Source of the DNA: Candidatus Saccharimonadota bacterium
GTDB lineage: Bacteria; Patescibacteriota; Saccharimonadia; Saccharimonadales; UBA4665
Direction: 5' to 3'
DNA length: 32,000 nt
NCBI GenBank assembly: GCA_016699955.1
Contig: CP064993.1
Span: 990,001-1,022,000 of the forward strand
Shown here: one piece after another, positions 1-32,000 of the stretch
Numbering within the stretch: position 1 is the first letter of the stretch
Layout: the number at the start of each line of letters is the position of its first letter
The notes under the pieces: model-generated
Databases searched by the model: none
The model's input: only the letters and a program-made list of their open reading frames with translations
Told to the model about the DNA's origin: nothing
Program-made: the position numbers and the translations under genes

Positions 1-124
1 GGCGAGGCGTGTGCTCAAGTATGACAATGGCATCGGCAACGCTTCGGCCTCGGACAAGCGCAGCAACTGCTGCAACTTTGCGTGGGCTCAGGCGGACGCC
101 TTTTGATTCTGCTTTAACGGCCAT
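1..124 (-). CDS. rplV: 50S ribosomal protein L22, N-terminal part (gene continues past the left edge)
   Basis: Hand translation of the minus strand from ATG at 124 gives MAVKAESKGVRLSPRKVAAVAALVRGRSVADAIVILEHTPR, a typical L22 N-terminus. It starts 3 nt after the rpsS stop, as expected for S10-operon order. Confidence 0.85.
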   Translation of the reverse strand, partial: MAVKAESKGVRLSPRKVAAVAALVRGRSVADAIVILEHTPR

Positions 125-127
125 GGC

Positions 128-400
128 TTATTTCCCCTTCGCTAACTTACCGCCGTGGTTGCGGAACTTACGAGTGGGGCTGAACTCGCCCAGCTTGTGG
201 CCGACCATGTTTTCGGTAACGAAAACCGGTACATGAACTTTGCCGTTGTGCACCGCAAAAGTTTTGCCCACAAAATCTGGCGCAATTGTGCAAGCACGAG
301 CCCATGTTTTGATAATTGTGCGATCCTCGGGGCCAAGCGCAGCGACTTTTTTCGCCAGCTTCGGATCAATAAACGGCCCTTTCTTAAGTGAACGACTCAT
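128..400 (-). CDS. rpsS: 30S ribosomal protein S19
   Basis: The 90-aa [18 protein letters not shown]...[13 protein letters not shown] carries canonical S19 motifs. It sits between rplB and rplV. Confidence 0.96.
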
Positions 401-465
401 TAATTAACTCCTCTTGCTGCTATTATTCCGCCTATGGCACCCCATACAATTCCTGTTGCCATCAT
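400..465 (-). CDS. Candidate 21-aa hydrophobic micro-ORF ([21 protein letters not shown]) in the rplB-rpsS spacer
   Basis: Hand translation. ATGATG begins 3 nt after the rplB stop and is preceded by AGAGGAAA. Its TAA overlaps the rpsS ATG (TAATG), and its last codons contain the rpsS SD (AGAGGAG). It is short, so chance cannot be excluded. Confidence 0.25.
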
Positions 466-467
466 AA

Positions 468-1298
468 TTATTTCCTCTTGGCCGCGTGGCGGCTTCTTAT
501 GATCATGTTACTAGTACTCTTGCGGCGACGGGTCTTTAAACCAAGTGTCTTTTGACCCCATGGAGTGCGAGGGGCTTTAGCCATGCGGTGACGACCACCA
601 TCACCACCACCGTGTGGGTGATCGACTGCATTCATAACAACTCCACGCACACTTGGGCGCTTGCCTAAGTGACGATTGCGACCAGCCTTACCGATTTTGA
701 CGTTTTGGTGCTGTTCATTACCAACAACACCTATAGAGGCTGTGCAGGTCAGTAGGAACCTGCGAACTTCGCCGCTCGGCATACGCACCTGAGCGTATTC
801 GCCTTCCTTGGCCATAAGCATAGCGCTGTTTCCGGCGCTGCGCACAGCTTGAGCGCCGCGGCCAGGCTTGAGTTCAAGTGCATGAATGGTTGTGCCAACT
901 GGGATGTTTGCAAGTGGCAGACGGTTTCCCATTTCAATAGCAGCTTCTTCGTGGCCACTTACTTTTTGGCCTTGTTTCATGCCACTCACCGCAAGCACAT
1001 AATGATAAGAGCCGGCAGCGTCTTTGACGCGGGCAATTCGGGCACTGCGGTTTGGATCGTACTCAATGTGTTCAACTGTTCCTTCGCCTTGGAAATTGTA
1101 GTTCATCACACGGTAGTGCCTACGCGCACCACCACCCTGATGACGGGTGGTAATACGACCTTGGTTGTTTCGACCGCTGCCGCGCTTAACACTTTTGACG
1201 AGCGATCTGACAGGCTTCTTTGTTGTCACGCCAGAAAAATCTTGGCTGGACATACCGCGCCGACCTGGCGTCGTAGGGTTGTATTGCTTAATAGCCAT
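468..1298 (-). CDS. rplB: 50S ribosomal protein L2
   Basis: The 276-aa ORF has MAIKQYNPTTPGRR... and the DHPHGGGDG motif typical of L2. Its ATG overlaps the rplW stop (TAATG). Confidence 0.97.
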   Translation of the reverse strand: MAIKQYNPTTPGRRGMSSQDFSGVTTKKPVRSLVKSVKRGSGRNNQGRITTRHQGGGARRHYRVMNYNFQGEGTVEHIEYDPNRSARIARVKDAAGSYHYVLAVSGMKQGQKVSGHEEAAIEMGNRLPLANIPVGTTIHALELKPGRGAQAVRSAGNSAMLMAKEGEYAQVRMPSGEVRRFLLTCTASIGVVGNEQHQNVKIGKAGRNRHLGKRPSVRGVVMNAVDHPHGGGDGGRHRMAKAPRTPWGQKTLGLKTRRRKSTSNMIIRSRHAAKRK

Positions 1299-1717
1299 TA
1301 TTTAGCCTCCTTTTTGCCAACAAGTTTCTTGAGGCCTTTAACCTTCGGCTTGTCACTTGTTTTAGATTCGGTTTTCTTGGCTTTTTCGGCGGCTTTTGCC
1401 TCTTTGGCAATTTCTTCTTCGGCAGCTGCAAAGAACGGTAGATGGCTGCCAGCGGCTAGGGTCACATAGGCCTTCCGGAGGTCGGCTTGAACGCCCTTGC
1501 GGTTACTACTACGCTTACCAGTTGTGTTCATAACGCGCTTTACTTTGCCTGGTCGATTCACAACACGCACTCGTTTTACGCTGACGTTAAACTGCTTCTC
1601 TACAGCATCGGCAATTTCGTGTTTGTTGAGACCACTTGGGACATCGACTGCAAATGTATTAGTCAACTGGCTTAGCCCAAAAGCTTTTTCGCTTAAGCGA
1701 GGTTTTACAAAATGCAT
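1298..1717 (-). CDS. rplW: 50S ribosomal protein L23 with a Lys/Ala/Glu-rich C-terminal extension of about 43 aa
   Basis: The L23 core (..LRKAYVTLAAG..) is followed by AAAEEEIAKEAKAAEKAKKTESKTSDKPKVKGLKKLVGKKEAK. It sits between rplD and rplB. Confidence 0.9.
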   Translation of the reverse strand: MHFVKPRLSEKAFGLSQLTNTFAVDVPSGLNKHEIADAVEKQFNVSVKRVRVVNRPGKVKRVMNTTGKRSSNRKGVQADLRKAYVTLAAGSHLPFFAAAEEEIAKEAKAAEKAKKTESKTSDKPKVKGLKKLVGKKEAK

Positions 1718-1718
1718 A

Positions 1719-2372
1719 TTATTTTACCTCAGCTTTCTGTACTGGCTTTAGCCAAGTTTCAACCGCTTTTAGGGCGTCATTGGTTATGACAATGTGATCA
1801 GCATTCATAATGTCAAAGACATTCAAATACGTTGCGCTTACCAGCATGACGTTTTGCAGGTTGGCAGTAGCATTGACCAGCTCTGCTGTCTTTGTGTCAA
1901 CAACTACTAAGGCATCACGGGTCACACCAACTTTGGCCAAAAGCTTAGCCATATCGGCAGTCTTGCCTTCTTTGCTCGCCAGCTTTTCCATCACAATAAG
2001 CTTGCCGCTGGTGCTGGCGAGGCTAAGCGCCTGACGCAAAGCTACCCGCTTGCTTGTGGTTGAAATTTTCTTTGTATAATTTTCTTCACCGGTAGGGCCA
2101 AACACAATGCCGCCGCCGCGCCAAATCGGGTTGCGCGAGCTACCGAAACGGGCTCGGCCAGTACCCTTTTGTTTCCATGGCTTTTTACCGCCACCGCGAA
2201 CTAGTCCGCGGGTTTTGACAACGGCAAGGTTTTTTCGGCCGTTAGCAAGGTAAGTTTCGTACGCCTGGCGGAGCAACTGATGATTTTTGACTTCAACGCC
2301 AAAAACTTCTTTGCTCAGTTTGGCGGCTGTCGTGGCTTTGCTACCAGCTGATGTAAATGTAGGAGTAGCCAT
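1719..2372 (-). CDS. rplD: 50S ribosomal protein L4
   Basis: The 217-aa ORF contains KTRGLVRGGGKKPWKQKGTGRARFGSSRNPIWRGGG, the canonical L4 loop. Confidence 0.96.
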   Translation of the reverse strand: MATPTFTSAGSKATTAAKLSKEVFGVEVKNHQLLRQAYETYLANGRKNLAVVKTRGLVRGGGKKPWKQKGTGRARFGSSRNPIWRGGGIVFGPTGEENYTKKISTTSKRVALRQALSLASTSGKLIVMEKLASKEGKTADMAKLLAKVGVTRDALVVVDTKTAELVNATANLQNVMLVSATYLNVFDIMNADHIVITNDALKAVETWLKPVQKAEVK

Positions 2373-2374
2373 AA

Positions 2375-2995
2375 TTATTTCTCCTCCCCTTTAACAAAAA
2401 CAATGCCTTTACGTGGGCCGGGGACTGCCCCAACAACACCGATATAGCCTTTTTCGGCATCGACGAGTGCTATTTTAAGGTTGCGGACAGTAACTTGCTC
2501 ATGACCGAGGTGTCCGGCCATTTTTTTACCTGGGAGAATGTGCTGAGGGTACATAGAGCCAATTGATCCAACTCGTCGGTAGCTGCGGCCACCATGAGTC
2601 TTGCGACCGCGGTGGAAATTGTGACGACGAATGGTGCCTGCCCAACCCTTACCTTTGCTGGTACCTGTTACATGGACTGTGTCACCAACTGAAAAGACCT
2701 CGGCGTTGATGATTTCTCCAACTTTGAGGTCTTCGGTTAGTTCTGGGACGCGGAACTCGCGCATAATACGCACGATTTGCTTCGCTCCTTTAAGGTGCCC
2801 GACTTGCGGCTTTGCTATTTTGCTTTCTTTCACTTCCTCGCAGCCGAGCTGAACGGCAGTATAGCCGTCTGTTTCGTCGGTTTTCACCTGCGTAATGACG
2901 CAGGGACTAGCGGAAAGCAAGGTTACAGCAGTCGCAGTACCGTCTTCAGCGATGGTAGTGGTCATGCCAACCTTTCTAGTTATTAGTGCTTTCAT
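2375..2995 (-). CDS. rplC: 50S ribosomal protein L3
   Basis: The 206-aa ORF has MKALITRKVGMT... and GTSKGKGWAGTIRRHNF, both L3 motifs. Confidence 0.96.
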   Translation of the reverse strand: MKALITRKVGMTTTIAEDGTATAVTLLSASPCVITQVKTDETDGYTAVQLGCEEVKESKIAKPQVGHLKGAKQIVRIMREFRVPELTEDLKVGEIINAEVFSVGDTVHVTGTSKGKGWAGTIRRHNFHRGRKTHGGRSYRRVGSIGSMYPQHILPGKKMAGHLGHEQVTVRNLKIALVDAEKGYIGVVGAVPGPRKGIVFVKGEEK

Positions 2996-3194
2996 AGTGT
3001 TTGAGCAGGCTCATTAGAACCCACACTCTCCTTTGTTTATAAGAGTTATTTGATACAAATACTCACTCATTCCGCGCTTTGTGACTTGTACATTGACACA
3101 AAAATTTTGGTGGCCGGTGGTTTCTACTCTGTAGTTATGTACCCTAGTAGACCTACCTTACATCACCATGCGGAAATGTTTGTATGTAAACATC

Positions 3195-3224
3195 AGATTA
3201 CCACAAAACTCAAACACCTGTCAA
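3195..3224 (-). promoter_or_regulatory. Putative sigma70-type promoter for rplC-rplD-rplW-rplB (TTGACA-18 nt-TGgTAATCT, extended -10)
   Basis: The minus strand reads gggTTGACAggtgtttgagttttgTGgTAATCTgatg. It lies about 200 nt upstream of the rplC ATG inside an AT-rich spacer. Confidence 0.35.
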
Positions 3225-3370
3225 CCCGTTGTTTATTTTGCAACCTTCAGTAATTTTTCGCAAAAAACTCTGTCACAACATTTGAATAGTGGTTTCAGTA
3301 CACAGCTAAAGATATGCAGTGTTACTACCATAAAATACCACAGCAGTATTGTCGTATTAATAAATTGTAA

Positions 3371-3679
3371 CTACAGCTTTTGACCCGTAGATCCATCGTT
3401 TAAATTAGGAATTTTAGGAATTCCTAGCTCTTGCCTTATGCGCGGAATGTCGGCCGACGATATCTGAGTGCCCGCATATGGATTTTTTTGCCCACCGTAC
3501 GAACCGTCTCTGAAGGCAGCTACTCCACCCTCGTCAGTTGCAAAACCAAATAAACGTAAGTTTAGCCTAAGATCACTATCAGAAATTTCAGCGCCCCCTG
3601 CTGCAATATGACCCATATATCTTTCCTTTCGAGAAATATCGCTTACTCCGGCGTCAGAACCTTGTTCTATGCTAGCCAT
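3371..3679 (-). CDS. Hypothetical protein (102 aa) inserted between rpsJ and rplC
   Basis: It is the only long ORF in the gap. A strong SD (AAGGAG) sits 7 nt before ATG 3679; the ORF track starts 3 nt earlier at GTG 3682. A promoter-like motif lies immediately upstream. I recognise no family. Confidence 0.55.
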
Positions 3680-3708
3680 CACAGTACTCCTTTACGAATA
3701 TGGTTAAT

Positions 3709-3737
3709 ATCTTACCGTATTTTGTTACTTTTGTCAA
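3709..3737 (-). promoter_or_regulatory. Putative promoter TTGACA-17 nt-TAAGAT, starting 1 nt after the rpsJ stop and driving the 102-aa ORF
   Basis: The minus strand reads TAAgTTGACAaaagtaacaaaatacggTAAGATattaacc...AAAGGAGtactgtgATG. Confidence 0.45.
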
Positions 3738-3738
3738 C

Positions 3739-4071
3739 TTACATTTTGATTTCGACGTCGCAGCCGGCAGGAAGTGACAGATTCATGAGGCTGTCGATAG
3801 TCTTTGGAGTCGGATCAAACACGTCTATGAGGCGCTTGTGTACGCGCATTTCAAACTGTTCGCGACCTTTTTTGAAAACGTGCGGACTTTTGACTACTGT
3901 AAATGTGCTTTTGCGCGTAGGCAATGGGATTGGCCCAGCCAGACTCGCGCCCGTGCGCAGTGCGGTGTCGACAATTTGTTTGGCCGCTTGGTCGATGATT
4001 TTGTGGTCATAGGCCTTCAAGCGAATACGGATTCGCTGTTTGCCTGCTTGCGTTTGAGTGGCGTCTGCCAT
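3739..4071 (-). CDS. rpsJ: 30S ribosomal protein S10
   Basis: The 110-aa ORF has [22 protein letters not shown]...GPIPLPT...[23 protein letters not shown], canonical for S10. Confidence 0.96.
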
Positions 4072-4092
4072 AGTAAAAACCTCCGTGTTTTT

Positions 4093-4120
4093 TGGTTATT
4101 AGTTCTAGGTTATAGGTTAT
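4093..4120. repeat. Three copies of GGTTAT (ATAACC on the coding strand) just upstream of the rpsJ SD; two are a tandem 7-mer AGGTTAT
   Basis: Read directly: tGGTTATt at 4093-4100, aGGTTAT at 4107-4113 and aGGTTAT at 4114-4120. The SD GGAGG is at about 4080-4084. Confidence 0.6.
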
Positions 4121-4250
4121 AAGGAAAACCCTTGAGCACTACATCCCTTCTGCAAACGGCCGGCTTCACCCGGCTGGGCCTTGTAACACCTTACGAATTC
4201 ACTTGGGAACGCGCATGGCTTTTAGTCAAAGCTACTGGTTTACGGGTACA

Positions 4251-4278
4251 ATTCTACCATACTTTGAACCATTATCAA
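4251..4278 (-). promoter_or_regulatory. Putative rpsJ promoter TTGATA-16 nt-TGgTAGAAT (extended -10)
   Basis: The minus strand reads TAAtctctgggtTTGATAatggttcaaagtaTGgTAGAATtgtaccc, directly after the stop of the upstream 161-aa ORF. It implies a leader of about 170 nt. Confidence 0.45.
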
Positions 4279-4287
4279 ACCCAGAGA

Positions 4288-4773
4288 TTACTCCGCCCAC
4301 TGCCGACGCTCGTCTAACAACCTCTTATAGGCGCCCGAAGCTGCGGTTCCGACAACGATTGCTCCAGCAAATATTCTTGCCCTAGGCGATAAAAAGACAT
4401 TTGTGATTGCACGCTTGCTTTCCGCCATGTCTTCGATATTGAACGGGAGTGAAGGTGGTATTGTGGCTTTAAGGTGTTTACCGCCTACAAAGGCCTCCAT
4501 TGAAGCATGCGATCTCCCGGTCGTGCCGCGTACAACACGGAGTATCCCCACTAAGCCGGCGATTTCTTCTGATTTGTCTACCAAGTCAGTTTCCCACCAT
4601 AATTCAGGTAGATGCTCCCCTGGCTTATGCAAGTAGACTGCGAACTGTCTTTCTTTTCGTTCAGTCGTCCCGTCCACGATACGATGCACAAATACATCCA
4701 ATATTGATCCGTAGGTATGTTGATAACCCCATATTTCGGGTCCGCCTGGATCTTCTCCGACAACTATAGACAT
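4288..4773 (-). CDS. Hypothetical protein (161 aa from ATG 4773; the ORF track uses TTG 4782) with one C-terminal hydrophobic helix (tail-anchor-like)
   Basis: It is the only long ORF here. The C-terminus ...RARIFAGAIVVGTAASGAYKRLLDERRQWAE is TM-like. It lies 40-50 nt downstream of the J-domain gene. I recognise no family and see no clear SD. Confidence 0.5.
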   Translation of the reverse strand: MSIVVGEDPGGPEIWGYQHTYGSILDVFVHRIVDGTTERKERQFAVYLHKPGEHLPELWWETDLVDKSEEIAGLVGILRVVRGTTGRSHASMEAFVGGKHLKATIPPSLPFNIEDMAESKRAITNVFLSPRARIFAGAIVVGTAASGAYKRLLDERRQWAE

Positions 4774-4822
4774 ATGTGGCAACTATACGTCTGCACGGCT
4801 GCGGTGGCTGTAAGAATATTAA

Positions 4823-5248
4823 CTATTTCGTTCCGTTTGGTCTATAAAATTTTAGTACAGAAGCAGCTTTTTTGTGAAGTGGTTGTTTGACCGTTTTAGC
4901 GGAATATTCGGCGAAGATTGCATCTATGAACTCATCCATTTCGTCATCCGTCATGTCTGTCTCAGCGCCGTCATATGCAACATCGCCGCGGTACTGTACC
5001 GTGCTCGTACCGGTTTGGAAACCATGCATGCTATCGTATGATTTCCTTGTGCGTGGATCTCTAAGTGTTTCGTAGGCTTTGTTGAGCAGCTGCATATGCT
5101 CAAGCGAACCGCCAGCGTCGGGGTGCTGCTGTTTGGCATGATGTATATATGCCTGACGTATATCAGCCGGTAGAGCGTCGGTTTCTAGTCCGAGTATCTC
5201 GTAATAGTCGACAAATCTTTTCGGGGGCGGGTTACTCATGCCATACAT
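4823..5248 (-). CDS. Small stand-alone J-domain (DnaJ-like co-chaperone) protein, 141 aa
   Basis: VDYYEILGLETDALPADIRQAYIHHAKQQHPDAGGSLEHMQLLNKAYETLRDPRTRKSYD is a J-domain with the HPD tripeptide. There is no Gly/Phe or zinc-finger region. An alternative start is ATG 5239 (MSNPPP..). Confidence 0.8.
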   Translation of the reverse strand: MYGMSNPPPKRFVDYYEILGLETDALPADIRQAYIHHAKQQHPDAGGSLEHMQLLNKAYETLRDPRTRKSYDSMHGFQTGTSTVQYRGDVAYDGAETDMTDDEMDEFIDAIFAEYSAKTVKQPLHKKAASVLKFYRPNGTK

Positions 5249-5268
5249 AGTATAGCGTTACTTTTGTT

Positions 5269-5298
5269 AAAGAGAAAAAGCGCTCCGGAGTGGAGCGC
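5269..5298 (-). terminator. Rho-independent terminator downstream of tuf
   Basis: The minus strand has GCGCTCC-actcc-GGAGCGC (7-bp GC stem) followed by TTTTTCTCTTT, about 30 nt after the tuf stop. Confidence 0.7.
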
Positions 5299-5327
5299 CC
5301 TTCTATTTTTGGTCATCCCAAGTAAAA

Positions 5328-6512
<1,185 letters not shown>

Positions 6513-6748
6513 GAGTGACGCTTCGCTTTAATGAGACAAACGTATGCTTTTCTCATCGCTCGGGGCGACGAAATATATCCGTCGTCTCCGGCCGCTCTTT
6601 TCCTGAAAAATCAGGTGAGCAAGCGAACCTTTCTTTATATTAAAAATTATTATTAAAAGTTGTTCACGCGGTCCATATTGCTACACCGTTTGCACGTACT
6701 ACAGCAACGCCCTCACGCGAGATACGCTGTTAAGTATAGGGAAATAAC

Positions 6749-7063
6749 TTATATTTGTAAATCCCCTTCGTAACTTTCTGCACTGGGCTTTGGTTGTATA
6801 CTGACAACGACGGTACATGGTGGTGGCTCTGCAGAATAATCTTTGGCATGGTGCCCAGGGCATTTTGTGTTGCAGGCCGTTGCGACTCTTACTAACAAAG
6901 GGACTCCCGTATCTAGTTCAACTAAATCACTTAGTGCGGCTAAAGTGATAATGCAGACATCCAGCCCCCAGCTACGTTGTTCTAGGTCACACATATCTTG
7001 AACACAGCAGTTTCGGTTAACCACCGTTGTGATGCTAGAACCTTCCGCTAGTCTAAATGCCAT
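6749..7063 (-). CDS. Hypothetical Cys-rich protein (104 aa) between fusA and tuf
   Basis: It is the only ORF of 60 aa or more in this gap, and has 7 Cys (NCCVQDMC, ACNTKCPGHH). There is no convincing SD and I recognise no family. Confidence 0.4.
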   Translation of the reverse strand: MAFRLAEGSSITTVVNRNCCVQDMCDLEQRSWGLDVCIITLAALSDLVELDTGVPLLVRVATACNTKCPGHHAKDYSAEPPPCTVVVSIQPKPSAESYEGDLQI

Positions 7064-7109
7064 TACCGATAATCTCTGGAGAAGGTTGCTTCAAGCTGCT
7101 TTATAGTTG

Positions 7110-7526
7110 CTATTCATATTTTAATTTGAGGTCAAGTTTGTCTGCTATCTGAAATATCCACTTCTCCATGCGGTCTTGCTGATGATCGCGCGCTAGGTTC
7201 TCCTGCATAATCTCTTCGATACGTTTCATATGGCCATCGAGTACGCCATAAATATGATCAAGTTTTTTATCGATCTTATCAAAGCGCTGATCGTGTTCTT
7301 CGAGCTTATCTTCTACTCTAAACAAACGTGCGTCCAGATTATCTAGGCGTTTATCGACGCCGTCTAGGCGCTTGTCGACGCCGTCTAGGCGCTTGTCGAC
7401 GCCGTCTAGGCGCTTGTCGACGCCGTCTATGCGCTTGTCGACGCCGTCAAACCTATCAGATACCATCTGAGACAAATCAGCTATAGCTGAAAACACATCG
7501 TCGAGATCGGTTGGCTTGTTTACCAT
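7110..7526 (-). CDS. Hypothetical coiled-coil protein (138 aa) with tandem heptad repeats DGVDKR(L/I)
   Basis: RFDGVDKRIDGVDKRLDGVDKRLDGVDKRLDGVDKRLDNLDARLFRVEDKLEEHDQRFDKIDKKLD has heptad periodicity. It starts 18 nt after the fusA stop. Confidence 0.65.
   Translation of the reverse strand: MVNKPTDLDDVFSAIADLSQMVSDRFDGVDKRIDGVDKRLDGVDKRLDGVDKRLDGVDKRLDNLDARLFRVEDKLEEHDQRFDKIDKKLDHIYGVLDGHMKRIEEIMQENLARDHQQDRMEKWIFQIADKLDLKLKYE
7342..7446. repeat. Five tandem copies of a 21-bp unit (tctaggcgcttgtcgacgccg), in frame inside the 138-aa ORF
   Basis: Read directly. Copies 2-4 (7363-7425) are identical, copy 1 has 2 substitutions and copy 5 has 1. Confidence 0.92.
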
Positions 7527-7544
7527 AGTAAACGTATTCTACAC

Positions 7545-9632
7545 CTACTTACTGTTTTTGGCGATGATGGCTTCGGCGACGTTGTTTGGTACGTCTGCGT
7601 AGTGAGCAAGTTCCATACTGGAACTGGCACGACCTTGGCTCATAGAGCGCAGGTTGGTTGTGTAACCAAACATCTCACCAAGCGGTACAAATGCTGTTAT
7701 TTCTTTTATGCCCGATGAAAGGTCTTCCATGGACTCAATCCGACCGCGTTTGCTGTTTAAGTCTCCAATAACATCACCCATAAACTCTTCAGGGGTGACA
7801 ACAACGACTTTCATGACTGGCTCCAGTAGCACTGGATTTGCTCTTTTAAAGCCTTCCTGGAAACCCATGCTACCAGCGATGCTAAAGGCCATTTCGCTTG
7901 AGTCAACTTCATGGTAGCTGCCATCGTAAAGCTCTACTTTTACGTCGACTACTGGGTAACCGGCGAGGACACCGTTGCCGAGTGCTTCTTCGATGCCTTT
8001 GCGGACTGCCGATATGTATTCGCTTGGTACAACACCGCCCTTAATAGAGTTGATAAACTCAAAACCAGCACCTTGTTCGTTTTGACTTAGGCGAAGCCAA
8101 ACGTCACCGTACTGACCGCGACCACCGCTTTGACGGACAAATTTGCCTTGCGCTTCGACGGCATCTTTACGAATAGTTTCTCGGTAAGCAACCTGTGGCT
8201 GGCCAATGTTCGCTTCAACGCTAAACTCGCGCTTCATACGATCAACCAAGATTTCAAGGTGAAGTTCACCCATACCAGAAATGATGGTTTGGCCGGTTTC
8301 ATCGTCGACACGGACACGGAAGGTAGGGTCTTCTTCGGCCAAGCGCTGAAGTGCGAGGCTCATTTTTTCTTGGTCGGCCTTAGTTTTTGGCTCTATGGCA
8401 ATAGACACCGGTGGCTCTGGGAAGGTAATGTTTTCGAGCTGAATGGGGTGCACTGGGTCACAAAGTGTGTTTCCTGTTGTTGTACCCTTGAGCCCCACAA
8501 TGGCGGCAATGTCACCTGCGACAACTTCTGTCACGTCTTCACGTTTGTCTGCCTGCATACGGACAATACGGCCGACGCGTTCTTTCTCACCCGTTGAGCT
8601 GTTTAGCACATACGAACCAGCCTGCAAAGTTCCCGAGTAAACACGGAAGTAGGCAAGTTTACCGACAAATGGGTCGGTTGTGATTTTGAAAGCAAGGCCG
8701 GCAAGCGGTTCGCTGGCGTCGTGTTTGCGCTCTATTTCATCACCAGTTTTGGGATGTACGCCCCAGGTGTTGCTACAATCGCTTGGCGCTGGCAGGTAAT
8801 CGTTTACCATGTCCAGCACTTTTTCGACTATAACGCCACGGCCATCACCGCCAGTGACTGCGTAGAACTTGCTACTGAGGACTGCGCTGCGAATGGCTTG
8901 TTTAACATCGGCCACAGTAAGCCCCTCTTCGCCCACCTCAAAGTATTTTTCGAGCATGGCTTCGTCTTCGGCCACAGCGTTTTCGATGAGCAGGCTGCGG
9001 TATTTCTTGACCTGTTCCATCATGTCAGCCGGTATGTCACCCTCAACGAGCTCATGGTCGTGGAACTCTGTATAGGTGTAGGCCTTCATTGAAACGAGAT
9101 CTACGACACCATTGATGCTTTGTTCAAAACCAATCGGCAAGTGAACGGGAAATGCACGCTTGCTCAAACGGTTGTGAATACTTTCGAGCGACTTGTAAAA
9201 ATCGCCACCAGTTTGGTTGATTTTGTTGATAAAACATATACGAGGCACGCCGTATTTGTCGGCTTGACGCCACACGGTTTCACTTTGGCTTTCGACACCC
9301 ATTTTGCCGTCGAATACTACACAAGCGCCATCAAGGACTCGGAGTGAGCGCTCCACCTCGGCCGTAAAGTCAATGTGGCCAGGTGTATCGATAATATTTA
9401 TCTGCTTACCCTGCCAGAAACAGGTCACGGCAGCCGAAACAATGGTAATACCACGCTCGCGCTCCTGCTCCATCCAGTCAGTAGTCGTTCCACCCTCGTG
9501 AACAGCACCGATTTTGTGCTTTAGGCCAGTTCGGTACAAAATACCTTCGGTCGTGGTTGTTTTACCCGCGTCAATATGGGCAATAATGCCAATGTTGCGG
9601 ATGTCCTTCATTTCTACTTTCTTATCTGCCAT
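7545..9632 (-). CDS. fusA: Translation elongation factor G
   Basis: The 695-aa ORF has AHIDAGKTTTTE, DTPGHIDF and NKIN motifs, plus EF-G domains through the C-terminus. Confidence 0.98.
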   Translation of the reverse strand: MADKKVEMKDIRNIGIIAHIDAGKTTTTEGILYRTGLKHKIGAVHEGGTTTDWMEQERERGITIVSAAVTCFWQGKQINIIDTPGHIDFTAEVERSLRVLDGACVVFDGKMGVESQSETVWRQADKYGVPRICFINKINQTGGDFYKSLESIHNRLSKRAFPVHLPIGFEQSINGVVDLVSMKAYTYTEFHDHELVEGDIPADMMEQVKKYRSLLIENAVAEDEAMLEKYFEVGEEGLTVADVKQAIRSAVLSSKFYAVTGGDGRGVIVEKVLDMVNDYLPAPSDCSNTWGVHPKTGDEIERKHDASEPLAGLAFKITTDPFVGKLAYFRVYSGTLQAGSYVLNSSTGEKERVGRIVRMQADKREDVTEVVAGDIAAIVGLKGTTTGNTLCDPVHPIQLENITFPEPPVSIAIEPKTKADQEKMSLALQRLAEEDPTFRVRVDDETGQTIISGMGELHLEILVDRMKREFSVEANIGQPQVAYRETIRKDAVEAQGKFVRQSGGRGQYGDVWLRLSQNEQGAGFEFINSIKGGVVPSEYISAVRKGIEEALGNGVLAGYPVVDVKVELYDGSYHEVDSSEMAFSIAGSMGFQEGFKRANPVLLEPVMKVVVVTPEEFMGDVIGDLNSKRGRIESMEDLSSGIKEITAFVPLGEMFGYTTNLRSMSQGRASSSMELAHYADVPNNVAEAIIAKNSK

Positions 9633-9673
9633 GTGATCCTCGCTCTGCTATTAATTACAGCTTTATAAGTTGG

Positions 9674-10207
9674 TTATTTTCTACGGTCAATTAATCCAAG
9701 CGCTCCTAAAACTTTGTGAAATGGGCCTATGCTTGGTGTTTCCGATACTTCCACTTTAGGGTCTCGCGCTTGAACCCAAGGTGTTTCTGCTCGCTTAATT
9801 TCATTTTGGAATATATCTACCCAAGGAGCCTTCGGAAAATCATCTACAGCATCTTTCAGCGTATTGACCCAAGTATTGCCTGTAATGACATCACCAAGTC
9901 GCTTAAGCCATGCAGCATCACGAGGGTTTGTTAAATTTCCAAGGTCGTCATATTGACGGTCGGCGCCCGAACCGTCGCATATAGTCATAGGCCAGCTATT
10001 CACAGTCTCGTTCCATGAATAGACGTCCCAGAACCTTGCTGATGTTATGAAACCTTCCCTTTTTACAATCCTGCTTTCGGCATCAGGGTCCTCGACGTCA
10101 ACAACTCCTGACGGGTATCCATCGAGTGTTTCAAATGCTATAGAGGTTTTTCCACATACTTCAGGATCTGCACAAACGAATCGAAGTGGGCATTCTGGGC
10201 GCGCCAT
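9674..10207 (-). CDS. Hypothetical protein (177 aa) inserted between rpsG and fusA
   Basis: It is the only long same-strand ORF in the gap. Its ATG lies 6 nt after the rpsG stop, with GAGG inside the rpsG 3' end. It is Trp-rich with Cys at positions 6, 12, 18 and 77. I recognise no family. Confidence 0.55.
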   Translation of the reverse strand: MARPECPLRFVCADPEVCGKTSIAFETLDGYPSGVVDVEDPDAESRIVKREGFITSARFWDVYSWNETVNSWPMTICDGSGADRQYDDLGNLTNPRDAAWLKRLGDVITGNTWVNTLKDAVDDFPKAPWVDIFQNEIKRAETPWVQARDPKVEVSETPSIGPFHKVLGALGLIDRRK

Positions 10208-10213
10208 GACGTG

Positions 10214-10693
10214 TTAGCCTCGGGCGAAGTGAGCAAATGCTCGGTTAGCTTCAGCCATGCGGTGGGTTTCTTCACGCTTTTTAACGGCGTTGCCTTGGTT
10301 GTTGTAGGCATCCATAAGTTCTAAAGCAATACGGTCAGCCATACTCATACCCTTGCGGCTGCGGCAAGCGGCTACAAACCACATAGTAGTTAGGTGGTTT
10401 TGGCGCTGGCCTTTGACTTCAAATGGAATCTGGTAATTGGCACCACCGACGCGGCGAGAACGAGTTTCGACACTTGGGCGGACATTGCCAAATGCTTGGT
10501 CAAAAACCTCTAGTGGGTTTTCGACCTTTAGCTTGTCGGCGGCTTTTTGCATACCTTCGTAGACCAAGCGCTCAGCAACTTGTTTTTTGCCGTCGCGCAT
10601 GACACGGTTTATTAGCCGCTGAACGGCTACACTGTTGTACACGCGGTCGGCCGGGATGTCCCGTACTAGTGAGGCGGTAACTTTTCTAGGCAT
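10214..10693 (-). CDS. rpsG: 30S ribosomal protein S7
   Basis: The 159-aa ORF has MPRK...GKK..AERLVY and RRVGGANYQIP, both S7 motifs. Confidence 0.97.
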   Translation of the reverse strand: MPRKVTASLVRDIPADRVYNSVAVQRLINRVMRDGKKQVAERLVYEGMQKAADKLKVENPLEVFDQAFGNVRPSVETRSRRVGGANYQIPFEVKGQRQNHLTTMWFVAACRSRKGMSMADRIALELMDAYNNQGNAVKKREETHRMAEANRAFAHFARG

Positions 10694-11001
10694 TATAAAT
10701 TCCTCCCTGCCATCTGAAGAGCATTAGCTATCTCATGAACCGTTCCTGGCCTTCCAGCCGCTCCCCTGGGTGTGAATCTACCGCCAGCATTTAATGTGGC
10801 AATCCGAGCTAATGCTTCTTGGCTAGAGTCACTGAGTATTCCGAATGTCTCCCTCAAACAGGCCCCCCCAGCAGGCAATGAAACAATCGCCGCAGCTACT
10901 AATAAATCATGGCAATCAACCTTAGGATTCGTGCGAGAATACATGTAACATTTTTCACCCACGCAATTGGGAGTCCGACCTCTCATTACCCAAGTGCTCA
11001 T
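10693..11001 (-). CDS. Hypothetical protein (102 aa) fused between rpsL and rpsG by overlapping stop/start codons
   Basis: Its ATG overlaps the rpsL TAA (TAATG) and its TAA overlaps the rpsG ATG (TAATG). AAGGAG in the last rpsL codons lies 8 nt upstream, and its own last codons carry the rpsG SD (GGGAGG). No competing ORF of 60 aa or more is present on either strand. Confidence 0.55.
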   Translation of the reverse strand: MSTWVMRGRTPNCVGEKCYMYSRTNPKVDCHDLLVAAAIVSLPAGGACLRETFGILSDSSQEALARIATLNAGGRFTPRGAAGRPGTVHEIANALQMAGRNL

Positions 11002-11414
11002 TATTTGCTCTCCTTTTTAGCACCGTACTTGCTACGGCCTTGTTTGCGGTTTTGAACGCCCTGAAGGTCGAGTGTGCCACGTACAATGTGATAGCGCACA
11101 CCTGGAAGGTCTTTGACTCGGCCGCCACGGATCATTACAACAGCATGTTCCTGAAGGTTGTGGCCTTCACCGCCAATGTATGCCCAAACTTCGTAACCGT
11201 TCCCAAGGCGCACGCGGGCTACCTTGCGAAGGGCTGAGTTTGGTTTCTTAGGTGTTTTGGTCGTGACTTTTACGCACACTCCGCGCTTAAACGGCGCAGG
11301 TTTTTCGTAGCTTTTAGTCTTTAGGTTGTTGGTAACGCGCATGAGCGCCGGTGATTTTGTTTTGCTGGTCACCTTAGTACGCGGTTTGCGTACCAATTGA
11401 TTGATTGTAGGCAA
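11001..11414 (-). CDS. rpsL: 30S ribosomal protein S12
   Basis: Starting at TTG 11414 gives (M)[11 protein letters not shown].., the canonical S12 N-terminus, and [11 protein letters not shown] is present. The ORF-track start at GTG 11447 would add 11 non-homologous residues. Confidence 0.95.
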
Positions 11415-11531
11415 AGTATGCCCCTTCCCGAGACTACAGGGTCTCACTTATATTCGCTGAAGAGAATTTTCTCCTCTACCGCCAAGATCTGCACATACCG
11501 CAGACCAGCTCGAATTTGATATGACTGAAAC

Positions 11532-11560
11532 ATTGTAACAGATATGGCAAAGTCTGACAA
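11532..11560 (-). promoter_or_regulatory. Putative str-cluster promoter TTGTCA-17 nt-TGtTACAAT (extended -10)
   Basis: The minus strand reads gggTTGTCAgactttgccatatcTGtTACAATgtttcag, about 110 nt upstream of the rpsL start. Confidence 0.5.
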
Positions 11561-11613
11561 CCCGCGTGGGCGTAATACTTATCGACAACTGTGCTACACT
11601 AAAAACTATTGAG

Positions 11614-12933
11614 ATGAAGAACAATACTCGTACACTCGCTGTCGTTGGGCTCGGCTACGTTGGGCTGCCGCTGGCAGTCGAAGCAGCTCTAAAGGGCTAC
11701 ACGGTTACCGGCATAGATATAAATAAAAGCCTTTTACGTCTTGTAGATGCACGAACCTCGCCTTATGCCAACGACACGCGTTTTGAGAAAGCACTTGCCC
11801 GGGTTGCACCGAAGCAGCTTGTCACCACAACAGATTATTCGGCGCTCCAGAGTGTAGAGACAATAATTATATGTGTCCCAACGCCAACCGAGCACAACGT
11901 GCCAGATTTAAGCCTGATTGAAATCGCTTCAAAAAGCGTGGCTGCTCAGTTACAGAAAGGCCAACTGATTGTTCTTGAGAGCACCGTAAACCCAGGCGTG
12001 ACACGAGACGTTGTGCTGCCAATTATCGAAAAGGCATCTGGCCTTGTGGTGGGCCGAGATTTTTACCTGGCTCATTGCCCCGAGCGAATCGACCCGGGCA
12101 ACCCGCAGTACTACGTCGGCAACCTAAACCGAGTTGTTGGCGGTGTTACGCCAGCCTGCACAAAAAAAGCTGTGGCATTTTACAAAAGCATCATTGACGC
12201 CAAAATTATTCCGCTTGGGTCGGCCGAAGAAGCTGAATTTGTCAAATCGTGGGAAAACACACAGCGCAATGTCATGATAGCCATGGCAAATAGTGCGGCA
12301 ATCATCTGCGATGCAGTCGGTATGGATGTTCAGCGCGTACGGGAAGGGTTGCAGTCAAAAGTTGACCAGTTTGGCCTTAAATTAGCCGTCCCAGGCATCG
12401 GTCCCGGCGGCCACTGTATACCAGAAGATATTCACTACGTTATCAAGCGCGCCCGAGAAAGTGGCATAGATACACGTTTCTTAGACGATGCGGCCGAGCT
12501 CAACGACCGCATGCCAAAGTACGCGGTACGGCGACTAAGTGGCCTCGTAAAAGCCCATGGTGAAAACCTGCGCGATCTACGCGTTGCCTTGCTAGGTTTG
12601 GCGTACAAGCCAGACATAGCAGACACGCGCAAATCCGCTGCAATTGAAGCTGGCTTTGTCTTGCAGCGCTACGCCGGATCCGTTACGGCCTATGATCCTT
12701 ACGTTGTCGATTCTTCACTCGTTCGTCCGTTTGAACTTTCAAAATCGCTCGAAAGTGCTTTGCGTAGTTCCGATGTGGTATTTATAGCCACAGCACACTC
12801 TGAGTTTGAGAAAATTCTCACTCCAGCTCTTCTAAAAAAACATCATGTTCGGTATGTGCTAGATGGACGTAATATTCTAGATAAATCGGCTATAGAAAAA
12901 GCCGGCATTGCCTACCGCGGCATTGGCCGATAG
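11614..12933 (+). CDS. Nucleotide-sugar dehydrogenase of the UDP-glucose/GDP-mannose dehydrogenase family (UDP-ManNAc/UDP-GlcNAc dehydrogenase-like)
   Basis: It has the N-terminal Rossmann motif VVGLGYVGLPLA and the catalytic-Cys motif GGHCIPED. ATG 11614 (MKNNTRTLAVVG) is preferred over the ORF-track GTG 11566. Confidence 0.85.
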   Translation: MKNNTRTLAVVGLGYVGLPLAVEAALKGYTVTGIDINKSLLRLVDARTSPYANDTRFEKALARVAPKQLVTTTDYSALQSVETIIICVPTPTEHNVPDLSLIEIASKSVAAQLQKGQLIVLESTVNPGVTRDVVLPIIEKASGLVVGRDFYLAHCPERIDPGNPQYYVGNLNRVVGGVTPACTKKAVAFYKSIIDAKIIPLGSAEEAEFVKSWENTQRNVMIAMANSAAIICDAVGMDVQRVREGLQSKVDQFGLKLAVPGIGPGGHCIPEDIHYVIKRARESGIDTRFLDDAAELNDRMPKYAVRRLSGLVKAHGENLRDLRVALLGLAYKPDIADTRKSAAIEAGFVLQRYAGSVTAYDPYVVDSSLVRPFELSKSLESALRSSDVVFIATAHSEFEKILTPALLKKHHVRYVLDGRNILDKSAIEKAGIAYRGIGR

Positions 12934-12994
12934 GTGCCAGTTTTTAAGTAGGTCGAGTTTAGCTGAAGTCATATTTTGCATCAGACAAGCTAAA

Positions 12995-13036
12995 ACACCC
13001 CGCTCTTTTTAAGCAGGGTGTCTTGTTGTTTATTTT
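12995..13036. terminator. Bidirectional intrinsic terminator between the convergent dehydrogenase gene and rpoC
   Basis: ACACCCCGCT-cttttta-AGCAGGGTGT forms a 10-bp stem with 1 mismatch. It is flanked by a T-run on the plus strand (cttgttgtttatttt) and on the minus strand (ttttag). Confidence 0.6.
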
Positions 13037-13041
13037 GACGT

Positions 13042-16000
13042 TTAGCCTTCGGCGCGGAAGGTTTGGTCGTTGTGGTATTCTTCGACCACATCATCGCCTT
13101 CGTCGAGGGCATTGCTCGCTCCGTAGCCTGTGCCAACAGGGATCTTGCGACCGAGTATGACATTTTCCTTCAGACCGAATAGCTTATCGACTCGGCCACT
13201 TGTGGCAGCCCCTATAAGTACACGAGTTGTGTCCTGGAAGCTTGCCGCACTGAGGAAGGAGTCGGTCGAGAGTGAAGCCTTGGTAATCCCAAGTAAGAGT
13301 TGGTTTACTTTTGCTGGTTGCTTACCATCGGCTACAAGAGCCTCGTTGGCTTCGGCAACCGCAAGTTTGCTTACAACATCACCCGTCACGAACTCGCTGT
13401 CACCAGCGTCTTCTACTTGAACACGGCTAAACATTTGACGCACAATTATTTCAAGGTGCTTGTCTGAGATGTTTTGACCCTGCCCGGCGAAAATACCAAG
13501 AATCTCGTTCATGATATAGCGCTGCGTCGACTCTACGCCTTGCAACCTTACAAGGTCATGCAGGTTAATAGACCCATTCGTCAAACGCTGACCAGCTACA
13601 ACAACGTCGCCGTCTTGTACGAGTAGCTGCTTAAAGCCAGGAATTTCGTAGCGAACAACACTTTTACTCGTTGGAGTAATGATGACTGACTTGTCGGTTA
13701 GCTCAGCCTTGCCAGCCATCGGTGATACAAGTGGTTCTGCACCGTCGCTTTGGCTGGCGAGAACATCTCCAATCGCAACATCGCTACCGCTCGCAATTTT
13801 TGCAGTCCGGCCTTCGAGGGCGAGTTCAAGATTCTCCCTGTCGTTGGCGGTAACTTGTACAATGTAGCGTTCGCCTTCTTCCCACGCGTTGACAACACCA
13901 TTGATGTCTGCCAAATATGCCTGACCCTTCGGTGAACGAGCTTCAAAAAGCTCTTCCACGCGTGACAGACCTTGCGCCGTATCGTCGGCAACAACTGCAC
14001 CGGAACGGTGCTTTGAGTCAAGCGAAAGCTGCGTGCCTGGTTCGCCAATACTTTGAGCAGCTATGACACCAATTGGATTATGGCTAGTAACGAGGTTGCC
14101 GGTTGCCGGATCTACGCCGTAACTTTTCTGCGGTACGCCATGGACTGATGTCGCACTGAGTGCACTACGTATTTTTATGCCGTCAAGTTTTTCATCGGCA
14201 TCGATGGCTTCGGCGGTAGCTTTTGTAAACAGTTCACCTGATTTTATGTGTCCTTTTACGTCTTCGGCTGCAAACCGACCTTCAAGTCGCGATGCATAGG
14301 AAACGCCAATAGCTGCTGCGTCCGCACGAAGCATTGAAAACCCAGGGTCTGCGGCATCATCGCCGTCGTCGTCAATGGTAAAGACGTCTTGAGAAACGTC
14401 AACCAAGCGACGCGTGAGATAGCCAGCATCGGCTGTCTTCAAGGCAATGTCAATCACGGCCTTACGAGTACCGCGAGTACCAGTAAAGTACTCGAGTGGT
14501 GTCAGACCTTGCATGTAGCCAGCCTTAACCGGCAGCTCAATAACATGGCCAGCGGCATCTTGGAAAACACCGAGCATACCGACAGACATTTTCATCTGCG
14601 AAATATTACCGCGGGCACCAGAGGTAATGGCAATTGCCATTGGACCGTCCTGGTCTCGCATTTGTTCAGCCAGCATGTTTTGGACGCGAGTATCTATTTT
14701 GGTCCAGTTTTCAACAGTCAAACGGTGGCGTTCATCATCAGTAATGAAGCCCTGTTCAAACTGTTCAGATATACCAGCACTTCGGGTTTCGCCTTCGCTC
14801 AAAGTTTCTTGGAGTCCTTCGATTGGTTCAAAGTCGCCCATGCCCATGCTAAGCCCAGAAAGCGTCGCATAACGGAATCCGAGGTCTTTCAAGTTGTCAG
14901 CAATTTCAGCCGTTTTTTCTTGACCGTACTGCGCGTAAACCGCAGCCATGACTTTTTGCAAACGCTTTTTCGTCATTGCTTCGTCTTGGTAAGCGAAGTC
15001 ATCTGGGAAAATTTCGTTGAAATACATGCGGCCAAGTGTTGTTTCGCGAAGTTCTCCGCGGAAAGGTGCCAGCACTCGACTTTGCAAAGTGACAACTCCT
15101 GCGTCAAATGCCATTGATGCCTCGTTAAGACTTGAGAATACTCTTGGCTTCTGCTGTTCCCCAGGACGCTCATAGGTCAAGTAGTAACAGCCGAGCACAA
15201 TATCCTGCTCAATGTGCAAAATAGGCGAGCCGTCGGCTGGTTTAAGCAAGTTTCGATTGGCCGACATAATATCTCGCGCTTCGTGCTGAGCGGCATCTGA
15301 CAACGGCAGATGAACTGCCATTTGGTCACCGTCAAAGTCAGCGTTAAAGCCCTTACAAACCAGCGGGTGGAGCTGAATAGCCCGACCTTCAATTAAAACT
15401 GGCTGAAAAGCTTGAATACTCAAGCGGTGCAGCGATGGAGCACGGTTCAAAAGAACGTATTTTCCAGTGATGACTTCGTCAAGCGCGTCCCAGACTTCGG
15501 TTTCACCCGTTTCGATCATGCGAGTCGCACTTCGTATGTTGTGAGCCTGTTCTCGGAAGATAAGCTCGCCGATCACAAATGGTTTAAACAGTTCAAGGGC
15601 CATCATTTTCGGTAAGCCACACTGGTTAATTTTAAGCTCTGGTCCAGCAACAATCACCGACCGGCCAGAGTAATCAACTCGCTTTCCGAGGAGGTTCTGG
15701 CGGAAACGACCCTGCTTTCCTTTCAGCATGTCACTGAGGCTTTTCAGGCGACGGCGCTGGCCGGTAGCAGCGACAGCACGGCCACTGCGAGCGTTGTTGT
15801 TGTCGATGAGTGCGTCAACCGCCTCCTGTAGCATGCGTTGCTCATTGCGACGGATGACTTCAGGGGCATTGAGCTCCATGAGCTTTTTCAGCCTGTTATT
15901 GCGGTTTATGACGCGGCGATAGAGGTCGTTTAAGTCGCTGGTTGCGAATCGACCACCTGTCAGCTGCACCATCGGGCGCAAGTCTGGAGGAATAACCGGT

Positions 16001-16893
16001 AAAATACTAAGACACATGCTTTCTGGTTTAATACCGGCACGTTCCATGCTTTCGAGCAAACGCAGGCGCTTCATTAGCTTCTTCTTGCGTTGACCCTTGG
16101 CTTCTTCGGCTTCTTTAGTTAGGTCAGCGATAAGCTGGACGAGGTCAATGTCTTCCAGCATCTCACGAAGTGCAGCACCACCCATGCCAACTGTAACCAT
16201 GTCGCGTAAATCACGTGGCAGGTTGCGGTAATCGTTCTCGTTCATGAGGTTTAGCTTAACCAAACTGTCTAACTGACTTTTGAGCAGTTCCCAGTCTTTA
16301 TCGAGTTCTTCTAACTCTTTGGTTTGTGCTTCGGCAAGCGCTTTAACGTTGGCATCCTCTGCCTCGGCTTCTTTTTCGTAGCGTAGTTTAATTGCTTGCT
16401 GGCCAGCTTGCCACTCAGCTTCTTTGTCACTGCGGTATTGGTCGCGCAACGGCACATTGACACTTTTTACAATGTACGCTGCAAAGTATGCCACGCGTTC
16501 GAGGCTTTTTACTGTCATGCCCAGTAGCAGTCCAATCGCACTTGGCGTACCGCGTAGGAACCAGATGTGTGCTACTGGCACCGCCAAGTTAATATGACCC
16601 ATGCGTTCGCGTCGCACAATGCTCCTGGTTACAAGTTCGCCGTTTTTATCAACAGCGGCTTCACGCGAGCGGACACCCTTGTATTTGGCATCATGAGGAT
16701 TAATGTCTTTGACAGGACCAAAAATGCGCTCACAGAACAGTCCATCGCGCTCCGGTTTTTGGGTTCGATAGTTTATGGTCTCAGGTTTTAAAACCTCACC
16801 GTAACTCCAGTCTTCAATGTCTTTACTACTGGCGACAGCCAGGCGCACTGCATCAAAATCTGCTATGTTAGTGCCGTATGAATAGCGTCGCAT
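13042..16893 (-). CDS. rpoC: DNA-directed RNA polymerase subunit beta-prime (1283 aa)
   Basis: The NADFDGDQ catalytic motif, bridge helix and trigger loop are present. ATG 16893 (MRRYSYGTNIADFDAVRLAVAS) lies 1 nt after the rpoB stop with GGAGG upstream. The ORF-track start 16950 lies inside rpoB. Confidence 0.97.
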   Translation of the reverse strand: MRRYSYGTNIADFDAVRLAVASSKDIEDWSYGEVLKPETINYRTQKPERDGLFCERIFGPVKDINPHDAKYKGVRSREAAVDKNGELVTRSIVRRERMGHINLAVPVAHIWFLRGTPSAIGLLLGMTVKSLERVAYFAAYIVKSVNVPLRDQYRSDKEAEWQAGQQAIKLRYEKEAEAEDANVKALAEAQTKELEELDKDWELLKSQLDSLVKLNLMNENDYRNLPRDLRDMVTVGMGGAALREMLEDIDLVQLIADLTKEAEEAKGQRKKKLMKRLRLLESMERAGIKPESMCLSILPVIPPDLRPMVQLTGGRFATSDLNDLYRRVINRNNRLKKLMELNAPEVIRRNEQRMLQEAVDALIDNNNARSGRAVAATGQRRRLKSLSDMLKGKQGRFRQNLLGKRVDYSGRSVIVAGPELKINQCGLPKMMALELFKPFVIGELIFREQAHNIRSATRMIETGETEVWDALDEVITGKYVLLNRAPSLHRLSIQAFQPVLIEGRAIQLHPLVCKGFNADFDGDQMAVHLPLSDAAQHEARDIMSANRNLLKPADGSPILHIEQDIVLGCYYLTYERPGEQQKPRVFSSLNEASMAFDAGVVTLQSRVLAPFRGELRETTLGRMYFNEIFPDDFAYQDEAMTKKRLQKVMAAVYAQYGQEKTAEIADNLKDLGFRYATLSGLSMGMGDFEPIEGLQETLSEGETRSAGISEQFEQGFITDDERHRLTVENWTKIDTRVQNMLAEQMRDQDGPMAIAITSGARGNISQMKMSVGMLGVFQDAAGHVIELPVKAGYMQGLTPLEYFTGTRGTRKAVIDIALKTADAGYLTRRLVDVSQDVFTIDDDGDDAADPGFSMLRADAAAIGVSYASRLEGRFAAEDVKGHIKSGELFTKATAEAIDADEKLDGIKIRSALSATSVHGVPQKSYGVDPATGNLVTSHNPIGVIAAQSIGEPGTQLSLDSKHRSGAVVADDTAQGLSRVEELFEARSPKGQAYLADINGVVNAWEEGERYIVQVTANDRENLELALEGRTAKIASGSDVAIGDVLASQSDGAEPLVSPMAGKAELTDKSVIITPTSKSVVRYEIPGFKQLLVQDGDVVVAGQRLTNGSINLHDLVRLQGVESTQRYIMNEILGIFAGQGQNISDKHLEIIVRQMFSRVQVEDAGDSEFVTGDVVSKLAVAEANEALVADGKQPAKVNQLLLGITKASLSTDSFLSAASFQDTTRVLIGAATSGRVDKLFGLKENVILGRKIPVGTGYGASNALDEGDDVVEEYHNDQTFRAEG

Positions 16894-16894
16894 A

Positions 16895-19800
16895 TTAAGC
16901 CTCCTCTCCTTTTTCATCAGTAATGTCATCGATGTCATTTGAGTTTGCAACTACCATAGCAGCGGCTTCTTCGTCAAAATCAGTTACAATTGGGCTGCCT
17001 TGGCCGTCTTCAAATTCAAATCCTTGAGCGGCAGCTTCTTCGCTTGTCACGTCAATGTCGGAAATAGCCGATGTTGGCGCTTCGACGATGGCCGGATGAG
17101 TTGCTTCCTCATGGATATTTGTGGCAAGAACAGCTTCGGCATCGACCAACTGGTCTGAGGCGACAAGATCAACTTTAAGACCAAGGCCTTGCAGCTCTTT
17201 AACTAGCACGTTGAAGCTTTCAGGAACTTTTGGACCGACAATTTCGGTCTTTTTAATGATGGCTTCGTAGGCTTTACTACGGCCATATACATCGTCTGAC
17301 TTGATTGTCAACATTTCTTGCAGAGTGTACGCTGCGCCGTAAGCTTCCAGCGCCCAGACTTCCATTTCACCAAATCGTTGGCCACCGTTTTGTGCCTTAC
17401 CGCCAAGTGGTTGTTGAGTAACCATAGTGTAAGGACCAGTGCTGCGAGCGTGAATCTTATCAGCAACCATATGGTTGAGCTTAATCATGTACATACTGCC
17501 CACGGTCGTTCGCTCTTTGAAGGCGCCACCGGTGCGACCATCGTACAGCTGCTGCTTACCGTCTTCCGGGAAGCCAGCGTCTTTAAGCATAGACTGAATC
17601 TTATTCATCGGTACGCCGTTAAAGCTTGGGCTTGCCACTTTCATGCCAAGGGCGCGAGCGGCCATACCAAGGTGCGTTTCAAACAACTGGCCAATATTCA
17701 TACGACTTGGCACGCCCAGTGGGTTAAGGACTATTTCTACTGGCGTTCCGTCTTCCATGAATGGCATGTCTTCGACGGGCAATATGCGGGCTATAACACC
17801 CTTGTTACCGTGCCGTCCTCCAAGTTTGTCGCCAACGCTGATTTTGCGCATTTGAGCCACAAAAACCTGGATTTGCATAAGAACACCAGCCTTCAGTTCA
17901 TGTCCGTTTTCACGGCTAAAGACTTTGACGCCCACAACTTTACCATGTTTGCCGTTGCTCATTCGCTGAGAAGTATCACGGACTTCTTTTGCTTTTTCAC
18001 CAAATATTGCCCGAAGTAGTCGTTCTTCGCTGCTTAGTTCTTGCTCACCTTTTGGCGTAATTTTTCCAACCAATATGTCGCCAGGATGAACCTCGGCGCC
18101 AATACGAACAATACCATCGTCGTCGAGGTGGCGAAGCGCTTCCTCGCTAACATTTGGGATATCTCGCGTGACAATTTCTGGTCCTAGTTTTGTTTCGCGG
18201 ACTTCAATCATGTAGTCGACAATATGGACACTTGTCAAAGTGTCGTCTTCAACCAACTTGCGGCTAATGATGATAGCGTCTTCGAAGTTGTATCCTGCCC
18301 ATGGCATAAATGCCACAATCAAATCCTTACCAAGCGCGAGTTCGCCGCCCTGGATGCTCATGCCCTCAATCAGTGGATCGCCGGTTTTTACCGTATCTCC
18401 AGTAGAAACAACGACGTGTTGGTTTATGCTGGTACCTTCGTTGGAGCGCACAAAATGCTCTGCGTCATAGGTGACGTTGCCTTCTTTGTATTTCACAACA
18501 ACCTGGTCGGCGTTGGCTTTTAGGACCTCGCCCGTACCTTCTGCGATAACTAGTTGCCCGGTATTTGCGGCGGCAGCAGCCTCTACGCCCGTACCAACAA
18601 TTGGACTCTCTGGCGCTATCAGTGGCACTGCCTGACGCTGCTGGTTACTACCCATTAGCGCACGGTAGACGTAGTTTTTTTCAATAAACGGAATGAGACC
18701 GGCACTGCTACCGATAATCTGGTTTTGGGCAGCGTCAATGTGTGTAACATCTTCTCTGTCAACTGTGGCTGACTTTAGGCCATCACGCGCACTGACACGC
18801 TCTTCGACAATTTTGCCTGTTTTGTCCAGCTTAACACCCGCACCGGCGATAACCGCATGTTCTTCAGCAGCAGCGTCAAGGTAGACAATTTCATCAGTCA
18901 GTTTACTGTCCACCACTTTGCGGTAGGGTGTTTCAATAAATCCATAGTCGTTTATACGGGCAAAATTCGCGAGATTAAGGACTAACCCCACGTTTGCGCC
19001 TTCAGGAGTTTCCACCGCACATATGCGACCGTAGTGAGTCGCGTGGGCATCACGAACTTCAAAACCAGCACGTTCACGGCTGAGGCCACCTGGCCCCATA
19101 GAGCTAAGGCGTCGTTTGTGAGCCAGTTCAGACAGCGGATTGATTTGATCCATAAACTGCGAAAGCTGTGAGCTCGCAAAAAACTCACGCACAGCAGCCA
19201 CGACAGGACGAGCATTTATAAGCTGGCCCGGCTGGACTGTTTCGATTTCGCTCATACTCATACGATCTTGGGTGTTACGTACCATGCGCAGCAGGCCAAT
19301 CCGGAACTGACGCTGTACCAACTCTCCAACCATTTTGATACGGCGATTGCTTAGTGAATCAATATCATCGCCTGGTTCCTGTGTGACATTCATGCGTATT
19401 AGCTCAGCGATAATAGCCACGAGGTCTTCAAGGCGCATAATCCGGTTTTCGGCCGTATTTGCCACATCTAAATGAAGTCGTTGGTTAATTTTGTAACGGC
19501 CAACGCGTGAGAAGTCAAAACGCTTAAAGTTGTAGAACATGTTTTCAAGCAAACTGCGAGCATTGTCGACAGTTGCTAGATCGCCCGGACGAAGCCTGCG
19601 GTAAACTTCAATTAGTGCTTCGGCGTGTCCTTTGCTTGGGTCTTTGTCGAGTGTTGACTGCAAAAAACTATCTTTTGCCTGATCAACGTTTTTAAACGCC
19701 TCTTTCATGGTTGCTTCAGTCATACCCAGCGCGCGCAGCAGAGTCGTTACTGGGATCTTACGCTTACGATCAATCTTGACATACAGCGCACCGTTTGCGG

Positions 19801-20323
19801 CGGTCTCAAACTCAAGCCAAGCACCGCGACCAGGGATAACCTTGGCGCTGTAGAGGCTGCGAGTACCATGCAACTCAGCCGTATAAAAAACACCAGCCGA
19901 TCGAATCAGCTGGCTTACCACGACGCGCTCGGCACCGTTAATAATAAACGTACCGCGCCTAGTCATCCAAGGGTAGTCTCCCAGGTAAATCTCTTGCTCT
20001 TTGACTTCGCCGGTGACTTTGTTTGTCAGCTCAACCGTTGCCTTTAAGGGCGCGTCGTAACTAACATTATTCTCCCGAGCTTCAGCTTCAGTCAGTTTTG
20101 GTTCTTCAAAATGGTACTGTTTAAAAATAAGACTCAGTTTTGTACCGGTATAATCATCGACCGGACTGATTTCGGCCAGAAGCTCACCGAGCCCCTCGTC
20201 AACCAACCACTGAAATGATTTATTTTGATGGTCTACCAAATTAGGCAGCGCAAGACCACTGTCTTGACTGTCGTCGGTTAGGTAGACACGTGATGTTTTG
20301 CTCGCAGTTACTGCTTTAGCCAT
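16895..20323 (-). CDS. rpoB: DNA-directed RNA polymerase subunit beta (1142 aa) with an 89-aa acidic C-terminal tail
   Basis: It has the Rif-region motif SQLSQFMDQINPLSELAHKRRLSSMGPGGL, plus ETPEG, GNKGV and the C-terminal ESFNVLVKELQGLGL. Confidence 0.98.
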   Translation of the reverse strand: MAKAVTASKTSRVYLTDDSQDSGLALPNLVDHQNKSFQWLVDEGLGELLAEISPVDDYTGTKLSLIFKQYHFEEPKLTEAEARENNVSYDAPLKATVELTNKVTGEVKEQEIYLGDYPWMTRRGTFIINGAERVVVSQLIRSAGVFYTAELHGTRSLYSAKVIPGRGAWLEFETAANGALYVKIDRKRKIPVTTLLRALGMTEATMKEAFKNVDQAKDSFLQSTLDKDPSKGHAEALIEVYRRLRPGDLATVDNARSLLENMFYNFKRFDFSRVGRYKINQRLHLDVANTAENRIMRLEDLVAIIAELIRMNVTQEPGDDIDSLSNRRIKMVGELVQRQFRIGLLRMVRNTQDRMSMSEIETVQPGQLINARPVVAAVREFFASSQLSQFMDQINPLSELAHKRRLSSMGPGGLSRERAGFEVRDAHATHYGRICAVETPEGANVGLVLNLANFARINDYGFIETPYRKVVDSKLTDEIVYLDAAAEEHAVIAGAGVKLDKTGKIVEERVSARDGLKSATVDREDVTHIDAAQNQIIGSSAGLIPFIEKNYVYRALMGSNQQRQAVPLIAPESPIVGTGVEAAAAANTGQLVIAEGTGEVLKANADQVVVKYKEGNVTYDAEHFVRSNEGTSINQHVVVSTGDTVKTGDPLIEGMSIQGGELALGKDLIVAFMPWAGYNFEDAIIISRKLVEDDTLTSVHIVDYMIEVRETKLGPEIVTRDIPNVSEEALRHLDDDGIVRIGAEVHPGDILVGKITPKGEQELSSEERLLRAIFGEKAKEVRDTSQRMSNGKHGKVVGVKVFSRENGHELKAGVLMQIQVFVAQMRKISVGDKLGGRHGNKGVIARILPVEDMPFMEDGTPVEIVLNPLGVPSRMNIGQLFETHLGMAARALGMKVASPSFNGVPMNKIQSMLKDAGFPEDGKQQLYDGRTGGAFKERTTVGSMYMIKLNHMVADKIHARSTGPYTMVTQQPLGGKAQNGGQRFGEMEVWALEAYGAAYTLQEMLTIKSDDVYGRSKAYEAIIKKTEIVGPKVPESFNVLVKELQGLGLKVDLVASDQLVDAEAVLATNIHEEATHPAIVEAPTSAISDIDVTSEEAAAQGFEFEDGQGSPIVTDFDEEAAAMVVANSNDIDDITDEKGEEA

Positions 20324-20348
20324 ACGCGCGTGAGCTCCTTATAGATAA

Positions 20349-20467
20349 GTAGTTAGTAAATCGTAGATTAAGTAACATCTACGAATCGTTTTGATAAATT
20401 ATCAGAGTTTTTCGCCAGTAGCGCACCGTCGGTAATACTAAATAACCAACTACTGCCTACTAACTAC
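20349..20467 (-). other. Potential RNA structure in the rpoB 5' leader: a 10-bp long-range inverted repeat enclosing a perfect 8-bp hairpin
   Basis: gtagttagta (20349-20358) is complementary to tactaactac (20458-20467). The inner hairpin is tcgtagat-taagtaac-atctacga (20361-20384). Confidence 0.35.
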
Positions 20468-20625
20468 CTTTTGGAAGATACACTAAGCGGGAGATTTTGG
20501 TGCTTAACTGGTTTGGCGCCTAAGCCAGCACAGCCCCAACTTATACTACTTCTTACATACCAGAGTACAGCGTATGACTGTATTCGTCAAGGCTTGCAGT
20601 GATAAAGCTCACAGACTTCTGGTTA

Positions 20626-21219
20626 CTATGACGTTGTTGGTGCGCTAATGACCTTGTCGACTAGGCCGTATTTTAACGCCTCGGGGGCGGTCATCCAGCG
20701 GTCGCGTTCCATGTCTTCGTGGACTTTCTCTAGCTTTTGACCAGTGTTTTTTGCCATGATGCTCTCAAGTAAACGCTTGACTCGTAGTGATTCTTGCAAG
20801 TCAATTTCTTGATCGGTTACTTTGCCGCGCGTGCCACTGCTGGGCTGGTGAATCATTACGGTAGCATTTGGCAATAAAAATCGTTTGCCTTTTTTGCCGC
20901 TACTGAGCAAAAACGCAGCTGCACTAGCCTGAACTCCTATGCCAAAAGTCTGCACGTCGTTCGCTATGTACTGCATGGTGTCATAAATGGCCAATGCGTC
21001 GTACACACTACCACCGGGACTGTTGATATACAAATATATATCTTTTTTGGCATCCTCTGCCTGCAAAAATAGCAGCTGAGCGACAATCAGGTTTGCCGTA
21101 ACTTCGTTTATTTCACTACCAACAAAGATAATCCTGTCCTTAAGCAGACGGCTATAGATGTCGTAGGCTCGCTCATGACGGCCTTCACTTTCAATTACAG
21201 TTGGAACAAGTACGCTCAT
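20626..21219 (-). CDS. clpP: ATP-dependent Clp protease proteolytic subunit
   Basis: The 197-aa ORF has the Ser ([11 protein letters not shown]), His (MIHQP) and Asp ([18 protein letters not shown]) catalytic-triad contexts. Confidence 0.97.
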
Positions 21220-21281
21220 TTTACCTCATTTCCTTAATGCACCCCTGTGAGTTTTTACCCAGGATGAGTTACAGTCACTCA

Positions 21282-21311
21282 AGTATAGCGAAACTAGCAC
21301 TCTCATGTCAA
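21282..21311 (-). promoter_or_regulatory. Putative clpP promoter TTGACA-18 nt-TATACT
   Basis: The minus strand reads cTTGACAtgagagtgctagtttcgcTATACTtgag. The -35 hexamer lies in the spacer of the CIRCE palindrome, about 60 nt upstream of the clpP ATG. Confidence 0.6.
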
Positions 21312-21320
21312 GAGTGCTAA
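21294..21320. promoter_or_regulatory. CIRCE element (HrcA operator)
   Basis: The minus strand reads TTAGCACTC-ttgacatga-GAGTGCTAg. The CIRCE consensus is TTAGCACTC-N9-GAGTGCTAA, so this is 1 mismatch in 18 with exact 9-nt spacing. Confidence 0.8.
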
Positions 21321-21509
21321 CCAGATTTACACGGCTTAATACCAAAAAAGCTAGGAGGGACAGGTCATTTACGCCCGGTTCAGCGTAAGCACGAACTGTT
21401 AGCGCCTGCAAACGTTAGGCAAGCGAGAGCGCAACCTTCACGAGTGGGCTAGCCGCATTGTCAACGACATTATGATTATTCTTCTGCTTTAATTGTAACC
21501 TGTTGAAGC

Positions 21510-21764
21510 TTACTTCTGCTCAGGGCTATTGAGTTGTGTGGGGGGTAGTTGCTTAGTCGGGTCGGAGCCTTGCCCACCCCACAGCGGAATCCCTGGTGTA
21601 CCAGAGATAACGGCATTAGCAACGTTCGTTGCCACTCTTTTTGCCGCGTCTATCCCTCTGAGCAGGCTTGATGGAGTACCTGCATCGGCCAACCCTTTTC
21701 CTGGCTGACCCTTTGTAGCTTCGCCTGACAAATTAGGAGTACCGCCTGAATTTTCTTTGCTCAT
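21510..21764 (-). CDS. Hypothetical low-complexity Gly/Pro/Thr-rich protein (84 aa)
   Basis: It is the only ORF in the tig-clpP gap. It has a weak, closely spaced SD and I recognise no family. Confidence 0.35.
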   Translation of the reverse strand: MSKENSGGTPNLSGEATKGQPGKGLADAGTPSSLLRGIDAAKRVATNVANAVISGTPGIPLWGGQGSDPTKQLPPTQLNSPEQK

Positions 21765-22003
21765 ACCTTAACCATACCCTATTGCGCCGCTGTTTGCAAA
21801 CATTCGTCCCTACATTCCATCCCAAAGTGAAAAATATCTATTTCGCTGAGCTCGGCATTTGTCGGCTTGGCTCGACTAACTGGAAAATTGTCTAAGTTCT
21901 AAAAGAAGCTAATCGGAGAAACCTCGTTTATTCAAACGATCAAATAATTTCCTTCTTCGTTCAAGTAAGACTTGGTCTGGGCTAAACTGCTTCAGGGTTT
22001 AGG

Positions 22004-23287
22004 CTAAGCGACAGCCTTATCAACCAGTACAGCGATGGTTTTTTCGGTGAGCATGCGACTCAATATGTCGCGTTGGCTTTCGGGTTTTTCTAGCTCAGCC
22101 TGCATTTGCTCGTCGCTGTACTGCTTACGCAAGGCAGATAGTCGCTCCTGCAATTCTTCTGGCGATACGAGCACACCTTCTTTTTCCGCAATATCACCGA
22201 GCGCTATACCTGTTTTTATACGTAGTAGCGCCTGCTCGCGGTGGCTGTTTCTATGTTCCTCTGCGGTTTTACCCTCAAGCTTTAGGTGTTCTTCCCATGT
22301 TTGGCCACGGTACACAAGGTTTCGTTTTTCATCCTCATCCATGCGGTCAATTTCTTGCTCGACAAGCACATCAGGTATGGCAACCTGTGTTTTTTGGCCC
22401 AGCTGTTCGAGCACGCTATTTTCCACCTGTTGCTGGGCTTGCCGTTCTTTTTCTACCCCAATTTGCTTACGAATATCAGCGCGTAGTTCGGCCGGGGATG
22501 TGAACGAACCAAGCTTTGCCGCAAAGGTCCCATCCAACTTGGGTAGCACTAGCTCTTTGACGCTTTTGACAGTAACCGTAAACTCGGCTTTTTTATTCTG
22601 CAAAGCAGCGCTGCTATAATCTTTTGGAAACGTCACCGTAAATACCTTGCTCTCACCGTTTTTCAGGCCAACTAGTTCTGGTTCAAACCCAGGTATAAAC
22701 GTGTTACTGCCCACCACAAGCGGGTAGTCTTCGCCAGTTGCGCCCTCGATGGGCTCCTTGGATTTCGCATCGACGCCGCTAAAGTTGATAGTTACCTCAT
22801 CACCGTTCGCCGCGGGGCGTTTTACTTCTTTTTTAGTGGCGTCCCGTGCCAGCAAATCATCGATTACTTTTTCGACTTCTTCATCCTTGACGGGGTCGAC
22901 TTTTTTACTAACTTTAAATTTCTTGTAGTCAGGTAGTTTAAGCTCGCCAACAACGTCAATTACAGCGGTCAATTCTAGCGCCGTAAAGGGCACAAATTTC
23001 GTCAAGCTGACCTCTGGCTGTCCGACAGCCCGCAGTTTTTCTTCTTTAACTGCGGTAACATAGAGCTCATTGACAAGACGGTCAATAACCTTGTTTTGGA
23101 GCAACTGCTGGTCAACAACTTTCTCGACCATGTTGGCCGGTGCGTGGCCTTTTCGGAATCCAGCCAGCTTGACTTCTTTAGAAAGCTCAGCGAGCACGGC
23201 GGCTTTTGCCGGTTCAAGCTCGTCGGCGCTGGCCGAAATGGTTAATTGTACGGTAGTAGGGGTGAGTTGTTTCTTGGTGGTTTGCAT
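22004..23287 (-). CDS. tig: Trigger factor
   Basis: The 427-aa ORF has an N-terminal ribosome-binding region with GFRKGHAP (the GFRxGxxP signature), a central FKBP-like segment and a C-terminal arm domain. Confidence 0.93.
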   Translation of the reverse strand: MQTTKKQLTPTTVQLTISASADELEPAKAAVLAELSKEVKLAGFRKGHAPANMVEKVVDQQLLQNKVIDRLVNELYVTAVKEEKLRAVGQPEVSLTKFVPFTALELTAVIDVVGELKLPDYKKFKVSKKVDPVKDEEVEKVIDDLLARDATKKEVKRPAANGDEVTINFSGVDAKSKEPIEGATGEDYPLVVGSNTFIPGFEPELVGLKNGESKVFTVTFPKDYSSAALQNKKAEFTVTVKSVKELVLPKLDGTFAAKLGSFTSPAELRADIRKQIGVEKERQAQQQVENSVLEQLGQKTQVAIPDVLVEQEIDRMDEDEKRNLVYRGQTWEEHLKLEGKTAEEHRNSHREQALLRIKTGIALGDIAEKEGVLVSPEELQERLSALRKQYSDEQMQAELEKPESQRDILSRMLTEKTIAVLVDKAVA

Positions 23288-23321
23288 AGGTGATTACTAT
23301 ATCAGATACTGCTCTTTTCAT

Positions 23322-23783
23322 CTAGAGCTGGACAGTAAGCAACAGTGCCGCGAGCGCAAACCAGACAAATTCCACCGGCAAGAACCGTGGGTGTTGCCGC
23401 TGAATATCATTATGAAATTTCCAGAATAAGTTTGAGTTGACTGGATCCTTGTGGCCACGTTTTACTGCTAAAAAGCGTGGAATCGAAAGTAGATCGGGCA
23501 CAGTGGCAATAAACGCACAGACCGACAGGCTAAGCCAGTTAGGGACCTGAGACCACCAGAGTAGCGCCACGAGGCCAACACACAGCACAAAGCCGCCCAC
23601 GATTTGAATAAACAAAAATTGCCGCGAATCGATGCGCGCCTCATTTGATTCTCCGGGTACATCATAATGCGGGATAGCATCGAGTACAAAGTGCGACACA
23701 AAAGCAAGCGGAACACTTAACCACATACTGGGCACCGCCAGCCCGATTAACGCACCGGTGAGGGCATGGTTGGGAGCGGTCAT
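23322..23783 (-). CDS. Polytopic membrane protein, possibly of the YdjM/DUF457-type membrane-bound metal-dependent hydrolase family
   Basis: It has about 4 hydrophobic helices, an N-terminal His (MTAPNHALTG..) and SHFVLDAIPHYD, which resembles the family's PDxDH-type motif. An ATGA overlap joins it to the hisS stop. Confidence 0.45.
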   Translation of the reverse strand: MTAPNHALTGALIGLAVPSMWLSVPLAFVSHFVLDAIPHYDVPGESNEARIDSRQFLFIQIVGGFVLCVGLVALLWWSQVPNWLSLSVCAFIATVPDLLSIPRFLAVKRGHKDPVNSNLFWKFHNDIQRQHPRFLPVEFVWFALAALLLTVQL

Positions 23784-25141
23784 ACATCGAACTCGTCGTC
23801 ACTGTCCGATAACACAAAATTTGCAGCAGCGTGTTCACGGCGGTTATCGCGTAAGATTGCCACAATCCTCTCCGTCCCATGAACTTCCTCTGTGCCGGTT
23901 TGTAGATTTTTGAGTTTAAATCTTTCTTCAGCCAACTCCGCATCGCCAATAAAAATAACGTGGTCGATACCTTTTTTCACCGCTGTTTTGATTTGCTTTT
24001 CCAGCTTTCGGTTTGTCGTATCTACGGCAACCCGCAACCCATTTTCCCGAAAACGAGCGATTGCAACCTGTGCCTTTTCGTACATATTTTCGCCCAGTAA
24101 AATAACGTAGGCGTCTGTCTCTGGAGCAAGCTTAGGTGCGAGCCCATGCCCCTCTAGAAAATTCTGCATGGTAACATCGCCCATGGCCATACCAACAGTA
24201 GGCACTGGTTCTACGCCAAACATACCGACAAGCCCATCATACCGTCCTCCTCCAAACATGCTTCGATTGTTTTCAGGGTGCTCGTCAAACACCTCAAAGA
24301 CAATGTCAGTATAGTATTCAAACCCACGCATGAGGGTGACATCAAACTTCACATTTGGCAGACGCGATACATCTAGCAAATCACTCAGTTGTTTCATTTC
24401 TAGCACCGATGGCAGGCTTTCTGCCCCAGCAGGCAAATCGTTCAACTTCTTTGCTTGCATAAGCTGCGTGAATTTCTCTAAAACTCCACTTTCGCGCTGC
24501 GTAGGCGTCAACACCGCGTCAACTTGCGACAAAAAGCTTTCCTGCTCCATTTTGTGCATGCGATCTACCAGTCGCACTAACATTTGCTCCTGCGTTTCAC
24601 TCATACCTAGATAATCTCGCATAAGATACGTTGTCAGTTTACGACTGTTAATCCGGAAGCTGTACATGTCGGGTTTTGCGCCAAAGCTTTTCATGATGCG
24701 GTCTGCCAACAGAATGATTTCATGCTCGGCCGATACGTTGTCTACGCCAAAAATATCGGCATTGTACTGCCAAAATTCCCTGAGTCGTCCACGTTGCATC
24801 CTTTCGTAGCGCCAGACATTGGGTATACTGTACCAACGAGCGGGGTAAGCAATTTCTTGACGACGCCCGGCCACCATTCGGCTGACTGTCGGCGTCATTT
24901 CTGTCCGGATTGTTACGCTTCGGCCGCTACGGTCTAAAAATGTGTAAGTTTGCTCGTCGATTATTTCCTGGTTGCCCTTGGCTAAAAACAAATCCGTTGG
25001 CTCAAGAATAGGTGCCGTGTATTCTTCGTAGCCAAAGGCTTCGCTTACCTCACGAAACTTGGCAAACATATATTTTTGCAGTCGCATTTCTTCCGGGTAA
25101 AAATCCCGCGCACCCTTATAAGGTTGTACCGATAATGTCAT
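23780..25141 (-). CDS. hisS: Histidine--tRNA ligase
   Basis: The 453-aa ORF has KGARDFYPEE, the class II motifs and the GGGRYDGLV signature of HisRS. AGGAGG SD lies upstream. Confidence 0.95.
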   Translation of the reverse strand: MTLSVQPYKGARDFYPEEMRLQKYMFAKFREVSEAFGYEEYTAPILEPTDLFLAKGNQEIIDEQTYTFLDRSGRSVTIRTEMTPTVSRMVAGRRQEIAYPARWYSIPNVWRYERMQRGRLREFWQYNADIFGVDNVSAEHEIILLADRIMKSFGAKPDMYSFRINSRKLTTYLMRDYLGMSETQEQMLVRLVDRMHKMEQESFLSQVDAVLTPTQRESGVLEKFTQLMQAKKLNDLPAGAESLPSVLEMKQLSDLLDVSRLPNVKFDVTLMRGFEYYTDIVFEVFDEHPENNRSMFGGGRYDGLVGMFGVEPVPTVGMAMGDVTMQNFLEGHGLAPKLAPETDAYVILLGENMYEKAQVAIARFRENGLRVAVDTTNRKLEKQIKTAVKKGIDHVIFIGDAELAEERFKLKNLQTGTEEVHGTERIVAILRDNRREHAAANFVLSDSDDEFDV

Positions 25142-25169
25142 AATGCCTCCTAGTATACAGAGTTAAGGG

Positions 25170-25922
25170 TTAAGAGTTAAGAGCACTTGCGTCAAAGACG
25201 GACCCGGGCACAGAAGCGTCAGATACTTTTGCAGTAAATGCAAACTGTTCGGAGACGGTACCGCGTCGAATAGTTATAGCCTGACCAGTTGTTTGATTTA
25301 TGTCACAGGCTACGCCGGCTTTTCCTCCATCTGAGGTTAAATAGGCCGCAAGGCTACCAGTGCCACATACTGGAAACTTAGCGCATGTATTCGTTGCTTG
25401 AACATATTCGTAAGATACTATACCTCCTGGTGAAAACCAGACCGTGCCTAACGGTGGACATCCATACTTGTTTGAATATTCAACCGAGTTTCTTCTTATC
25501 TGTTCCTCGTTCGGCCTTATGGGCGTAACGACGTGGCCGATATTGTTTATGAGAACAACATTGTCTTTACCTTCCGGGTAGACTTTATGGGAAATATTTA
25601 GCTCTATAGTCACCCAATCGCCGCTTTTATTAAATTTAACAGAAGTCATGCCCAGTAGATCAAATACTCCTTTGTTACCGACTAGGCTAGCTGCTGCAGC
25701 AAGTGTAACGTTTATACTTAAGTTACCTACCATCATCTCTAAAACTGGCGTTGAGGCATCTCTTTTACCCAAAAAACCTACCCGTTCAATACCGCGGCTT
25801 ATTAAGTACTCAGCAACCGCTATTCTGGCTGGCGCGGAGGCACACGGCACTATTGCCGTTCTCGTTTCCCCACCAGCAATGCCATAGAAACTGACATTGT
25901 TGTACCCTATTACTTCGTTCAT
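25170..25922 (-). CDS. Protein with tentative diaminopimelate-epimerase-like (DapF superfamily) features; second catalytic-Cys motif present, first replaced
   Basis: FPVCGTGSLAAYL resembles the second DapF motif (ACG[ST]GA). The position of the first motif (MCGNG) reads EMMVGNLS, with Val in place of Cys. AAGGAG SD is present. The CDS itself is solid (confidence about 0.85); the family call is weak. Confidence 0.4.
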   Translation of the reverse strand: MNEVIGYNNVSFYGIAGGETRTAIVPCASAPARIAVAEYLISRGIERVGFLGKRDASTPVLEMMVGNLSINVTLAAAASLVGNKGVFDLLGMTSVKFNKSGDWVTIELNISHKVYPEGKDNVVLINNIGHVVTPIRPNEEQIRRNSVEYSNKYGCPPLGTVWFSPGGIVSYEYVQATNTCAKFPVCGTGSLAAYLTSDGGKAGVACDINQTTGQAITIRRGTVSEQFAFTAKVSDASVPGSVFDASALNS

Positions 25923-25951
25923 GGTTTTAACTCCTTACGATTTAATCTCGT

Positions 25952-25979
25952 TTTAGATTGTCCGGCCGGACAATCTAAA
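25952..25979. repeat. 28-bp perfect palindrome TTTAGATTGTCCGG|CCGGACAATCTAAA in the 5' region of the DapF-like/hisS operon
   Basis: Read directly. The 14+14 nt arms have no mismatch and no spacer. It lies 30 nt upstream of ATG 25922, between the upstream terminator and the SD. Confidence 0.9.
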
Positions 25980-26000
25980 TTTGTAAAAAACTGTGGTGAT

Positions 26001-26035
26001 TTTAAAAAAACAAAACGCCGGAAGGCTTCCGGCGT
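26001..26035 (-). terminator. Strong rho-independent terminator on the minus strand
   Basis: The minus strand has ACGCCGGAag-c-cuUCCGGCGT (8-10 bp GC-rich stem) followed by TTTTGTTTTTTTAAAA. No annotated minus-strand CDS ends near it. Confidence 0.7.
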
Positions 26036-26064
26036 AAGTGAGACGTTTTACGGTCAACAGCAAA

Positions 26065-26118
26065 CTACCCGGCAACCTCCGGCGATGTATGCAAATGATG
26101 TATTGACATGGTGTTCAT
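26065..26118 (-). CDS. Candidate 17-aa leader peptide MNTMSIHHLHTSPEVAG (His-rich)
   Basis: Hand translation. The ATG lies 8 nt after a TACACT -10 box, so it is near-leaderless, and the stop lies 29 nt before the terminator stem. It is short and unproven. Confidence 0.25.
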   Translation of the reverse strand: MNTMSIHHLHTSPEVAG

Positions 26119-26126
26119 AGTGGAGT

Positions 26127-26155
26127 AGTGTAGCAAATTAGTTCAACAGTTTCAA
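26127..26155 (-). promoter_or_regulatory. Putative promoter TTGAAA-17 nt-TGcTACACT (extended -10) for the leader transcript or small RNA
   Basis: The minus strand reads gaTTGAAActgttgaactaattTGcTACACTactccactATG. Confidence 0.35.
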
Positions 26156-26183
26156 TCAACGATAAGGTACACATATCATAATT

Positions 26184-26211
26184 TTGTTTTTTAAGGTATT
26201 TGTAGTATAAT
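26184..26211 (+). promoter_or_regulatory. Putative promoter TTGTTT-16 nt-TATAAT placed for a leaderless mRNA
   Basis: The plus strand reads TTGTTTtttaaggtatttgtagTATAATaagtctATG. There are 6 nt between the -10 box and ATG 26218, and no SD. Confidence 0.4.
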
Positions 26212-26217
26212 AAGTCT

Positions 26218-26571
26218 ATGAAAAATTTTACATCACCAGAAATTCCACGCGGAGTCACGGGAATTGACGCCTCAGCCAGTAATGGTACACCGCCCTTACC
26301 AGACCTGTCGAATACTCCTCTAGGAGCACTTTATGGTGTGAAATCATTAGCTTTGGCAGGACTTAGAGGAGACGGATTGCTATTACCTGATGCATCACCT
26401 CAAACTGAAATAACAGACGTACTGCGGCTTTTCCCTACGGAAGACTATCGAACAATATTGGCGAGATGCACAGGTGAAATTCGGGAACGTTGGTCGACTA
26501 GAGTACAAGAAGGAGTGGGAAAACCACCTGATGAGGTAGCAATCGTAGTGCGCAAGAACACGAGCTACTGA
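26218..26571 (+). CDS. Hypothetical protein (117 aa), one of only two plus-strand genes in the window
   Basis: It is the only long ORF in the 25.9-26.8 kb gap, and a consensus TATAAT sits immediately upstream. I recognise no family. Confidence 0.45.
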   Translation: MKNFTSPEIPRGVTGIDASASNGTPPLPDLSNTPLGALYGVKSLALAGLRGDGLLLPDASPQTEITDVLRLFPTEDYRTILARCTGEIRERWSTRVQEGVGKPPDEVAIVVRKNTSY

Positions 26572-26810
26572 TTAGCCTGTTAATTTTTTACAAGACCGAC
26601 CACGTAGCTATACCGAAATTTTAGCATTGCTTTACAACTTTACGTATATACCCCCTCAAGTAATACCCCTTCGCTAAACCTGTCCATAGTGACTTAAGAA
26701 GTCAATTTATCCATAGGGAGTAACCTTTGTATCTAAGCGGGCAAAGGAAAACAGGGTTCATAAAAACACGGGTAATGATTGGGTAGTTAGGGCACCCGAC
26801 TAAGCAGGGT

Positions 26811-27713
26811 CTACTGTTTTGTGTGGCTTTTGCTGACTTGGTCGGCGGTGATCATGGCGTTGCGGATTTGCTCGCTCATGTCTGTCATGCCACCAGGGCC
26901 GTGAGGGATGAGGATGGTGCTGTTTTTGCCGCTCATGCCAAGCTCTTTAATGGTGTCGAAGTACTGCGTCATCATCACTAGGTTCATTACGTCTTGGCTA
27001 TTAACGCCGTCTACGGCACTGCTAAAGTTTTCGACCGACTCTTTAAGACCTTCTATGATAGCCTTACGCTGATTGGCAATACCCTGACCTTGCAATGCTT
27101 TGCTCTCTGCTTCACCTTCAGCCGCTTTAACAACGCGAATCTTGTCAGCTTCGGCTTGCTGAATGGCAGCTTCTCGCAAACGCTGAGCGGCATTTATTTC
27201 GTTCATGCTGACTTTGACTTTTTCGTCTGGATTGATGTCAGTAACAAGTGCCTTCACAATGGCATAGCCAAAGTCGTCCATGACAGTGTCAAGTTCGGCT
27301 TTTACTGCGGTGGCTATATCGTCCTTCATTTCAAATAACTGGTCGAGGTTTACGGCCGGCACACGGGCACGAACAGTATCAAATACATAGGCTGTAATTT
27401 GCTCTTGTGGGTTTTGCAGCTTATAAAAAGCGTCGACTGATTTTTCGGCTGGTACAAAGTACTGCACACTGACAATCACAAACACAAATACGTTGTCCTT
27501 GGTTTTTGTCTCAACTTGAACGTCAAGTTGCTGCACGCGCAGGTTGACACGGCCAGCAATTTGATCAATAAGCGGAATTTTAATATTAAGGCCAGCCTTT
27601 GAAGCCTTTTTGAAGCGACCAAACCGTTCAACGATAGCAATTGTCTGCTGTTTGACTGTAAAAAGTCCCATCGCCAGCAAAATCAATACGACTGCTACAA
27701 TAATCCAACCCAT
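26811..27713 (-). CDS. SPFH/band-7 (stomatin/prohibitin-like) membrane protein
   Basis: It has an N-terminal TM helix (MGWIIVAVVLILLAMGLF), then VKQQTIAIVERFGRFKK...GLNIKIPLIDQI, typical of the SPFH domain, then an Ala/Glu coiled-coil tail. AAGGAG SD is present. Confidence 0.9.
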   Translation of the reverse strand: MGWIIVAVVLILLAMGLFTVKQQTIAIVERFGRFKKASKAGLNIKIPLIDQIAGRVNLRVQQLDVQVETKTKDNVFVFVIVSVQYFVPAEKSVDAFYKLQNPQEQITAYVFDTVRARVPAVNLDQLFEMKDDIATAVKAELDTVMDDFGYAIVKALVTDINPDEKVKVSMNEINAAQRLREAAIQQAEADKIRVVKAAEGEAESKALQGQGIANQRKAIIEGLKESVENFSSAVDGVNSQDVMNLVMMTQYFDTIKELGMSGKNSTILIPHGPGGMTDMSEQIRNAMITADQVSKSHTKQ

Positions 27714-27746
27714 GCAATTCTCCTTTTTATAATGTTGATTCTAACG

Positions 27747-27830
27747 TGGTGCGTGAGAGAGGACTTGAACCTCCATGCCTTGCGGCACCAGCTCCTAAAA
27801 CTGGCGTGTCTACCATTCCACCACTCACGC
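27747..27830 (-). tRNA. tRNA-Leu (anticodon UAG), type II with long variable arm, CCA encoded
   Basis: Hand-folded cloverleaf. The acceptor stem is GCGTGAG/CTCACGC and the anticodon loop is TT-TAG-GA. It has a 13-nt variable arm and the T arm GGAGG-TTCAAGT-CCTCT, ending in ACCA. Confidence 0.9.
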
Positions 27831-27843
27831 GGACATAGTTATT

Positions 27844-28377
27844 TTAACTAAAACGACGGTAAAAAACTAGCTGAATATCGCCGAGCGGCTTGTGCGCGAC
27901 TACTTTTGCAGCCGCAAATTCTCTCACATTTTCATTTCCTGGCCATGAAAGCACATAAATGCCGCCCGGTTTTACATGCTGAATCAGTCGCTCAAGCACA
28001 TTTGGTCGTATATCGTCGTAAGGCGGGTCGGCAATCACAATATCAAACTGGCGCTGTTGATTATTGCGCGACCAACCACTAATGTTTTTTCTTAGCACTT
28101 GTACGTTATCCTCTACACCGAGCTGCTTTACATTCGCTGAAATAATTTTGACTGCGTCAATATCAATGTCTATCGCAACTACGCTGGCAGCGCCACGGCT
28201 GATTGCTTCCACCGCAATTGCGCCGCTACCAGAGTACGCGTCAAGCACCGTGAGTCCCACTACGTCGCCTAGTGCGTTAAAAATTGCCCCACGAGCTTTT
28301 TCACTCATTGGATGCGTCCGGTGCCCGACTGGACTATCAAATATGCGCCCTCCCAGTCGCCCAGCGACTACCCTCAT
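27844..28377 (-). CDS. rsmD: 16S rRNA (guanine966-N2)-methyltransferase
   Basis: MRVVAGRLGGRIF...HPMSEKARGAIFN..VLDAYSGSGAIAVEAISRGA...IADPPYD shows the RsmD family motifs, including DPPY. Confidence 0.85.
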   Translation of the reverse strand: MRVVAGRLGGRIFDSPVGHRTHPMSEKARGAIFNALGDVVGLTVLDAYSGSGAIAVEAISRGAASVVAIDIDIDAVKIISANVKQLGVEDNVQVLRKNISGWSRNNQQRQFDIVIADPPYDDIRPNVLERLIQHVKPGGIYVLSWPGNENVREFAAAKVVAHKPLGDIQLVFYRRFS

Positions 28378-29210
28378 GACCGTGCGCCTTTGTTAGCTTC
28401 CAGAAGTGCGCTGTGCCAGACATAGGCGACGCTAACTACAATTTCAGGTATAAGCTCTTTCCGAACCTTGCGAGCCAAACGAGGTGTCCAAGCCGACGCA
28501 TAAAACTGCTCGTAGTAGCTACCCATGGCAATCATTTTCGCCTGAGATTTAAAAAATAACAGATACGGTTTTCGCCCAGTCACATTTGGCCAGACTGCTG
28601 GTAATTTGAGTCGTTTGTAGCGCATTGGTAAGATCAGCAACGCCACCCCTGCTTCAAAAGCGATGTGCGTCGCGAGCAGGCCTTTATCTCCCCACATTTC
28701 CCAGTTGTTACGCATTTTTTCACGCACTGTGTCGCCGGGCATTACTAGTTTGTCCTTAGGGGTTTTGCGCGTTTCTATACCAGCTCCTTTTCGCAGCCGT
28801 TTAAGCTCTTGCTCATACGGATAATGGTGCGCCGGTGTCAGACCGTCGACAACTGCGTGGGCCAGCCAGGCCGCTTCAAACGCCGCCCGAGTCTGGTTTT
28901 TTTCACGAATTGACGCGACAAGCCGAGCGTGATGTTCGGAAATAATATCCAGTAGCTTTGTGTCGGCAGCGTCGTGTGGGTCATAGTAGTGCCACGGCTC
29001 ATCTTGAGCGGGAGTTTTCCATTTGATAGCATCTGGGCCATTTACCCCTTCAAACGCCAGTATACTTCTGATAGACGGAAGCCCTCCAAGTTTATTCCCC
29101 CTGTCGAGTTCCCGTAAATGGCGGTACGCCAGTCGGTCAATTTTTTGGTGCGCGCCGAACCACTTATCGAGCGTACGAAGTTGCTTAAGAGTTGATCCTG
29201 AATACATCAT
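28374..29210 (-). CDS. Zinc-dependent phospholipase C / P1-nuclease-fold-like protein (tentative)
   Basis: PWHYYDPHD and AWLAHAVVDGLTPAHH resemble the HFYDPD and LHYLGDxxxPMH zinc-ligand motifs of bacterial PC-PLC. An ATGA overlap joins it to the rsmD start. Confidence 0.45.
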   Translation of the reverse strand: MMYSGSTLKQLRTLDKWFGAHQKIDRLAYRHLRELDRGNKLGGLPSIRSILAFEGVNGPDAIKWKTPAQDEPWHYYDPHDAADTKLLDIISEHHARLVASIREKNQTRAAFEAAWLAHAVVDGLTPAHHYPYEQELKRLRKGAGIETRKTPKDKLVMPGDTVREKMRNNWEMWGDKGLLATHIAFEAGVALLILPMRYKRLKLPAVWPNVTGRKPYLLFFKSQAKMIAMGSYYEQFYASAWTPRLARKVRKELIPEIVVSVAYVWHSALLEANKGARS

Positions 29211-29350
29211 TGGCCTCCGGCCATAAGTAAGCGCTCATTTCGCGCTAAAGAAACTGGCCGTGTTGACGGCTCTACCGGATTACGAATTCTACAAGTCTGA
29301 GCAGACCTCAGTGGTATTTGTGGCTTGATTGTTAATACATAATTCATAAT

Positions 29351-31396
29351 TTAATTAAGATTAGTCACCCGGCGAAGCCGATTAACCCGCGCGAAGAGCT
29401 CAGGGTATTGTAGCAAATTTTCTTGCTTCTTCAGGCATGTTTGGGCTGCCGCCCGTGCTTCGGCAATTAGTTTAGTGTCGGTTAGCTTAACAATACGAAG
29501 ATCAAGCGCACCGTGTTGCAATGCCCCGTAAATTGCCCCCGGACCACGCAGCTCTAGGTCGAGCTCGGCTAAGCGAAAACCGTCTTGGCTAGTTTCGATA
29601 GCCCGCAGCCGTTTAGTCGGCGAGCTGTCGGCGCTTAAGACCAGAAAACACCGTGAATCATAACTACCCCGACCAACGCGGCCACGTAACTGGTGCAACT
29701 GCGCCAAGCCAAACCGTTCGGCACTTTCTATAACCATAACGCTCGCGTTCGGCACATCCACCCCAACCTCTACAACTGTAGTTGCTACGACCACATCCAG
29801 CTCGCCCCTAACGAACAGCTGCATAACTGCATCTTTTTCTAAGGGCTTGAGTTTACCATGCAGCAGCCCAATTCGGTATCCTTTCAATTGGTTTTTGCCT
29901 AACTCTGCGAAGACACTCTCTGCCGATGCTCCTACTGACTCTTGGCTCATGTCTTTTGACACTATGCTTGGACACACTACAAACACTTGCCTTCCGGTGT
30001 CTATTTCAGCGCGGATGCTCTCATACAATCTGTTACGGTTTACCTGGGATACAATTTTTGTGCTTATCGGTCTGCGCCCAGCCGGTTTCTCTTTTAGTAC
30101 CGATACGTCGAGCTCACCGTATAGCGTCAGCGCCAGACTGCGCGGTATCGGCGTTGCCGTCAGGCTTAGGACATGGGGCATATGTCCAGCCTTAGCCATG
30201 AGGCTTTTGCGCTGTTCGACTCCAAAACGATGCTGTTCATCGACAATAATCAAGCCTAGCCGCTGCATATCGACTGTCTCCTGAAACAGCGCGTGCGTAC
30301 CCACCATAAGGCCTGCCTGCCCGCTCACAATCTGCTGTTTCGCAAGTTTTTTTTGAGCAGCCGTCATGCCACCTACTAGGAGTACTATCTTCTTATTTTG
30401 GGCGGTAGCATGAAACAAAGAAGTCAGTGTTGTGTAGTGCTGGCGAGCGAGTAATTCTGTTGGCGCCATAAAAGCGACTTGGTATCCCCGATGGATAGCC
30501 ATAAGAGCTGCCATGGCTGCCACAACCGTCTTGCCAGAGCCAACATCGCCCTCCACTAGCCGATTCATAGGATAGCGATGTTCCATATCTTGATAAATTT
30601 GCCAGACGGCGCGGCGTTGGTCATCGGTTAACTTAAAAGGCAACGTACCAGCAAAGTGCTTGGCGAGCGCTTCATCAAATACAATCGACAAGGCATGTTC
30701 ACTGCGGTTTTCCTGTTTGTTCAGCAAACTAGCCAGGCTGAGTTCAAATATTTCTTCAAAACCAAGTCGACGACGTGCCGCCGCTAGCTGTTCAGCTGTC
30801 TTCGGATAATGCATGGCTTCAATTGCCTCGGACCGAGAAAGCAGATCATGTGCCGATACTAACCACTGTGGCAATGTTTCTGGTAGCGTTCGCAGCGTGG
30901 CAACACATGCCCCAATGAGCTTTCTAAGCTGGGTTGTTTTTATAACTTTTGACTGCCGATAAACTGGGACAATTCGTGCCGTGTTAAGCGGAAACTCTTT
31001 TACAAGTTCGGCACTAGGATTCATAATCTGAAACCGCTGGTAGCTCAGCTCATATTGTCCGCTGACATAGTACTCCTGCCCTGCCTTCAAAGCTGCTGCC
31101 CGGTACGGCTGGTTAAACCACACTGTGCGTACGCTACCCGTTTCGTCTGAAAATATTGCCTCAGTCACATGCATTCCACGACGCACATATCGCCCACCCG
31201 CCTGCTTGAGTGTAGCTTTTACCGTGACTGCACCGGGCTGCAGGTTTCGAATACTCGACACCTCGGAATAATCTTCGTAGCGATGAGGCAAATAATCAAC
31301 CAGATCAAACACCGTGTTGATGCCTAGCTGCCTGAGTCCCTTGGCAACCTGCTCGCCAACGCCCTTTACAAATGTTACGTCATCACTAAGTTTCAT
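29351..31396 (-). CDS. recG: ATP-dependent DNA helicase RecG
   Basis: It has the wedge-domain N-terminus (LPHRYEDY), the helicase motifs GDVGSGKTVVA, DEQHRFG and QLHQLRGRVGRG. ATG 31396 (MKLSDDVTFVKGVG) is preferred, though the ORF-track TTG 31405 is possible. Confidence 0.93.
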   Translation of the reverse strand: MKLSDDVTFVKGVGEQVAKGLRQLGINTVFDLVDYLPHRYEDYSEVSSIRNLQPGAVTVKATLKQAGGRYVRRGMHVTEAIFSDETGSVRTVWFNQPYRAAALKAGQEYYVSGQYELSYQRFQIMNPSAELVKEFPLNTARIVPVYRQSKVIKTTQLRKLIGACVATLRTLPETLPQWLVSAHDLLSRSEAIEAMHYPKTAEQLAAARRRLGFEEIFELSLASLLNKQENRSEHALSIVFDEALAKHFAGTLPFKLTDDQRRAVWQIYQDMEHRYPMNRLVEGDVGSGKTVVAAMAALMAIHRGYQVAFMAPTELLARQHYTTLTSLFHATAQNKKIVLLVGGMTAAQKKLAKQQIVSGQAGLMVGTHALFQETVDMQRLGLIIVDEQHRFGVEQRKSLMAKAGHMPHVLSLTATPIPRSLALTLYGELDVSVLKEKPAGRRPISTKIVSQVNRNRLYESIRAEIDTGRQVFVVCPSIVSKDMSQESVGASAESVFAELGKNQLKGYRIGLLHGKLKPLEKDAVMQLFVRGELDVVVATTVVEVGVDVPNASVMVIESAERFGLAQLHQLRGRVGRGSYDSRCFLVLSADSSPTKRLRAIETSQDGFRLAELDLELRGPGAIYGALQHGALDLRIVKLTDTKLIAEARAAAQTCLKKQENLLQYPELFARVNRLRRVTNLN

Positions 31397-31611
31397 CTGG
31401 CGCAAGTTTCCTTTTTATGACTATATTTGAGTTCTGCTGCATGTACGCAGCCTGGCTGGCTAGTACTCGCTGCAACCAACATAATCCTTTGGGAGTAACC
31501 CGGCTCACCGCTCTGATCCAAATGGAGGTACTGCACCCAGTAATGGTACCAGAAATATGTTGTTAGTGATGCTTAGTGACTAAATGATCCCTCCAACTAG
31601 CTGGGTTACAT

Positions 31612-32000
31612 TTACCGGGGACGCGTCTCAGCCGTATGGTGGGCAGAAAGTTCAAGCGTGTCGTCTAACGGCGGCAGTTCTACGTTGTCATAGCGGCGGG
31701 AAAGTGCTAGGCGGAGAAGCTCGTCAGCGAAAACAGGGTTTTTGACGAGTACAGGACCATGGCTGTAGGTGCCAAACACATTGTACAAGCGACAACCTTC
31801 AGTTTTGTCCTGGCCATTGTTTCCTTCTCCCCGGGTCACAGTGCCGAAAGCCAGCGCCGGGTCGTCAAGCGTCGTAATGCCACTATGGTTTTCATACCCA
31901 ACCACTGTTCCAAACGGCGTATCGTACGTGGTATTGCCTATCATGCGCGTGTCACCGCCAACGGTTTCTAGCGGTAGCACCCCGATGCCTTTGATTACTT
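31612..32000 (-). CDS. gatD: Lipid II isoglutaminyl synthase glutaminase subunit GatD (CobQ-type amidotransferase), C-terminal part; gene continues past the right edge
   Basis: ..VIKGIGVLPLETVGGDTRMIGN...GYENHSGIT...GEGNNGQDKTEGCRLYNVFGTYSHGPVLVKNPVFADELL matches GatD signatures (GxENHxGxT, GNN, HGP). The reading frame is open to position 32000. Confidence 0.75.
   Translation of the reverse strand, partial: VIKGIGVLPLETVGGDTRMIGNTTYDTPFGTVVGYENHSGITTLDDPALAFGTVTRGEGNNGQDKTEGCRLYNVFGTYSHGPVLVKNPVFADELLRLALSRRYDNVELPPLDDTLELSAHHTAETRPR

Follow-up and report, generated by a model that had tools for sequence, protein, structure and literature searches.

Nearly every junction of the str and S10 ribosomal clusters in a closed 1.21-Mb Saccharibacteria metagenome-assembled genome carries extra open reading frames (ORFs), which raises the question of what these frames are and how they came to lie between translation genes. 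The original prediction offered two answers: lineage-specific proteins co-expressed, and perhaps associated, with the translation machinery (option one), or selfish genes that colonise junctions between invariant genes (option two). Since the set of ORFs proved heterogeneous, neither option covers all of them. Our comparison with related genomes suggests that the junctions between core translation genes are turnover slots for lineage-restricted DNA, which is gained, lost and replaced quickly, a reading that we regard as moderately probable.

Layout of the locus

Seven extra ORFs, numbered X1 to X7 in operon order, and a micro-ORF of 21 codons were confirmed from the sequence of the window (the whole 32-kb stretch of DNA analysed) at the predicted junctions. 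All lie on the minus (operon) strand, as do all features described below. rpsL (11001-11414) is separated from rpsG (10214-10693) by X1, rpsG from fusA (7545-9632) by X2, fusA from tuf (5328-6512) by X3 and X4, tuf from rpsJ (3739-4071) by X5 and X6, and rpsJ from rplC by X7. The genes rplC, rplD, rplW and rplB run down to position 468 and are followed by the micro-ORF and rpsS (128-400). The predicted TAATG overlaps proved real on either side of X1 and where the micro-ORF meets rpsS. Co-directionality holds for all extra ORFs but is the default here, nearly all genes of the window being on the minus strand. Searches of Pfam, NCBIfam, PHROGs and PADLOC bore out the claim that only X5, with its J domain, belongs to a named family, except that X3 also matches a generic coiled coil. 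As deduced from accession and locus-tag numbering, X2, X3, X5, X6 and X7 are annotated in GenBank and X1 and X4 are not; the latter two are set apart from the other X ORFs by both codon signal and annotation.

Probable transcription units of the str-S10 region

The promoter scan revealed a promoter-like site for tuf (6761-6733, TTTACA-17-TATACT). The tuf leader (6743-6628) is 75–83% identical in the relatives L087, L081 and L083 and is thus conserved despite saturated synonymous sites. It is followed by a two-hairpin RNA motif, R1 (6608-6526), which ends 18 nt before the tuf ATG and has no match in Rfam. Six of the 21 R1 pairs change on both sides in the alignment, and the covariance model recovers the motif elsewhere, with scores of 90–98 bits, at other junctions of L001, L081 and L083. 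An intrinsic terminator, read from the sequence, lies 3′ of tuf (5269-5298, GCGCTCC-ACT-CCGGAGCGC then TTTTTCTCTTT). Upstream of rpsJ, a conserved non-coding element (4147-4287, 82–85% identical in L087 and L083) contains a promoter-like site found by the promoter scan (4278-4251, TTGATA-16-TAGAAT with TG). Finally, rplC is preceded by a stretch (3017-3231) made up of a conserved promoter and a structured-looking leader of approximately 190 nt; the stretch begins with TTGACA-N17/18-TAATCT, is 84% identical to L087 and has conserved blocks in common with L083. It contains no minus-strand ORF longer than 32 aa and is part of a 375-nt stretch without one of at least 40 aa.

With a terminator behind tuf, and with a separate promoter or leader for tuf, for rpsJ and for rplC, the region does not form a single common transcript, and most extra ORFs are therefore placed at the ends of transcription units. 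The likely units are rpsL-rpsG-X2-fusA-X3, tuf, X5-X6, rpsJ, X7, and rplC onward. The str-S10 region would be a row of separately promoted units rather than one tight cluster, with permissive slots in the spaces at the unit ends and at two intra-operon junctions. Slot ORFs would be expressed by read-through or from local promoters.

Turnover of junction contents

These junctions had been taken to be normally contiguous with short spacers, an assumption that fails at four junctions across Saccharibacteria generally. In a class-wide survey of 23 Saccharibacteria-like and 39 non-Patescibacteria loci, gaps of at least 150 nt separated rpsG and fusA in 13 of 20 versus 4 of 39 loci, fusA and tuf in 17 of 21 versus 5 of 17, and tuf and rpsJ in 13 of 17 versus 5 of 13. 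For rpsJ and rplC the numbers were 10 of 11 (six above 600 nt) versus 7 of 12 (none above 600 nt). From rplC through rpsS the Saccharibacteria-like loci are tight. The contents of the open junctions are unrelated from genome to genome and in more distant Saccharibacteria include ordinary enzymes and housekeeping genes.

Among close genomes with core proteins 92–96% identical, the extra ORFs vary in presence and absence per junction, as option two had predicted. X1, X4, X7 and the micro-ORF were found in the window only. In the closest relative, L087, the X2 slot between rpsG and fusA is occupied by an S23p/bAvd (PF05635) cassette of approximately 430 nt, whose 31-nt inverted repeats are 94% complementary and built of heptamer repeats. 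In the fusA-tuf junction of L087, two perfect 59-nt repeats precede a gene for a 94-aa GIY-YIG protein; we take the small product to be of the single-domain type, which is not a demonstrated homing enzyme. Because dS reaches approximately 1–2 even with the nearest long relative, some of the 'absent' ORFs could be orthologues diverged beyond recognition.

This arrangement resembles the hotspots of gene gain and loss, in which accessory genes gather at few fixed positions flanked by core genes and diversify by rapid turnover (Oliveira et al., 2017; PMC5635113). Here, too, contents differ between close relatives and the flanks are collinear; the conserved flanks would act as recombination anchors. 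Unlike those hotspots, the slots are very small (in the close clade, a single ORF or a pair, 75–300 aa each), lie within or between ribosomal-protein and elongation-factor operons without an integrase or tRNA anchor, and are filled chiefly by orphans instead of genes with a recognisable mobile or defence role (PADLOC negative). A search for traces of horizontal transfer or recombination at the window ORFs detected no integrase, tRNA or clear target-site duplication beyond ATAATG. As a further observation, L081 and L083, whose positional counterparts share only 22–27% mutual identity, illustrate the fast divergence of junction proteins.

X2, X5 and X6

X2 (QQS19640.1, 9674-10207), an acidic protein of 177 aa, is held at the junction of rpsG and fusA by the window, L081, L083, L084 and L086. 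Its homologues are full-length, with identities of 80, 67 and 57%, all occupy this position and share an invariant N-terminal PECPLRFVC motif. The dN/dS of X2 ranges from 0.13 to 0.41, compared with 0.02–0.08 for its neighbours. X2 matched no family in Pfam or NCBIfam and no PDB entry, and its AF2 model is poor (pLDDT 41). Since L087 carries an unrelated cassette in its place, X2 is dispensable.

X5 (QQS19636.1, 4823-5248; 138 aa counted from the second ATG at 5239) is a small protein that consists of a J domain, its HPD motif intact, and a C-terminal tail that is acidic and conserved. It scores 56 bits against Pfam DnaJ (cut-off 27.8) and is far below the cut-offs for full-length DnaJ (59 versus 377 bits). 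Orthologues lie immediately 3′ of tuf in L087 (70% identity), L083 (44%) and L081 (39%), so that every one of the four genomes in the clade has X5, which is restricted to that clade; its dN/dS is 0.09–0.24. J-domain-only co-chaperones are known as type III J proteins, and one J protein, Zuotin, is ribosome-associated in eukaryotes. X5 resembles these in its canonical HPD J domain with a short unrelated tail and in the position of its gene next to translation genes. In contrast to full-length DnaJ it lacks a G/F region, a zinc finger and the C-terminal substrate-binding domains, and it is confined to a four-genome clade. The neighbouring X6 (IPL85_05195, 4288-4782; 161 aa from ATG) has a hydrophobic C-terminal helix and a dN/dS of 0.28. 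Its single homologue, P0006 (61% identity), takes the same position in L087-L090, and X6 is present only in the window and L087. The AF2 model is again poor (pLDDT 50).

The dN/dS check raised with the original prediction thus indicated purifying selection on all three. With narrow-clade positional orthologues and dN/dS values of 0.09–0.41, at a core-gene level of 0.01–0.08, X2, X5 and X6 appear to be real proteins. They would be vertically inherited accessory proteins that evolve fast under purifying selection, X5 being co-chaperone-like.

Such proteins might be dedicated translation accessory factors of this lineage, co-expressed through their placement in the operon, with X5, for example, recruiting DnaK to nascent chains and X6 as its partner. 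The intact HPD motif, the position of X5 immediately 3′ of tuf (four genomes) and of X2 between rpsG and fusA (five genomes), the purifying selection on both and the adjacency of X5 and X6 in the window and L087 are consistent with this. The top Foldseek matches of the low-confidence X6 model are all chains of the DnaK substrate-binding domain, but they are non-significant (E≥0.04, TM 0.17), and a search for sequence support found none. A terminator separates X5 from tuf, X2 can be replaced by an unrelated cassette, and five of the seven ORFs are unconserved even between genomes with 92–96% identity in their core proteins. Furthermore, the extra-ORF products are all acidic (pI 4.7–6.4, versus 10–11.5 for ribosomal proteins), none matches a ribosome-associated family in Pfam or NCBIfam, and unrelated housekeeping genes occupy the same junctions in Saccharibacteria at a greater distance. 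We consider dedicated factors unlikely, and nothing supports a ribosome-linked system for the window ORFs. What stands of option one is that X2, X5 and X6 keep their positions in a genus-level clade under purifying selection; a tie to the ribosome found no support, and the shared transcript does not stand. The location of X5 behind tuf, treated as incidental if the junctions are turnover slots, might point to a functional connection with translation.

X3, X4 and X7

X3 (7110-7526) is an annotated coiled-coil protein of 138 aa. It contains the heptad DGVDKRL five times in tandem, the product of a 21-nt repeat at 7342-7448 (TRF: period 21, 5.1 copies, 96% matches). It matches generic coiled coils only (DUF7310, below cut-off, and phrog_5553), and a protein with 35% identity is found in L087 at the junction of tuf and the J-domain gene. 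With +0.54, X3 has the highest codon score of the X ORFs. X7 (IPL85_05185, 3371-3682; 102 aa) is an annotated orphan with a codon score of +0.21, whose sole match among 5.8 billion proteins is itself. The promoter scan placed a promoter-like site in front of it (3737-3709, TTGACA-17-TAAGAT). The slot of X7 is filled by unrelated ORFs in the relatives (74 aa in L087, 318 and 146 aa in L083, 311 and 91 aa among others in L081). X3 and X7 have native codon usage and look like expressed orphans.

X4 (6749-7063), a Cys-rich frame of 104 codons, has a codon score of −0.05, and its stop codon falls inside the tuf promoter-like site. It is not annotated, the fusA-tuf interval having one accession and one locus tag only, and no relatives of X4 were detected in the loci compared or in viral contigs. 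Taken alone, it is barely longer than expected by chance (P=0.012). X4 and X1, neither of which has a coding signature, an annotation or a homologue, probably do not count as ordinary genes, and the short micro-ORF (P=0.03) could be placed beside them. For these three one might think of chance open frames in expanded spacers that encode nothing. As an explanation of the whole set this is most improbable. It is refuted for X2, X5 and X6 by full-length orthologues under purifying selection, and the codon scores of X3, X5 and X7 are ribosomal-gene-like. The longest sense ORF exceeds that of shuffled sequence in every gap (P<0.0005 to 0.03), and approximately 3.5 kb of pure spacer in the most expressed region would be unexpected in a reduced genome of 1.2 Mb.

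X1, the micro-ORF and bridging insertions

X1 (10693-11001) comprises 102 codons that exactly fill a lineage-specific 308-nt insertion, bordered by ATAATG, at the ancestral TAATG stop/start overlap of rpsL and rpsG; the borders were defined by alignment with L084, L081 and L083. X1 is missing from the five nearest relatives (L084, L081, L083, L086 and L087) and has no homologue among 1.84 billion representative proteins or in viral contigs. Only one accession, presumably rpsG, lies between S12 (QQS19642) and X2. The frame covers its gap (shuffle P=0.0005), but its codon score is −0.19 bits per codon, another of the six frames scores better, and its RNA is less structured than shuffled sequences (z=+2.45). 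X1 is probably a bridging ORF or proto-gene rather than an established gene. The micro-ORF (21 aa, 400-465) is hydrophobic and bridges a 67-nt insertion between rplB and rpsS, a junction of 6–16 nt in the relatives. It spans 88% of the gap (shuffle P=0.03–0.04), ends on TAATG, and the insertion has the RBS-stop-start motif repeated at either end. None of X1, X4 and the micro-ORF is an established gene.

The insertions found within tight junctions, in the window as well as in L087, L083 and L001, behave alike: an ORF covers 88–98% of each of the eight, beginning no more than 11 nt from the stop codon of the preceding gene and ending on the ATG of the following one. The shuffle test gave P≤0.04 for all seven frames tested, the eighth being a near-identical second copy. 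In sequence, the eight insertions fall into five or more unrelated families. X1 and the micro-ORF would be short insertions that landed exactly in translationally coupled stop/start overlaps, their frames opening at the former start codon and closing at a restored TAATG. Upstream of essential genes, only insertions that keep ribosomes translating across the junction would be tolerated, because these preserve coupling and avoid polarity. The bridging frames may thus be kept by a coupling or polarity filter; they could instead be genuine small-protein genes.

Precise insertion also invites the view that selfish genes akin to free-standing homing endonucleases or intervening-sequence-type elements actively target the junctions of invariant genes. 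In T-even phages, free-standing homing endonuclease genes (seg/mob) lie between conserved genes. They share with the ORFs described here a small size, an intergenic co-directional location and presence/absence polymorphism between relatives. Besides the X1 insertion with its ATAATG borders, the L087 junctions point in this direction with elements belonging to known selfish kinds, the PF05635 element between inverted repeats and the GIY-YIG gene behind its 59-nt repeats. So do short repeated elements at several ribosomal-protein junctions, such as the 97% identical insertion copies at rplW-rplB and rplE-rpsN of L087, and the R1 motif at differing junctions in different genomes. However, none of the seven window ORFs encodes a nuclease, integrase, transposase or other mobile-element domain (Pfam, NCBIfam, PHROGs, PADLOC), the sole nuclease-family gene being the single-domain GIY-YIG of L087. 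Inverted repeats are absent from the flanks of all seven, no second copy of any of them turned up in the rest of the window, in 90 other loci compared or in viral contigs, and X2, X5 and X6 behave as vertically inherited in the tree. Active targeting is therefore quite improbable. Option two survives in the presence/absence pattern per junction, the precise insertion of X1 and the S23p and GIY-YIG genes of L087, and not in a nuclease or mobile domain or inverted repeats in the window.

The L087 cassette resembles the intervening sequence of Coxiella 23S rRNA, a 428-nt element with an S23p (PF05635) ORF that is excised by RNase III (PMC4990558), in its length of approximately 430 nt and its PF05635 ORF between terminal inverted repeats. 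It differs in lying in an mRNA operon junction instead of rRNA, where it is a candidate RNase III substrate; the window itself has neither an S23p ORF nor inverted repeats. The bridging insertions also recall short repeated elements that become translated, such as Rickettsia palindromic elements and MITEs (reviewed in PMC10969869). Here they form separate intergenic bridging ORFs rather than parts of coding sequences, and neither X1 nor the micro-ORF has a second copy in any of the loci compared. In common with these elements, the insertions of approximately 65–310 nt are open in frame with local translation signals, and copies occur at several sites in the relatives of the window.

Organization and coding potential of the extra ORFs

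The source genome is a closed 1.21-Mb metagenome-assembled genome of Candidatus Saccharibacteria. Downstream of rpoB and rpoC (13042–20323), the minus strand of the window carries rpsL (11001–11414), X1 (10693–11001, 102 aa), rpsG (10214–10693), X2 (9674–10207, 177 aa), fusA (7545–9632), X3 (7110–7526, 138 aa), X4 (6749–7063, 104 aa), tuf (5328–6512), the J-domain ORF X5 (4823–5248, 141 aa), X6 (4288–4782, 161 aa counted from ATG), rpsJ (3739–4071), X7 (3371–3682), rplC-rplD-rplW-rplB (down to 468), a micro-ORF of 21 codons (400–465) and rpsS (128–400), X1 to X7 being the seven extra ORFs numbered in operon order. TAATG overlaps were found at both ends of X1 and at the 3′ end of the micro-ORF, so that the layout described in the original prediction is accurate in coordinates, strand and overlaps. 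The 375 nt on the 3′ side of X7 (2996–3370) contain no minus-strand ORF of at least 40 aa. Co-directional ORFs with no Pfam match also occur on the minus strand at 23322–23783 (153 aa), 25170–25922 (250 aa) and 28374–29210 (278 aa), interleaved with genes for trigger factor, HisRS, an SPFH protein, RsmD and RecG; such ORFs thus appear to be common genome-wide and str/S10 is not special in this respect.

In all six gaps the longest sense-strand ORF exceeded those of 2000 shuffled sequences (P < 0.0005 to 0.03), X4 alone being marginal (P = 0.012 for the sense strand, P = 0.036 for either strand). Codon usage was scored as log-odds trained on the conserved genes of the window. Eight ribosomal proteins scored +0.17 to +0.40 bits/codon and shadow ORFs had a mean of −0.27 bits/codon. 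Positive scores were obtained for X3 (+0.54), X5 (+0.27), X7 (+0.21), X2 (+0.11) and X6 (+0.10), and negative ones for X4 (−0.05) and X1 (−0.19), for which another of the six frames scored better. The GenBank annotation matches this split between X1 and X4 and the others: X2 (QQS19640.1), X5 (QQS19636.1), X6 (IPL85_05195) and X7 (IPL85_05185) are annotated, as is S12 (QQS19642.1), and the accession and locus-tag numbering has room for X3 but none for X1 or X4. GC3 is 0.35–0.40 in X1, X2, X4 and X7 compared with approximately 0.5.

Synonymous divergence between the window and its nearest long relative is approximately 1–2, a distance at which unconstrained sequence would be beyond recognition. 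The dN/dS ratios were 0.13–0.41 for X2, 0.09–0.24 for X5 and 0.28 for X6, compared with 0.01–0.08 for rpsG, fusA, tuf, rpsJ, rplD and rplB. Judged from these alignments, X2, X5 and X6 are genuine proteins on which purifying selection is relaxed but evident, and for these three the expectation of selected genes was borne out.

Searches against Pfam, NCBIfam, PHROGs and PADLOC agreed with the original prediction that the J domain is the only family recognised, adding a generic coiled coil in X3, where a 21-nt tandem repeat (7342–7448, 5.1 copies, 96% matches) encodes DGVDKRL heptads. X5 passes the Pfam model PF00226 (56.0 bits, cut-off 27.8, residues 14–72), has its HPD tripeptide in ...AKQQHPDAGG... 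and is free of Cys over 141 aa. It fails the NCBIfam model TIGR02349 of full-length DnaJ (59 bits, cut-off 377), a type I Hsp40 defined by a G/F region, a CxxCxGxG zinc finger and C-terminal domains; the match was confined to approximately the N-terminal 104 positions of the 354-position profile. In the searches for anti-phage defence (PADLOC) and toxin–antitoxin families X3 gave coiled-coil noise only (best DruC, 26 bits) and the other extra ORFs gave nothing. The extra ORFs had been proposed to be lineage-specific proteins co-expressed and perhaps associated with the translation machinery. A dedicated role of this kind seems unlikely, as none of them matched a ribosomal or ribosome-factor family in Pfam or NCBIfam and X2–X7 are acidic (pI 4.6–6.4) compared with the flanking ribosomal proteins (pI 9.8–11.5).

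No homologue of X7 was found among 5.8 billion proteins and none of X1 among 1.84 billion representatives, the two matches of the latter being repeat-driven and to giant proteins. A viral origin of X1, X3 and X4 was rejected after negative scans of viral contigs. A metagenome scan with an X2 profile yielded one additional short locus only. PDB sequence searches with X2 and X6 were empty, and the AF2 models of X2 (4 sequences, pLDDT 41) and X6 (2 sequences, pLDDT 50) were unreliable. The top Foldseek PDB matches for X6, whose gene comes after the J-domain gene X5, were DnaK substrate-binding domains (E 0.04–0.6, TM approximately 0.17); with E ≥ 0.04, this low TM score and no sequence support, the likeness was treated as noise.

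Gene turnover at the junctions

A fusA-based scan with one genome per GTDB species gave 80 loci, the first 23 of which are Saccharibacteria-like. At E ≤ 1e-3 none of the 80 contained a relative of X1–X7, and searching the window in turn with the gap ORFs of the relatives gave no match. Gaps of at least 150 nt were present at rpsG–fusA in 13/20 Saccharibacteria-like loci compared with 4/39 non-Patescibacteria, at fusA–tuf in 17/21 compared with 5/17, at tuf–rpsJ in 13/17 compared with 5/13 and at rpsJ–rplC in 10/11 (six above 600 nt) compared with 7/12 (none above 600 nt), whereas rpsL–rpsG and the junctions from rplC to rpsS remain tight. The assumption that all these genes are normally contiguous with short spacers therefore holds for the latter junctions, but the other four are routinely open in Saccharibacteria. 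The junctions vary strongly between loci. Those of L003 are compact (3, 16, 114, 52 and 229 nt), and in other loci these four junctions hold ORFs of 75–700 aa, over up to 7.5 kb. The occupants in Saccharibacteria-like loci are mostly unrelated to each other, 72% are co-directional with the operon, and recognisable ones include ordinary enzymes (CTP synthase, alpha-amylase, aminotransferase, VanY, histidine kinase). A conserved membrane protein of approximately 90 aa (33–60% identity) lies in the rpsJ–rplC interval of L001, L002, L004, L009, L018 and L081 (e.g. L081:18283–18558), and is absent from the window, L087 and L083.

Closer relatives were found through homologues of X2 and X6. The core-protein tree is ((window, L087), L081, L083), the sister group being formed by L001 and L002, and core identity is 92–96%. 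At rpsL–rpsG, X1 is found in the window and nothing in L087, L083 or L081; the junction is likewise empty in L084 and L086, which both have X2 at rpsG–fusA. The latter junction holds X2 in the window, L083 and L081, and in L087 a 121-aa gene of family PF05635 (23S rRNA intervening-sequence protein/bAvd). At fusA–tuf there are X3 and X4 in the window, a 94-aa GIY-YIG gene in L087, a 157-aa ORF in L083 and a 96-aa ORF in L081. The tuf–rpsJ junction holds X5 and X6 in the window, a coiled coil (35% identical to X3), X5 (70%) and X6 (61%) in L087, X5 (44%) and a 282-aa ORF in L083, and X5 (39%) and ORFs of 74, 151 and 299 aa in L081. The rpsJ–rplC junction contains X7 in the window, a 74-aa ORF in L087, ORFs of 318 and 146 aa in L083 and of 311, 91 and 578 aa, among others, in L081. 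The positional pairs of 282/299 and 311/318 aa share a mere 22–27% identity. Presence and absence per junction, on which the original prediction was to be judged, thus differs between the window, L087, L083 and L081, and the occupants are patchily distributed over the tree. Some of the contents may have been gained by horizontal transfer; no donor was traced. X1 is absent from L081, L083, L084, L086 and L087; X2, X5 and X6 are each present in some of the relatives.

Junction by junction, the accessory genes in one and the same core-gene interval therefore differ from one related genome to another, as in the core-gene hotspots described earlier (PMC5635113). The cluster probably contains a variant of these hotspots, in the form of small slots for gene turnover between core genes. 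In the reading that fits best, the contents are mixed: X2, X5 and X6 are real, fast-evolving genes, X3 and X7 are orphans, and X1, X4 and the micro-ORF are bridging frames of non-genic or proto-genic nature. The presence/absence polymorphism would also be expected of homing endonuclease genes, whose products cleave the allele lacking the ORF, which is then copied into it, and the second proposal had been that the ORFs are selfish genes colonising junctions. Active colonisation by the ORFs of the window is nevertheless improbable, even more so than a translation-associated role, since X1–X7 matched no nuclease family, GIY-YIG, HNH, LAGLIDADG and PD-(D/E)xK included (Pfam, NCBIfam, PHROGs, E ≤ 0.1–1), and inverted repeats or target duplications flanking them were at chance level.

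Frozen gene order is classically illustrated by the operons of ribosomal proteins and elongation factors, whose synteny is used as a marker when uncultured bacteria are binned and placed in phylogenies. With four junctions routinely open in Saccharibacteria and their contents differing even at approximately 95% core-protein identity, contig-level assumptions of a 'ribosomal block' are unsafe in this group. Genomes of the Candidate Phyla Radiation (CPR) have a large orphan-gene load, and the slots offer a tractable site to follow orphan genes arising, diverging and being replaced beside strong promoters. We found no published account of such an arrangement in Saccharibacteria or Patescibacteria.

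A further variable slot lies between rpoC and rpsL (window 11448–13041, L081:7740–8735, L084:92–526, L087:160–3480). It contains a plus-strand UDP-glucose dehydrogenase gene in the window, an IS1595-family transposase in L081, a CdiI_N immunity-like protein in L084 and, in L087, both an HTH regulator and a cadherin/Big_9 repeat protein.

ORF-bridged insertions

Alignment with L084, L081 and L083 gave ...GAGAGCAAATAATGCC... as the ancestral rpsL–rpsG junction. In the window exactly 308 nt are inserted after its ATG, ending in a new ...TTTATAATG, so that the former start codon of rpsG now opens X1, which terminates on a rebuilt overlap. No second copy of the insertion was found in the window or in the fetched loci of relatives. 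A structured RNA was rejected, as the insertion is less structured than shuffled sequences (z = +2.45). The sole flanking repeat is the 6-nt ATAATG, which may reflect functional convergence of RBS-stop-start signals. The micro-ORF lies in a 67-nt insertion at rplB–rpsS, a junction of 6–16 nt in relatives, with the RBS-stop-start motif at both ends.

This geometry was examined in every gap of 45–450 nt of the relatives. Besides the two insertions of the window in normally tight junctions, ORF-bridged insertions were found in L087 (rplC–rplD, rplW–rplB, rplB–rpsS, rplE–rpsN), L083 (rplW–rplB) and L001 (rpsL–rpsG). In 8/8 cases the ORF spans 88–98% of the insertion, begins no more than 11 nt from the stop codon on its 5′ side and terminates on the ATG of the next gene. 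Bridging exceeded that of shuffled sequences in each of the seven insertions tested (P ≤ 0.04), L087 rplE–rpsN being left out as a near-identical second copy. At least five unrelated sequence families are represented among the insertions, and ordinary spacers of more distant genomes are unbridged. We infer that an insertion 5′ of an essential coupled gene would be tolerated only if ribosomes still translate across it, which suggests a testable rule for insertions into essential, translationally coupled operons. Given this presumed filter, X1 is probably translated, yet no evolved gene.

Mobile-type elements and the R1 motif

The PF05635 gene of L087 (4608–4973) lies in a cassette of approximately 430 nt (4577–5006) between two 31-nt arms of 94% complementarity, each made of GAGTTAA/GAGATAA heptamers. 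In size and layout the cassette resembles the 23S rRNA intervening sequence of Coxiella (428 nt, 28-bp terminal stem, heptamer repeats and an S23p ORF), which is excised by RNase III (PMC4990558), but it is located in an mRNA operon junction and not in 23S rRNA. Related heptamer-repeat (GAGACAA/GAGTTAA) mini-elements occur in L087 at rplW–rplB (13525–13635), rplE–rpsN (18386–18496), rplB–rpsS (14471–14570) and the rplX 5′ end (17304–17339). The first two are 97% identical; the first three are ORF-bridged and the fourth lengthens the rplX 5′ end in frame. On the evidence of L087, str/S10 junctions are open to colonisation by selfish-type elements. In the window no such cassette or heptamer element was detected by Pfam, which gave no PF05635 match, or by the search for flanking inverted repeats; a PF05635 ORF together with terminal inverted repeats was seen only at L087 4577–5006. 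The GIY-YIG gene of L087 is abutted upstream by two perfect 59-nt direct repeats (7115–7173 and 7211–7269, within 7115–7563).

A two-hairpin RNA motif of approximately 83 nt, here called R1, was found in the window at 6608–6526 (minus), ending 18 nt 5′ of the tuf ATG. It consists of GGAAAAGAGC, a covarying stem, and then CGAUGAGAAAAnC...GUUUGUCUCAU. Copies scoring 90–98 bits are located at L081:13242–13326 (5′ of tuf), L083:16488–16572 (rplW–rplB) and L001:8766–8849 (rpsL–rpsG), and a weaker, more distant one at L008:20187–20261, approximately 70 nt 5′ of rpsJ. Depending on the genome, R1 ends 18–24 nt 5′ of the start codon of tuf (twice), rplB or rpsG. Both-side compensatory changes occur in 6/21 pairs, among four sequences only. 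R1 has no match in Rfam, and Rfam 15 gave none over 1–12000 at E ≤ 1. R1 could be a mobile leader or processing signal. R1, the J-domain gene fixed behind tuf and the location of an intervening-sequence-type cassette at an mRNA junction are each a checkable lead.

It is conceivable, if rather doubtful, that coupling itself creates new peptides because only ORF-bridged insertions survive, and that the junctions also host mobile RNA-level modules. In this Saccharibacteria clade, short insertions into stop/start overlaps of essential ribosomal-protein operons would persist only where an ORF leads from the former start codon to a restored TAATG. Frames such as X1 (102 codons) and the micro-ORF would, from their origin onwards, be translated as strongly as the ribosomal proteins. 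The modules would be intervening-sequence-type cassettes, heptamer-repeat mini-elements and R1 5′ of tuf. In that case, mRNA operon junctions would harbour elements hitherto recorded from rRNA genes alone.

Promoters, leaders and transcription units

Three non-coding blocks on the minus strand are 75–85% identical to L087, L083 or L081 although synonymous sites are saturated. The block 5′ of tuf (6743–6628) has a TTTACA-17-TATACT site at 6761–6733 overlapping the X4 stop. The 141-nt block 5′ of rpsJ (4287–4147; 82–85% identity in L087 and L083) contains an extended −10 promoter-like site (TTGATA-16-TAGAAT) and a GC-rich hairpin. The block 5′ of rplC (3231–3017) combines TTGACA and a TAATCT −10-like box with a leader of approximately 190 nt; promoter and leader are 84% identical to L087 and have conserved stretches with covarying-looking hairpins in common with L083. 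By these motifs, rplC is predicted to have its own promoter and leader, apart from rpsJ; the leader, which has no Rfam match, may be a ribosomal-protein autoregulatory leader. Promoter-like sites also precede rpsL (11560–11532) and X7 (3737–3709), and a canonical terminator follows tuf (5298–5269). Judged from these promoter-like sites, the leaders and the tuf terminator, X3/X4, X5/X6 and X7 are located at unit ends, where an insertion has no polar consequence for essential genes; the only ones within a transcription unit are X1, X2 and the micro-ORF.

Directly 3′ of the tuf terminator, the first ATG of X5 is immediately preceded by a TATACT box (5239–5256, minus), and the GenBank start is the second ATG (5239). 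The X5 transcript may lack a leader or have only a very short one.

Follow-up and report, generated by a model that had tools for sequence, protein, structure and literature searches.

The str operon of Escherichia coli contains a spacer of about 100 nt between rpsL and rpsG, a non-coding structured RNA that is bound by S7 and functions as a translational operator. In Bacillus subtilis, the operon is headed by an accessory small-protein gene, ybxF, which encodes an L7Ae-like protein and is located upstream of rpsL. Phage morons, which are small genes placed between conserved neighbours, carry their own promoter and terminator. Furthermore, the Cys-containing forms of the ribosomal proteins bL31, bL33, bL36 and uS14 are four-Cys zinc ribbons with two CxxC knuckles and belong to conserved families. 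Orphan small genes and translational coupling are both known already, as is the presence of accessory genes within ribosomal operons; our literature searches found no description of gene slots in the rpsL–rpsG or rpsG–fusA intervals of Saccharibacteria.

Here, we analysed the str operon in a 32,000-nt stretch of a Candidatus Saccharimonadota genome (hereafter the window), in which a 102-aa open reading frame (ORF), termed orfX, occupies the interval between rpsL and rpsG. What appears to be new is the nucleotide-precise and recurrent use of the rpsL/rpsG overlap by unrelated ORFs, together with a subclass of four-Cys ORFs that flank rpsG on either side.

Results

orfX overlaps both rpsL and rpsG

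The ORF listing and Pfam matches gave the gene order rpsL–orfX–rpsG–orfY–fusA on the minus strand. rpsL (11001..11414) encodes the 137-aa ribosomal protein S12 (PF00164, E = 4e-36). Its start is probably a TTG, which reads in context CAT ACT TTG CCT ACA ATC and corresponds to the codon at which rpsL of the relatives begins; the longest ORF call extends to a GTG at 11447. A sigma-70-like promoter candidate (TTGTCA-17-TACAAT with TG, 10/12 matches) was identified upstream of rpsL at 11532..11560 on the minus strand by consensus match alone. A weak promoter-like match (9/12) was also present inside orfX at 10802-10775, and no terminator-like site was found on the minus strand of the scanned region.

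orfX (10693..11001, minus strand) is an orphan ORF with an ATG start, and its product has a pI of 9.2. Its ATG (11001-10999) shares one nucleotide with the rpsL stop TAA (11003-11001), forming the first TAATG junction (10999..11003), and its own stop TAA (10695-10693) shares one nucleotide with the rpsG ATG (10693-10691) in a second TAATG junction (10691..10695). The two junctions constitute a 5-bp TAATG direct repeat. The Shine-Dalgarno (SD) motif AAGGAG (11010..11015) lies within the last rpsL codons, 8 nt upstream of the orfX ATG, and GGGAGG (10702..10707) lies within the last orfX codons, 8 nt upstream of the rpsG ATG. The original prediction, of an ORF of this length with TAATG at both ends, an AAGGAG motif 8 nt upstream and an SD motif for rpsG in its own last codons, was therefore confirmed in the sequence.

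Downstream, rpsG (10214..10693, minus strand) encodes the 159-aa ribosomal protein S7 (PF00177, E = 2.5e-53). orfY (9674..10207, minus strand) begins 6 nt past the rpsG stop, encodes a 177-aa protein and fills the second slot, between rpsG and fusA. fusA (7545..9632, minus strand), assigned as an ORF with EF-G domains detected on its L083 and L085 homologues, is the last gene of the stretch of the str operon covered here.

orfX is a precise insertion at the ancestral rpsG start site

Comparison with the nearest relatives revealed how orfX is placed. In L081, L083, L084, L085, L001, L002, L005 and L006, rpsL and rpsG overlap directly and orfX is absent; in L081, L083 and L085, as well as in L001, the two genes share a single TAATG. 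On the L081, L083/L084 and L085 contigs, this overlap is followed by an orfY homologue and then by fusA. The sequence AAGGAGAGCAAATAATGCC is present in L081, L083 and L085, with rpsG starting there, and AAGGAG is found directly upstream of rpsG in these three loci and in L001, L002, L005 and L006. Alignment of the window with the relatives showed exactly 308 nt of extra sequence after the ancestral AAGGAGAGCAAATAATG, closing with the second TAATG; the first and second junctions thus form the left and right edges of the insertion.

Because rpsG of the relatives starts at this site, the ATG and SD motif of orfX correspond to the ancestral rpsG initiation site. With such a start, it is sound to expect that orfX is translated about as often as S7, and on these strong mechanistic grounds we infer that orfX is translated. 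The absence of the entire ORF from the closest relatives means that orfX cannot be a conserved component of the ribosome. It also qualifies the claim of obligatory translational coupling: the coupled architecture is real, but coupling through orfX is not obligatory, since the closest relatives do without the ORF.

The source of the downstream SD motif was also considered. Duplication of the rpsL 3' end was rejected as a general origin, since the window showed only 10/24 identical positions against a control mean of 8.9. Such a duplication was clear only in L051 (18/24 identical, with a perfect 15-nt repeat) and partial in L007, L003 and L062.

On balance, orfX is probably a real, translated, lineage-specific accessory small-protein gene that arose when 308 nt were inserted precisely at the TAATG that rpsL and rpsG originally shared. 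In the proposed mechanism, ribosomes that finish rpsL, or that bind AAGGAG, would initiate at the ATG that was formerly the start of rpsG, as it still is in the relatives. They would then read 102 codons of new sequence and terminate on the re-created TAATG, where GGGAGG, 8 nt upstream, would hand them over to rpsG. This hand-over would preserve the expression of the essential S7 and EF-G. Within this junction, an insertion would be viable only downstream of the rpsG start codon, with its frame open and the rpsG hand-over rebuilt.

The frame of orfX is open and its codon usage is atypical

When the nucleotides of the insert were shuffled singly 20,000 times, the 100 codons of orfX remained open in only 51 cases (p ~ 0.003), and the remaining five frames of the actual sequence contained 3–9 stops each. 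The open frame of orfX is more than a chance occurrence. The point at which it ends carries less information. In many loci, the conserved rpsG start (ATG CCN AGR/CGT AAA) contains out-of-frame stops at +7 and +10, and a frame that is still open when it reaches rpsG is therefore usually closed within 10 nt. That orfX ends at the rpsG start is therefore less special than it appears, and the signal lies in the stop-free run rather than in the end point.

A codon-usage model trained on 19 window genes gave orfX a log-likelihood of -0.223 bits per codon. All 102-codon chunks of known window genes scored above this value, the lowest at -0.021. The score of orfX falls within the distribution of wrong-frame scores (mean -0.48, sd 0.22), and one of its antisense frames scored nearly the same (-0.201). 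GC contents at codon positions 1, 2 and 3 were 0.50, 0.55 and 0.40 in orfX, compared with 0.61, 0.39 and 0.48 in the host, and G at codon position 1 reached 0.38 in orfX. The codon usage of orfX is atypical for the host genome.

orfX has no detectable homologue and matches no RNA or mobile element

No homologue of orfX was found in a word-indexed search of 5.8 billion clustered proteins. The search did not recover orfX itself, whereas orfY from this genome is included in the collection; orfX was probably overlooked by the gene caller used to build it. An exhaustive phmmer search against 1.84 billion representatives found no homologue either; its two matches were to long repeat proteins, and the one examined proved to be an insect-cuticle-like repeat. 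Metagenome scans with peptide patterns and a degenerate DNA pattern revealed no homologue, nothing was found in viral contigs, phage (tblastn), plasmids (blastn) or PDB sequences, and an exact-sequence look-up was negative. Searches by tblastn, tblastx and blastn found no relative among 85 related loci or in the rest of the window, and phmmer together with a small C-x4-C profile, run against all slot ORFs, linked orfX to none of them. The expectation that homologues would always lie between rpsL and rpsG was not borne out, as none of these searches found an orfX homologue.

Moreover, orfX had no Pfam, NCBIfam, PHROG or PADLOC match. Its identification as a conserved ribosomal protein or known translation factor was rejected on the lack of a curated-family match and of homologues and on its absence from the relatives' locus. 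A role of orfX or orfY as an anti-phage defence or toxin–antitoxin component was likewise rejected, neither having a PADLOC match.

The insert was also evaluated as RNA and as a mobile element. No Rfam match was obtained at E <= 1 over positions 9500-11700. The minimum free energy of the orfX-region transcript had a z-score of +1.73, with 97 of 100 shuffles folding at least as well. An RNA element such as a ribosomal-protein leader or S7 operator was therefore rejected, there being neither an Rfam family nor excess structure. No terminal inverted repeats were found at the insert ends, and no second copy was present in the 32-kb window or in the 85 loci. With no inverted repeats at its ends, no extra copies in the window or these loci and no phage or plasmid match, and the 5-bp TAATG direct repeat as the only such feature, an insertion sequence, MITE or other mobile element was also rejected.

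The rpsL–rpsG junction is repeatedly occupied in Saccharibacteria

A genome scan for S7 provided 80 Saccharibacteria species representatives. The rpsL–rpsG distance in these loci was bimodal, at -1 to 9 nt in 53 and 45–329 nt in the other 27. Among inserts of at least 150 nt, a forward ORF filled at least 95% of the gap in 20 of 22 cases. After removal of one near-duplicate, 19 of the 21 inserts had a stop-free forward frame, compared with 1.28 expected from shuffles, and 5 were stop-free on the reverse strand. An ATG placed on the rpsL stop opens 16 slot-1 ORFs, including that of the 106-nt L012 insert, and most of the ORFs finish at the rpsG start or slightly past it. All inserts of at least 150 nt have a GGAG-type motif 7–12 nt upstream of the rpsG ATG, and a GGAG-like motif at the spacing seen in the window is present in nearly every insert-bearing relative.

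Based on these features, slot-1 ORFs were defined as ORFs in the rpsL–rpsG interval on the same strand whose start lies on the rpsL stop or no more than 6 nt from it, whose end lies at the rpsG ATG or no more than 10 nt from it, and whose last codons carry a GGAG-type SD motif for rpsG. orfX has every feature of this class of Saccharibacteria str-operon slot ORFs as defined in the present analysis.

All-versus-all BLASTP of 82 slot ORFs produced 74 components, 66 of them singletons, and tblastx across the 85 related loci added nothing for orfX. By sequence comparison, nearly all slot-1 ORFs thus appear unrelated to one another; those of L003 and L080, which encode small peptides resembling two-transmembrane proteins, are homologous (E = 1e-6). 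Public data include the slot-1 ORF of L020 as a called gene, and it too is a singleton; being an orphan is thus the normal state of an ORF in this slot. A lack of conserved reading frames among relatives had been named beforehand as a finding that would speak against a functional ORF. This was not observed, since the frames in the relatives are open, although their sequences are unrelated.

On a tree of S12, S7 and EF-G, the presence or absence of an insert requires at least 15 changes among 61 taxa, and the tree neighbours of the window have either no insert or a different occupant. With about one-third of related species carrying a different, unrelated small gene, the junction looks like a recurrent landing site.

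The slot-1 ORFs also display coding signals as a group. G at codon position 1 was 0.40, compared with 0.17–0.19 at positions 2 and 3, as in slot-2 ORFs and S7, and the amino-acid composition was protein-like. Third-position GC was lower than in S7 (0.38 vs. 0.52). In the only close pair, L028 and L029, dN/dS was 0.107, calculated from 12 nucleotide and 3 amino-acid differences. As a set, the slot ORFs are protein-coding.

These results bear on whether orfX could be a chance ORF in a non-coding insertion, in which case the 308 nt would be a spacer, or the decayed remnant of a mobile element or of foreign DNA, and rpsG would be translated from its own SD motif. Such an origin would fit the lack of orfX homologues, the poor coding score, the missing match in the protein collection and the good SD motif that rpsG possesses. 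However, the chance of an open frame is only ~0.003, and open frames occupy 19 of the 21 independent inserts, where 1.3 would be expected. Moreover, the ORF begins at the ancestral rpsG start, a strong initiation site at which ribosomes would enter regardless, and the insert has no RNA family, excess structure or terminal inverted repeats and is not repeated elsewhere in the window. In particular, a purely non-coding insert is unlikely in view of the ancestral initiation site and the 19 of 21 open inserts, and we consider this explanation very improbable. The predicted expression of orfX at ribosomal-protein levels is supported in part by the same two observations; its codon usage, which lies within the wrong-frame distribution, and the missing self-match in the protein collection weigh against it.

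Four-Cys ORFs flank rpsG on both sides

The predicted orfX protein contains four Cys residues (13, 18, 30 and 48), as originally noted, arranged as C13-x4-C18 followed by C30 and C48. The codons of the N-terminal pair, Cys13-x4-Cys18, are located at 10948..10965 on the minus strand, and this pattern is common to other slot ORFs. Four Cys residues in a single ORF are not significant alone, because random translation of DNA with ~50% GC yields ~3% Cys. Across the slot ORFs, however, Cys counts were bimodal, at either 0–1 or 4–5, against a background of 0.35% Cys in window proteins. An N-terminal C-x(2-7)-C was present in 6 of 21 slot-1 ORFs, compared with 1.4 expected from shuffles (p ~ 0.001). 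A Cys4 subclass was delimited by 4–5 Cys residues, the first two of which form a C-x(2-7)-C pair that lies among residues 1–30. orfX fits this subclass by pattern match only, without profile similarity.

The single-sequence AlphaFold2 model of orfX had low confidence (pLDDT 52.7), and Foldseek identified no structural neighbour for it in the PDB (best E = 2.7); neither result was usable. A beta-hairpin at residues 12–20 was predicted in this low-confidence model.

The main rival to a functional orfX protein is that the insert is translated but its peptide is functionless, in which case selection would keep only a stop-free frame and the 3' SD motif with TAATG. Ribosomes would thus be delivered to rpsG without operon polarity, and the sequence would otherwise drift. 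This explanation accounts for the extreme diversity of slot 1 between flanks that are 80–95% identical at the protein level, for the non-native codon usage of orfX and for its absence from the nearest relatives, which marks it as dispensable. It is also consistent with the inserts conserving only the GGAG motif, its spacing and the ATG at the 3' end, and with a Cys content of 2–2.5%, near that of random-sequence translation. In contrast, the codon-position periodicity (G1 0.40) and protein-like composition of the slot-1 set, the dN/dS of 0.107 in the L028/L029 pair and the retained homology between L003 and L080 speak against it, and neither bimodal Cys counts nor a positioned N-terminal Cys pair is expected under drift. 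These set-level signals argue against functionless translation in general; they are not decisive for orfX, given its poor codon usage and the lack of a comparison sequence. We regard this alternative as unlikely for orfX, although a serious one.

The second slot was evaluated in the same manner. In 66 of 76 loci, rpsG and fusA were separated by 100 nt or more, and the usual occupant was an ORF of 70–145 aa beginning 2–6 nt past the rpsG stop. Exactly four Cys residues were found in 22 slot-2 ORFs, whereas 8 were expected, and an N-terminal C-x(2-7)-C was present in 28 of 59, compared with 5.1 expected from shuffles (p below 0.0002). Only the slot-2 ORFs of L007 and L080 had a family match, to 23S-rRNA-intervening-sequence/four-helix-bundle proteins.

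orfY, the occupant of this slot in the window, had no Pfam match. Its homologues, at 80, 67 and 57% identity, were always located in the rpsG–fusA interval. The dN/dS of orfY was 0.15–0.40, compared with 0.04–0.08 for S7; orfY is under purifying selection, and all four of its Cys residues, C6, C12, C18 and C77, were invariant. The AlphaFold2 model of orfY, built from a four-sequence alignment, was unusable (pLDDT 40.9).

These features raised the question of a dedicated translation factor. According to this explanation, orfX and the Cys4 slot proteins would bind zinc and attach to the 30S subunit or EF-G near S12/S7, in amounts kept stoichiometric by coupling, with a possible role in modulating decoding or in protection from ribosome-targeting compounds of the host. 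The position among S12, S7 and EF-G with 1:1 coupling, the recurrence of the Cys4 pattern in both slots flanking rpsG, and the invariant Cys residues and purifying selection of orfY are consistent with such a factor, as is the occurrence of four-Cys zinc ribbons among the small ribosomal proteins of bacteria. A factor of this kind would be expected to be conserved, yet slot-1 ORFs are species-specific and missing in about two-thirds of species and in the closest relatives. Moreover, many slot ORFs are Cys-free or membrane-like, and orfX lacks similarity to any ribosomal or EF-G-binding protein. A dedicated translation factor is therefore doubtful, and we consider it improbable.

Because the contents of the slots are species-specific and often absent, an accessory metal-binding protein is favoured over a core ribosomal component. 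Given its Cys pattern, orfX may adopt a small metal-binding fold, the metal probably being zinc.

Discussion

As an accessory gene, orfX appears to be one occupant of a recurrent slot. Judging from the loci compared, both junctions flanking rpsG have been repeatedly filled by unrelated ORFs of 35–180 aa, whose evolution or turnover seems to be much more rapid than that of the flanking genes. This hypervariability at the species level points to an accessory role, either dispensable or quick to adapt, for which the strong and constitutive expression of the operon is put to use.

A broader proposal is that the rpsL/rpsG overlap and the rpsG–fusA junction are hotspots of gene birth or capture, at which some proto-genes develop into four-Cys metalloproteins, with orfX as a young example. 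DNA landing just past the rpsG start would be translated at once, at ribosomal-protein levels, and would survive only if it were open and the hand-over to rpsG were rebuilt. Under subsequent selection, some of them would become four-Cys metalloproteins particular to a species, and a subset of the slot proteins might act on the ribosome or EF-G. We advance this proposal tentatively and consider it unlikely.

orfX alone is a single species-specific orphan, and the stakes attached to it are modest. If the favoured interpretation is right, an essential and deeply conserved operon of a reduced-genome episymbiont tolerates, and repeatedly gains, unrelated small genes at one precise site. The slots would then provide a natural system for studying how new genes come to be expressed by taking over an initiation site already in use, what limits translational coupling places on insertions, and which roles unannotated small proteins play in bacteria of the candidate phyla radiation (CPR). 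In practice, the slot ORFs lack a family and may escape gene callers, and annotators should not regard spacers of ~300 nt in the str operons of Saccharibacteria as non-coding.

Comparison with described systems places these features in context. As at the S7 operator of E. coli, the orfX locus involves the rpsL–rpsG interval, and translation of rpsG depends on the interval and on upstream coupling. Unlike that operator, the interval is an open frame with a folding z-score of +1.73 and no Rfam match, and the nearest relatives lack it. Similar to ybxF, orfX is a small, non-universal protein gene co-transcribed with rpsL, rpsG and fusA; ybxF, however, represents a conserved and recognisable family, whereas orfX has no family, occurs in one genome only and is located within the rpsL/rpsG overlap. 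The zinc-ribbon ribosomal proteins share with orfX a small size, basic character, four Cys residues and a location in a ribosomal operon, but orfX has C-x4-C and two isolated Cys residues instead of paired knuckles and matches them in neither sequence nor fold.

The 23S rRNA intervening-sequence proteins (PF05635/TIGR02436), like the slot ORFs, are encoded by small genes lodged in genes or operons of the translation apparatus, and members of this family occupy the rpsG–fusA slot in L007 and L080, which are nearer relatives of the window. orfX and orfY show no similarity to them, and the L007 and L080 copies are flanked by spacers of ~45 nt rather than by overlaps. Finally, the slot inserts resemble phage morons in that unrelated small genes, or none, are found at one exact junction between conserved neighbours, with a patchy distribution on the tree and a third-position GC below that of the flanking genes. 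They differ from morons in having no promoter or terminator of their own: the upstream initiation site is taken over, and the downstream one is rebuilt.

Occupants of the two junctions

orfY, the 177-aa occupant of the rpsG–fusA junction (slot 2) in the window (9674-10207, minus strand), shows 57-80% identity to its homologues, which lie between rpsG and fusA in every case. Four cysteines (residues 6, 12, 18, and 77) are invariant among orfY and these homologues, and the dN/dS of orfY was 0.15-0.40. No family match was found for orfY, and its AlphaFold2 model was unusable.

Other small ORFs occupy the junctions in the nearer relatives of the window. In the str-operon loci L007 and L080, slot 2 holds a 121-aa 23S-rRNA-intervening-sequence/four-helix-bundle protein (PF05635, E = 1.8e-36; L007:4521-4883 and L080:4526-4888). 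The related locus L003 matched this protein by tblastx (E = 1.5e-16) and seems to retain a remnant of it. In the clade of the window, the peptides encoded at the rpsL–rpsG junction (slot 1) are small, hydrophobic, and two-TM-like, and their tails are rich in Lys (L003:3813-4001, L080:3783-4001, and L007:3831-4001); the L003 and L080 peptides are homologous (33% identity, E = 1e-6), and L080 appears to carry a tandem pair of such ORFs.

In another relative, L051, a perfect direct repeat copied from the 3' end of rpsL, AAGGAGAGCAAGTAA(TG), flanks the slot-1 insert (L051:2681-2890); the repeat looks like a duplication arising at insertion. Weaker forms of the repeat were found at the slot-1 inserts of L007, L003, and L062, and the repeat was absent from that of the window.

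Across L001-L080, the ORFs filling either slot are acidic and Lys-poor, with a lysine content of 3.2-3.6% compared with 6.6% in the proteins of the window, and their third-position GC was 0.36-0.38 compared with 0.52 for S7. An exception to the acidic character is orfX, the 102-codon orphan in slot 1 of the window (10693-11001, minus strand), which is basic (pI 9.2).

Gene boundaries and neighboring intervals

The rpsL start is most likely the TTG at 11412-11414 (minus strand) rather than the GTG farther upstream at which the longest ORF call begins; the TTG yields the same N-terminus as in relatives whose start codon is ATG or GTG. In the longest-ORF calls, rpoC (TTG start, 16950) and rpoB (end 16895) overlap by 56 nt (16895-16950, minus strand), probably reflecting an over-extended rpoC start call rather than a true overlap.

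Further extra ORFs are interspersed in the str/S10 cluster of the window (3371-7526, all minus strand). The fusA–tuf interval contains a coiled-coil protein of 138 aa in which DGVDKRL is repeated five times (7110-7526), together with a 104-aa ORF that is rich in Cys and has no family match (6749-7063); unknown ORFs also occur in this interval in the relatives L083 and L085. Between tuf and rpsJ are a 141-aa protein with a DnaJ domain (4823-5248) and an unknown ORF of 164 aa (4288-4782), and a 103-aa unknown ORF (3371-3682) lies between rpsJ and rplC.

The rpoC–rpsL junction is likewise variable, since its occupants differ: in the window, a UDP-glucose/GDP-mannose dehydrogenase gene (11566-12933, plus strand) lies on the opposite strand between rpoC (13042-16950, minus strand) and rpsL, whereas the interval holds an IS1595-family transposase in L083 and L084 and a CdiI_N-like immunity protein in L081.
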